From Macrostomum lignano (taxonomy: Eukaryota): DNA of 64,000 nt. The stretch is from positions 1-64,000 of the forward strand of contig NIVC01003423.1 in assembly GCA_002269645.1 (NCBI GenBank), written 5' to 3'. The notes under the pieces are model-generated. The model was given only the letters and a program-made list of their open reading frames with translations, was not told the origin of the DNA and searched no databases. Shown here one piece after another: positions 1-64,000 of the stretch; position 1 is the first letter of the stretch, and each line of letters starts with the position of its first letter. Position numbers and translations under genes: made by a program.

Positions 1-295
1 GTCAGAGACCAGCGACCAACCGACTGTCTTCTCTGATGCGGAGTGCATCAGATTTGTGCCAGATGATAAGTAGCCGAACCAGCTGGACAGACAGCTAAAT
101 TAGATCAACTCTTAATAGATCATATTTTAAAATTATGTAAAAATTACATTTCTATTGAAGTTTCAATTTACGAGTTCGTAGCGTGTAGTCCAAGTACAAT
201 CGTTGATGCGATGATGAACTACTTACAGTTGGTAACTTAACGTGTCTTTTATTCAGCTTAAGTTTCTTAGAATGTCTGCGGCGCCGAAATGCGGC

Positions 296-797
296 GGGAT
301 GCTTGCTATCGGGGGGATGCTTGCTATCTGGGGATGCTTGCTATCTGGGGGATGCTTGCTATCGGGGATGCTTGCTATCTGGGGATGCTTGCTATCTGGG
401 GGATGCTTGCTATCTGGGATGCTTCTATCTGAGAGATGCTTGCTATCTGGCGGATGCTTGCTATCTGGGATGCTTGCTATCTTGGGGATGCTTGCTATCT
501 GGGGATGCTTGCTATCTTGGGGATGCTTGCTATCTGGGGGATGCTTGCTATCTGGGGGATGCTTGCTATCTGGGGATGCTTGCTATCTGGGATGCTTGTT
601 ATCTGGGGATGCTTGCTATCTTGGGTATTGCTTGCTATCTGGGGGATGCTTGCTATCTGGGGATGCTTGCTATCTGGGGATGCTTGCTATCTGGGGATGC
701 TTGCTATCTGGGGATGCTTACTATCTGGGATGCTTGCTATCCGGGGATGCTTGCAATCTTGGGATGCTTGCTATCTGGGGATGCTTGCTGTCTTGGA
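296..797. repeat. Minisatellite, ~17-bp unit GGGGATGCTTGCTATCT with variable G-run
   Basis: About 28-30 directly visible tandem units. The overlapping ORFs at 242-937 are repeat translations. Confidence 0.95.
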
Positions 798-1205
798 TGA
801 TTTCTTTTTGCATTGCACTTCATTTGAGTATTTTGTCTGTTTTCTTTTTGAAGGCTTTATTTCGCTATCTTTTTGTTACTTGTAGAGAACAGAGATTCTA
901 TACAGATGTCCCCAACGGGGCGAAGATTGCTAGTTGAATCACTAAATCACAACAGAGTGCTAAATATACACCGATTCTCAAAATAATGTACACGGAGGAA
1001 TTTAGTCTTGTAAAATTCTTGGCTTTGTCCCCCAAACCATAAAAATTAATTGCGACGCTCCTGCTAAGAAGCATGCTAACAACTATTCATTCCTTACGAG
1101 ACTCCGGCTCATTTCTAAGAAAAACTAACCTAGCATCCCATACTGCAGTTTTCCATGCGTGAGTAGAAGTTTCAAAAAAAGATTTTCTAAGAAATGACTA
1201 ATATA

Positions 1206-1834
1206 CTCAGCGTCAGTCAAAAGTTCCACCCTCCAAATTGCGAAAATTTCACACTCACAATTCAACCCTCAAGTTACGCAACTAAGCCGCCGCGAGGAAG
1301 GGGAAAGTTGATTGACTATCAATACTCGTAGTAAACGTCAGTCGCACAAAATCAGAATTTTTTATGCAATATTCAGTTAGAATCGCGATGCCTGTGGATC
1401 CCCTCGCACGCAGAAGTGCGACGACTCTGCGGGCATCCCAATGATGAGGCGGCCGCAGAAAGTCCTGGGAAGCCGCTCCAAAGCGTTTTCAATGGCATGA
1501 CGCAGAGCTCTCCGCAACATTCTATGGTGATTCTCTTTTCGAATGCTACGTTTTAGGAAGTCCCAGACATGCTCGATGGATTCATGTCTGGGACCGGGAA
1601 GGCCAGCGCAGAGTGCGCAGCTGTAGCTGTTCCTTCAGTTGACTAACAGCATCGGCTTGGTGTGGCGGGCGTTGTTCCTGGGCTTGGTCTGCATAATGTC
1701 CAGGCCTGGACCATTAAGCAGACCCAAGCCACCCCAAGCGGCAATAAGCTTTGCGCGTGCCGTAGGTTGCGTCACTCGCAATAAGTGAAAAAATCATCTC
1801 GCTTAGTGGGGTGGAGCTTTTGACTGTTGCTGAG
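1206..1834 (-). mobile_element. Internally deleted Tc1/mariner DNA transposon (~630 bp)
   Basis: 26-bp TIRs CTCAGCGTCAGTCAAAAGTTCCACCC (1206) and rev-comp CTCAGCAACAGTCAAAAGCTCCACCC (ends 1834), each flanked by TA. The minus strand carries frameshifted Tc1 C-terminal motifs [22 protein letters not shown] and ALRHAIENALERLP...GMPRRV. Confidence 0.85.
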
Positions 1835-2508
1835 TATATTTTGGGCTGGATTCACGAGTTACGCTAAAATACGCTGCTTAGATAGGAGATGGGACCATTC
1901 TATTTTTAGCACAAAAAATAGCAGATCAAATCTTCATTTTTTTATATCAAGTGACCCTTGATGGCTTGATTGATTGTGCAAAACTAAATTTCTAAGAGTC
2001 TAAGAAACAAGAAACTCATTTTACATTTGTCAGGCTGTGTCATTTATCAATGATTTTTTGGCTTTAAAAAATGTGTCCGAAATTTTAAATAATTCACAAT
2101 TAACTATATGGCTCGTGTTATAAAATTACTAAAATCTTTACTAAAATCTATTGTGCAATTAATTAGGAAAATTCAGCCTCAGAAAGTATTTTCATATTTT
2201 TAATACCAATAGCGACATAGCTAAATGTCTTAGCGACGTACTACTCGCATGTCCCAATGAGCTCATGCCAATTAACCTTCCAGACATTCAACAAGATTTT
2301 TCAAACCAGTAAACTCTATACTTTCAGGAGAAGGCCATAAATAAGATACACTCAGACTTTAATAAATATATATTTTTCCATTTGATCAACGTAAATCTGC
2401 TCCATACAGATTAGTTGCCAAGTCTGTCTTGGCTTACAAATTATTAGAATGAAAGCGCAGTAATATATATAGTGGAAATTTAAACAAAATAATATACTAG
2501 CGATGACG

Positions 2509-5500
2509 TCATCGCTTGCGACTAGCGTCGCGGATTCGCTTAGTGGCCAGCGTTTCTACGCCTCCGCGGTCCCGACGAAGCGGCAGCAGGCTCCACCAGA
2601 TGAAGCTCGCCACCGTTTCATCCAACAGGCTGAGCATTCGCTGACAGCCGGCGATTGGCGGAGGCCATAGCAGCTCCGGCCGAGTCCTAGCCAGCCGTTC
2701 GACCGCCCGACGCTGCGATCGGACGGTGGTGACCGCCATTGCTTCGGCCGGCCGGCTAGGCGTCTCCTGGATGACGATCGCCGCGCTCTCCTCGATTTTG
2801 GCGACGCAACGTCGAGCAAAGTAGGTGGTCCGACGATCGGGGTGGCTCATGTAGATTGGCTCATCGCTGTCAGCGTTGTTGTTGTTGTTGTGGCAGACGC
2901 TGCGGCTGTCTGCTCTGCCGCCGCCACTCGAGTCCGAATCGAAAATCAGCAACGAAGTGTGCAGCGCGGCCTGGCAGTAGCTCCGGCTGCATGGCTGCGC
3001 CGACATTTCCGCTACTCGACGACCAGTCAAATTGACCACCCGTCTGAGCGAAGATGACGTCATCGTGTTCGGCGCAGACGAGGCGGACGAGGAAGAAGAG
3101 GCCGAGCACGACGAGATCGAACGGTGAAGCAGCCGGGCGAGAAGCCGACGGCAGCGGTCGAGACTCCGGTCAGCTGAGTTATTTGACGCGTTCCAGTTGT
3201 TCCGCTGGCCAACCTGCGGATGCGGCGCCGCGGCTGCCGCCAGAGCAAACTTGGTGCTCATCGCCGGCTCCAGGGTGCCAGCGATGAAGTCGCAGGCCAG
3301 TAGAAGTTGCGGCTCCAACGGGCCGTGACGCAAGGCGTTTCCGCTGCCGCTTCCGACACTGCCGCTGAAAACTGCGGTTTCTCTTGCTGCCAATTTCGCA
3401 GACGCGGCGCCCATCCTGCCCGTGTCGTCTCGGTGCAGACTGATAGGCGCCAAGAACAGCGCGGCTCGGCTAAGCTTTAGCCAGTCGATAGCCAGGAGGG
3501 ACACAAATTCCACCATGATTCGACTGCCGGCCGCGAAGGCGATAGCCGGAGAGCGACTGCAGCCGTCGCCTTCGTAGGAAACTGTAGCGAGCTCGGACAG
3601 TTGTTTCTCAACGCCATAGCAGATCGCCGACTGCTGTAGCGGCGGGCCTGACTGAGGCAGCAGGTACTGATGAATTCGCAGCCTCTGCGAGCGTTGCAAC
3701 CGCTGCAGCCGATCGCCCATGGAGCACTGAACACTGCGAGCCTGCATGATCAGCGGCGGCGATTGGATTAAGCAGAGTGTCTGCTCTCGGGCTCGCCACG
3801 AGCTCCTGTCGTCGCTGACAACCAACATTGGCCTGCCTAGAGGGTTGTCCGGGTCGTTGTCCTCGCTGCGTCGTTGGCCGCCGCCGCTGCTGAAGCTGCT
3901 ACGATCGTCCAGGATTCTACTGGCCAGCTGGAACACAATTGACGATTCAAGTCGCGAGCTGCTAACGGCTTCGCGTTCAAGCGTTGGCAAGGCGGACGCC
4001 GTGGCAGCCGCGTTGTTAACTAGAGGCGGCAGGTTGTCCACAGGGCACAGCGAGCAGCTGCGCATTGCGGTTGTGAGGTCCAGCTTTCTCAGCGCAGCGT
4101 CCGTGATGGCACCGACTGGCGCTCGAATGGTCAGGCATCGGCTGTCCGCCAGCTGCGCCGCCTGCTGTCGCTCCAAGCCGTCTGATTGTCTGCGTCTGCT
4201 GCGCCGACTGCTCGTTGAACTCGACCAGCACTGCTGCTGCAGTCGGGGACGTCGCCGTCGGTGCCGATTTAACAGCGACAGCAGCTGACTGGAGCTGTCA
4301 ATCGAACGCTCCGCGGTGCCATCCGAGGGCATCGTGTTGGTGCTGTAGCTGCAGTGCCGTCCGCCTGCCGGCGTGCCGTCCTGCTTGGCTAGACTCGACG
4401 TCCTATAGCGAACATTCTGCTGCCGAGTCTGCACCGGAGCCAGCACCTCCCACTCCTGCTTGCGGACGGGTCCAAGAGCCGCTAAGCAGTTGTTGCCGCT
4501 GCCAACATGCACCTCTTCAACCGACCAGGAGAAGGCTTCCGAACTGGATGATATCGAATCCTGCCTGGGCACTTCTGAGATTAATGTAAGCCGTGTACTT
4601 TCGTCGCTGCTGCTGCCTGTCGATTCGAAGGTAAGCGAGTTCAGATACTGCGGCGACTGTTTTGGAGTCTCCAGAAGACCCGCTATGGAGACTTCCAGCT
4701 CTTGTGTGAGCCAAGTGCTACTGTTGGTGCTGCTGCTTTTGCTCATGCTGTTGCTATCGTTGCTGACAGTGTTGCTGACACTGTTAAACCTGACCCCGGC
4801 AATCACCAACGGCTGGCAGCTCTCCTCCGAATTGGTGCTGGAAGAGTCCAACAGCAGTTGCTGCCGCTGCTGCTGGGCCAAACTGATCGCAGCGAATTTG
4901 TTTGCAAAATGCCGCGGCCCGCTGGGAGGCGAATGCGGGTTGGACGTCATAGACGGCTTAGTAGATTGGTACGGGAGTGTCTCAACTTGGCTGACCTTTC
5001 TGATCGGAGTAAGAGCTGCCATTGCGTTGTCAATGCCGACTTCGAGTTCCTCGTCGCTACCTTCTGTGGAGCCGCTGAAGTTCTGCGCCGAGTCGGACGA
5101 TGTTGGCCGAGGCGTTTCGGCAATCAGCTGGATGCTGCTGCCGTCGCTGCCTCCAGCTGCGGTGTCCACTGTCGGCGTGGCGATGCTTACAGCAGAGGCT
5201 GTCGACTCTTCTTCGACAACTGGCGGCAGTGACCGCTGGGACACAATCAACTGTTCCTCGTCATCGGCAAGCTGACTGTCGGAAACTGCTGACACTTCAG
5301 TGACTTCTTCAGCCTCGGGTTTGTCTGGCTCGGTCTTCTCCGATACTCGCTTGACTTTGCTGGACTTGCCGCAGCCGCAGCAGCCTCCGCCACCGCCGCC
5401 GCCTCCGTCACCCGCTGCGTCGGTTGTACCAACCGGCTGCTCCTGTTTCGGCGGTGGTGGCGGTGGTGGCGGCTGCTGCGGCGGTGGCGGCGTGGGTGGC

Positions 5501-6360
5501 GGAGGTGGCGGTGGCAACGGCGGCTCCGGCTCCGGCTCCTGCGGTAGCGAAGCCTCCGAGTTGCTGTCGCCGTCCAGCATCTCCAAGCCTACGTGGATCT
5601 GCTCCTCCGACACGATGTCACTCAATTCGTGCAGGCAGACGCCCCCTGTGGTGATCATCTCCTCGCTGCTTGAGGAAGAGGACGTGGCCGCGTAGACCGC
5701 CACCTCGATGATCTCTGAGGTTGTGCCACCATTGAAGGCGAAATTTCCCGTTGTGGCGACGCTCATTTGGCGAGACTGACGTCGATACAGTGGGTTGGAG
5801 ACGCTGGGCCTTGTAGGCGCAGGCGGCATCCACACTCGACGAAGTGGCGTCACATTTTTCAGCGCGTTGGCCGGCACGTAGGCCGGGCAGTTGCGGCCGC
5901 TGTCGGCATCGCCGCTGACGCTGTCTCGGCTGAGCGTCGGCATCATCACCTTGGCGATGGTCACCGGGACCGCCGACTGTCGTGTCGCTCCAACGGTAGA
6001 AACATTGTTTGATCGATTTTTTAGGCAAGTTTTCGGCGCGTAGACTCGCCCGCTGCAGTTAAGTTCAAGTTCAACGCTTCTATCGTTATTGTTACCTTGG
6101 CAACTGTTGAAGCTTCGATCCAATCTGGAAGTTGATTCGGTGACGCCGCTGATTGAAAAAGAGGCTGGCGATTCCGACCGACGCGACCAATGAAGACCCC
6201 GATCGCCCGCGCCAGTTCGACTACTGGAACAGTTCGAGCTGAATCGGCGACGCAGGCTGGCAAACTGGCGGCGAACGCGGGTGAGACTGTCGCCCAACCG
6301 ACGTGGAAGCCGTTGACGCGACCAGACCGGCCGGGACCGAGAGTCCGACTGCTGACTCAT
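2509..6360 (-). CDS. 1283-aa intronless, largely disordered Ser/Pro/Gln-rich protein; C-terminal third may be a highly diverged SH3+PTB (JIP1/Aplip1-like) module
   Basis: A 3.85-kb GC-rich ORF that is not built from a tandem repeat. Weak motif similarity by eye: ATVSYEG..IAF..G..I..DW / DDTGRMG (SH3-like), AVFSGSV, YMSHPDRRTTYFA, IVIQETPSRPAEAMA (PTB-like). The CDS is more certain than the product call. Confidence 0.7.
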   Translation of the reverse strand: MSQQSDSRSRPVWSRQRLPRRLGDSLTRVRRQFASLRRRFSSNCSSSRTGAGDRGLHWSRRSESPASFSISGVTESTSRLDRSFNSCQGNNNDRSVELELNCSGRVYAPKTCLKNRSNNVSTVGATRQSAVPVTIAKVMMPTLSRDSVSGDADSGRNCPAYVPANALKNVTPLRRVWMPPAPTRPSVSNPLYRRQSRQMSVATTGNFAFNGGTTSEIIEVAVYAATSSSSSSEEMITTGGVCLHELSDIVSEEQIHVGLEMLDGDSNSEASLPQEPEPEPPLPPPPPPPTPPPPQQPPPPPPPPKQEQPVGTTDAAGDGGGGGGGGCCGCGKSSKVKRVSEKTEPDKPEAEEVTEVSAVSDSQLADDEEQLIVSQRSLPPVVEEESTASAVSIATPTVDTAAGGSDGSSIQLIAETPRPTSSDSAQNFSGSTEGSDEELEVGIDNAMAALTPIRKVSQVETLPYQSTKPSMTSNPHSPPSGPRHFANKFAAISLAQQQRQQLLLDSSSTNSEESCQPLVIAGVRFNSVSNTVSNDSNSMSKSSSTNSSTWLTQELEVSIAGLLETPKQSPQYLNSLTFESTGSSSDESTRLTLISEVPRQDSISSSSEAFSWSVEEVHVGSGNNCLAALGPVRKQEWEVLAPVQTRQQNVRYRTSSLAKQDGTPAGGRHCSYSTNTMPSDGTAERSIDSSSQLLSLLNRHRRRRPRLQQQCWSSSTSSRRSRRRQSDGLERQQAAQLADSRCLTIRAPVGAITDAALRKLDLTTAMRSCSLCPVDNLPPLVNNAAATASALPTLEREAVSSSRLESSIVFQLASRILDDRSSFSSGGGQRRSEDNDPDNPLGRPMLVVSDDRSSWRAREQTLCLIQSPPLIMQARSVQCSMGDRLQRLQRSQRLRIHQYLLPQSGPPLQQSAICYGVEKQLSELATVSYEGDGCSRSPAIAFAAGSRIMVEFVSLLAIDWLKLSRAALFLAPISLHRDDTGRMGAASAKLAARETAVFSGSVGSGSGNALRHGPLEPQLLLACDFIAGTLEPAMSTKFALAAAAAPHPQVGQRNNWNASNNSADRSLDRCRRLLARLLHRSISSCSASSSSSASSAPNTMTSSSLRRVVNLTGRRVAEMSAQPCSRSYCQAALHTSLLIFDSDSSGGGRADSRSVCHNNNNNADSDEPIYMSHPDRRTTYFARRCVAKIEESAAIVIQETPSRPAEAMAVTTVRSQRRAVERLARTRPELLWPPPIAGCQRMLSLLDETVASFIWWSLLPLRRDRGGVETLATKRIRDASRKR

Positions 6361-6851
6361 CCGCTGCCGGACTTGCAGGACTGCCAGGCACTCACTAGCC
6401 TGGGAGTTCAGCCTGTCAGATTTGGTGCAACCGCTGTTTGCATTCAGTTAGTGACTGATTCTGAGCTTGATGCTTCATTCAGCATGCCGGGGTAGCGTTG
6501 GTCTTTCAAATAAACAATCAGGAAAATTATAACTGCGAACTTGTCTATGGTTGAATTGGGCAGTAGCCTAGTGGTGTAGCGCGGCGCTCTCCGTATGTGC
6601 TGATTTTAAGTGCAGTCTCTTTAATTTTGGGGCTACTCGTAAATTGGAATCTCGACTCGGCGAAATGGACACTACAATGCCTCACCGATTGTGTGACAAT
6701 GTCCCTTAAAGTGCGGCAGGGTACACACTGCTCTATGTCTCTATCAGAACAGCCTTTGCACTAAAAGGTCTCTTCTCTGTGAGCCTTCAAAAGGAGTAGA
6801 TGTGTTTCATTATTTATAGTTTAACCGATTTCGTATAAATACAAGCTACAG

Positions 6852-7692
6852 ACACTACACCTGTTCGTGTCCATATAAATCCTACAGACAGAGCTCACTA
6901 CACCTGTTCGTGTCCATATAAATCCTACAGACAGAGCGTCACTACACCTGCTCGTGTCCATGTAAATCCTACAGACAGAGCGTCACTGCACCTGTTCGTG
7001 TCCATGTAAATCCTACAGACAGAGCGTCACTACACCTGTTCGTGTCCATATAAACCCTTTAGAAAGAGCGTCACTACACCTGTTCGTGTCCATATAAATC
7101 CTACAGACAGAGCGTCACTACACCTGTTCGTGTCCATATAAACCGTATAGACAGAGCGTCACTACACCTGTTCGTGTCCATATAAACCGTATAGACAGAG
7201 CGTCACTACACCTGTTCGTGTCCATATAAACCGTATAGACAGAGCGTCACTACACCTGTTCGTGTCCATATAAACCGTATAGACAGAGCGTCACTACACC
7301 TGTTCGTGTCCATATAAACCGTATAGACAGAGCGTCACTACACCTGTTCGTGTCCATATAAACCGTATAGACAGAGCGTCACTACACCTGTTCGTGTCCA
7401 TATAAACCGTATAGACAGAGCGTCACTACACCTGTTCGTGTCCATATAAACCGTATAGACAGAGCGTCACTGCACCTGTTCGTGTCCATATAAACCGTAT
7501 AGAAAGAGCGTCACTGCACCTGTTCGTGTCCATGTAAATCCTACAGACAGAGCGTCACTGCACCTGTTCGTGTCCATATAAACCGTATAGACAGAGCGTC
7601 ACTGCACCTGTTCGTGTCCATGTAAATCCTACAGACAGAGCGTCACTGCACCTGTTCGTGTCCATATAAACCGTATAGACAGAGCGTCACTA
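6852..7692. repeat. Minisatellite, 44-bp unit CACTACACCTGTTCGTGTCCATATAAACCGTATAGACAGAGCGT, ~19 copies
   Basis: Direct head-to-tail units with two alternating variants (AAATCCTACAG / AAACCGTATAG) and no unique spacers. Confidence 0.95.
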
Positions 7693-8287
7693 CCGCGGAC
7701 ACCGCAGCATCTATCGAAAGTTAGCACGAATTTACAAGAGCAAGGCGTCCTTCCACTTCAGTCTCGATCACCAAGGCTCTGTCGAGTGCGTGACGTACTC
7801 AAAGATTTAAAAAGCCTCTATTTATAAATTTAGGATTCAAAAAAATTGTTGAAAGCCTGAAAGAAACTGGATGCCGGTGTGTTGCTCTGCAGTCGTACGG
7901 AAGAGGCGGCACACATCAAAGAATCAAAGTCCGGGTCCTGATTGAAGCGACAGCTGTCTGTACCAGAGATGCTCCATACTCGTACAATTGAGATTTTAAA
8001 AACAAAAATTTCTGTCAACAAGATGATAATGGCCTGCCTTGCACTTCTCTATCTGCATAATTGCACTAATCCAGTAGCTAAATGCGCCAATTATCCGCGT
8101 AAAAGTACATAACAGATGTCCAAAAGAAGCGTAACATTGAGTCCTAACTCTGGGGCGCACTCTGAGGGGTCGAGGCCCCCCCACCAAGAGAATTTAGGAC
8201 GCCCAATAAGAGACCAAGGACTACTCAAATAAAAGAACAGGAAAATACGTTTCTTGGGAAATTTTTGGAGGCAGATTTTACTGAAAA

Positions 8288-10654
8288 CAGGGACAACTAA
8301 AACCCTCGGACGCGAAACGAGCCAATTCCTGGCAAAAAATCTGAGGGGCTCGCCTAAAAGTATTGTTCTATGGCTTTTTTGAAGTCTTCTCTGCTATCAG
8401 GCATTAACGGTTAGATTAAATAGTAAAGCGAGGCAATGTCGAGTATCTAATTTAAAGAATAGGAACCAGTGATATAATTACAATGTATTTACAATAAAGT
8501 AACCGCCATAGCAACAAAAAAACTCCAACGGCAAGAAGATAAAAGATGAAAGCAAAGATATAACTCCAACGGCAAGAAGATAAAGGATGAAAGCGAAGAT
8601 GAAACTCCAACGGCAAGAAAATAGAAGCAAATACGGAACTCCAAGGGCAAGACGACACAAACAGTCAGTAGCTCGTACATAAAGGAATGAAGAATTCCGA
8701 CTCCTGTGCAGCATCCGTTCCAATCCATGGCTTCTCTCTTCCATTGCTAAATAAAGCAAAACACTTGCGGTTGGTAGGGTGATTGTCGCTGACGAGAGCA
8801 ACGACACGGCCACCGTTGTTGTTAATTGCTTTAATACATTGGCTGACGCATTTTCGCAGAAACTCCGCAGACAAAATGTTGTCGGCAATAGTCGGACTAC
8901 AAACGGTTTTCTACCAAGTAATGGCTTTACCATTATGGCCAAAATTGTCCTAGCAACCTGGTCCGGATCGTCGACGGCTCGACCCAGAAGGTGACGGCAT
9001 CGATATCGAACGGACGGTTGTATGTACATTTCGTCAAACATAATTACGCAGTTTCGCTGAGCTCCTGATAGACTAGCAAAAACTGACTGGATCACATCGG
9101 CTGCGTCGGTTTCTGTGCCAACTTCTCCTGTACCTGCTAGTTGCAGCTGCAGCGTTCGGGGATGAGGCAATGGCAATAGCTTCCGTAGGTAAGAGTAAGC
9201 CGAACTACTGATCAAGTAGAGCAATGCTGACTGTCGCACTAGTGAAATGTCATAGCGGCGATTGTTCCGATTTACTAATGTAAGGCTAAGTTGTCGAATC
9301 AAAAACTGAAGCGACGGATCCAAATCAGAGTCAGAATCTATATCATCACTGATTCTACTAACAAACGCTTCGACTTCACGTTGGGGATTGGCGTCGGAAT
9401 GTTTGCACCGCACGACAACAGCATCCAGTTGCGACCAGCGCTTAAGTGTCGGTTGAAATCCCAACAAGTCTCGAACCGAAATCGGTGTATGCAGTTTGAA
9501 TGCACGAATCAGAAAGTTGGGTGAGACAAAAATTCGAATAGACAAGTCTCCATCTTTATCTAACGTAAACAAGTAAACGTCTTCGTTCAGAATAGCTGTG
9601 TTCAGTGCATGTCGAGATACGACATCCGAATTTTTCACCTCAGCTCGAAAACTTTCCCATGCTGGCAAAAAATCAAGCAGCTGAAAAGCGTACATCTCAT
9701 CGATGTCGCCGCACCTCGCGTCAGAAAGAACACCGCGCTTTTCGGCCTGTCGGTCCTGGTCTAAAATAAGAGTAAAAATAAAAGTAAGATAATTGTGAGC
9801 GGCAAAATCGATATAGACGCTAAGTGTTGAGCAATCTTTAAGTTACGTACCTTGGTTCTGAACAAAACACGAGCTAGGAACTCCATTAAAAACAGAAGGA
9901 GGATTAATTGGCCTTTCGGTAGAGTTTTTCTTGACCATTGGAGCATCGCTTGGCCAATGCTTTACGCACACGCCCATATTGTCAGTCACTCTCTAAAATA
10001 ATAAATTTTGGGTTTCAAGTTGTTTGGACGAGACTGGCATGCAGAATTGAAGCGGAATTATGCAGCAGAAATGACAGCAAATGATCTGGTTTCTTACCTG
10101 GAGAATATTTGGCAGCGCCTTTCTCCATCGCTCTCGCTCCTGTGGATCTCTGGGAAACGCAAATATCCGTGTTCGAACGGCTTCAGAGTTGTAATTTGAC
10201 GAGCACGGACATACGCTGCACTTTCTTGGCATTTCATCAAGTGAATAAAAAATGCTTCTCTTGATGTAGTTCAGCTTAGCTTCACTGCTGGCCGCAGCTA
10301 AAGCAATTTTAACGTACTTTAATTCAAATTAGCGGGCAGTTAATGACATTTAACGCCCGATTGTCTATTTCAAACTTACTTTAATGCAAATTAGCGGGCA
10401 GTTAATGTCACTAACTGCCCGCTAATTTTGTTCCACTTTGTCAAGGACAAAAATGTCTATGGCACAATAATAGTAATACCCATGCTTTAAGGGCGTTAAT
10501 GGGAAAATCAGAGGGCGCCGTTTAATGGCATTAAAAGGCAAGAATAAGTGCCCAGCGGGCACAAAGGTCATGGTACAATACTTTTAAGCGAGCCCCTCAG
10601 ATTCTTTGCCATGAATTGGCTCGTTTCGCGTCCCGAGGGTTTTAGTTGTCCCTG
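8288..10654 (-). mobile_element. P-element-superfamily DNA transposon, internally deleted (2367 bp)
   Basis: ~85-bp TIRs starting CAGGGACAACTAAAACCCTCGG (8288 on +; 10654 on -). Perfect 8-bp TSD ACTGAAAA at 8280-8287 and 10655-10662. Encodes THAP plus P-type transposase. Confidence 0.92.
8665..10232 (-). pseudogene. Spliced THAP-domain P-element (THAP9-like) transposase; exons 10232-10098, 9992-9851, 9760-~8665; frameshift at ~8875 and C-terminally truncated
   Basis: THAP C2CH motif: MPRKCSVCPC...FAFP..RERW + VCVKHW...PPSVF. Two GT-AG introns (phases 0 and 1) join the exons in frame. Catalytic motifs CVIMFDEMYI and VVALVSDNHPTN; the second is reached only after restoring 1 nt in a T-run. Confidence 0.85.
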
Positions 10655-10823
10655 ACTGAAAAAAATACACTACGGAGAATGGATGTTTTCATTTTTTCCA
10701 GCATATTTGTTAATTGCTTTTGATAGAAGGCAGACCCAATGATCATCTTTTTGATAGGACCTGCCTCCTAAAGTGTTTCAGGAAGCGTAGTTTCCCGGCT
10801 TTCTACTTGAGTTATCCTTGTAA

Positions 10824-10988
10824 GAGACAGGAGCGCCACCCCAAGAAACAGGGGGTGCCACACCGAGAGACAGGGGCGCCCACCGAGAGACAGGGGTGCC
10901 ACACCAAGAGACAGGGGCGCCCTCCAAGAGACAAGGCCGCCCTCCAAGAGACAGGGCCGCCCACCAAGAGACAGGGGCGCCCACTAAG
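10824..10988. repeat. Minisatellite, ~21-bp unit AGAGACAGGGGCGCCC(ACC), ~8 copies
   Basis: Visible tandem units. Confidence 0.85.
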
Positions 10989-11359
10989 AGCATCATTAAG
11001 TGAAAAAGGTTGGCAGAAACGACAGGAGACCCATTTTAACAGAAACTTGATTGTCCAAACTTATCACTCACTAGAGATCTATACTTTCTAGCCATCCTTT
11101 TACAAGAAGTACTTAAAGCACTTTTCGTATTGATTCGATCTTTAAGCAGGAGAGAATGCGTGTAAGTTCGAGTAGAGAACTAAAAAGGATGGCCTAATCC
11201 CTAGGGGAAGAGGAAAGATATTAATGATGAGTTGCCCTACCACCCCAGCAGCCAATGCGACTGCAGACAGACCCGCAACCAATCTCTGAGTCATTGCGAA
11301 TTCTGCTTTAATATCAGCAGTCTGACAGACCGTTCAAACTTATCCTAGGTAAAGAAGAC

Positions 11360-14300
11360 ATGGGCTGCGCTTGCGTTACTCAGGCCGCTTCGAACGGCGC
11401 TTCGTCTCGCCCGGCGCCAAGGACCGCTAAGCAGAATCTGGACGATCAAATCGGCGATTACCTTACGGAGTCACAGATTGGCCTGGTTAGAGAGACTTGG
11501 GCCATACTGTGCGATGACCTGCGTGGCGCTGGAGTGCTCATGTTTACCAGGTAAGGGAACAGGTATTTATCGCGATGGGTTGGGCATATTATTGGTCATA
11601 CGTAGCTATTATTAGTCATAGCTAGCATTGGTCATAGCAAGTATTGGTCATAGCCTAGTATTGGTCATAGCTAGTGTTGGTCATAGCAAGTATTGGTCAT
11701 AGCTAGTATTGGTCATAGCTAGTATTGGTCACAGCAAGTATTGGTCATAGCAAGTATTGGTCATAGCTAGTATTGGTCATAGCTAGTATTGGTCATAGCC
11801 TAGTATTGGTCATAGCCTAGTATTGGTCATAGCTAGTATTGGTCATAGCTAGCTCGTACTATTGGTCACAGCTGGGTGCACGGGAAGGTTAACAGCACAT
11901 TTATTGCTCGCTAGTAGTATTCAGATGTTTTGAGATGGCATGAGCACAATGCTATTATTCCTGATGTATCCCTGCAAGCAGGATTGGATTCCTGCATGAA
12001 CGGAGGCAGTTTTATTGCACCGCACACTCATGCGTTACTTGACACCTCTTCTATTCGCTTTGTGAGCTCGGATCGCTGGAATTTGCTTCTGAAAAGGAAT
12101 TTCAGTAGCTTTTTAAAAAAACCAATATTCCTAAAACAATAGATTTCTTACTGTGATCGAGCTATCTTACAAAAAATTCAAAATTTATTGTCTTACCATT
12201 TATGAAGTCAAGTGAATTTTCCACGAAATTTTACGGTTTAGTGCTTAAACTGCATGAGTGTTTTCATGAACTTTTTTATAAAGTTTGAAGTTTCTTGTTA
12301 AATATGAGGAATTATTTGTTTAAAAAGGCAATGCTAATATCTTTTTAAATTAACACTCAACCTCCGTGTATGTAACAGGTATCTAACAGATGCCATCAGT
12401 GTGTAAAAAGGTGTCTAACAGGTAGCATTCATCCATTTATTTTCATCGAACACCAAAACAAGGCTATTTCAAACTGACCGGGACGTGAGGGACCTGTTCT
12501 ACAGACTGATGGCTGCAGACCCCAGCCGTCAATCAAGCGGCAGAGACGCGGGCAAATTCGATCGAGAAAAGGTAGAAAGACACGGAATTGCAGTGATGCA
12601 ATCGCTGGGAGCTGCTGTCGACTGCCTGGATGACACCCTGATGCTCAACTCCGTGCTGCTGTCACTTGGCGGGGCGCATCAGGCCTTCCATGTGCGACCG
12701 GAGTACATCATGGTGAGCTGAGCCGGCTGGGGATATAGCGGACTTGTACAGATCCTGATAGATAGGTATGTAGTCAGCATCTTCATCCTGCTCAGCATCT
12801 TCATCCTGCTCAGCATCTTCATCCTGCTCAGCATCTTCATCCTGCTCAGCATCTTCATCCTGCTCAGCATCTTCATCCTGCTCAGCATCTTCATCCTGCT
12901 CAGCATCTTCATCCTGCTCAGCATCTTCATCCTGCTCAGCATCTTCATCCTGCTCAGCATCTTCATCCTGCTCAGCATCTTCATCCTGCTCAGCATCTTC
13001 ATCCTGCTCAGCATCTTCATCCTGCTCAGCATCTTCATCCTGCTCAGCATCTTCATCCTGCTCAGCATCTTCATCCTGCTCAGCATCTTCATCCTGCTCA
13101 GCATCTTCATCCTGCTCAGCATCTTCATCCTGCTCAGCATCTTCATCCTGCTCAGCATCTTCATCCTGCTCAGCATCTTCATCCTGCTCAGCATCTTCAT
13201 CCTGCTCAGCATCTTCATCCTGCTCAGCATCTTCATCCTGCTCAGCATCTTCATCCTGCTCAGCATCTTCATCCTGCTCAGCATCTTCATCCTGCTCAGC
13301 ATCTTCATCCTGCTCAGCATCTTCATCCTGCTCAGCATCTTCATCCTGCTCAGCATCTTCATCCTGCTCAGCATCTTCATCCTGCTCAGCATCTTCATCC
13401 TGCTCAGCATCTTCATCCTGCTCAGCATCTTCATCCTGCTCAGCATCTTCATCCTGCTCAGCATCTTCATCCTGCTCAGCATCTTCATCCTGCTCAGCAT
13501 CTTCATCCTGCTCAGCATCTTCATCCTGCTCAGCATCTTCATCCTGCTCAGCATCTTCATCCTGCTCAGCATCTTCATCCTGCTCAGCATCTTTATCCTG
13601 CTCAGCATCTTCATCCTGCTCAGCATCTTCATCCTGCTCAGCATCTTCATCCTGCTCAGCATCTTCATCCTGCTCAGCATCTTCATCCTGCTCAGCATCT
13701 TCATCCTGCTCAGCATCTTTATCCTGCTCAGCATCTTCATCCTACTCAGCATCTTCATCATCCTACTCAGCATCTTCATCATCCTTCTCAGCATCTTCAT
13801 CCTGCTCAGCATCTCCATTCTGCTCAGCGTCTTCATCATCCTTCTCAGCATCTTCATCCTGCTCAGCAGCTTCATCCTACTCAGCATCTCCATTCTGCTC
13901 AGCATCCTCATCGTGCTCAGCATCTTCATCCTGCTCAGCATCTTCATCCTGCTCAGCATCTTCATCCTGCTCAGCATCTTTATCCTGCTCAGCATCTTCA
14001 TCCTGCTCAGCATCTTCATCCTGCTCAGCATCTTTATCCTGCTCAGCATCTTCATCCTGCTCAGCATCTTCATCCTGCTCAGCATCTTCATCCTGCTCAG
14101 CATCTTTATCCTACTCAGCATCTTCATCCTACTCAGCATCTTCATCATCCTACTCAGCATCTTCATCATCCTTCTCAGCATCTTTATCCTGCTCAGCATC
14201 TTCATCCTGCTCAGCATCTTCATCCTGCTCAGCATCTTCATCCTGCTCAGCATCTTCATCCTGCTCAGCATCTTTATCCTACTCAGCATCTTCATCCTAC

Positions 14301-16157
14301 TCAGCATCTTCATCATCCTACTCAGCATCTTCATCATCCTTCTCAGCATCTTCATCCTGCTCAGCAGCTTCATCCTACTCAGCATCTCCATTCTGCTCAG
14401 CATCCTCATCGTGCTCAGCATCTTCATCCTGCTCAGCATCTTCATCCTGCTCAGCATCTTCATCCTGCTCAGCATCTTTATCCTGCTCAGCATCTTCATC
14501 CTGCTCAGCATCTTCATCCTGCTCAGCATCTTTATCCTGCTCAGCATCTTCATCCTGCTCAGCATCTTCATCCTGCTCAGCATCTTCATCCTGCTCAGTA
14601 TCTTTATCCTACTCAGCATCTTCATCCTACTCAGCATCTTCATCATCCTACTCAGCATCTTCATCATCCTTCTCAGCATCTTCATCCTGCTCAGCATCTT
14701 TATCCTGCTCAGCATCTTCATCCTACTCAGCATCTTCATCATCCTACTCAGCATCTTCATCATCCTTCTCAGCATCTTCATCCTGCTCAGCATCTCCATT
14801 CTGCTCAGCGTCTTCTTCCTACTCAGCATCTTTATCCTATTCAGCATTTATATTATCCTACTGAGCATCCCCATCCAATCTAAAGCGCCTTTACCCGAGT
14901 CAGCAAGATAACCTCGAAAGCACACAGAATTTGGATACTAATCTTCCTTCTAATTGACGTTAAGAAGCTGAAAATTTGATGAGCTCATCAGAAATGCCTT
15001 CCCAGGCTACAAATTAATCATTTTTTCGACAAACAGCATTCCGGTTGCATTAGTTGCCGTTTGAAAATGGATTATTTTTACTGAATTACACTCGCTAAGA
15101 TCCCTTTTTAAAGCTTTCGAGCCTGCTGTTTTCTATAGGAAATGAATTGAATGGTCTCTGCTGAAAGCACGGAAATGCAATCAATTAATGCAACAAAATG
15201 GATAATGGAAATTGATAATGGAAAAATTCAAATCAGCTTTGAGAACAAAATTTCGGTTCACTTGAAGGTCTTCAATATTGATATAACTCGTACTGGAGTT
15301 CGCGAAGCAAGCGTACATGGCTTACTCATAGCTTATAATAGACCAATGGATAACATGGACTATTAAATTTTGATAATTTGGACTGGAAGCAAAACTAATT
15401 TACAAAGCGGTTCTTCTTTGCGGCTTTCTGATTAAAATTTCAACCACTTTTAGCGCACAAGATAGCAGATGAAATTACAGAAGTCAAATCTGACGCTCAT
15501 AAACTGAATATTCAGCTAGAAATGAACGGAAAGAACTTTTTAAAATTATTATTTGATATTTTTCTCTGCATAATGAAAGATTATCCAATCCTTCACTGAG
15601 TCAAAGAATCTCTTTGCAATTGAATTGAATCATTCAATTCAATAAGTCTTGCATGCAAAAGAAAGATAGCTTCAGCAACCGCGCCGCCCCCATCGGCACC
15701 TTCATTGGCGCCTTTCTTAGCGCCTCTCTCCTCATTGGCGCCTTTCTTAGCGCCTTTCCCCTTATTGGTGCCTTTGTCAGCGCCTTTCTCCTCTTGGCAT
15801 CTCTGACAGCCTCTTTCCAATTAAAATCTTACAACCCTGACTGCATCAACGTAGCGAATGACAGCCCCTAGACGCTACTCACGTGACCTCAAACACTTAT
15901 TTGCACGTATTTAAAACAAATTTACGTCACCATGCAACCCCAATTTCAATGACCAGCGCCTCTGGCCCGCTGTCAGCTTCGCGCTGAGGGAACGACTGGC
16001 TGACTGCTACACAGCTTCCGTTGATAGGGCGTGGCGCGAGGTTTTCCGGTACATTGCTGGCAAAATGGAGGCCGGAATACGACTGCAGCAGCAGCAGCAA
16101 CAGCAGCAGAGGTCAGAGTCCAGTTCCGGTCCCTTAGCAACTTTGCACACAGTCTAA
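11360..16157 (+). CDS. Globin (globin X-like, N-terminally acylated); join(11360..11550,12463..12712,15957..16157), 213 aa
   Basis: N-terminus MGCAC. A/B helices YLTESQIGLVRETW...GVLMFTRLF; CD1 Phe (RDLF); distal His (VERHGIAVM); proximal His (LGGAHQAF); G/H helices RLWPAVSFALRERL..YT..VDRAWREVFRYIAGKM. GT-AG introns at the conserved B12.2 and G7.0 positions keep the frame. Confidence 0.93.
11585..11875. repeat. Intronic minisatellite, ~16-bp unit ATTGGTCATAGCTAGT
   Basis: Tandem units within globin intron 1. Confidence 0.9.
12775..14870. repeat. Intronic 18-bp satellite CAGCATCTTCATCCTGCT (~2.1 kb, >100 units)
   Basis: Perfect units to ~13590, then variant units with higher-order duplication. 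Lies in globin intron 2. Confidence 0.97.
15690..15815. repeat. Short ~30-bp degenerate tandem repeat (ATTGGCGCCTTTCTTAGCGCC...)
   Basis: About 4 imperfect units. Confidence 0.65.
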
Positions 16158-16890
16158 GATGTAGTATTGGATGGACTCCATCTATCATGAAAGTTATTTC
16201 TTTGAGTTACACGTATAGTTATTTGCTACATTTTTACTAGAGCATTGTTGACCTAAATGCGTCTGATCGTCTCTCTAATGGGCTAGATAGCTATAGTATG
16301 ACAATATTTCCTTTCATAAGTCTCTTTCGCTGCGGCTGTGGCTAAGAACCCATGGCATAACTATATAGACAACTGCAGTTTCGATTTATCTTTACAAGTT
16401 TAACGACGTATATTTTAGCATTGAAGAGATTAATGCTAGAGGCCGTTCCATTGATTTTTTGTCGACATGTTAGCTGAAAATTTGCATCATTTTCGAGTAC
16501 TACCTTCTCCTTACTGTCAGAAGTGAGGTCTTTTAATTAAACCAAGAAACCTCGCCGAATCTTAGTAGCTACGACATGCACCTGCCTAAAATAGGGCGAT
16601 AGTCGGCTCGAAAATGGCAGCGATGAGGCGAGCAGTCGCTGAACAACGAGCTCTTGACCGAAAATAAGTGACCGAAATTAAATACGGTAATGTGATCAAG
16701 CACGCAATCGAATCTCACACAGAAACCAAAATAACGATTTCAAGAACAAAAATGCGCTCGTCTGCTTTTTTCAGAAGCAATTAATGTTTTTTGCCTTTAT
16801 AATAGTACAATTAGAAATCTATTAGATTTAACAGAGATATACACGTTTTTGAAGCTGCACAACTATCGCCTCTGGCTTTCTACAAGCAAA

Positions 16891-17150
16891 CTGAGTTTCG
16901 TCCGTCTGACTTTGACCTCTCTCCTTACTTCTCTCTCATTGGCTGGGCTAGATTGGGCCTGCCCCCTAGACTGAGTTTCGTCCATCTTACTTTGACCTCT
17001 CTCCTTACTGCTCTCTCATTGCATGGCTGGTCCAGATTGGGCCTGCCCCCTAGACTGAGTTTCGTCCGTCTGACTTTGACCTCTCTCCTTACTGCTCTCT
17101 CATTGGCTGAGCTACGAGCTAGATTAGGTCTGCCCTCTAGGCTAAGTTTT
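16891..17150. repeat. ~80-87-bp tandem repeat, ~3 copies
   Basis: Units start CTGAGTTTCGTCC at 16891, 16971 and 17055, with a degenerate start at ~17142. Confidence 0.85.
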
Positions 17151-18549
17151 GTCCGTATTGCGTTCACTTGTGTGCATTTAGTTACACGCTTGTTGTTTTT
17201 TAATGTGCTCCTAAAGCCACAAGCCCCGAGGAAGGAGGAAATTTTAGCTGCCACATTAAATTTATGTGACACTGCGCAGACAAACTACTGGAAAAGAGTA
17301 GACGTTCTGCTTTTTCACAACTTTAAGTGCTGCGCGACATTTCTAGTTTTTCTGGAATCTGTGATCGGACCCGGATACTTTAGCGCTACAATCTGACACG
17401 TTACGAGCTAACCACTGTCATACATTGCCCTGCCCTCCCCCCGAAGCACAGCATGCACACTAGGCTATAAACCACGAATTAAACTGCTTGCATGACACGC
17501 CTACTAACATAGTCGATCTTTATAAATGGATTTTAAGGCTTTAGATGGGATTATGTTTGTTTGTTGATGCAACGAAGGATTTAGTAATTAATTACACAGA
17601 AAAGCTTCTTTCTATTCCTGACCGTTACTGCTAGGCTCTAGTTCTATTTTCTTGCTTTTTTCTGGTCTGTCCCTCTGTCTTCTGTCTGCCTGTCAGGTTA
17701 ATGAAAATCGTTGAAATGAAAAATGATAATCGTTTAAAAGGCGTATCACTATTGATTTTTTGTACCTTTGATATGTCCACCTGTTAGTAGAAGGACACTA
17801 CACTCGGGTTTTCTTAGAAATGATCTGGAGCCTGGCAGGGAAGGAATATTGTCATATCGCTGGTGCGTATTTAGCATATGCAGTTCTCGAAAAGTGGGCT
17901 TTGTATCGGTGTAGTTTTCTTTATTGGAGAAACCTCATTCAGCACTTTGCGATCTCTTACAGTTCCGTACTGCATGGCCCCAGCTCATTTCTAAGAAAAT
18001 CAAGAGCGATTCCGTCTACTTCGTTTATGTTGCTACTGTAAGTAGTGTGTAAGACTTTATTTATATAAATATTATTCTACTAATCTAAAAAATATGTCTC
18101 ATGTCTTCAAAACTACTGTTTTCAAGTCTAGCGCGTCTAAATGTACATCTATTTTAAAATTCCTGTTGGCAATACTTTTTTCTAGAATATAATTACAGAA
18201 AGTGTACTGTCTTGATGTTCTTTTGCCAATTATCTTTTGAGTATAGTTAACACGAATTCTTACTTTTCAAATAGTAATTATTTTGTCAAAACTATATATT
18301 ATAACATGTGCAAATGAAATTAAAGTTGCAATGAAAATCTGAAATTTCATGAAAAATCTGTGATCAGTGGCTTTAGCAGGCAACATTGAAAAAAGCAAAT
18401 AGGCATTTTTGTCTGTCATTTTTTTTACTTTTAAAGAATTATAGTATACATTTACTTGTAGAATTATCGTATTGTACATTTCTCAGTTCGTAACGGAGTG
18501 ATAAATTTCCATTCCAATCAGTTCAGCAGGTTCAAGTCGAGCACACCGT

Positions 18550-19446
18550 CTATGCCTGCAGAGAGTCGGGATCTGTCATCCGTTTGCCCATCAGCTCCTC
18601 TTCAAAGTCGCACAGTTGCTGCACGAAGCCGCTGTTCAGGAAAAAATAACTGTGACACCGTCTCAGGTCCGTCCAGGCCTCCTTCAGGCTCAGATCGAAT
18701 TGGGACATGAGGAAGGCCAGGATGTACACCGGGCTGCAGGACACTCCGTCGTCGCAGTAGACCAAAGTCGGCTTGACGATCCCGTCGTTGATCTGCTGGC
18801 CAATGAATGCGGCAGCCATGGCGAAGTAGTCTTTGACTTGGCAATCTACTAAATTCTTTGTTGGCAGCAGGAGCAGTTCGTGGCCGAGCTTTTCGATCAT
18901 GGGATTCTCCTCGTTAGTGCATTTCACATGGGCCTTGATTTTTAGATCCTTCATCACGTGTGGCAGACTCGCCTGAGCCAGGCTACCCAGGTAGAGTTTA
19001 CCGGGAACTACTTCGTAGGGATATGGTTGGCGACTATCCAATTCCTGTGGCATAAAGATGATTTTCTGGGTCCTCAAGAATGGGTAGAGAGCCGAGAAAC
19101 GCTCATAACCACCGGTGACGATTTGCACAGGGTTCTTGCTTCCATTGTTTGCCATCAACTTTGCACAGCGAACAGCGTTGCTATCCTCGTCCAGATCTGA
19201 CGTGTTTCCATCGTAAACAACTACGTTCTCTTTACATTCTAGTTCAGCATCATAGGGTAGCTTGAAATCATTGCTTTGCTCGTCTAACTTAACAAATTTT
19301 CCTAGAACGACGTGACTTTCGTTGTACTCCTCCCGGGTGCGGCAATCCAAGAGAAGAAGATAGTTTGTGTTTGATGTATTGGGATATTCAGAATGGTGGC
19401 TTAGGTAGTTGTACAAAACGGTTGGCTCGATGAAAGTAAGTGCCAT
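18550..19446 (-). CDS. STYXL1: Serine/threonine/tyrosine-interacting-like protein 1 (MK-STYX): rhodanese/CH2 plus dual-specificity pseudophosphatase, 298 aa
   Basis: N-terminus MALTFIEPTVLYNYL...NYLLLLDCRTREEYNESHV closely matches the STYXL1 N-terminus. Also GGYERFSALYPFLRT and DSP domain PYEVVPGKLYLGS. P-loop reads VYCDDGVSCS (no Arg). A splice acceptor lies just upstream of ATG 19446. Confidence 0.9.
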   Translation of the reverse strand: MALTFIEPTVLYNYLSHHSEYPNTSNTNYLLLLDCRTREEYNESHVVLGKFVKLDEQSNDFKLPYDAELECKENVVVYDGNTSDLDEDSNAVRCAKLMANNGSKNPVQIVTGGYERFSALYPFLRTQKIIFMPQELDSRQPYPYEVVPGKLYLGSLAQASLPHVMKDLKIKAHVKCTNEENPMIEKLGHELLLLPTKNLVDCQVKDYFAMAAAFIGQQINDGIVKPTLVYCDDGVSCSPVYILAFLMSQFDLSLKEAWTDLRRCHSYFFLNSGFVQQLCDFEEELMGKRMTDPDSLQA

Positions 19447-21096
19447 GCTCAAAATTAGCACTGAAATTGGTATAAGGACTTGAGCAATAGCTATAGCCTA
19501 GCAATAATCTAGATATTTTAACTTAAAACTGTGAAAAAGCTCCATAGATGCAAAGTAACATTTTTATTGTAAAAACTAAAATCACCATTTTATACACCTA
19601 TTTTTAGTACGGAAATTTTGGTTAGTTCATACAGCATTCTTCTGTGTTAACTAAAATATTCTGCTTAACTTGTTTTAATTATTAGTAACTTTGAGTAAAA
19701 TTTTGCGGATATTTAAAGTTATAAAAAGTATATAAAATTTCGGCCCGTGACGCGCGCGCGCGGTCGCGCGTTTCTTCAATGTAACTTATGTATTTTCATT
19801 AAATGCTTTCATTTTAAGTTTTAATTCTGAAGAAAAAATTATTACCTTTAAAATATTAACCTACAGCTAGAGCTAGATTTTTGTATCTAAACTGTAATTT
19901 CTTTTAGTTTTAGTTAGGCCAACATGTTTTCTGGTATCAAAATCGCAATGATGCAAATTGTTTTTTTAGTTTCTAAAAAACAAATTTTTATAAATTTTGT
20001 TATAAAATATTATATTCTTTCAAACAGTCCTTGGTTGAAAATTCTTGCAAATTTCGGTCAAAATCCCGACACAAAGCAAGTAGGCCTAGTCATGTTCCAT
20101 TTGCATAATAAGCAGCAGGGAGCCTATCAATTTTTTTGTTTAGGCCTACCACTGCATGCTAGGCCTAGGCCCCTAGCATGTTGCATGCTCACAATCAATG
20201 CTATAGACATCTTCAAAATGATAGATTTTCAATTCAAAGTATCAACACCACATTTCTCCATTTATCTATCCAAAATGTCAATGACCAATGCATTGAAGCT
20301 AGTGGCTAATTCCCCTCTAAGTCTAGTCTGCAGGTGCTCATTCTATACTATTTAGATATATGTGAATGTTATGATATCACTTCTAATATGGTAGTAGTTA
20401 TATAATATGGTAGTCTATAGATAGGCCAGACAAAATTCCTATGACAATAAAGTCAATAAATATAGGCCTATATATATATTTTTAATATTTTAAATTTAAG
20501 AATAATGCGATACTATGGCCATGGGCTATGGCGTTATGTTAATAATGCTTCAATTTTTCAATATTGTTATCATAGACCTACCTCTATATCTATACGACTA
20601 AACTATTACAAAATGAAAACATTGTAATTTATATAATCTTTATAATTGTAGACCTATATTCTATAAAATATTTATAATGTCAAAGACAATGATAAAAAAT
20701 GACTTTATTTTTAATCCTAATAAAAGCTTAATAAAAATTGAATAATTACAAAATAATAAGCATAACCTAATAAGGGTAGAGTAGTATTAACATTTTATCT
20801 ATATAGTTTTATCATATCCTTACCATATTAGAGGTCTTTTTAAGTCTATTATATATTTAAGTACATTAAGAGGCAAAACAACTGCTTCTTAAATTTCTAT
20901 TGTATATTTTATAGTCATTCTATAAGTAGTTGCTTATATAGCAATATAGCAATAACTATGAAAACCTAGAGTTAAAGCTTTAAACTGCTAAATTTATTGT
21001 AGGTAGCATAGTATTCCATGGTTGTAGCTATAATTATAGTGAAATAAAATAATAAAAAAACCAACGCAATATTTAATTGCATGGGCCTAGACTCAA

Positions 21097-22516
21097 ATGC
21101 AGGCTTCATTCGAGCAGAGCCAAGAAGACTTTTGCAGCAGCTTCAGCAATGACGATTGGTCTCTAATTGGTAGTTTGACAGATTCACCTCTGGTTGCACC
21201 TGCCCCAGTTGCCACTGACTTTGCCCTGGTGCCTGCTAGCCAAGCAGCAGATGCTGCTACTATGCACAGGCCTGACAATTGGCCTGATGCAATGAACCTA
21301 AAGCGCCAAGCCAGTCAGAGCATTGATGAGGCAGCCTCAGTCTCAGCTAGCACTGCTTCTGGTGGAGATAGTGTTCCAAAAAAGAAGAAAAAGAAGGTGA
21401 GGTCGATTTTTAGTTTCCTAATTAAGCAATAACAGTCTTAACTGTTTCTTTTGAGTGTTTCTTTCTACATAAAAAGTGAAAAGGCCTTATTCACTAAAAA
21501 TCAAGTAAAATTTATGATTATGTAGTCTTCAACAAAGTAGCAAAGACTAACCATTGTGTGTGTTTATAGAAAAGGCAAGTTGCCGATATGTATCGAAAAT
21601 AGTTTTCAATAAAGTAGCAAAGACTTACCATTGTGTTTATAAAGAAAAAGTCAAGTTGCCGATATGTATCGAAAAGAGATTTGGGTTAAGTAAATAAGAA
21701 GATCAAAAGATTATGATTAAATGAAAGTCTAATTGCCTGGCCGATATGTATCGAAAATAACTTTCCGAAGCATGTTTTACTAAGCAGTTTAACGATTTTG
21801 TTTAAATCTAGACCAAAGCTGGCAACGTTGGCACCGCCGACGGCGGCGACCTGTCTGGCTCACTGGGTGCCGACAACGACGACGATGACAGCGTCAGCAG
21901 CAGCGGTGGCGCGGACAGTCGGCATAATCAGCGGTTCACCGAGCAGCAACGGGCGGCGCTCGAGTCGGTTTATTCGGCTGCCAAATACCAGACGCCGGCT
22001 GATCGGGCTAAGCTGGCCAGCCGGCTAGGCGTGGCAGCCAATCGCGTGGCCGCTTGGTTCCAGCGTCGTCGATGGCGCGACAGGCGACGCCTCAATTTGC
22101 AGGGCCGCCTGCCCGATTGGGTGCCGCCGCCGTCGAAGAAGTCGTTGAATAATGCTAAGAAGGCGGCTGCTGCTGCTGCGGCTGCGGCTGCGGCTGCTGC
22201 GGCTGCGGCTGCTGCGCCCAATTCAACTGCTGCTGATGCTGCGCCAATGCTGACAGGTGTACAGGACCCCGCCCTTGCGCCGCCGCCTCTGCCGCCGCCT
22301 CCGCCTCCGCAGCCGACTCTACCTCAGATGGTCGGCGCCGCTTCGCCCGCATTGATGCCGCACCAGCATCAGTATTCTGCGCTGCAAATGGACGGATACC
22401 CTCCCGGTCATGGAGTTGTTATTCAACACCAGCAGCAGCAGCAGCCTCCGCCACCTCCGCCTGCAGCTCGGGTGGCTCTGCCCCCCATCGCCACTCTGCT
22501 ATCTCTTTGGCAGTGA
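21097..22516 (+). CDS. Divergent homeobox protein; join(21097..21396,21812..22516), 334 aa; homeodomain 21914-22093
   Basis: Phase-0 GT-AG intron after PKKKKKK. Gap-free 60-aa homeodomain with F8, L16, Y20, Y25, L38, V45, W48, F49, Q50, R53, followed by poly-Ala/Pro/Gln tracts. The start codon is inferred. Confidence 0.85.
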
Positions 22517-22639
22517 AGCTGTAAAACTAAATCTTTACTTGACCAGGTTGTTTTCATTTTTTGTTTTTCTACTGTTTCTCAAATTTTTTTACGGTGCTGC
22601 AAGTATCAGCTGTGGATGTTTGGAATGTTGCATTCAACT

Positions 22640-22965
22640 GAGAGTTGGGGTGGGAAGTGTGGGGAATGAGAGTAGGGTGTGGGGAATGAGAGTAGGGTGG
22701 GTCCCATGAGAGTAGGGTGTGGGGAATGAGAGTAGGGTGTGGGGAATGAGAATAGGGTGGGTCCCATGAGAGTAGGGTGTGGGGAATGAGAGTAGGGTGT
22801 GGGGAATGAGAGTAGGGTGGGTCCCATGAGAGTAGGGTGTGGGTAATCAGAGTAGGGTATGAGGAATGAGAGTAGGGTGTGGGGAATGAGAGTAGGGTGT
22901 GGGGAATGAGACTAGGGTATGAGGAATGAGAGTAGGGTGTGGGGAATGAGAGTAGGGTGTGGGAA
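22640..22965. repeat. Minisatellite, 20-bp unit GAGAGTAGGGTGTGGGGAAT
   Basis: Tandem units with a periodic GGGTCCCAT variant. Confidence 0.9.
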
Positions 22966-23535
22966 AATCTAGAAACTTAATTTGGGAATGCTACTCTGCT
23001 GTTACAGCTTCAGCGCTGCATCACTCAAGCAAATTATTTCAATCATTTTTTCTCATAAATTGTTTTTTTAAAACACCGGATTTCTGTCAACAGTGTCGCC
23101 AATTTCAGTTATTTTCTGAAAACAGTCACACGTCACGCACTGGGCTGGTTTCCCAGCAAAGCAGAAGCGGAATGCTACGAACAGAACTAACCTGTTCAAA
23201 AACAATTTCTTCTTTCTTAGAAAGAGAACCAGCTTTCATTCCATTGGTGTTGTTTTTAAATTTTATGATTTTTTCGAGTCGCAGGCTTAAGGTAGTTTTG
23301 CGTTGCTCTGATTCGTCAATTTGTTTTACTACTGATGTGAACACCTGTTGACACGGTTGACACTTATAAGTTATACCTCACCAGTTGCTAAAGGGGCCGC
23401 TTCCCCTGCTGGGTGCGACTTGTGCAGGCGCTGTTTGTATCAGTATTGCTTTTTGAAAATTTGATCTGCTTTCCCGTCAGCGCAGTTCTTAACGCTTTTT
23501 TATGATCGTCATTGTGCTCTCATTCGATAAGGCTA

Positions 23536-23905
23536 GCTGAGAATCGCCCCTCAGAATAATCCCTGAGCTGAGAATCGCCCTCAGAATAATCTCTGAGCTA
23601 AGAATCACCCCTCAGGATAATCCCTGAGCTGAGAATCGCCCCTCAGGATAATCCCTGAGCTGAGAATCGCCCCTCAGGATAATCCCTGAGCTGAGAATCG
23701 CCCCTCAGGATAATCCCTGAGCTGAGAATCGCCCCTCAGGATAATCCCTGAGCTGAGAATCGCCCCTCAGGATAATCCCTGAGCTGAGAATCGCCCCTCA
23801 GGATAATCCCTGAGCTGAGAATCGCCCCTCAGGATAATCCCTGAGCTGAGAATCGCCCCTCAGGATAATCCCTGAGCTAGCTAATTGCCCTGAGAATCGC
23901 CTCTG
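23536..23905. repeat. Minisatellite, 31-bp unit GAGCTGAGAATCGCCCCTCAGGATAATCCCT, ~11 copies
   Basis: Near-perfect tandem units. Confidence 0.93.
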
Positions 23906-24567
23906 AATAATTTATGGTGCCGTGCTTTGTACCAAACTTTTTGTTTAATATTTTCTGCTTTCTCTGTTCTGTTATAAATATCTATAAACAAAATTTTGAT
24001 GATTTGCACAGCTTAGTGTTTCTTGTGCCGCTGAGCCACTGCACTACTATGAGTAATATGTGTGCATGCACCTTGCTGTGTGTGTGAGTCGCATTCGATC
24101 AAAGTAGCTATAATGATCGAAGGCTGTTTGCCCGATCAGAACCTGGCATCATTCCTTGTTTGTGGCCCGCACTTTGCTAACTCCCAAAATCATTGCTAGT
24201 TGCACAGTTAGCTGTTAATAATAACATTTATTAATCCTTCGTTTAGTTTTATTGGCATTTTTGTCCCGGCAACATACTAGAATTCCTTTTAGCTCATTCT
24301 CCATCCGTAGCCGCCCCAGCTGCTTCCAGATCCAGGTCTCAACACCGAGAGTGGCCTTGTTCAGCTCTATAGTTGGCTTTTTATGTTTTATGTTTGTGCT
24401 TTTGTGTTCAGTTCGATTTTAAATGTACATAGGCGCGTGAATTCCACCTAAAAATATAATTTTACCATATAATAACCATTTCGTGCTGCAAAGATCAACT
24501 TCTTGTGCACTTTGTTGTCACTGAGCTAAATGGCCATGGCATTGTTCTTTGTGGATGCTTTGTATCT

Positions 24568-24656
24568 GTAACACTTCAGTAATACCCCACCATCACATCT
24601 GTAACACTTCAGTAATACCCCACCATCACATCTGTAACACTTCAGTAATACCCCAC
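24568..24656. repeat. Left part of the 33-bp minisatellite TCTGTAACACTTCAGTAATACCCCACCATCACA interrupted by the gypsy element
   Basis: The same unit resumes at 35721. Confidence 0.9.
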
Positions 24657-24872
24657 TGTAGACTAAGGCAGAGAGATACAACTGAGAGTTGACGAAGCCT
24701 CTTGGCGTTTATTAGATCGATACGCAGGTTAAATACGATACAACGATTGTTACATAACTGGGTATAAAAGATAGAGACAGGGGTGGGTGAAAAGCACATA
24801 CATGCTGTACAATAGCAACCCCCACCCCACTCTAGCGACTGGCGCATACAAGTACACTTGCAACTCACTACA
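24657..24872 (-). repeat. 3' LTR of the gypsy element (216 bp)
   Basis: Identical to 35505-35720 except for 2 transitions; contains AATAAA on the minus strand. Confidence 0.95.
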
Positions 24873-25089
24873 ATCATACATGCGCAACAGTCGGCCGAGT
24901 CGGCCGATCCGGCCGACCGATTTGGCGGCCAACCAAGTAAGTCGCAAAATTGATTAACCGCCAAAAAAAACGAAAAAACAAAAGACGAAAAAGGGGAAAG
25001 GAAAAGGAAAAAACGAAAAAAAGGGAGCAAAGAGAAAGAGAAAAACACAAAAAGAGTTGTAAGTGCTGTAAGTTGCAGCACTGAAGACA

Positions 25090-25992
25090 AGGTAAGTCGC
25101 ACCGAGGGCGAGCTAAGTCGCACCGAGGGCAAGCTAAGTCGCAGCAGGACCGAGCTAAGTCGCATCGAGGGCGAGCTAAGTCGCACCGAGGGCAAAATAA
25201 GTCGCACCGAGCGAGAGCTAAGTCGCACTAAGTCGCAGCAGGACCGAGCTAAGTCGCACCGAGGGCGAGCTAAGTCGCAGCAGGACCGAGCTAAGTCGCA
25301 CCGAGGGCGAACTAAGTCGCACCGAGCGAGAGCTAAGTCGCACTAAGTCGCAGCAGGACCAAGCTAAGTCGCACCGAGGGCGAGCTAAGTCGCAGCAGGA
25401 CCGAGCTAAGTCGCACCGAGGGCGAACTAAGTCGCACCGAGCGAGAGCTAAGTCGCACTGAGGGCGAGCTATGTCGCAGCAGGACCGAGCTAAGTCGCAC
25501 TAAGGGCGAGCTAAGTCGCACCGAGGGCAAAATAAGTCGCACCGAGCGAGAGCTAAGTCGCACTAAGTCGCAGCAGGACCGAGCTAAGTCGCACCGAGGG
25601 CGAGCTAAGTCGCAGCAGGACCGAGCTAAGTCGCACCGAGGGCGAGCTAAGTCGCAGCAGGACCGAGCTAAGTCGCACCGAGGGCGAACTAAGTCGCACC
25701 GAGCGAGAGCTAAGTCGCACTAAGTCGCAGCAGGACCGAGCTAAGTCGCACCGAGGGCGAGCTAAGTCGCACCGAGCGAGAGCTAAGTCGCACCGAGGGC
25801 GAGCTAAGTCGCAGCAGGACCGAGCTAAGTCGCATCGAGGGCGAACTAAGTCGCACCGAGCGAGAGCTAAGTCGCACTAAGTTGCAGCAGGACCGAGCTA
25901 AGTCGCACTGAGGGCGAGCTAAGTCGCAGCAGGACCGAGTAAGTCGCAGCAGGGCCGAGGTAAGTCGCAGCAGGACTGAGTTAAGTCGCAGA
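25090..25992. repeat. Subterminal array of ~21-bp units built on TAAGTCGCA inside the hAT element
   Basis: About 45 units such as GAGCTAAGTCGCACCGAGGGC / GAGCTAAGTCGCAGCAGGACC. The same core occurs next to both TIRs. Confidence 0.92.
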
Positions 25993-26340
25993 GCATCTTT
26001 AGGATTATTAGGATAGGATTAGTTTAGGATGAATTTAATGTATCACTTACTAGGGTGTAGGCTACGTGTGCATTAACGCATCAATTTGAAAAATTAAGAA
26101 TTACGAAGCCAGAAATGGCTAAGGAATAGAAATAGGGATAGAATAACTTATAAGCAGTAATTTTTCAGCCCTATTACAATTGCAAATCATACTTTTAATA
26201 ATATTTAATTAGCAAATTAAAACTGCAAGATTCTAACGGTCTTATATATGAACTTAGAAGAACTGTAGTCTTAATGATTATGCATGTACCATTGTAATAA
26301 TTGATTAAAATTGTAGCAGATTAAAACTGATAAAAAACTT

Positions 26341-28735
26341 TCAAAATAGTCCACTTAGCAAATCAGAATCAGAATCTTTAATTTCCTCGTCTACGTTGGA
26401 TTCTTTTTGCCGTTGACCTCCAGGAGCATCAGAACGCCAGTGTTTTTTCAGCCAATCATTGACATAAATATCCGGCTTAAATTTCATCAGCGGAGGCCCA
26501 TTTATTCGAATCCGTAGTAGATGCTCCAATGTTTTTGGTGCCAAGCGTGTTCTCCTGTCATAGGCAATGTGCTTATAGATAGAAAACCCTCTTTCAGCCT
26601 CAGCTGATGATATTGGCAAAGTTAACACAACCATAATTAGATTCTTTATTCTGGGCAGCCATTCAACAGTTCTTGTCTCTAGAAAGTGATAGAAAGTGAC
26701 TCCAAAATTTCACCGGACCTTTGCCTTTGTAGGCACAGAAGTCAACACTATGCGAAGTGATCAAACTTTTTAGGAGTAGACCGAACTGACCAGAGATTGT
26801 CCTTTCTGTAGCGCGTTCTGAAGCATCTGCATCTCTAGAGTCTGAATCAGAAAGATGGTCCTCTGTTTCAGATTCAGAGCTGTCATCTTCCATTCCAAAC
26901 CGTCTAGCAAGAGGTATGATTCTCGAACTGTATGTAAAGACAGTATGTAATGTTTCAGCATTAGGCAATAACACTGGGTTGAGCACATTAAATATTGAGT
27001 AGTCATCCTCAGGAAAATAATTACGCAGCTGATCAATTATGCTATCAATGATTCGACTGCGAATCTCATCCAGTGCTGGATAAGCTCCCATGTCAACAAC
27101 ACTGCCACGTCCACTAGCATCAAATAATCTATTTCTTAGAGATCTGTCTGCAGCAGAACCTGGTTGCTTCAACTCAAACCTCTCTGTTGGATCGCTGCTT
27201 CCAGGGCCGGAAGGACAAGCAAAGTTAGAATAAGATAGGTCTCTTGTGTGACATCCTGAATGGTATTCCAGCTGCGGATATCCATCTGCAGTTCCCAAAA
27301 CTCGACGACACTTGCAGGAAGCCAAAAAGTCCACAATGCGAGGACCATTGTTCGTTTTTAAGGTTTCTAGTGAATGGATAAGGTTAGTGTGGCGTTCTTG
27401 CAAGCCAATAAATGTACCCTTGGCTCTTTGAAACTGCAAGGACTCAAATTCCAGTAATTTTAGAATGTCCATGAGAAATAGATGTAATGAATAATACCGG
27501 ACATTTTGCAATGTTTTCAATAATCCAGAGGCAGTTGCTTTACTTTCGTCATCAAAGCCTGAGGAAGGTGATTTGATATTTTCTAAATTTGTCAGAAGCA
27601 AGTAGTACGACTTTCGAATCACATCAAGAGCAGACACTTCCGATGCAACCCACCTGATGCGATATATTCTTTTTAATTCATAGAAAACCAAGTTGAGTGC
27701 TTCCGAAGTTTGTGCCAAAGATGCCTTACGTTTAACAGTGTGGCTCATATAAAATTTGTGTAGAGAATTTATATTCTTATCGAGATGTTGCATAAATGGG
27801 AAGATTTCAAAGGCATGATAGATTGAAAGTTCTAACTTATGCGCTGCACAATGGTGCTGAAAAAATTGTTTGCTAGCCCAAGGCCTCAGTTGACTTATTA
27901 ATCCCACTCGACTTCCTGTCATTACGGATGCACCATCAGTTGTCACCCCCATAGCCTTCGTTTGATTTCATCTTCTAGCTTGTCATCCGAAAATAAACGG
28001 ATGAGAAGTTCATAAATGCTTCGTCCAGTCTCTACTTCAGTCAGACGTTTAAACCGATAAAAAAACATCAAAGGTTGGCTGTTTTCAAGAACTCTGAAGT
28101 ATATCATGACGTAGCTGTTTGAATGAATATCAGACGTTGTATCTAGTACAATAGAAATCGGAAGATTGTCAGCACTTTTAATGTAATTCACAAATGTCCG
28201 ATGCATTGTATTACTGATTGATTCCACCATTGCTGCGGCACTTTTGCGATGCTTATGATGGCTCCCCATATCCAACCCATTTTTTACTTGTAAATCAATC
28301 ATATTTGGATGAGCACTGAATGGAATATTAGATTTGACTTCGGCATAAACTGTTGTCAAAACTCGGGCTGTTATTTCATCTCGTTTAGTTTTAGCTAGTC
28401 TAGCGGCCTCATTCATCTGTTTGAGTTGCTTTGCAAGAACTGAAGTATGTTTTTCCTTCATCCACTTTATGGCGTCACTGTAAAGTGTATTTGATGAATG
28501 TTCCTGTAGTTTTCTTCGTACGCTATCTTTTGCATGACCTTTGGGAATGTAGCCTTGTTCTGTTGCAAAAGTTAACTTACGTTGGCTCTCTAGATTTGTC
28601 TCCTTTTTCTTATGTGCATTCAAAAATTTTCTGCAGATCCGACATTGTATTCCAGATCTTGATAGATCTTCGGTGTTTTGAACATATTGAAACCATGTCT
28701 TCATTTCTTGTGACACAAATTTTCTTGAAAATGAT
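26341..28735 (-). pseudogene. hAT transposase, broken by a 1-nt deletion (~27950) and a 10-bp tandem duplication (26680-26699)
   Basis: Motifs CRIC; ISIVLDTTSD (D1); GVTTDGASVMTG (D2); HHCAAHKLEL (CxxH); IRW; TLPISSAEAERGFS (hATC, catalytic E). Adding one G to a G5 run and removing one TAGAAAGTGA copy gives a continuous ORF. Confidence 0.9.
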
Positions 28736-28904
28736 CTGCAATGGTCAAATTAGAGAATATTTTGGGATTTGGACTATTTGTGAGTATCTAAAAGCAATAT
28801 GCTAATAAGTGCAATACACAGTACACTATACATTAATTTACAGTTCGTCAGTTTCCATTTACTTACTGTGACTGGTGCATCTCCAAAGAATGTAACCACT
28901 CCTC

Positions 28905-30494
28905 TCAAAAACCAGATGTATCCTCCCAGTCCTTTTTAGGGAAAACTTCAATATTTTCGCCCATCATAGAGGAAGACGAGGGCTTTGATGCTGAAGTGGC
29001 TAGACATGCGTCTGCAGATGTGCTTATGCATGGTATTTTTCTTTGCGATGGCCCTGCTTCTGCAGTATTTACTTGTACTATTTCAACATCACCTGAACCC
29101 CTTGAGTCGCTCGAATCTAAATCAACAATAGGACTTTGGCAAAGTGATCGTTTCGTTGATTGTCTTTGAATATTTACTTGCCTAATAATTTCCACTTGTA
29201 GTTTGCTTGTTTGCTGGTCATTCTCCAACAACTCTCTTCTTTCCTGTACATTTGCAGCAGAGCAAAAATTAGAAGTTTCTGCAGCAGCAGTTTGAACAGC
29301 ATGATCTCGATTAGCTGCTATTTGCTCTGAAAATTCATAGGACCTGGCCAATTCACTACGGTGTGAGCTTTCAGAACATGGAGCTGGAGCAGGAGCTAGT
29401 CGCATTTCGATTCTTTCTGTTGCTGATGAAGCAGATGCTAATGCTGAGTCTGCCAATGTACATGCTTCTCTTGAAGGTGTATTTATGATGGCTTCAATAT
29501 TGTCCTCTAAAATCCAATGAGCACCTGAGCAGTCATTTTCTCTACCTGGAGTCAACTGTCCAAGTTTCCACCTTGTAAAAAGCAAAGGCTTTCGTAAATC
29601 ACTGCCGGATTCAGGGCACCGGTTTATTGAATAGTCCTCATGACCAAGTTCATCCCATTCTCTTGCTGGCTTTAAGATGTAGTTGGGCTTGTCTCTTAGC
29701 CTACGATAAATGGACTCAAAAAATGTGCACCTGTTATTTTGCGTACTTCGTGCATAGATGATCATGTAATGCACATTGTTCCTAATAATTTCAGCTAATG
29801 AGTTATCAATGATAATTTTATCTTCATAAACAGGTCTTCTTTGTGTTGCATGCATTTTAGCTAGTCGCAGTTTTCCAATGCTACTGGCAGTTGTGGAACT
29901 TGAACTGTCCGATTCTGATCTAGAAAAGTCTCGTTGATACAAGAGAATAATGGCCATAGCACTTTTACCATTCCCATTCTTTAATGCATTTGGTTCTGTT
30001 GGAATTGTCTTACTAGCAGACTTGAAAAAATCAATGATGGATGACTGCGATGATCCACTAGGAGCGGAACTTGGCAGCCCATGTCTAGTTTTTCCCTGAT
30101 ACCCAATAGATGTATCGGTAAAAAACATATCTGCTGCTTCCTGCTTCTCTTTTGATGCAATAACAAAGAAACTGCTGTCCGTTTTGAAGCCCGAGGACCG
30201 ATAGAAGTCAGCAGAAAATGAAACCACAGGTCGTCTAAAATCGCCGCTATATTCTTGAACTCCAATCAGAAGAAAATCACGGAGTCTCACTGGCACTGAT
30301 CCTAATAGCATTGCAGTTGTGGAACAAACTTTCTTCAGCTCAATGAACTCTGAAAATTCTTGAGATCCAATATTAGGCTCATCAGTATTTAACTCATTTA
30401 TAACAATTGAGCACTCACTCTCAGCTAGAATACCATTGATAGCTAGGATGCCACTTAGAATCAGTAGGCAAAGACAACTAAGGCTGTACATCAT
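28905..30494 (-). CDS. Signal-peptide plus lamin-tail-domain (LTD)-like protein carried in the hAT element, 529 aa
   Basis: ATG 30494 follows a TTTCACAG acceptor. Hydrophobic leader MMYSLSCLCLLILSGILAINGILA; IVINELNTDEP...EFIELK (LTD start motif); YSINRCP...LTPGRENDC (a motif that typically closes LTD modules); then a disordered linker. The ORF is directly seen; the domain call is by eye. Confidence 0.75.
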   Translation of the reverse strand: MMYSLSCLCLLILSGILAINGILAESECSIVINELNTDEPNIGSQEFSEFIELKKVCSTTAMLLGSVPVRLRDFLLIGVQEYSGDFRRPVVSFSADFYRSSGFKTDSSFFVIASKEKQEAADMFFTDTSIGYQGKTRHGLPSSAPSGSSQSSIIDFFKSASKTIPTEPNALKNGNGKSAMAIILLYQRDFSRSESDSSSSTTASSIGKLRLAKMHATQRRPVYEDKIIIDNSLAEIIRNNVHYMIIYARSTQNNRCTFFESIYRRLRDKPNYILKPAREWDELGHEDYSINRCPESGSDLRKPLLFTRWKLGQLTPGRENDCSGAHWILEDNIEAIINTPSREACTLADSALASASSATERIEMRLAPAPAPCSESSHRSELARSYEFSEQIAANRDHAVQTAAAETSNFCSAANVQERRELLENDQQTSKLQVEIIRQVNIQRQSTKRSLCQSPIVDLDSSDSRGSGDVEIVQVNTAEAGPSQRKIPCISTSADACLATSASKPSSSSMMGENIEVFPKKDWEDTSGF

Positions 30495-30938
30495 TCTGTG
30501 AAAGATTAAGTCGAGTATATGATTTTGGTGATAAAATAAAATTGATTTATGAGTATTACTATATAAATAAAACATTTAAAAGCCCTTACCTTTACCAATT
30601 CATGTACAGAAAGTAAGTGTAAATACAACCAATTGCCTTGGTAGTTTAGTTATATGCTCGTATCAGATGCAGGCAGACAGCATAGGCTGCCAAGGTGCTA
30701 TAAGTTAAGGTTAACTTTCACTATTTGGCTTTACAGACTGCTTTTATCGCTGCATGCATTGACTTAGCCTTAGCTTGTGCCATCATACTCATACAGCTAT
30801 ATATACATATGTATCTCTGCCACTCCCCACTTTTGCAACCTTACACTGTACAATCATGCCTAAAACACTCCGTGTCAAGTGTACTGTTCTAGTGCCACAT
30901 GGGGTACAAATACGATTAGGAATGACAAGAGTCAAAAC

Positions 30939-31225
30939 CATACATGCACAATAGTTGGCCGATATGGACGACTGATTTGGCGGCCAACCAAGGTAAGTTG
31001 CAAAAATGCCCACCCAAATAAATACCAAAGTAGTATTAAGTAGCTGACGAGGCATTTTGCCTTAATAAAGACAGTCATAGTTACTCCTGCCGTTTACCCA
31101 AAGTTGCGTTGATTTTGCTTTCAGGTTTTTTTCATGTAAGTCGCATTTTTGGCCGAAAACTACGTCGCATTTTTGTTAAAACTAAGTCGCACGGCCGACC
31201 AAATTTTGGAGGTTGCGCATGTATG
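30939..31225 (+). mobile_element. Internal MITE-like unit of the same hAT family (diverged left end plus the shared right end)
   Basis: CATACATGCACAATAGTTGGCCGA...GGCGGCCAACCAAGGTAAGTTGCAAAA resembles the 24875 terminus and is collinear with the MITE at 48140. It has no matching TSD of its own. Confidence 0.7.
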
Positions 31226-31387
31226 ACTACAATCCTCCCCGGCGAAAAGGATCAATAACATTCGAACGAATAATTCGAAGGAAACATAAGAACAGTAAAA
31301 CATTCGAAACAATATTGGTATAAAGAATTTCTCGCTTTCAAATAATTTGCAACAGTCAGTAGAACAGTCACTGAGTCAATCAAAAAT

Positions 31388-34300
31388 TCAACCGGCCACA
31401 TAGCGATCCACCGGCATCCGCCTACGCACCGGGTAGCGTCTCGGGGGCGGCTCCTCGTCCGCCTCATCGCCGCCGTGCGCCGCGTGCGCAAAGGGCGGCT
31501 GCAGGAAGCGCTCTCCGTCAGGGACTGGCAGTATCCGCGGCCGCAGACGATTCACATTCACCCTGCGGGTCCGGCCGTTCTCGATCTTTCGAATTTCGAC
31601 TACCAGATCCCGCTGCGACAGCACCTGCCAGCCCGGCTCCCAGTACGGCGCCAGCTTGGAGCCCCTCAGCTCGATGCGCAGCAGGACCTCGTCTCCAGGA
31701 CTGAACGTGCGCAGCTGCCCGGTCGACCTGTCGTAGCCGCTCTTTTGCTCGCCAGCGGCCTGCACCAGATGCTCCTCGACAAACTCTCGAATTCGCAGCA
31801 GGTCGCCCTCGAGCTTGTCGGCGTAGGTGCGCACGTCATAGAATCGCCTGGACTGCTGGCTGATGACCAGCAGGCTCGGATCGCGCCCGGTGAACACCTT
31901 CAGTGGCGGCAGCTGTGTTGAGCAGTGCACCCGGGAATTGTAGGACAGCAGGATCAGTGGCAGCTTGTCCTCCCACTCGCTCTCTCGCTCGGTGAAACAC
32001 CTGAGTAACTGCAGCACTGACTTGTTGCCCGACTCTGCTAATCCGTTGCCTTTGGGATTGTAAGCCGTTGTTCTTGTCTTCGTGACTCCCAGGCCTCGCA
32101 GAGGGTCTTGAAAAAGCTGAGACTCGAAATTCGGTCCTTGATCGGAGTGGATGACTCGGGGAAGTCCAGTCTGGGAGCAGATGGAGAGGAAGGCGCGAGC
32201 AGTAGTCTCAGCAGTCTGGTCAGGAATCGCCACGGCCGTCAGGTACTTGGAAAATTGATCCTGAGCCACCAGCAGGTATTTGTTGCCGCGCGATGATGGC
32301 GCCACCTTGACGATGTCGATAGCCACAGAATCCCACGGCGAGCCGATTGGCAGTTCTCCGAGTGGCGAGCTGGGCCGCGAGCCCGCTTTCTTCTCCTGAC
32401 AGACAGAACAACTCTGACAGTGTTGCACGATGTCTTCAGCCATGCCGGGCCAGTAGGCGGTCAGTTTCAGTGTGCGGTAGCATTTCTCGGCTCCGAAATG
32501 ACCTCCCAGACCTTCGTGAGCGTTGGTCAAAAACTGTTGTCGAAGCCGTGCTGGCACCACTGGAACCTCCCGCAGGCCGTCCGGGTCATTGAACTTGCGC
32601 AGTAGAACACCGTCATTATCCAGCTTCAGCTTCTTCCAGATTCTGCCGAGTTGCTGCAGTGGCCCTGCTCGCCATCTGGGTGCAATTTCTGCGTCCTTGT
32701 CCATCGCCTGAATCACCTGGCTGAGCTCCGGGTCATGTCGCTGCGCAGTTTTGAGCTCTTCAGTGTCGATTTCCGGAGTCAGCTGCGTAGCTGCGACTTC
32801 TTGGCCGTGCAGTCTGGACAGCGCGTCAGCATCTGTGTTCTCAACGCCTCTTCGGTACTTGACGGTGAAGTCGAACTCTTGAAGCAGCAGACGCCATCGT
32901 CCTAGCCTGCCGTAGCTGTCAACTCTCTGTGAATCGATGTAGGTGAGCGGGCAGTGATCCGTGTGCACCGTGAAATGCTTGCCGAGAAGATAGTGGCGAA
33001 AAACTTTGAATGCGTGCAAGATGGCCAGGCACTCATTTTCTGTCGCAGAGTATTTCTTCTCAGCTGAATTGAATGCGCGGCTTGAGAACTCGATCACCGC
33101 CTCGCCTTGCTTCAGAATTGCACCGACTCCGCTGCCACTGGCATCCGTGAAGACTGAGAACTCCTTAGTGAAATCCGGGTTCACCAGGATCGGAGGACTA
33201 ATTAGGCACCTTTTGAGCTCATCGAAGGCCGTCTGGCATTCCGAAGTCCAGTCAAATGGGACGCCCTTGCCAGTCAGATGGTGCAGCGGTGCGGCGATGA
33301 CAGCGAAGTTGGCTACATGGCGTCGGTATTGGTTGCACAGGCCGATGAACTGACGCACCTCCTTGGCTGACCTCGGCTCTCTCCACTGCTGAATTGCCTC
33401 CAGCTTCTCCTGGCTGGGCTGGGCACCATCCTTTGAATACCGTGTGCCGAGAAAGGTCACTTCGGGTACCGCGATCTTGCACTTGGAGCCTCTTAATGTC
33501 AGTCCGGCTGCTCGAAGTCGCTCGAAGGTCTCTCGAAGTTGCCGCAGATGATCCGACTTGGTATTTGAGAAGCACAGGCTGTCATCGAAGAACGTGAAGA
33601 TGAAATCGCAGCCGTTGAAAACTTTTGACATTAGCATGCAGAATGTGCTTGGGCCCCCCGACAGACCTTGGGGCATTCTCTTAAATTGGTACAGCGGCAT
33701 CCCTGGTCCCGGACAGAAAGCAGTTTTTAGCTTGTCTTCTTCTGCCATCGGAATTTGAAAATAGCCTCCATTGAGATCCAACACAGAGAACACTGAACTG
33801 CCTGCGATTCGATCTCTTGCCTCCTCCATCAACGGAATTCCCTGTGCAGAGCGAATAGTCTTCTTGTTGATCTCTCGATAGTCTATGGTCAGGCGGAGAC
33901 TGCCATCCTTCTTTGTCACGTACACCGGTGGGGCCACGTACGGACTTTCGCTCAGCTCTATCACGTCGTTCTCCAGCAGTTCCTGAATCAGCTGCTCTAC
34001 CTTCTCCCGGTAATGCACAGGCATTCGGCGCGGTGGCACTCGGACAGGTACTTCATCCGAGAGAACAATTCGGTGCTGTTGCAGATGAGTTAGTCCCGGC
34101 TTTTTCTTGAACAAGTCTTTGAACTCCACCAGCAGCCGTTGTACATCAGGGTCATCGGTAGTCGGCAACTCGAACTCTTCACAGCTGAACTCGGGGACGA
34201 GTGCGTCTTCGATGTCAACTGGATCGCCGGTGTCAGCCTGGAATCTGGTGCTGCAGACTTGGCCGGCTTCTTGTGAAGATCCTGTGAAGTCCAGCTGCAA

Positions 34301-34723
34301 ATTATGCTTGCCGATGAAGTCGACTCCAACAATGACAGGGCAGACCAAACCTGACACAACGAAAAACAATTGCCGAGCTGTCACTCCACCGACTGTAAGT
34401 GGCAATTCGATTTGCCGTTCTATGCTAATTGGCTGCTTGTTCACTGAATGAAGTTGCACTCTGGCTGCAGTTGCCTGTCTGAGCTGGGATTTTGTCAGGA
34501 TGCTGGACTCAACTAGTGAGCACTGGCTTCCGGTGTCTAACAGCGCCTTCACACTTCTGCCATCAAGCTTGCACTCACACTGCGATAGTCGGTCGGGCGC
34601 GACGCTGCATCCGTCGAAGATCCCGCCGACTGTGAGCGCCGGCCTTGAAGCCGCTGCTGCTGGGCCCGCAGTTACTGCTGGCCGGGGTTGCGGGCCCGCA
34701 CACCCCAGCCTCTGGCGTTTCCC
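31388..34723 (-). CDS. pol: Gypsy Pol: protease, reverse transcriptase, RNase H, integrase
   Basis: ALLDTGS (PR); IDYREINK, LDLNGGYFQI, FKRMPQGL, FFDD (RT); VFTDASG, TENECLAI, ADALSR (RH); AHEG..GH..C..C, IHSDQGPNF, GNGLAES (IN). Uninterrupted ORF. Confidence 0.95.
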   Translation of the reverse strand, partial: GKRQRLGCAGPQPRPAVTAGPAAAASRPALTVGGIFDGCSVAPDRLSQCECKLDGRSVKALLDTGSQCSLVESSILTKSQLRQATAARVQLHSVNKQPISIERQIELPLTVGGVTARQLFFVVSGLVCPVIVGVDFIGKHNLQLDFTGSSQEAGQVCSTRFQADTGDPVDIEDALVPEFSCEEFELPTTDDPDVQRLLVEFKDLFKKKPGLTHLQQHRIVLSDEVPVRVPPRRMPVHYREKVEQLIQELLENDVIELSESPYVAPPVYVTKKDGSLRLTIDYREINKKTIRSAQGIPLMEEARDRIAGSSVFSVLDLNGGYFQIPMAEEDKLKTAFCPGPGMPLYQFKRMPQGLSGGPSTFCMLMSKVFNGCDFIFTFFDDSLCFSNTKSDHLRQLRETFERLRAAGLTLRGSKCKIAVPEVTFLGTRYSKDGAQPSQEKLEAIQQWREPRSAKEVRQFIGLCNQYRRHVANFAVIAAPLHHLTGKGVPFDWTSECQTAFDELKRCLISPPILVNPDFTKEFSVFTDASGSGVGAILKQGEAVIEFSSRAFNSAEKKYSATENECLAILHAFKVFRHYLLGKHFTVHTDHCPLTYIDSQRVDSYGRLGRWRLLLQEFDFTVKYRRGVENTDADALSRLHGQEVAATQLTPEIDTEELKTAQRHDPELSQVIQAMDKDAEIAPRWRAGPLQQLGRIWKKLKLDNDGVLLRKFNDPDGLREVPVVPARLRQQFLTNAHEGLGGHFGAEKCYRTLKLTAYWPGMAEDIVQHCQSCSVCQEKKAGSRPSSPLGELPIGSPWDSVAIDIVKVAPSSRGNKYLLVAQDQFSKYLTAVAIPDQTAETTARAFLSICSQTGLPRVIHSDQGPNFESQLFQDPLRGLGVTKTRTTAYNPKGNGLAESGNKSVLQLLRCFTERESEWEDKLPLILLSYNSRVHCSTQLPPLKVFTGRDPSLLVISQQSRRFYDVRTYADKLEGDLLRIREFVEEHLVQAAGEQKSGYDRSTGQLRTFSPGDEVLLRIELRGSKLAPYWEPGWQVLSQRDLVVEIRKIENGRTRRVNVNRLRPRILPVPDGERFLQPPFAHAAHGGDEADEEPPPRRYPVRRRMPVDRYVAG

Positions 34724-35477
34724 GGCTGTCGCCTGCTGTAGCAATCTCTGGCAATGTGGCCTTGTGGCAGTTGTAGCAGATGATGTCAGACTTCGAACGG
34801 TGCTGCGGTCTCGTTGTGCTGCTCGTCCTCACTCCACAGGCTGCCAGCTGCTGCAGCTGGGAACTCAGGGTGCTCACCGATGCCTGCAGACTCTGCACAG
34901 TGTCCCGCAGCTCCTGAACTTCGCTGGATTGGCTCGACTGAGGTTGCACCGCTGCTGCTGGGATGCTTGGCGAGCTGTGCTGCATCAGTAGCTGGGCCTT
35001 TTGAAGCGCTTGCTCTGAGGTCTTAACGCTGGAGTCCGCGCGAATCTGCCAGCTCACGGATTCGGGAAGGCCACAGACGAACTGATGGAACAGCAGAGCC
35101 TCTTGAGCATCTTTGTTGTCCACGGAGGAGCTTTTGAGCATCTTCTTTAACTCGTAAAGATACATGCGTAGAGTCTCATTCGACAAAATCTTCCTTGATT
35201 TGAACGCCTCCATGACGGCGAAGTGCTCGCGGTTCGGGTGGAATGCATCATCCAATGCCTGGACTACTTTGTCGTAGTCTGCCTGATCTCCTGCCGACAG
35301 TTCCAAATAAACGACGAGAGCCTCGCCATCCAAAAATGTGGCCAGTCGCTCCGCTTTGCACGTGTCCCACTTGTTGACTTTTGCGCATACATTGAAACGC
35401 TGCAGCCATTCCTTAAAGTTGCCGGTACTGAAAACTCTGGGCAGCGCTGCACTGGCGGTCAAACCTTTCTCAGCCAT
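34672..35477 (-). CDS. gag: Gypsy Gag with a CCHC zinc knuckle (1-nt deletion at ~34760 in this sequence)
   Basis: FKEWLQRFNVCAKVNKW... Adding one G turns CYNCHK-ATL into CYNCHKGHIARDC and ends the ORF at TAA 34672. Confidence 0.85.
34680..34723 (-). promoter_or_regulatory. -1 ribosomal frameshift signal (G GGA AAC plus stem-loop) between gag and pol
   Basis: Heptamer at 34723-34717 in the restored gag frame; 6-nt spacer; stem GGCTGGGGT/ACCCCGGCC with an inner TGCG/CGCA helix. The -1 frame is the pol ORF (GKRQRLG...). Confidence 0.75.
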
Positions 35478-35504
35478 TCTAGAATAATTTGCTCTGCTAC
35501 CAGT

Positions 35505-35720
35505 TGTAGACTAAGGCAGAGAGATACAACTGAGAGTTGACGAAGCCTCTTGGCGTTTATTAGATCGATACGCAGGTTAAATACGATACAACGATTGTTA
35601 CATAACTGGATATAAAAGATAGAGACAGGGGTGGGTGAAAAGCACGTACATGCTGTACAATAGCAACCCCCACCCCACTCTAGCGACTGGCGCATACAAG
35701 TACACTTGCAACTCACTACA
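35505..35720 (-). repeat. 5' LTR of the gypsy element (216 bp)
   Basis: Followed on the minus strand by AC + PBS and then the gag ATG at 35477. Confidence 0.95.
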
Positions 35721-36115
35721 CTACCATCAAATCTGTAACACTTCAGTAATACCCCACCATCAAATCTGTAACACTTCAGTAATACCCCACCATCACATCT
35801 GTAACACTTCAGTAATACCCCACCATCACATCTGTAACACTTTAGTAATACCCCACCATCAAATCTGTAACACTTCAGTAATACCCCACCATCACATCTG
35901 TAACACTTCAGTAATACCCCACCATCACATCTGTAACACTTCAGTAATACCCCACCATCACATCTGTAACACTTCAGTAACAGCCCGCAAACCCATCTGT
36001 AACACTTCAGTAACAGCCCACAAACCCTTCAGTAACAGCCCGCAAACCCATCTGTAACACTTCAGTAACAGCCCACAAACCCTTCAGTAACAGCCCGCAA
36101 ACCCATCTGTAACAC
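35721..36115. repeat. Right part of the 33-bp minisatellite (TCTGTAACACTTCAGTAATACCCCACCATCACA)
   Basis: About 7 units followed by a diverged variant (AACAGCCCGCAAACCC). Confidence 0.9.
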
Positions 36116-36661
36116 TCCAAGACTGCATAGACAGAAAAAGAAACTAAAAAGCTCCTGTTTTTAAACGGAGGCAGTATTTTCAAGAAATGTGGTGCGTTTA
36201 TTAAACAAAAGCATCTAGTTTATACTTAATAAATGAAAATTCCGTTAAAACGCAGCTAAACTACTGTTTTAACACGGGCTTAAACACAGTTAAACACTGT
36301 TAGTGAACAATAAAATATTTATTAGAAAATTTTACAACAATTTACACCAATGCAGACATCCTGGTCCAATTCTCAGCTGTAAGAGTCAACAAACAAACAA
36401 GCAAAAAATTAATTAATAAAAAACAGCACGAAAATGATATTTAATTTTGTTGAAAGCCAATTTGCAATTCAAATAGAATTTCATTTCAATTCTATGAATT
36501 ACTGAATATTAGCGACGTAGTACAGAATAGAAAAAGGCAAGTGCGAGATTAAAGACTGACTTCTGGTCTGTTGCAGTCAGCTTACGGATTGATTGTCCCA
36601 TAACTTTTGTTTTTGGCTGTCATACAGAATGCGCTGCCTCACAAACGAACACAGTGATGAC

Positions 36662-37400
36662 AGGCCTACAAAGGACCGCAGTGATAGAGGCAGCCCTACA
36701 AAGGACCGCAGTGATAGAGGCAGCCCTACAAAGGACCGCAGTGATAGTGGCAGCCCTACAAAGGACCGCAGTGATAGTGGCAGCCCTACAAAGGACCGCA
36801 GTGATAGAGGCAGCCCTACAAAGGACCGCAGTGATAGTGGCAGCCCTACAAAGGACCGCAGTGATAGTGGCAGCCCTACAAAGGACCGCAGTGATAGTGG
36901 CAGCCCTACAAAGGACCGCAGTGATAGTGGCAGCCCTACAAAGGACCGCAGTGATAGAGGCAGCCCTACAAAGGACCGCAGTGATAGTGGCAGCCCTACA
37001 AAGGACCGCAGTGATAGTGGCAGCCCTACAAAGGACCGCAGTGATAGTGGCAGCCCTACAAAGGACCACGGTGATAGTGGCAGCCCTACAAAGGACCACG
37101 GTGATAGTGGCAGCCCTACAAAGGACCGCAGTGATAGTGGCAGCCCTACAAAGGACCGCAGTGATAGAGGCAGCCCTACAAAGGACCGCAGTGATAGTGG
37201 CAGCCCTACAAAGGACCGCAGTGATAGTGGCAGCCCTACAAAGGACCGCAGTGATAGTGGCAGCCCTACAAAGGACCGCAGTGATAGTGGCAGCCCTACA
37301 AAGGACCGCAGTGATAGTGGCAGCCCTACAAAGGACCGCAGTGATAGTGGCAGCCCTACAAAGGACCGCAGTGATAGTGGCAGCCCTACAAAGGACCACA
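36662..37400. repeat. Minisatellite, 30-bp unit CAGCCCTACAAAGGACCGCAGTGATAGTGG, ~25 copies
   Basis: Near-perfect tandem array. Confidence 0.97.
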
Positions 37401-38062
37401 GTAAAAAAAATAATGAATTACACATATATTGCAAATGACAGTCTGCACTGAACTGTATAAAACTGTCACAATGATAAAAGGCTTCAGAAAAATATTAATT
37501 CAGATCCATCTAAAGTGTCACAGCAACTTGTATGAGAAGGCCAAAGCCAGGATGATTGGCAGAACATGTAAAGCTGGGGAGGAGCAAAATTAATTAGTTT
37601 GAAAACTTCAAAAAATATACATTTAGCAGGAGTTATCCTAATATGGGATAATTCTATGCATATAAAGCAGCTTTAAGGACTATTAAAAAAGTTGAAGAAT
37701 TCGAAGGAGCAGGGAAAGTAAAACAAAGCGATCCAAGCAGGTTAGTAAAAAACAGTAAGCTAGACATAACACTGACTAGACTGCTGCGTGCAATTATTAA
37801 AATAATCTCCGCGCGCAGCATTCGAATTAAACTACTGCTTGAAGCTCCAATAGTAGGCAAGCAAACATATTGCAGTCTAAATTGAATAAAACAATATAAA
37901 TAAATATAGTTATTGCAGAAGAAAAGCAAACAACACGATTTCTATTTAGTCTCCAGATACTGGTAAATGCAAGTCCAGTGCAAAAAATCTATTTAGGGCC
38001 AGATTTATACTACTGAACAGTAGCAATTAGCGGTTTCTTAAAAGAAACTCTCGTTTTATATT

Positions 38063-41000
38063 TTAACCTGCACCGTCTCCGCTGGCACTGTGCCAAGCCG
38101 CGGCGGCAGTGGCGATGGTTTTGCGCTTCTCCCGATCGTGTCTGATGCCGCGATACAGGGACCGCGTCATCACGCCTGATAGGGAGGTCGCTTGCTGCTG
38201 CTGCTGCTGCGAATGATTTTCGCCCGATGGCAGAGGCGGCGTGTCTGATAGAGAGCTGCAAAATGCGATTTAGAGATTTTTGTCAGTGAATAGCATAAAG
38301 AATGCATGTCACTCTGCGCCTCAACAACCCTGAGCCTGGATCTTTGTCACTCCGATGTCACTCTTGCTATAGGTTACATTATCACTCTCTTAACTCGCAT
38401 CTGTCACTCCACCTACTTCTAGTTCTGTCACTCCATTGTCACTCTACCTACTCCTAGTTCTGTCACTTAATTCTCAACCTACCTAATCGTATTACTGTCA
38501 CTCCATCTTCACTCTACCTACTCGTATTTCTGTCACTCCATTGTCGCTTTACCTACTAGTTCTGTCACTCCATTGTCACTCTACCTACTCCTAGTTCTCT
38601 CACTCCATTCTCACTCTACCTAATCGTATTTCTGTCACTCCATTGTCACTCTACCTACTCCTAGTTCTGTCGCTCCATTGTCACTCTACTTACTCTTAGT
38701 TCTGTCACTCCATTGTCACTCTACCTACTCCTAGTTCTGTCACTCCATTGTCACTCTACCTACTCCTAGTTCTGTCACTCCATTGTCACTCTACCTACTC
38801 CTAGTTCTCTCACTCCATTCTCACTCTACCTAATCGTATTTGTCACTCCATTGTCACTCTACCTACTCCTAGTTCTATCACTCCATTGTCACTCTACCTA
38901 CTCCTAGTTCTGTCACTCCATTCTCACTTTACCTACTCTTAGTTCTGTCACTCCATTGTCACTCTTTTCACGTGTAATTCTTGTCAATCCATTGCCACTT
39001 TACCTACTCGTCTTTCTGTCAATTTTTTTCTCACTCTCTACTCGCATCTTTCACTCTGGCTGTCACTCAGCTGTCACTCTAAATCTAAAGCCACGCCTGT
39101 CACTTTTCCAAGCAGCCCCTTATCAGTCAAGAATTTCTTAGAAAGCAGCACTCACATAGCGGCCATACTCTGGCTCATATAATTTTGCTCAAGTGTTTCC
39201 ATTTTAAATTTCAATTCCTCGTAGTTCATGCTGAGCCGACTCTTGGCCTTGTACTCCTGATCGAATTTGCGAAGCAACATCTGATGCTTCTCGTGGAGCA
39301 GCCTGGACAGGTGAGTAGATTGAGGCGAGTCATTTAGCTTCCTTAAAATTTGGAAATCCTTACAGTGGAAAACTTACTTCTCATTCTCAGTCTTCATAGC
39401 CAGTATAGCTTCCAGATTCTCAATCTTGCACTGCATCTGCACAGCCTTCTCGCGCATCTCCTTCATCCCGGCCAGCCGCTCCTCAGCCTCCATTCGCTGC
39501 TTGCGCTGCTCAGACACTTCACGAGTCCGCAGCTCCAGCACCGACTTCAACGAGGCGATCTCGTCTGGCAGGTTGCGATAGCTGGCTAAGGCGGCCTTAA
39601 AATAGTAGTTAGAAAGTAGTATGAGTAAAATATGAGCAGTTAAAGGGAAACCCCACAAATGGGAAATCCATTTTGTAGGGAAAAACACTTAATGGAAAAT
39701 CCATTGTGTCAGGAAAACCCCGAACGGGAAATCTATAGTGTAGGGGAAACCCCGAACGGGAAATCTATAGTGTAGGGGAAACCCCGAACGGGAAATCTAT
39801 AGTGTAGGGGGAACCCCCAAATGGGAAATCCATTGTGTCAGGGAAACCCAGAACGGGAAATCTTTAGTGTAGGGGAAACCCCCAAATGGGAAATCCACTG
39901 TGTCAAGGAAACCCCGAACGGGAAATCTATAGTGTAGGGGAAATCCCCAAATTGGAAATCCATTGTGTCAGGGAAACCCCGAACGGGAAATCTATAGTGT
40001 AGGGGAAACCCCCAAATGGGAAATCCATTGTGTCAGGGAAACCCTGAACGGGAAATCTATAGTGTAGGGGAAACCCCCAAATGGGAAATCCACTGTGTCA
40101 GGGAAACCCCGAACGGGAAATCTATAGTGTAGGGGAAACCCCCAAATGGGAAATCCACTGTGTCAAGGAAACCCCGAACGGGAAATCTATAGTGTAGGGG
40201 AAATCCCCAAATTGGAAATCCATTGTGTCAGGGAAACCCCGAACGGGAAATCTATAGTGTAGGGGAAACCCCCAAATGGGAAATCCATTGTGTCAGGGAA
40301 ACCCTGAACGGGAAATCTATCGTGTAGTGGAAACCCTTAAATGGAAAAATCCATTGTCGCGGGGAAAACCACGAACGGGAAATCTATTGTTGCAGGGAAA
40401 CCTCCGAATAGGAAATCCATTTTGGCAGGAAATACCGAATAGATAATAAATTGTGGTATGGAAACCCCTGAATGGGAATTTCATGGTGTAGGTAAAACCC
40501 CGAAAGGGAAATCCCTACTTAAAGTCAAGTGTCATTGATAATAATTAAAATATTTCACCTGTAATTCGGCCACTTCAGCTTGCAAAGCGCTGACGGCAGA
40601 ACCCGATGGCGACTGCATTTGCACCAGAGGAGCGATTGGACGCTCATCTCCGTCGAGGACAGACGAAACCCGGGCCTGAGACTGGCGCTGATTGGTTGAA
40701 CTGGCTGAGCTCCTGACACTGCCGCCGTGTCTCAACTGGATAGAGGATTCCGGAGTCTCAGCGATCGATTCACACAGGGGCATTGGGAAATCTGGATCCT
40801 TAGTCTGAGATTCCGACTTTTCAGGATGAGATTCCGATTTCTTTGGGTGAGATTCCGACTTCTCAGGATGAGATTCCGATTTTTCTTGGTGAGACTCCGA
40901 CTTCTCGGGATGAGATTCCGATTTCTCTGGGTGAGATTCCGATTTGTCTTGGTGAGATTCAGATTTCTCAGGATGAGATTCCGATTTTTCTTGGTGAGAC

Positions 41001-44000
41001 TCCGATTTTTCTTGGTGAGATTCCGATTTCTCTAGATGAGAATCCAATTTCTCTGGGTGAGATTCCGATTTCACCGGGTGAGATTCTAAAATCTCACTAT
41101 AAGATTCTTGCAATTCTTCGGCACAAACTTCCATACTAAGCGAATGAAATTCCAAATCAGTTGATACAGCTTTCGATTCAGTAGGTTGAGTCTTCGCAGA
41201 CAGTTTCTGTTGAAATTCTTCCGTGATCTCCTGAAAATTATAAAACAAAATTAATAAAGCATAATTTAATTGGCGAAAACTTGATTTTTTCACACAGCCG
41301 ACATGTAGCGAAAAAAACTTTGCAAAGCAATTTTTATACACTAACAGCAAAACTTACCAGAATTTTTGCATCGGAAGCGTAGACCTTCTCCTTGAGCGAG
41401 GCGGACTCAAACTGGGTCATAGACAGCTGGGACTGCAGTTCGGCAATAGCCGCCTCGAATTTGCTGGCCTGATCGCTTAGTTTGACCTCGTGACGCTGCT
41501 CGGAATCTGAAAATTTAATCAGAATGTATTCGCATATTTGCTAATACAGCTACTGAGAAAAGTAGCAATATGAACACTTTTTTTACCATGCATTGCTTTA
41601 GAATTCTGCTCGGCAATGGATTGCAATTCTTGGCTGTGGAGAGCCTGCTGCTGATCCAGCGTTGTCTGATGCTGCTGGGCCAAGGCAGACAACTGCGGAG
41701 TGAGGCAATTAAAAAGTACAAAATTATGAGTTTATTTTAAACCTCCTCTCACCTGCCCATCTCTACTCTCATCTGCCCACCTCTCCTCTCACCTGCCCAT
41801 CTCTACTCTCACCTGCCCATCTCTACTCTCACCTGCCCACCTCTACTCTAACCTGCTCATCTATTGTCTCACCTGCCTCTCTCCTCTCACCTGCCCATCT
41901 CTACACTCACCTGCCCATCTCTCCTCTCACCTGCCCATATCACCTCTCACCTGCCCATCTCTACTCTCACCTGCCCATATCACCTCTCACCTGCCCATCT
42001 CTACTCTCACCTGCCCATCTCTCCTCTCACCTGCCCATCTCTATTCTAACCTGCCTATCTATCGTCTCACCTGCCCATCTCTCCTCTCACCTGCCCATAT
42101 CACCTCTCACCTTCCCATCTCTACTCTCACCTGCCCATCTCTCCTCTCACCTGCCCATCTGTCCTCTCACCTGCCGATCTCTCCTCTCACCTGCCCATCT
42201 GTCCTCTCACCTGCCGATCTCTCCTCTCACCTGCCCATCTGTCTTCTCACCTGCCGATCTCTCCTCTCACCTGCCCATCTGTCCTCTCACCTGCCCATCT
42301 CTCCTCTCACCTGCCGATCTCTCCTCTCACCTGCCGATCTCTCCTCTCACCTGCCGATCTCTCCTCTCACCTGCCCATCTGTCCTCTCACCTGCCGATCT
42401 CTCCTCTCACCTGCCCATCTGTCCTCTCACCTGCCGATCTCTCCTCTCACCTGCCCATCTGTCCTCTCACCTGCCGATCTCTCCTCTCACCTGCCCATCT
42501 GTCCTCTCACCTGCCGATCTCTCCTCTCACCTGCCCATCTCTCCTCTCACCTGCCCATCTGTCCTCTCACCTGCCGATCTCTCCTCTCACCTGCCGATCT
42601 CTCCTCTCACCTGCCCATCTGTCCTCTCTTCTGCCGATCTCTCCTCTCACCTGCCCATCTGTCCTCTCACCTGCCGATCTCTCCTCTCACCTGCCCATCT
42701 GTCCTCTCACCTGCCGATCTCTCCTCTCACCTGCCCATCTGTCCTCTCACCTGCCGATCTCTCCTCTCACCTGCCCATCTCTCCTCTCACCTGCCCATCT
42801 GTCCTCTCACCTGCCGATCTCTCCTCTCACCTGCCGATCTCTCCTCTCACCTGCCCATCTCTCCTCTCACCTGCCCATCTCTCCTCTCACCTGCCCATCT
42901 CTCCTCTCACCTGCCCATCTCTCCTCTCACCTGCCCATCTGTCCTCTCACCTGCCGATCTCTCCTCTCACCTGCCCATCTCTCCTCTCACCTGCCCATCT
43001 CACTTCTCACACTAATCCAAGCCTCACCTGCTCAGCATGCGCAGTCCTAACTGACTCGATCTCCAACTTGGCTCGTTCAGTCAACTCCAACCGCTGCGCT
43101 TCCAGCTGACGCCGCAGGTGTTCAACAGCCCGACGCCACAGTGGCGCATTGAATCCGTCGATTCTGGCAGCATAGCCGCACACAACGGCGAGAGATTCAA
43201 CCGTCAGGGCGAGTCGGCGACACTCGGCAAGAGCGGCGTCTCTAGCCGATCGCGCATCCGATGCGGCCAACAAGGCGGCCTCTTTCTCAGCTTCGGCGGC
43301 GGCTGCTGCGGCGGCCGATTCAATAGCGGCGGCGGCCAGCGCCGAGGCCGAGGCTGCAGAGGCCGCAGACGGCGTGCTGCGGCCGGAAGCCAGAGAGGCC
43401 GTCAGCGAATCCCGTCGATTGGCTGCGGTCGACGATGAAGACGCGTTCACAGACGGCTGCGTGAGGATGAAGACGGATATAGATTTCTGAATCTGAGAGA
43501 TTAGATCTATCAATCTGAGAGATTAGATTTATCAATCTGAGAGATAAGATTTATCAATCTGAGAGATTAGATTTGTCAATATGAGATTAGATTTGTCAAT
43601 ATGAGATTAGATTTGTCAATCTGAGATTAGATTTGTCAATCTGAGAGATTAGATTGCTGAATCTGAGAGATTAGATTTCTGAATTTGAGATATTAGACTT
43701 TCGCACCGAGCTACTGACAAAAAATTCTAAGTAGACAGTTCAGGACATACGAGTATGACTTACCCGTCTGCTTCCATTTATTTGTTTAGAACTCGTGGCT
43801 GGCGCCTTCGATGGGACGTTGTTTGACTTAACTGGGCCCGATGTTGAAGCTCCTATGCTAGACGCCAGCGTTGATCGCTGCGTCCTGTCACTGGTAGCAG
43901 AGGCTGCCGTCTGATGCTTCCTGACTTGCTGCTTGCTTGAGGCCTGTCTGTCAGCCACTGAGCTGCGGGCTGCGTTGTATGGGGTGAGTAAGCATTATAG

Positions 44001-46413
44001 CCCAGCAACTGACACTCTGGGAGGCCCAGCAACTGAGGATTTTGAGCAACAAGAGCAGCAAAACTCACTGGAGGTAGAAGCAATAGACGACTTGCGGGAA
44101 GAAGCCTGGGACACAGACGACTTGCTGATACTGGCGCCCAAATCGGCTGTAGAAGTTCTGGCGCCGCCGCTTACAGTCTTAGCGCTGGTCGCAGGCTTGT
44201 CAGCGCCAATCGCAGTTTTAGCGCCAGACGGATTATCTTTGGCGCCAATCGTCGTTTTAGCGCCATTATCTGCTTTGGCGCCAATTGCCGTTTTGGAGCC
44301 GATTGCCGTTTTGGCGCCAATCGCCGTTTTAGCACCATTATCTGTTTTGGCGCCAATTACCGTTCTGGCGCCGATTGCCGTTTTGGTGCCAATCGCCGTT
44401 TTAGCGCCATTATCTGATATGGCGCCAATTGCCGTTTTAGCGCCGGTTTTACTAGGCACTTTCAATGCAGATACGGGGGCTACCCTGGACGCAGTAGTTG
44501 ATGCCGTCGGTTTCACCGTTGTCAAAGATGGCCTTCGATTCATTTCAACTGTTAAGATTGCATGTAGATTAATTTTGGTTCATACTAGGCGCTTTATTTC
44601 GTACAGGATTAGCAGGATTAGACAGTCATTCATTCATATACTTGCTTAACCTGACCAACCAATATCTGACTCACAGATAATGCCCCTGTGCTCTACCCTG
44701 CTCAGGCGGTGAGGGGTGGGTGGAGGTGACGGTGCGGATTAGCTACCCCTCAACCCCTAGATCTTTCTCTTTTATACTCCTGTAAAACTTCCCCAGGTTT
44801 TAGTCTCTTACCCAACTGTTGTATCAGATCAGGCGGGCAGCAATGGCATAGCAAATAGCGCAGCTTTACTGTCAGCACAGCTGTATGCCAAATTCTGCAC
44901 ACATAAATAATTTAAACGGCTTTTTTTCTTCTCTAGTTGGATTTCGTCTCTTAATTGATTACTGCTAGTCAGTAGTACGTTTTAAAATTTAACGTACCGA
45001 TAATTCAAGAAAACAATTGTTCATATTCTAAACTAGAAGTTACAGAGGTACAGCTCAGTAGTAAAACACGTAAAACGGATTCCATTTGTATTATAACGAA
45101 CTAATAAAATGCAAACCCGGAAAATAAAAACATCCAAACAAATGTTTAAATCTAATGGAGAAAATACTGGTAGCAAGGAACAAAGCTTAAAAAACAAATA
45201 ACAGTTTAGAGTCGAGGTAAATAACAATTTAAACCCGGAAAAAATACGTAAACCCGGAAAAAATACGTAAACCCGGAAAAAATACGTAAACCCGGAAAAA
45301 GTACGTAAACCCGGAAAGAAACAAATAGAGCTTCGCCGCAGCTGCGGTAAGTTACGGATTACCAGGTTATTAGACAGCACATACAGGTATGCACTTTTCT
45401 GTATTCAGTAATACTTAGAGGCTAAAATATTCAGAAATATAAAATGAGATGGGGTGGATTTTAACTTTGAGTGGGGGCGCCACAATATACACTTGAGGGG
45501 CGCCATACTGAGCAAACTGAGGGCGGTGAGAACCTTTTTTGGTGACGACCAGAGCTGATAGTATGAAGTTGGCCAGGTAACTTCTATGCTTTTGTTCTCT
45601 GAAACTCCTGTCTTTTCTCCTGTTTTGGATTTAATCTCCGTTCATTTAAAGCATTTATCAAAGAAAAAAAGGGCGGCATCGTCGCCAGACGCCAGCTACA
45701 AGGGGGCCCTGGGCCTGTTTCTACTGGATTTAACGTCATTAAAAGTTATAGGAAGCTACCAAAAATGAATTATCAGATTACGGATACAGATCTACTCGGA
45801 TAATGATACGGGAAAATTTTGGTTTGCGGTGGAACTCTGAAAACAAATTAAACACGAAAAACAACTCAAACCCGGAAAACAACGTAAACCGGGAAAAGCT
45901 ACGTAAAGCCGGAGAAAACAACGTACAACCAGAAGACCTACGTAAATCCGGAAAAAACAACGTACACTTAGAAGACCTTCGTAAAGCCGGAAAAATAACT
46001 TAAACTCAGAGAAACTACGCAAAGCCGGAAGTAACTAACTCGAAAATATATTGAACTGAACACTTACCAACAGCATCATCGGCGGCAAACACAGCTCGCT
46101 GAATTTCGCTAAAATCCTCGTCAGTAGGCGGCGCAGGTGGTTCAACACAGAATGTGCCCTTTCGCTGACGCTGGCTTAGTCTATTGTGGTAGCCGCTGCT
46201 GCAGTTGTTACTGTTATTGACAAGCATCTGGCGTAGGGCGTCAGGCGGCGATGAGACCGTCATCTGAAGCGACGCCGATGCCGACGCGTCGCTAGCCGAA
46301 TTTGGCGCCGCCAGTAGGGAGCGCCGATTATGCGCGACAGAGGGGGCAGGCAGCCTGCTGGCAACAGGGCCACCGCGGGGCAGTGGGATGGCCGAATTAG
46401 TCGGCTTTGCTGC
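38063..46413 (-). CDS. MTUS1/MTUS2 (ATIP/toucan)-like microtubule-associated coiled-coil protein, 5'-partial; exons 46413-46068, 44548-44014, 43962-43764, 43456-43028, 41692-41587, 41506-41358, 41230-40559, 39595-39378, 39302-39156, 38255-38063
   Basis: All listed GT-AG junctions are phase-compatible (the 51-nt intron 44013-43963 is least certain). C-terminal motifs EIASLKSVLELRTREV and SRLSMNYEELKFKM resemble MTUS ESLKAVLEIK and KRLSMENEELLWKL. First exon(s) not found. Confidence 0.78.
38390..38970. repeat. Intronic minisatellite, 35-bp unit TCTGTCACTCCATTGTCACTCTACCTACTCCTAGT
   Basis: Tandem units. Confidence 0.9.
39705..40520. repeat. Intronic satellite of alternating ~32/33-bp subunits (65-bp dimer) GGGGAAACCCCCAAATGGGAAATCCATTGTGTCA / GGGAAACCCCGAACGGGAAATCTATAGTGTA
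   Basis: Alternating units visible, degenerating at both edges. Confidence 0.9.
41745..43010. repeat. Intronic minisatellite, 20-bp unit CTCCTCTCACCTGCCCATCT (~60 copies)
   Basis: Tandem units with GTC/GAT variants. Confidence 0.95.
43490..43700. repeat. Intronic 20-22-bp repeat GAGAGATTAGATTTGTCAATCT
   Basis: About 9 tandem units. Confidence 0.85.
45230..46030. repeat. Two short arrays of AAACCCGGAAAAAATACGT-like units (45230-45320 and ~45860-46030)
   Basis: Related ~19-bp units in an intron. Confidence 0.65.
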
Positions 46414-48139
46414 CTGGCAACCAGGAATGAAAAAGAGCAAATAAAAACGCAAGCTAGTATAGGAGTTTTAAAGACAATCTCAATAAAATAGATATACTGA
46501 AATTAAAGTACATAAAAAATCTGAGATTAAAGCATACACAAGCATATAGTTCTTTTAGAGTTACTGAAGCTAACATAATCAACTGCTTAATCTAACAAAA
46601 TAGACTAGACATTGTGCGAGTGCTAATTTTAGTTTACTCAAATGATGTTTGCTGTAGGCCTAATCCTTAACTGTCAATAATAATATTAAACTATTTTGTT
46701 TAATTTTGCTAATGTTATATAATATTCAGATTAAAAACATGCATAAAAATTAAATAAAAAAAATTTTATCTGTAATTTTGTTATAATGCTCATTTATTAA
46801 AATCGTAATGGTGTCTCAAAATAAAAATTGACTAAATACTAAAAATATTATAAATAGGCACAATCTGGCTAGTGAGCCAACTAACCTTTTTGAAACTTTT
46901 TATCCTCTAGCTTTTCTGCAACCTTTTAACTTCATATACTTAAAGACTTGGATATTGTTTAAGACTTATATTTTGAGTAGAAAGAAATTATACCATATAT
47001 ACTACTAATATGTAATAATACAAGGGAGATCAAAGGGGTCTTGGAAATACATGTATAGTGTATGTTTCTCTTGCCAAAATAAATAGCTAGTCTGAGTCAT
47101 TACATATAGTATTGAGAAGACTATGACCCTCTAATTTTTGTTATGTCTAAGGACTGGGCAATTCAATACTTAGTCAACTACTAAGAAATATAAAAAGAAT
47201 CATTCTAAAAACTATATCTCATAGGGTGCCCACACATTTTGAGCAACTAAAATATACCAGACTATTTGACTGATGCCAAAATAGATTGACATTTTCTAGA
47301 CTGACATATAATAATGCTATTAGTATAGAATAAAAATGCTACCAAATAAGTAAAAAAATACTCAGGTATGTACTCAAATGTATCCAAGTGATTAGTAACA
47401 ATCTTGACATGGTTAGGCCTAGTTTTTGCCATAAACAAACTTTTGCAAGGCACTTTCCCTAAACTGTTTTTGAAAAATACTAGAGGTCTTCTATAATGCC
47501 TAAGTTTTTTTTCTTAGTTGCACTGTCAGATCTAAGATGCAGTCTCTAAATAAAGAGCAATAATATAAACTAGTTGTACAATATAAAATAGAACATCCTG
47601 GGCTGAGCAACACTCCAATTACACAATATTTTGTTTGAGTTTGGTGTCTAAAGATCAATTGTTTATGGAATTTTAAGAGAATTAAAGAATAATTCTCTTA
47701 TATTAGAGAATATTCCAAGATATAGGTCTATCCTGGTACAAAATTGTATACAGATATGATATCAACTAGCTATATATCAACAAGATTATCAAGAAACAAG
47801 GACTAAATGCATATAAAAAAGAAAGTATTATTTGTGTTACTAGAACAATAACAATGCTAATATCAACATATGCCATCATAGATAATGAATTATTCTTTAC
47901 TATTATCTCATCTCTGGTAATAGGTTCTATGATGCAACAACTCAAGGTGATGTACTTAACATACATGTGCAACCTTAGGATTCACCTGGCCATTTCTATT
48001 GGTAACATACATACATGTAAGTCACTTTTGGCTGAGAGCAATCATGTGACTACTATTCTATCCACTAGCAACTTATATGTCATAGTTGCAACCTATTAGG
48101 AACTTCTAGGAAATATTAAAGCAAAAAGTTTATTATCAT

Positions 48140-49218
48140 CATACATGGGCAATAGTCAGCCGAGTTGGCCAATCTGGCGGCCAACCAAGGTAAGTTGCAA
48201 AAATGACTACTAGTAGGAATACAGATGTAGTACTAATTAGATGACAAGGCATTTAGCCTGAATAGGACAGTAATAGTTATTCCTGCCATTTACCCAAAAT
48301 TGTATTAAGTTTGCTTTAGTTTCTTTGACAGGTAAGTTGCATTTTTGGCCAAAAACTATGTTGCATTTTTTGTTAAAACTAAGTCATGAGAAAGGGCTTC
48401 TTGTAATACAGTATGAATGCTTTAAAAACCTATTCGTGTTACATTTATTTCTTAGAAAGACCATTATTTGAATTCTCGCAAAAATGCTAATATTTTTGTT
48501 TTAATGTTGTGAATGCAATTAATATTGTACGAAACCAATTTTGTTTTAAATACATGGGCAAAATGGTATAAATAGAAGCTCCGAGCGGGCCAAGAGAGCA
48601 ACCGTCCTTGACTCGTCGATTAATATTGAGCGAGCTAAATCTTAGAAGCAATCGCTTGAAAATTGACTTGTTCATTTCTTAGAGTATAAACCCCAAATTG
48701 GGAGTAGTATTAAGATCCGCTACAAGCGAGAAACCGCCTCAGGGCAGTAATAGTAAATTTGCCTCAGGGCAGAAGAACCGCTTCATAGTGAGAGAAGATC
48801 GCCTCAGGGCAGAAAAGGAGCATAAGCTGTGACCCTCTGATCCAGGGAATGCCCAGGACTGAGAGAATAATATTAGGGGAAGTATAGGAATAGAATAGAC
48901 AGTGCTATTAGACTGCTCAGGCCAGAAAGTACAATAGAAGTACAGACGCTAGCAGTAAAAGTACATACGCTACCAATAGAAGTACAGACGTTACCAATAG
49001 AAGTACATACGCTACTAGTAAAAGGCAAGTAATAACCAGCAATATTAACGAGGAATAACCCCTGCAACAGCTTGGTGGCAGAAAGTAAGGCTAAACAAAA
49101 GAATAAATAAGAGCCCTGGGACAGCTTTTGGTGACAGTGTGAAATTATTATTAAGAAGAAAGAAACACACCTAGCACAGTCACATGGCCAACTGAATTTT
49201 GGAGGTTCTGCATGTATG
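48140..49218 (+). mobile_element. Non-autonomous hAT MITE of the same family as 24875-31225, interrupted by a ~790-bp insertion
   Basis: Degenerate TIRs CATACATGGGCAA... / ...TTCTGCATGTATG. 8-bp TSD ATTATCAT/ATTATCAA. Collinear with 30939-31225. Confidence 0.8.
48387..49178. mobile_element. Probable solo LTR inserted in the MITE
   Basis: TG...CA ends with GTCA (or AGTCA) duplicated on both sides. Internal TATAAA, AATAAA and short repeats. Confidence 0.45.
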
Positions 49219-49819
49219 ATTATCAAAAGACATAATTAAATGGCACATAGTCTCAAATAGCTAGAAAGTTGTCTTTGTTATTCTACCGAGTGGATCAATG
49301 CTATATATACAAAATGATAGCCAATATCAAGTCCTAAATTGATTGTTTAGCAATGAGCTAAACAATCCCCAACCCAATATATTGAACTAAATTCAAGTTA
49401 AAAAGACATGTTCCATTTGTTAATTGTTGTCTTACTAAGTTACAAAAATGGCATGGTCTTAAATCTTTATATATAGTTCTGTTACAGTAGGCCTAGCTAA
49501 ATTTTTATCAAAAAGAATATTCTCAGACTTAAGCTGCCGGACTTTAAAAAAATTAATAGACAACTAAATCACAAAAAACTTTTTTAAGAACTTAAAAATA
49601 AAATAAATAAAAACAAAATGAAAGCAGTATTTATAGGGGCCTACTATTTACTTTCTTCAACTGCATAGTAGGCCATTAGGCATAAGCACCAAGTGGGCTA
49701 TGGCAGGGACTGGCAGACTGTTACCCTCAGGCCACCCACATGCAGCCTACAAAGACCTCTATGTCTGGCCCTTGGGTCCATGAATGAAACTTCACAACAG
49801 CAATCTGGCCAACTCAAGG

Positions 49820-50060
49820 TTTTTCTTTTCTCTCTCCTCTCTCTACTTCTTTGGGGTCTCCTATCCCTTCTCTTTTCTCTCTCTCCACCTCTCCCCTCTC
49901 CTATCGACCTATCCCTTTCCTCCTCTCTTCCCTCTCCATCTCCCCATGCCTCCCTTCTCAGCTTCTCTTACCTGTCCTCTCGTCTTCACTATCCTCTTAT
50001 CTCCTCTCTCTCCTCCCTTCTTCCTTTTTCTCCTCTATTCCCTCTCTTCTCTCTGGCCCG
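49820..50060. repeat. CT-rich low-complexity tract
   Basis: Polypyrimidine composition. Confidence 0.8.
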
Positions 50061-50334
50061 CAGTCATCTGGCCCATACGTTGAAAAAGTTTGCCGACCCC
50101 TGGCCTATGGCATAAGATAGGCCTATAGATACACTGAGATAGGCATAGGCCTAGGCTATGTGACATATTTAAATTAGAAACAGTTCTAGGCAGCTTGCTC
50201 TAACTACACACTACACTTGACTAAATATAAATCAATTAAACCCTGTCGGAGAACCCAGAAGTCGTCAAGTCGAGCGAGGAACAATATATTGCGGTTGTTT
50301 CATGCAAGTCAAATTAGTGCGCTGGGTCTCCCTA

Positions 50335-50700
50335 AAACACGCACCGCACCGCCCCGACCGCTACACATTATAACATTTTTGTCAATGCAGTATTTTGATT
50401 GCAAAGAAAACTATTTGTTGTAAGAGTAACAGAATAATTAACTTTAATTATTACTTTAAATATTATTATTATTTTTCATATTCTTGTTTGCATTATTAAA
50501 TTAAATTATTATTATTTTATTAATATTATTAATTGTATCACTTATTATACACCGAATTTAATATTTTAAAGTAAAAAAAACTAAATTTTATAAAAGCTTA
50601 AAGCTTAACATAAAACGCATTTTGAAATGTCTTCAGTTATAGTCCAATTTGTTTTAACGTGTAGCGCTGTGGGGCGGGGCGGTGCGCACCCGTATATACA
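50335..50700. repeat. Imperfect ~45-bp inverted repeats (GCACCGCCCC...GCTACAC) around an AT-rich spacer; MITE-like
   Basis: ~50340-50380 versus the rev-comp of ~50650-50690. Confidence 0.4.
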
Positions 50701-51529
50701 CGTTAGGCGGTATAGAACACGGCAAAAACCGCCTATAAGGCAGTCCGTATCATGCTATATGATACAGTAGCATGCTATAGACCGCCTTTTTTATGCGCAC
50801 AAGGGCCAAATATGGCACAAATTTGAACAGACGTTTCTGCTTATTTTTTATTTCACTAATGCAAAGTAGGCCTAGCGATTTTACTAACCTACTACGCTAC
50901 TATTCTCTAGTACAGTATTTTAGTGTCACTAGAATGCTAGATAAAAATTAGGTCAGGATGACTTAGTTACAAGTGTAAGTGTTAACATTTAACATTATTT
51001 TATGTAGGCCTACTAGCTGTTTATTATTTCCACAATATTAATAGGCCCAGCGAATTAATATTAGAACAGGAGAACAATACAACTCGACTTAAAGTTCAAT
51101 TAGTGAACTTGGATGGCGCTCAGTTTCAGTTTGTAGCTAGGCCTATGCACAATTTTGTAACTGAATGCAATAACTGTGTGACTAAGCTAGGCCTAGGGCT
51201 ATATATTCAATATTCTTTTTTCTGAACCCTGAATCCTGAGTTTAGGAGAGAAACTATTTAGTAAAGCTAGCTATATTGATAGATATATTGAACAACCATA
51301 ATTTAGGGTTCTAATATACTATACTAATAGCCTATTATATATACGTAGTACAACTAGCTGAGCTAGCATAAAATTCCATAAATGGATGTATTTTTTATTT
51401 TTTATTTTATTGATAAATTGGGTTCTATTCTACTATTTTATGTTATAGGTTAAGCCTGAAATTAGTATTTAGTATTTAGAGGTTCTATATTTTTTGTTTT
51501 TTTTAACCTTCCCTTTCCCCATAACCTGC

Positions 51530-54500
51530 TAGCCTTCCCTACATGGTTACACCCTACTGCCCTTTACCATACCTTACCCCAATGGCCTTCCTACAACACT
51601 TGCTACCTTTTCTTATCAATACAAGCCTTTCCCATACCTTGCTGCCCTTCATTGTCTTTTATAGGCCTTTTCCATACCCTGCTGTCTTTCACAAACCTTG
51701 CTGCTCTTCAATGTATCCTGCTTGGCCTTCATTGTATCTTGTTGGCCTTCCCACATGGCCACACCTTGCTGGCTTTTCCCATATCCTGCTAGCCTTCCCC
51801 ACACCCTACTGTCTTTCCCATACCCTGCTGTCTTTCCCCTACCCTACTGTCCTTCCCCACACCCTTGCCAGCCTTCCTTACTCCTTGCTGGCCTTCCCCA
51901 CACCCTGCCAGCTTCCCCACATCCTGCTGGCCTTCCCTACTCCCTGCTACCCTTCCCCACACCCTGCTGTCCTTCCCCATCAATGCAGGCCTTCCTCACT
52001 CCCTGTTGGCATTCCCCACACCCTGTCGGCCTTCCCCACACCCTGCTGTCCTTCCCCATCAATGCAGGCCTTCCTCACTCCCTGTTGGCATTCCCCACAC
52101 CCTGTCGGCCTTCCCCACATCCTGCTGGCCTTCCCTACTCCTTGCTACCCTTCCCCACACCCTGCCGGCCTTCCCCACATCCTGCTGGCCTTCCCTACTC
52201 CCTGCTACCCTTCCCCACATCCTGCTGTCCTTCCCCACACCCTGCTTGTCTTCACTACCAATGCAGGCTTTCCCTACACCCTGCTGTCCTTCCCCATACC
52301 CTGCTGTCTTTCCCCTACCCTGCTGTCCTTCCCCATCAATGCAGGCCTTCCTCACTCCCTGCTGGCATTCCCCACACCCTGCTGGCCTTCCCCACACCCT
52401 TGCCAGCCTTCCTTACTCCTTGCTGGCCTTCCCCACACCCTGCTAGCTTCCCCACATCCTGCTCGCCTTCCCTACTCCCTGCTACCCTTCCCCACACCCT
52501 GCTGTCCTTCCCCACATCCTGCTGGCCTTCCCTACTCCTTGCTACCCTTCCCCACACCCTGCCGGCCTTCCCCACACCCTGCCGGCTTCCCCACATCCTG
52601 CTGGCCTTGCCTTCCCTACTCCCTGCTACCCTTCCCCACACCCTGCTGTCCTTCCCCACACCCTGCTTGCCTTACACTACCAATGCAGGCTTTCCCTACA
52701 CCCTGCTGTCCTTCCCCATCAATGCAGGCCTTCCTCACTCCCTGCTGGCATTCCCCACACCCTGCCGGCCTTCCCCACATCCTGCTGGCCTTCCCTACTC
52801 CCTGCTACCCTTCCCCACACCCTGCTGTCCTTCCCCATCAATGCAGGCCTTCCTCACTCCCTGCTGGCATTCCCCACACCCTGCCGGCCTTCCCCACATC
52901 CTGCTGGCCTTCCCTACTCCTTGCTACCCTTCCCCACACCCTGCCGGCCTTCCCCACACCCTGCCGGCTTCCCCACATCCTGCTGACCTTCTCTACTCCC
53001 TGCTACCCTTCCCCACACCCTGCTGTCCTTCCCCACACCCTGCCGGCCTTCCCCACACCCTGCCTGCTTCCCCACATCCTGCTGGCCTTCCCTACTCCCT
53101 GCTACCCTTCCCCACATCCTGCTGTCCTTCCCCACACCCTGCTTGTCTTCACTACCAATGCAGGCTTTCCCTACACCCTGCTGTCCTTCCCCAATTCCCT
53201 GCTGTCTTTCCCCTACCCTGCTGTCCTTCCCCATCAATGCAGGCCTTCCTCACTCCCTGCTGGCATTCCCCACACCCTGCTGGCCCTCCCCACACCCTTG
53301 CCAGCCTTCCTTACTCCTTGCTGGCCTTCCCCACACCCTGCTAGCTTCCCCACATCCTGCTCGCCTTCCCTACTCCCTGCTACCCTTCCCCACACCCTGC
53401 TGTCCTTCCCCACATCCTGCTGGCCTTCCCTACTCCCTGCTACCCTTCCCCACACCCTGCTGTCCTTCCCCATCAATGCAGGCCTTCCTCACTCCCTGCT
53501 GGCATTCCCCACACCCTGCCGGCCTTCCCCACATCCTGCTGGCCTTCCCTACTCCTTGCTACCCTTCCCCACACCCTGCCGGCCTTCCCCACACCCTGCC
53601 GGCTTCCCCACATCCTGCTGACCTTCTCTACTCCCTGCTACCCTTCCCCACACCCTGCTGTCCTTCCCCACACCCTGCCGGCCTTCCCCACACCCTGCCT
53701 GCTTCCCCACATCCTGCTGGCCTTCCCTACTCCCTGCTACCCTTCCCCACATCCTGCTGTCCTTCCCCACACCCTGCTTGTCTTCACTACCAATGCAGGC
53801 TTTCCCTACACCCTGCTGTCCTTCCCCAATTCCCTGCTGTCTTTCCCCTACCCTGCTGTCCTTCCCCATCAATGCAGGCCTTCCTCACTCCCTGCTGGCA
53901 TTCCCCACACCCTGCTGGCCTTCCCCACACCCTTGCCAGCCTTCCTTACTCCTTGCTGGCCTTCCCCACACCCTGCTAGCTTCCCCACATCCTGCTCGCC
54001 TTCCCTACTCCCTGCTACCCTTCCCCACACCCTGCTGTCCTTCCCCACATCCTGCTGGCCTTCCCTACTCCCTGCTACCCTTCCCCACACCCTGCTGTCC
54101 TTCCCCATCAATGCAGGCCTTCCTCACTCCCTGCTGGCATTCCCCACACCCTGCCGGCCTTCCCCACATCCTGCTGGCCTTCCCTACTCCTTGCTACCCT
54201 TCCCCACACCCTGCCGGCCTTCCCCACACCCTGCCGGCTTCCCCACATCCTGCTGACCTTCTCTACTCCCTGCTACCCTTCCCCACACCCTGCTGTCCTT
54301 CCCCACACCCTGCCGGCCTTCCCCACACCCTGCCTGCTTCCCCACATCCTGCTGGCCTTCCCTACTCCCTGCTACCCTTCCCCACATCCTGCTGTCCTTC
54401 CCCACACCCTGCTTGTCTTCACTACCAATGCAGGCTTTCCCTACACCCTGCTGTCCTTCCCCATACCCTGCTGTCTTTCCCCTACCCTGCTGTCCTTCCC

Positions 54501-55790
54501 CATCAATGCAGGCCTTCCTCACTCCCTGCTGGCATTCCCCACACCCTGCCGGCCTTCCCCACACCCTTGCCAGCCTTCCTTACTCCTTGCTGGCCTTCCC
54601 CACACCCTGCTAGCTTCCCCACATCCTGCTCGCCTTCCCTACTCCCTGCTACCCTTCCCCACACCCTGCTGTCCTTCCCCATCAATGCAGGCCTTCCTCA
54701 CTCCTTGCTACCCTTCCCCACACCCTGCCGGCCTTCCCCACACCCTGCCGGCTTCCCCACATCCTGCTGACCTTCTCTACTCCCTGCTACCCTTCCCCAC
54801 ACCCTGCCTGCTTCCCCTCATCCTGCTGGCCTTCCCTACTCCCTGCTACCCTTCCCCACACCCTGCTGTCCTTCCCCACACCCTGCTAATCTTCACTACC
54901 AATGCAGGCTTTCCCTACACCTTTCTTTCCTTCCCCATCAATGCAGGCCTTTCCCACTCCCTTCTGGCATTCCCCACACCCTGCCGGCTTCCCCACATCC
55001 TGCTGACCTTCTCTTCTCCCTGCTACCCTTCCCCACACCCTGCCTGCTTCCCCTCATCCTGCTGGCCTTCCCTACTCCCTGCTACCCTTCCCCACACCCT
55101 GCTGTCCTTCCCCACACCCTGCTAATCTTCACTACCAATGCAGGCTTTCCCTACACCTTTCTTTCCTTCCCCATCAATGCAGGCCTTTCCCACTCCCTTC
55201 TGGCATTCCCCACACCCTGCCGGCTTCCCCACTTCCTGCTGGCCTTCCCTACTCCCTGCTACCCTTCCCCACATCCTGCCGGCCTTCCCCACACCCTGCC
55301 GGCTTCTCCACATCCTGCCGGCTTCTCCACATCCTGCCGGCCTTCCCTACTCCCTGCTACCCTTCCCCACACCCTGCTGTCCTTCCCCACACCCTGCTTG
55401 CCTTACACTACCAATGCAGGCTTTCCCTACACCCTGCTGTCCTTCCCCATCAATGCAGGCCTTTCCCACTCCCTTCTGGCATTCCCCACACCCTGCCGGC
55501 TTCCCCACTTCCTGCTGGCCTTCCCTACTCCCTGCTACCCTTCCCCACACCCTGCTGTCCTTCCCCACACCCTGCTTGCCTTACACTACCAATGCAGGCT
55601 TTCCCTACACCCTGCTGTCCTTCCCCATCAATGCAGGCCTTTCCCACTCCCTGCTGGCATTCCCCACACCCTGCCAGCCTTCCCTACTGCTGGCCTTCCC
55701 TTTTTCCTGCTACCCTTCCCCACACCCTGCCGGCCTTCCCCATACCCTGCTGTCATTTCCCACACCCTGCCACTCTACCTCTCACAGGCT
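51530..55790 (+). repeat. Satellite based on a ~21-bp unit CCCTGCTGGCCTTCCCCACAC, with a 635-bp higher-order repeat
   Basis: Near-identical ORF translations recur at a 635-bp period (52914/53549/54184; 53143/53778/54413). The left edge is degenerate. Confidence 0.95.
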
Positions 55791-55906
55791 ACCCCTCCCA
55801 GACAGCCCTCCCAGACAGCCCTCCCAGACAGCCCCTCCAGGCTAACCCGACTCTACCCCTCCCAGGCAGCCCTTCCGGGCTTCATCTCCCACTCAACCTC
55901 TTCCAG

Positions 55907-56320
55907 AAGCGGAGGACGATCGCAGGACTGTCTGCTGCCTGCCGCTTCGGCTGCAGTGACCGCCGGCTCAAGCGGAGGACGATCGCAGGACTGTCTGCTG
56001 CCTGCCGCTTCGGCTGCAGTGACCGCCGGCTCAAGCGGAGGACGATCGCAGGACTGTCTGCTGCCTGCCGCTTCGGCTGCAGTGACCGCCGGCTCAAGCG
56101 GAGGACGATCGCAGGACTGTCTGCTGCCTGCCGCTTCGGCTGCAGTGACCGCCGGCTCAAGCGGAGGACGATCGCAGGACTGTCTGCTGCCTGCCGCTTC
56201 GGCTGCAGTGACCGCCGGCTCAAGCGGAGGACGATCGCAGGACTGTCTGCTGTCTGCCGCTTCGGCTGCAGTGACCGCCGGCTCAAGCGGAGGACGATCG
56301 CTGCTCCGCGTGCTATCATC
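55907..56320 (+). repeat. 63-bp GC-rich tandem repeat, ~6.3 copies
   Basis: Units start AAGCGGAGGACGATCGC at 55907, 55970 and onward. Confidence 0.95.
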
Positions 56321-58029
56321 TACTAGTGTTGTGAGTGCTATGGGCGATCGAAGGACTAATGAAGAAGCATATTATCCGATTTCTTTTAGAGGAGATCTAT
56401 GCCAGTTATTTATCTTCTCGTTTAATTAGCAGTGAGTAAAAAAATACGACAATTATATGCTGCCGCTTATAGACTCTACAATATCATCAGCAGAATACGT
56501 AAATTGAAGTCGTTTGAAACAAGAGTACGTAGATGGTAAGATGGCATGTATTTAGCTTCTTCCTAGTGAAATCAGTGAATTGTGTTGGTCGCTTACAGAA
56601 CCTATTCAGCTTCTCCGCTCATAGTCACTCCAGCATCAAGTGCTAACAATGCAGATTAGCTATGAACTGTATTGGAATGCTTTGCATCATGCATTTGCAT
56701 TTTAAATACAAGGACTTTTTCTCTCGTTCATTGGCAGGTATCGAGATGAGACAAAGCAATGTGCATTATGCTGCTGCCGATGCACAAGACGCAAGAGTGC
56801 ACGCAGGATCCTCGTGAGGTGAAAGAAGACGACGGTGACGACTACGACATGTATGACTATTCAGCCACATTGGACAGAAATTAGCTGTTAGCCGACGTAG
56901 CCGTATAAATGTTTGGTCACACTTCTCTGTGCCCGTGGCGTATGCAACATTTAATCCATGACCTCTTTGCAATATTGCACTACCATCAAACGCTGACGCT
57001 CTTTTTCTCGCTCTGTAATGCTGTAACCAGTTTTTTGTCCCCCCCCCTTGTCGAGTTTGAGAGAACTATGCAGCGCATTTTTTCGACAAGAGTTTTTCAT
57101 TGTCTTTTGTCAATGTGCAGTTTTACGGGTACATGTATATACTTAACTGAGTATTGTAAACATGTGCCTCTAAAATAAAACAGACTTCACTGCTTTTAAC
57201 TATGCTTTTTACGATAATTCGCTCTGTCATGTCCTGAAACATTCCTGTTTTATCGAATTCTCTTTTGATGATGACACAAATATGGTCACAAAGAATAGTG
57301 GGAGGTAGAGCCATATGGCGCGAGGTATAAAGTGATTTTACATGATTTTACATGATTTTACGAGAGGTATGATTTTACATTACAGTAGTCTCAATAGTTT
57401 ATCTCCCCCTATTGGCCTCCCTTTCTCCTTCTCGCCCTCTGTCTCTGCAGCACCTGTTGGTTAAAAATGAGAGGAAAGCTCGGCAAGAAAAGCCTCTGTG
57501 GAAAAGTCTCGTGCTCTCATAGCCTGACATCCTGCCACTTTTTAAATAGCCATGACTTTCCTGGTACATGGACATTTACATACGTAAGTTGTTTCCATCG
57601 GATTGAGACATGATTTATAACTAGTATAAGTATATTAGTAATAGTAAATTCAGTCAGTCTTATCATATACGAGCAGTGGCGGATCTAGAATTTCATTTTG
57701 GGAGGGGGCGGTCCAAGTTTGGGAGGCCAACATGAGTAATGAGGGGCACCAATTATGAGGGGGTGCAAAAATGCTGTACTGCTGAAAATAACGAACGGGA
57801 AACACGGATTGCATGTTATTAATTTAAATACGTACGAGTATTTGATTTGAGAAGCACAATATCGGGGAAAAGTTTTGCCTTCTCTGTGACGTGCTTGGCA
57901 AGTGCACATGCACTAGCTACATGGGGGGGTTCATAAGACCGAAATTTCACAACGCCGAAACCATACTTCACAAGACCGATACTTCATAAGACCGAAATTT
58001 CACAACGGCGGAGTTTTAACAAAAGCTCT

Positions 58030-58095
58030 CAGCCAATCGGAAAATTCAGCGTGCGTTAAAACAAATCGGCCGCGTGAGAGCTATAAAAGGCGGCA
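58030..58095 (+). promoter_or_regulatory. CCAAT box plus TATA box (CTATAAAAGG); candidate Pol II or retroelement promoter
   Basis: AGCCAATCGG at ~58031 and CTATAAAAG at 58081. No linked gene identified. Confidence 0.35.
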
Positions 58096-59622
58096 ACTCT
58101 AACTGCGCTCGAAATATCTCCCGGTTTTTGTCCTTGCCAATGCCTGGGGCGCTCAACTTGGCCTGATACGGCCTTCTGGCTCTTCCCCCTACGGTCCTGC
58201 CGATCTGATCCTCCTTCCCCCGGCAGTTTCGTCTTCAAAAGCTAAGTTCCCCCTGAGAAGCATCATCAATATCTCCCGGCAGTGATCTAAGAGCATGAGC
58301 AGCAACGACAACCGGCAAGTGAGGAGCAACAGCGTCGCGCGTCAGTTAAGATCAGCAGCAGCATACCATCTGAGTGTTTCGGTCTCTGTGGATTCCTTGG
58401 CTACCGGCAGATAGGTCCTCTGATTGGTTGGGTGAGAGGCTCTTTTGACCTGCTTAACTGGGTGCACCCTTTGTCTGACCCCTTCCTAGGTAGTCTGATA
58501 GGATTTGCACTTTTGCTTACTTGCTTTTGTGTGCCAATCTCGAGGCAGAAGTGTCAGTTAATATTAAAATTAGCCATTTGCTCGAACTCAATCTAAAGTG
58601 TTTAGGATTGCGGATTAAGTGAGAAAGCTAAATCTGGAAGTTAAAGACTTGGCGTTTTCATTCTTTTTCGCAATACCAGCTGAGATGAGCGGCTTAATCT
58701 AGAGGCAGAGGTCACGGTGGACCGGAAGCGGCACAGTTCCCAGTCAATCAGTCGATCTAAGAAATCATTATGTTAAGCATGCAAATTAAGTGCCAGACTG
58801 GCGCTTTCGCGCTGTCTCAGGCAGCTAAGCGGCTAAAACGAGATAAATATTAGTCTGAAGGTCTCCAAAAGTGACAATACATCTACACCATCGTTATCTG
58901 TCGACGTGTTTACACATTTAGTGCCAAAAGCGTGCAGTTACGTGTACTTATGCATGTACTTCTGGGAATTCGGTAATGAAATAGTACATTTAGTAGTGTA
59001 TGAAGGCTCGCCAGCGCAAGAACCCCCTGCAAAAGTCCTCTCTGTCCCTGCATGGCCAATGCGATCTTAGTCCCAGCAGCGTCCCTTCTATTCGGCTATG
59101 ACTTCGAGATAGACAGCTAAAAGACACTAGATGGCAGGTAAGTGCAGTGCCCCTCTAGTCGGAAGTCCGATTTCGATAGCTCCGGTTTGGTGAGCCGGGG
59201 CGCACGGACTGGTGGTAGCGGGTTAGTTAATCTGCGGATTAGCTAATCTCTACCTTTCAAATTCTCCCTGCTTGTCTCTCGCTGTCTTCTCCTAGCTATA
59301 GGACCTTGCTGCTCGCCCACAATCTAGCTACCATGGGGCTGACCATCTGACAGGAGTGAGAGGCCAGAGTTCTAAGTGATTCATTTCCGAATTCTGAGGC
59401 CCGAAGCTATAGGCTTAGAAAGGCCGAACCCATCAAATTGAAGAGAATGTCAGTTTTGATGAGCTACAGGTAAGTTTATCCCTTGCTCAAATTTCTGCCG
59501 AGGAAAAAGCCTGATCTATTTACTACATAAGTGGCTACGTTTACACAAAAATGCACAAAAACTTGACTAAAAATGCATTCTGCTCGCTGAGCCGTGGAGT
59601 GGATTTCAGCTGGACTACAGTA

Positions 59623-60236
59623 CAGTATGGCTAGGAAAGAAGTGCATTTGGGATAACTCCAGTAGTGGAATATAAAGGAAACTCCAGCATTGGAGCGAGT
59701 ACTGGATCGCTGATATAAATCCAGCATTGGAGCATCGGTGCTGGCTCCAATGCCGGAATTTCCTTATGCTCTAATGCTGGAGTCATACATGTATCAGCTC
59801 CAATACTGGAGCTTCGGTTTTGGCACCGGAAAAGTGCAAATAACTCTACCGGACGACCTTCTGGCGCTCTGGGACCGGCGCCAATCGACTCAGGGGGCCG
59901 AAATCTATCAGAAAATGTTGGTCGCATAGGCGCGAAAGGCACTCTGCAAATGCCAAAAAAATGTATCCCCCGGCCTAGGTGTACTTGTCAAATTCACACC
60001 TTATCAACCTGCTGCCGGTAAAGATTCTGCAAGTAAACCGGCTGTCCTGCAACTTGCAACTAATCAAAACTACGCAAGCCGCTGAGCAGTGTCGCACTAA
60101 ACTGCACGCTAAAATCTACCATCAATCTATAGTATTGGAGTCTACAAGGCTTCAATGCTGGAGTTTCCTTTATATTCCACTTTTGTACCTTTGTACTGGA
60201 GTTATGCCAAAATGCACTTCTTTCCGAGCCATACTG
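59623..60236. mobile_element. Tc1/mariner-type MITE (~615 bp) with ~75-bp TIRs
   Basis: CAGTATGGCTAGGAAAGAAGTGCATTT...GGAAACTCCAGCATTG versus the rev-comp of 60150-60236. TA on the left, TT on the right. Confidence 0.7.
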
Positions 60237-60599
60237 TTCCCCAAAACGATAGATTTGGCGCATGAAATTATACTCGATAATAGGTAAAGAAATTCTGCAC
60301 CAGCAGTACTTTACCGCTTGTCAAAATATTGAATAGTTGCTGAGATATCGATGCTACAATTTCGGTGAATTTCCAGTGCTCTTCAAATCAGCGCAAAATA
60401 CGTTTTTTAGTCCAGCTCAATCCACTTCACGGCTTCGTGTGGATTCACTTGCAATCAGTAAAAGTGGCAAAAGTAGAGATCTGTTTTGGTTGTTAAATAT
60501 TAAGCTTGCATGCAAAGGTATTATTAACTACCAAATAGCAGCACACAGGGACTCAATTCCAGTGTTTTTTAGAGCGAGGTGCTTGCCATCAGCTCCTGT

Positions 60600-61250
60600 G
60601 TGGTGCCAGAGCTGTTCGAAGGCAGCTTAGCTTGCAGTCAGAAATTTATTTTTCACTCCGACAGCCAAGCAGCCCTTCTGGCCGTCTGCTGCAGCACCAC
60701 CAACTCCAGATCTGTCCTGGACTGCAACGCCCGGCTCCATGCAGGGCTTGCGCTGGGCAACCAGCAGGTGGAGCTCAAATTGACCCCGGCCTACGATGTC
60801 ATGGTTTCCATCCCGGCAAGGCTGGCTCCGCCGGCACGCTTCTGGACCGGGCCCAGGGGCCCCCACCCCTGCGCCTCGGTGATTAACTCCCGCGTCAAGC
60901 ACTGGGCTGACTCTTAGCATCTCCGCAGGTGGCAGGATCAACACTCGAAATTGCAGGAAATCCCGTGCTGCTGTCCCCCTGCGTAGAGCCTTCCTTAGGC
61001 TCAACCTCAGGGATCTTAAGAGCATTTACATGTACATGGGCCCTCTCCGGGCATGCATGGCTGCTTCTCTCGCCACCGCTTCCTTCAGGGCCAGGTACTT
61101 GAGGAGCCGTGCGCGGTGCCCCAAGCTCTTCTGCCGCTCAACAGGCAGTAAAAACGCAGAACAATTTATCTGCCACTACCTGGTCTTCACCACTCACTCA
61201 CCCCGGCCCAACTCTCCGATGCTTGCAGGCCCGAGAGCATATCGATGCTC
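60600..61250 (+). pseudogene. Degenerate 3' fragment of a non-LTR retrotransposon (RNase H plus Cys/His region; I/R1/Loa-like)
   Basis: FIFHSDSQAALLAV...SRSVLDCNARL...NQQVELK (RNase H); TGPRGP...INSRVKHW; later LSGH, RHRFLQG and CR..G...AEQFIC across frameshifts. Confidence 0.7.
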
Positions 61251-62231
61251 ACCCGGTACCTCAGCTGAGTTTTCCCCACCGCCGGTGAGGAGGACCGTGC
61301 TGCAAGCGAGACCGACGCCCCCGGAAGGGACATCACTTCGATGGAAGTCATTCATGGTCGCCAGAGGCTAGCGGAATTGGGCGGTCTTCTTCGCCTCCTG
61401 ATCGCTGCATCCGCCGGATGATCTCCTCTGCAGCTAGGTCAAACATACTCGTGTGCATACTGGCACTAATCCATGATTGAACATACATGTAGGTGAAATA
61501 CTTGCGTGAGTTGCGTCAGTGTCAATACGCTCTTGCTCCAAAATACTTGAGCTCTTGTGCTAATCTCCATTCTAGCCGTGCTTGCTTTTGCTAGTGCGAG
61601 CTTGTTCATGCAACCCAATTTTGGTGCTATTTTTAAGCCTAGCTTACTTGAGGTAGCAAATTAGCCAGACTATGTGGATAGTTTGCCATTAGCTAAGGAT
61701 AGTTTAACATTCTGAGCAGGATGAGAGAATTTTCAGGCCGCCGCGATCCGAAATTCAAACCGCGACTTGCAGTCTGGTCAATTCTTTTGCACGAACGAAA
61801 TTTCTCAAATAAGTGTAACACAAAGTGAAAAAATTAGAAAACTACTTGGACGATTTGACCTTTCAAAACTGCACTAAAATGCGTGGCGCAACAGCCAAAT
61901 TACCGGGTGACATCGATCGAGCAAAAGTGCTTTTTTATTTGTTATTCGGACAAAAAATTACAGCTCTCAATAAACGCAAAGGTAATGTGCCGCTTGGATA
62001 GAAAAACTTTATGCAGCTACGCAAAAACAACTGAAGTAATACGCGCAACATAGAGCTGCCCGCAAAAACTTCAGCTACACAGCAACTACAAACCGCTGGT
62101 ACAGGACTGCGCATCGCCAGGGTGAGTCCCACGAACACGCATCACTTCAGACAATCGTTCAGATAATAAACATAGTTATTAAATAACCCTCACTTTGCCA
62201 CTGTTCGTTAAGGTCGAAACGGAACCGGACT

Positions 62232-62420
62232 GGATGATAGCACGCGGAGCAGCGATCGTCCTCCGCTTGAGCCGGCGGTCACTGCAGCCGAAGCGGCAGG
62301 CAGCAAACAGTCCTGCGATCGTCCTCCGCTTGAGCCGGCGGTCACTGCAGCCGAAGCGGCAGGCAGCAGACAGTCCTGCGATCGTCCTCCGCTTGAGCCA
62401 GTGGTCACTGCAGCCGAAGC
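62232..62420 (-). repeat. Inverted copy of the 63-bp repeat (~3 copies) with the shared CTGCTCCGCGTGCTATCATC end
   Basis: Rev-comp of 56130-56320. Confidence 0.92.
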
Positions 62421-62699
62421 CGCAGCATTCATCGGATCCTTGCAAAATAAAATATCTTTTCTGGCATTCCAAATCCCAAATGGCTTTCATAAACGCACAG
62501 TTCCCCGTTGGAAAGCCGAATACAAAGTGCGGCGTCAGCGTTAGCTGACTCGCATGTACGCACCTGAAATGGTGAGAGTGAAGCGTCTGAAGTAAATAAT
62601 GATGCATAGTGTTATATTTTTTAATAATACCGAAACGAAACAATCTTCTCAGTTTTGAACATAAATGGAGACAGTACTCAAGGGCACAGTGGGAGATAG

Positions 62700-64000
62700 C
62701 CTGGAAGTGGTTGCCATGGAAGGGGTAGCCTGGGAGAGTAGCCTGGAAGAGCTGCCTGGGAGGGTTAGACTGGAAGGGCTGCCTGCGAGGGGTAGTCTCG
62801 GAGCGCTGCCTTGGAGGGGTAGAGTGGAAGAGGAGCCTGAGAGGGGTTGAGTAAGAGGGGTAGCCTGGCAAGAGTAGCCAGGAAGGGTAGCCTAGGAGCG
62901 CTGTCTGGAAGAGGTTGATGGGAGATGAAGCCCGGAAGGCCGGCAGGATGTGGAGAAGCCGGCAGGATGTGGAGAAGCCGGCAGGGTGTGGGGAAGGGTA
63001 GCAGGGAGTAGGGAAGTCCAGCAGGAAGTGGGGAAGCCGGCAGGGTGTAGGGAATGCCAGAAGGGAGTGGGAAAGGCCTGCATTGATGGGGAAGGAAAGC
63101 AAGGTGTAGGGAAAGCCTGCATTGGTAGTGAAGATTACCAGGGTGTGGGGAAAGACAGCAGGGTGTGGGGAAGGACAGCAGGGTGTGGGGAAGGGTAGCA
63201 GGGAGTAGGGAAGGCCAGCAGGATGAGGGGAAGCAGGCAGGGTGTGGGGAAGGCCGGCAGGGTGTGGGGAAGGGTAGCAAGGAGTAGGGAAGGCCAGCAG
63301 GATGTAGGGAAGGCCGGCAGGGTGTGGGGAATGCCAGCAGGGAGTGAGGAAGGCCTGCATTGATGGGGAAGGACAGCAGGGTGTGGGGAAGGGTAGCAGG
63401 GAGTAGGGAAGGCCAGCAGGATGTGGGGAAGGACAGCAGGGTGTGGGGAAGGGTAGCAGGGAGTAGGGAAGGCGAGCAGGATGTGGGGAAGCTAGCAGGG
63501 TGTGGGGAAGGCCAGCAAGGAGTAAGGAAGGCTGGCAAGGGTGTGGGGAAGGCCAGCAGGGTGTGGGGAATGCCAACAGGGAGTGAGGAAGGCCTGCATT
63601 GATGGGGAAGGACAGTAGGGTAGGGGAAAGACAGCAGGGAATTGGGGAAGGACAGCAGGGTGTAGGGAAAGCCTGCATTGGTAGTGAAGACAAGCAGGGT
63701 GTGGGGAAGGACAGCAGGATGTGGGGAAGGGTAGCAGGGAGTAGGGAAGGCCAGCAGGATGTGGGGAAGCAGGCAGGGTGTGGGGAAGGCCGGCAGGGTG
63801 TGGGGAAGGACAGCAGGGTGTGGGGAAGGGTAGCAGGGAGTAGAGAAGGTCAGCAGGATGTGGGGAAGCCGGCAGGGTGTGGGGAAGGCCGGCAGGGTGT
63901 GGGGAAGGGTAGCAAGGAGTAGGGAAGGCCAGCAGGATGTGGGGAAGGCCGGCAGGGTGTGGGGAATGCCAGCAGGGAGTGAGGAAGGCCTGCATTGATG
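62700..64000 (-). repeat. Inverted copy of the 21-bp satellite including the 635-bp HOR type; runs off the window end
   Basis: ORFs 63360-63602 and 63599-63922 on + match those at 53869-54111 and 53549-53872 on - nearly or fully residue for residue. Confidence 0.93.

Follow-up and report, generated by a model that had tools for sequence, protein, structure and literature searches.

Transposases of the hAT superfamily are among the best-studied cut-and-paste enzymes of eukaryotes and the source of many domesticated genes, and hAT elements are able to capture host fragments. In the Drosophila P element, production of the transposase is controlled by splicing. The hAT element described here, from Macrostomum lignano, resembles the DUF4371/FAM200-ZBED5 (Buster-like) hATs in its 8-bp target-site duplication (TSD), short terminal inverted repeats (TIRs), subterminal repeats, putative DDE/RNase-H-like core (PF27073, as annotated on protein P0003), Dimer_Tnp_hAT domain (PF05699) and CxxC...H motif ahead of the core. 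Unlike the named KIAA1586-like and ZMYM1-like relatives found, it adds approximately 540 N-terminal residues, made up of a signal-peptide-like leader, a lamin-tail domain (LTD) in extended form, and a linker that bears a basic patch, which are joined to the hAT core via a phase-2 intron. As in the P element, the intron lies within the transposase coding sequence and its retention would yield a truncated N-terminal protein, in this instance because a stop codon lies in the donor. The P element is however of a different superfamily, and splicing, regulated in the P element, is here predicted from sequence; the truncated product would, unlike that of the P element, be without the zinc-finger motif, and some members of the present family (P0007) are intronless.

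An arrangement of the same order, with an N-terminal signal sequence followed by an LTD and a DNA-cutting enzyme, is found in bacterial extracellular nucleases of the ExeM/NucH type (PMC6085458), and deletion of the LTD from Shewanella ExeM lowers its activity in vitro (PMC6085458). The enzyme in those proteins is an EEP/YhcR nuclease, bacterial and truly extracellular, rather than a DDE transposase, and the LTD of ExeM is of the short canonical Pfam type rather than extended; the comparison made here covers the LTD and the domain order. The parallel with bacterial proteins in which an LTD stands between a signal peptide and a nuclease offers a handle on the role of LTDs beside DNA enzymes. 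The LTD-hAT is a variant of hAT for which our literature search found no description, as had been supposed when the locus was first noticed, and its database relatives are unnamed or called hypothetical; with it, the range of accessory domains recorded in transposases gains a new member.

Boundaries, copies and lesions of the element

Positions 24875-31225 on the minus strand of the window (the whole 64,000-nucleotide stretch of contig NIVC01003423.1 that was analysed) quite probably represent an inactivated copy of a hAT transposon that is young and was once autonomous, and which carries an LTD-hAT gene of two coding exons (Table 1). The preliminary description, given for 26341-30494, had reported a TIR- and TSD-bounded hAT; an 8-bp TSD and perfectly matching TIRs of 14 bp were indeed identified, though the ends of the element lie outside those coordinates.

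Table 1. Features of the LTD-hAT element and its flanks in the window.
Feature	Position	Strand	Description
TSD (8 bp), 3' side	24867..24874	.	ACTACAAT (+ strand), identical to 31226-31233
3' TIR	24875..24888	-	CATACATGCGCAAC on + strand; perfect 14-bp inverted match to 31212-31225
3' subterminal minisatellite inside element	25093..25991	-	21-bp unit with AAGTCGCA; TRF period 21/42, ~20 copies of 42-bp unit
Coding exon 2, hAT transposase	26341..28735	-	Pfam Dimer_Tnp_hAT; 99% identical to M. lignano P0003
hAT C-terminal dimerisation region	within 26341-26634	-	exon 2
AEAERGFS motif	26581-26610	-	exon 2
Frameshift 2	26690..26709	-	10-bp tandem duplication TCACTTTCTA TCACTTTCTA; absent from L005
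IRWVASE motif	27638-27658	-	exon 2
HCAAHKLEL motif	27827-27853	-	exon 2
TTDGAS motif	27923-27949	-	exon 2
Frameshift 1	27946..27951	-	one G lost from G-run (window GGGGG; L005 one more G); three-frame translation
LDTTSD motif	28129-28152	-	exon 2
CxxC...H zinc-finger-like motif	28612-28644	-	exon 2
Phase-2 intron, 131 nt	28736..28866	-	GTAAGT ... CTAAT ... TTGCAG
Coding exon 1	28867..30494	-	leader, LTD, low-complexity linker, basic patch, W-motif; intact homologues P0001, P0002
Conserved W-motif	28869..28934	-	KDWEDTSGF(R)EEWLHSLEMHQS
Premature TGA	28905..28907	-	private CGA>TGA (CpG) nonsense mutation; L001-3 and L005 have CGA (Arg)
Degenerate NLS-like basic patch	29028..29048	-	SQRKIPC; from motif only
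Extended lamin-tail-like domain	29523..30416	-	ECSIVINELN ... EFIELK ... AIILLY ... YMIIYAR ... SINRC ... LTPGRENDCSG; lineage-specific insertions
Hydrophobic signal-peptide-like leader	30423..30494	-	MMYSLSCLCLLILSGILAINGILA; read from sequence
5' subterminal and untranslated region	30495..31211	-	TGCGACTTA-type subterminal repeats; read from sequence
5' TIR	31212..31225	-	perfect 14-bp inverted match to 24875-24888
TSD (8 bp), 5' side	31226..31233	.	ACTACAAT (+ strand), identical to 24867-24874

A second M. lignano copy, L005, differed from the window copy by 31 substitutions and 8 indels in a copy-to-copy alignment and had the same 14-bp TIR, yet was bounded by a different 8-bp TSD (CTTGGGTT). 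The flanks of the two copies were unrelated and the element alone was common to both, a configuration indicative of mobility. The 3' subterminal minisatellite is shared with L005 and with the more distant locus L006, and its AAGTCGCA motif recurs in both subterminal regions, as seen in the repeat families and the element ends. A MITE-like, non-autonomous relative, with ATTATCAT/ATTATCAA as its flanking 8-bp TSD, is located within the same window.

The window copy is dead because of three private lesions, namely the nonsense TGA, the lost G and the 10-bp duplication. Between them, the two frameshifts leave the transposase in three separate ORFs, whereas P0003 runs unbroken through the first site (RRLWGVTTDGAS) and reads FWSHFLETRTVEW at the second. 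The lesions of L005 are likewise its own. These observations bear upon the suggestion that the locus is not a transposon but a host gene domesticated from a hAT transposase, in the manner of ZBED5, FAM200 and KIAA1586. Such an origin would accord with the nearest named relatives being KIAA1586-like and ZMYM1-like proteins, and with purifying selection on the N-terminal domain. For the window locus it is nevertheless contradicted by intact TIRs and TSDs and by the presence, at separate loci, of two or more almost identical copies, each inactivated by its own lesions, and the nearby non-autonomous derivative and a P0003 cluster of 18 member sequences also argue against it; we regard it as very improbable. 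Domesticated descendants may possibly exist elsewhere, for instance the Sphenodon LTD protein P0190.

Coding exons and the predicted splice junction

The transposase encoded by exon 2 matched Dimer_Tnp_hAT above the Pfam cut-off (E = 2.6e-7, 30.8 bits against 21.4), in keeping with its initial assignment to hAT, and PF05699 was also matched in P0003, P0007 and P0008. The signature motifs LDTTSD, TTDGAS, C..H, RW and ERGFS were recognized by eye. P0003 carries precomputed PF27073 (FAM200-ZBED5_RNase-like) and PF05699 annotations, the former of which was not returned by our local Pfam scan.

Exon 1 begins with a 529-aa ORF, which runs from the ATG at 30494 to the TGA at 28907-28905 as originally reported, and beyond this stop the frame remains open, reading EEWLHSLEMHQS up to a GTAAGT donor with its G at 28866. 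Counterparts of the NLS-like patch are found in P0001 (SQRKRPC), P0002 (SPKKKRVC) and P0007 (AKKRKV). The W-motif lies upstream of the zinc-finger motif in P0008 and in the intronless P0007, is present in most long members of the family, and forms part of the transposase's N-terminal region. The dN/dS ratio of the exon-1 ORF was 0.17-0.24 (approximately 0.2), and hence this ORF is not evolving neutrally but under purifying selection.

All elements of the proposed 131-nt intron were present at 28866-28736, including CTAAT, TTGCAG and the phase-2 join to the transposase frame. Exon 1 ends in CA, in phase 2, and its joining to position 28735 is predicted to give ...HQSQ-SFSRKFVSQEMKTW, in the frame of the transposase ORF 27943..28716. 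With the two exons joined by removal of this predicted phase-2 intron, the progenitor would have made a single LTD-hAT transposase; with the stop and the two indels repaired, its conceptual length is 1336 aa (the first estimate was ~1337). The donor and phase are kept in L001-3, L004, L005 and L006, and the intron, or at least its donor, is retained at the same position and phase by three lineages of Macrostomum; the donor is kept in a homologue of 52% identity. In L006, the transposase of which is 70% identical to that of the window, a 105-nt intron (GTAAGA..TTTTAG) occupies the same position and phase; the 26-nt difference in length is not a multiple of three, and nonetheless the spliced frame of L006 is open. 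No spliced Macrostomum product was found in the protein database, and the NCBI models of this family begin inside the transposase, exon 1 being missed altogether by present annotation pipelines.

Identity of the N-terminal domain

The N-terminal domain had initially been likened to the LTD on the basis of short motifs. Pfam PF00932 had no match at E <= 1 in the window ORF, P0001, P0002 or P0007. Among 36 family members, four matched PF00932 below threshold (best E = 0.016), and the LTD was the sole Pfam family matched by more than one of them. When the family profile was compared by hhalign with eight PF00932-positive repeats, chosen because the profile had already found them, it aligned with 99.7% probability (E = 3.3e-25) over 182 columns, that is, over the whole 184-aa repeat; the eight-repeat reference protein itself matches PF00932 at 7.5e-95. 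The profile also retrieved the PF00932-annotated proteins P0190-P0196. Two AF2 models of the domain (pLDDT 80.8 and pTM 0.84; pLDDT 85.0 and pTM 0.88) were strand-rich, and Foldseek searches of both against the PDB gave only weak, non-significant matches to Ig-like and CBM folds (E >= 0.07); lamin tails were retrieved by neither the sequence nor the fold search. Given the whole-repeat match and the retrieval of PF00932 proteins, the domain is therefore a divergent, extended LTD. The LTD assignment was thus upheld by profile-profile homology to true LTD repeats, but by neither the Pfam threshold nor the structural comparison.

The closest non-transposon relative is P0147, an unnamed multi-LTD surface protein of 1693 aa, which has a signal peptide, as the hAT version has a signal-peptide-like leader. 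The whole of its 184-aa repeat aligns to the hAT N-terminal domain (INELN..EFIEL..FxIG..AxxLL..VDxVVY..SLxRC..TPGxxNxC), and the cysteine pair RC / NxC is conserved in both. In contrast to the hAT fusion, P0147 carries eight of these repeats together with a transmembrane helix, and lacks a transposase. Relative to P0147 and to LTDs in general, the hAT domain has extra helices and insertions, one additional conserved cysteine and a score below the Pfam LTD threshold.

Distribution of the LTD-hAT fusion

The profile search returned 182 relatives, none of which had been named. Six unrelated loci outside Macrostomum were examined (L007, L008, L009, L010/11, L012/13 and L015), the transposases of which are only ~30% identical, and in every one an N-terminal domain ORF was followed collinearly by hAT; the same arrangement occurs in L005 and L006. 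In P0007 one uninterrupted ORF of 1256 aa runs from the leader and LTD through the basic patch, W-motif and zinc-finger motif to hAT, and among 19 further relatives with a length of 900 aa or above, at least 12 combine the N-terminal domain, CxxC...H and hAT signature motifs in one ORF (1000-1260 aa in length). Dimer_Tnp_hAT was confirmed by Pfam in 6 of 9 scanned relatives, and in 5 of 8 among the further long ones, with P0105 detected only below threshold. The LTD-hATs form a clade that is widespread yet unannotated, and in which the module ahead of the transposase has long been conserved.

It might be proposed that the window holds a one-off chimera, in which an exon from a host gene encoding a secreted LTD protein lies inside, or was transduplicated into, a single hAT copy without functional linkage, given that capture of host fragments by hATs is known in general and that ORF1 of the window copy has a stop codon. 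This stop is however private to the window copy, the exon-1 ORF is under purifying selection, and the proposal is contradicted by the same layout in L005, with its different TSD, in the 70%-identical L006 and at the six non-Macrostomum loci, leaving it with a negligible likelihood. The preliminary description's view of a captured extracellular-type domain that is fused to, or co-expressed with, a transposase was largely supported by the fusion in relatives, whilst the notion of a one-off capture was not. That the domain is of extracellular type is supported by the make-up of its closest non-transposon relative, in which a signal peptide and a transmembrane helix accompany eight LTDs, and by conservation of the leader across the family.

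Intron retention would lead directly to an in-frame TAA, created by the donor, in every lineage bearing the intron (the window, L001, L004, L006 and L008). This could reflect two separate products, with a secreted leader-LTD protein translated from unspliced mRNA, a stand-alone transposase initiated at an ATG early in exon 2 (MKTW, ~28704), and an in-frame intron that is incidental or rarely used. In its favour, a methionine precedes the zinc-finger motif in both the window and L006, the NCBI model P0004 starts there, and a secretory leader is hard to square with a nuclear enzyme. We consider it distinctly unlikely, as the domains form one uninterrupted ORF in P0007 and in the dozen or more long relatives counted above, intronless relatives carry the exon-1 W-motif within the N-terminus of their transposase, and the splice phase is kept despite the 26-nt difference in intron length. 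Furthermore, the 97-nt GTAAGT...TTGCAG intron of L008 splits the conserved W-motif (there FEWQTTKHFQ/DIWIKAIDEHQS), which only splicing rebuilds. A truncated isoform could possibly be made in addition to the fusion.

Predicted protein and its targeting

For the single spliced LTD-hAT transposase, exon 1 would supply the signal-peptide-like leader, the divergent extended LTD, a variable low-complexity linker with the NLS-like patch, and the start of the W-motif; removal of the short phase-2 intron would join these to exon 2, which encodes the zinc-finger-like motif, a putative catalytic core of DDE/RNase-H-like type and, at the C-terminus, the hAT dimerisation domain. By family membership, the enzyme would be expected to bind both the 14-bp TIRs and subterminal repeats of the TGCGACTTA type, after which the element would be excised and reinserted by standard hAT chemistry, leaving 8-bp TSDs. 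By analogy with ExeM, the LTD is plausibly an accessory binding module, which may help DNA or chromatin engagement or may anchor the enzyme at a membrane or at some structure of the nuclear envelope.

Of 75 family proteins in which the LTD motif begins 12-45 aa after the Met, 60 had a similar hydrophobic leader, and in several relatives it looks canonical by eye, for instance P0007 (MYNIKKTILIFFIIFCYSAA/KDC) and P0028 (...GSVAS/EQ). A cell-biological and topological puzzle is thereby posed, because a conserved secretory-type leader and an NLS-like patch sit on one nuclear enzyme. A cleavable signal peptide would direct the entire protein into the lumen of the ER, where it would be separated from DNA, and no transmembrane stop-transfer segment is evident in the fusion protein. 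Possible solutions include inefficient or dual targeting, or a truncated leader-LTD protein from intron-retained mRNA, which would arise because the donor supplies an immediate TAA. It is also conceivable, though on present evidence rather unlikely, that the leader is a working signal peptide and that in this clade a transposon-encoded LTD protein, whether the whole LTD-transposase or the leader and LTD from intron-retained mRNA, enters the ER, the perinuclear lumen or the extracellular space. If so, the biology of a cut-and-paste DNA transposon would include a passage through the secretory pathway, with possible uses in nuclear-envelope tethering, in cell-to-cell or soma-to-germline delivery, or as a secreted host-acting factor; we know of nothing resembling such a step among DNA transposons.

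M. lignano is reported to be tractable to transgenesis, and since its copies are young, with few and private lesions, these questions are directly testable in this organism. Upstream of exon 1, a candidate 94-nt intron of the 5'-UTR, or a trans-splice acceptor, is possibly present, extending from GTAAGG at 30589 to TTTCACAG ending at 30496.

Organisation of the element and its two-exon gene

The window contains a mobile hAT with a two-exon gene, in which an exon encoding a lamin-tail-like domain (LTD-like; the N-domain) precedes the transposase. A 529-aa ORF (ORF1) closed by the TGA at 28905, the GTAAGT donor at 28866 and the TTGCAG acceptor at 28736 were all found as in the preliminary description. 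The frame beyond the TGA is open through EEWLHSLEMHQS to the first G of the donor, where exon 1 stops in phase 2 (CA/). Conceptually spliced to 28735, it reads ...HQSQ/SFSRKFVSQEMKTW (slashes mark junctions), in register with the first transposase ORF, bearing out the in-phase join that had been proposed. The last of three transposase fragments matches Pfam Dimer_Tnp_hAT (E = 2.6e-7), and the conceptual product after repair was computed at 1336 aa, against the ~1337 aa expected. Immediately 5' of the ATG lies a good acceptor, TTTCACAG/AATGATG, with an AAG/GTAAGG 94 nt upstream of it; the two could delimit a putative 5'-UTR intron, or the acceptor might be used in spliced-leader trans-splicing.

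Features of the hAT element and its surroundings in the window (forward-strand coordinates)
Feature	Position	Strand	Remarks
hAT element	24875-31225	minus	6351 bp
ORF1	ATG 30494 to TGA 28907-28905	minus	529 codons
N-domain	29523-30416	minus	LTD-like, in exon 1
W-motif	28869-28934	minus	KDWEDTSGF(R)
Intron	28866-28736	minus	131 nt, CTAAT inside, TTGCAG at end
Transposase fragment	27943-28716	minus	first ORF
Transposase fragment	26663-27952	minus	second ORF
Transposase fragment	26341-26634	minus	third ORF
Possible 5'-UTR intron	30496-30589	minus
CGA>TGA nonsense	28905-28907		CGA (Arg) in L005 and L001-3
One G lost from G-run	27946-27951		alignment with L005
10-bp tandem duplication TCACTTTCTA	26690-26709		alignment with L005
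21-bp minisatellite	25093-25991		inside element
MITE-like relative	48140-49218		1079 bp
ORF resembling pol	31388-34744	minus	1118 aa
Long ORF	2509-6360		1283 aa
Long ORF	12679-14847		722 aa
Long ORF	51543-53621		692 aa

Element ends and mobility

No TIR with a TSD was recovered when the search was confined to sequence adjoining the ORFs (25900-26345 and 30490-31400), and the ends were located only through comparison with a second copy, L005. This is the locus of the M. lignano hypothetical protein P0003 (GCA_002269645.1; carrying PF27073 and PF05699), to which the transposase is 99% identical. L005 aligns to 24871-31226 of the window only, and a perfect 14-bp TIR (CATACATGCGCAAC...GTTGCGCATGTATG) is present in both copies, flanked by an 8-bp TSD that is ATTGTAGT in the window (ACTACAAT on the plus strand) and CTTGGGTT in L005. 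Given the shared TIRs and differing TSDs, the element therefore occupies 24875-31225 (6351 bp); it is bounded by TIRs and a TSD as had been claimed, within wider limits. L005 was ruled out as the same locus or an allele, as its flanks had no similarity to those of the window copy and the TSDs were different. Only 31 substitutions and 8 indels separate the two copies, which argues for recent movement. With the TSD, TIRs, hATC domain and mobility of a hAT all found, the element is a real hAT that was recently mobile, belonging with the DUF4371 / FAM200-ZBED5-like hATs. At L007, another related database locus, TIRs were looked for and not found; the contig probably stops before the element ends.

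A 21-bp minisatellite lies inside the element, in the 3' subterminal region, with a unit motif (AAGTCGCA) that recurs in both subterminal regions; the array extends over ~900 bp in the window and ~500 bp in L005 (12304-12808), and the subfamily of L006 has a related array. The window also contains a related MITE-like element, non-autonomous and from the same hAT family, with ends CATACATGGGCAAT... and ...(reverse complement) CATACATGCAGAACCTCCAAAATT and flanks ATTATCAT / ATTATCAA that match at 7/8 positions; its end at 48140-48385 is ~80% identical to part of the 5' subterminal region of the main element (30939-31188).

The window copy is dead, having been inactivated by three private lesions (see table), located by comparison with L005 and, for the nonsense codon, also with L001-3, three contigs at 95% nucleotide identity. 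L005 has different lesions, with deletions of 39 nt and 1 nt in exon 1 and 2 nt inserted into exon 2. Sequencing or assembly error as the source of the indels was considered and set aside as unprovable; the indels differ from copy to copy, and neither the 10-bp duplication nor the 39-bp deletion is what homopolymer errors typically produce. Loss of the single G may be such an error. The L006 copy (M. lignano NIVC01000196.1, 8079-12260) retains the 5' TIR and the intron, but a loss of ~560 bp has removed the leader together with the first half of the LTD, and the transposase is disrupted at its C-terminus as well.

Conservation of the LTD-transposase fusion

Within Macrostomum, the exon 1 relatives P0001 (92-95% identical) and P0002 (52% identical) have intact ORFs that each end exactly at a phase-2 GTAAGT, beyond which the sequence diverges at once. 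L006, the transposase of which is 70% identical, has a 105-nt intron (GTAAGA...TTTTAG) at the position and phase of that in the window, and its spliced frame is open (...LETHQSA/YFSRKFVTNEMKTW). The two introns differ in length by 26 nt, which is no multiple of 3, therefore the frame is kept by splicing only. For the M. lignano copies, the gene models at NCBI begin inside the transposase. Nei-Gojobori dN/dS ratios for exon 1 were 0.21 (window versus L001) and 0.24 (window versus L004), and 0.15-0.19 for the N-domain proper, so that the LTD exon is not evolving neutrally.

The ORF1-family profile retrieved 182 proteins at E <= 1e-3 from 1.84 billion representatives. Outside Macrostomum, the relative P0007 is an uninterrupted 1256-aa ORF (transposase 30% identical; N-domain BLASTP E = 7e-21) that has, besides the hAT core, a leader, the N-domain, the W-motif, a KKRKV patch and a CxxC zinc-finger motif. 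Of the related proteins checked (>=900 aa), at least 12 of 19 combined the N-domain, CxxC...H and hAT signature motifs within a single ORF, and in one scan of eight long relatives five carried the Pfam hAT C-terminal domain, with P0105 matching only below threshold. In L008, a 97-nt GTAAGT...TTGCAG intron splits a conserved motif, so that splicing alone rebuilds FEWQTTKHFQ/DIWIKAIDEHQS; the counterparts are KDWEDTSGF(R)EEWLHSLEMHQS in the window and MEWENKAHFQENWIDQITQYQS in P0008. At L009, L010/L011, L012/L013 and L015, an N-domain ORF is followed by a hAT homologue on the same strand in all cases. The co-occurrence of LTD and transposase thus extends beyond this copy, to Macrostomum relatives and to L008, L009, L010/L011, L012/L013 and L015, and the Macrostomum introns, distant one-ORF relatives, collinear loci and dN/dS values together argue that the fusion is ancient, conserved and under selection.

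The contig of L011 (GCA_039028895.1, JBCCHF010000090.1) and L010, in which an LTD ORF precedes a hAT transposase ORF, was deposited as a Bacteroidota MAG; it is probably mis-binned eukaryotic DNA, since its LTD-hAT is a eukaryotic-type transposon.

Relationship of the N-domain to lamin-tail domains

No match to Pfam PF00932 above threshold was obtained with ORF1 or the many relatives scanned. Of 36 members, four gave sub-threshold PF00932 matches (best E = 0.016), and no other Pfam family was matched by more than one member. Profile searches of PDB sequences with two N-domain alignments (A2 and A3) retrieved nothing relevant, nor did A4, an alignment of true LTDs. Two confident AF2 models were strand-rich (pLDDT 80.8 and 85.0; pTM 0.84 and 0.88), and Foldseek searches of the PDB with them gave weak Ig-like and CBM matches only (E >= 0.07), with no lamin tail.

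The family profile also matched P0147 (1693 aa), in which a signal peptide and a C-terminal transmembrane helix accompany eight repeats matching PF00932 at 7.5e-95. The repeats are extended LTDs of ~184 aa, every one with an RC...NxC cysteine pair. In hhalign, the 36 N-domains aligned to these repeats over the whole 184-aa unit (99.7% probability, E = 3.3e-25), with the landmarks INELN, EFIEL, FxIG, AxxLL, VDxVVY, SLxRC and TPGxxNxC. A word-indexed profile search also reached PF00932-annotated proteins, among them an "LTD domain-containing protein" of Sphenodon and a flavobacterial "endonuclease". The LTD-like assignment is well supported as profile homology, but not at the Pfam threshold or in Foldseek significance; the N-domain is read as an extended, divergent LTD that has lineage-specific insertions and a putative LTD fold. 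P0147 is the closest relative of the N-domain outside transposons, and may represent the type of gene from which the N-domain was captured.

Leader, basic patch and possible function

A strongly hydrophobic leader was present in 60 of 75 family proteins (LTD motif starting 12-45 residues past the Met), several resembling textbook n-h-c signal peptides. The family keeps, (nearly) without exception, the Cys just N-terminal of the LTD as well as the RC/NDC cysteines, and the RC/NxC pair is invariant also in the extracellular LTD repeats. In most long members a KRK-type patch lies between LTD and W-motif, for example PKKKRV in P0002, KKRKV in P0007, RKRP in P0001 and, in the window, the decayed RKIP. 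Secretory and nuclear signals thus appear together in one polypeptide, and the leader-bearing LTD hAT is real, widespread and, on account of the leader, surprising.

From its family membership, the transposase would bind the TIRs and subterminal repeats and catalyse DDE excision, followed by 8-bp staggered integration. The LTD might be an accessory module binding DNA/chromatin or membrane/nuclear envelope, by analogy with ExeM-type nucleases, in which a signal peptide and N-terminal LTD precede nuclease domains much as leader and LTD precede the transposase. Deletion of the LTD from such a nuclease lowered in-vitro activity, and a membrane-directing role was proposed by Mans et al. (PMC6085458). 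Every phase-2 GTAAG donor examined yields an immediate TAA upon intron retention; dual targeting, or a shortened leader and LTD isoform produced through intron retention, is speculative.

Novelty and neighbouring elements

No earlier description of the architecture emerged: in the open-access literature searched, we found no paper on an LTD with a hAT transposase, or on a hAT transposase with a signal peptide. The N-terminal module was absent from every named relative found, and the database family members are all unnamed or hypothetical, with one in a "Bacteroidota" MAG.

The window seems rich in mobile elements. Directly past the 5' TSD of the hAT lies a 1118-aa ORF with DTGSQ protease, FFDD RT and H..H..C..C integrase motifs recognised by eye, which looks like an LTR-retrotransposon pol of Ty3/Gypsy or BEL type, and further long ORFs are present (see table).
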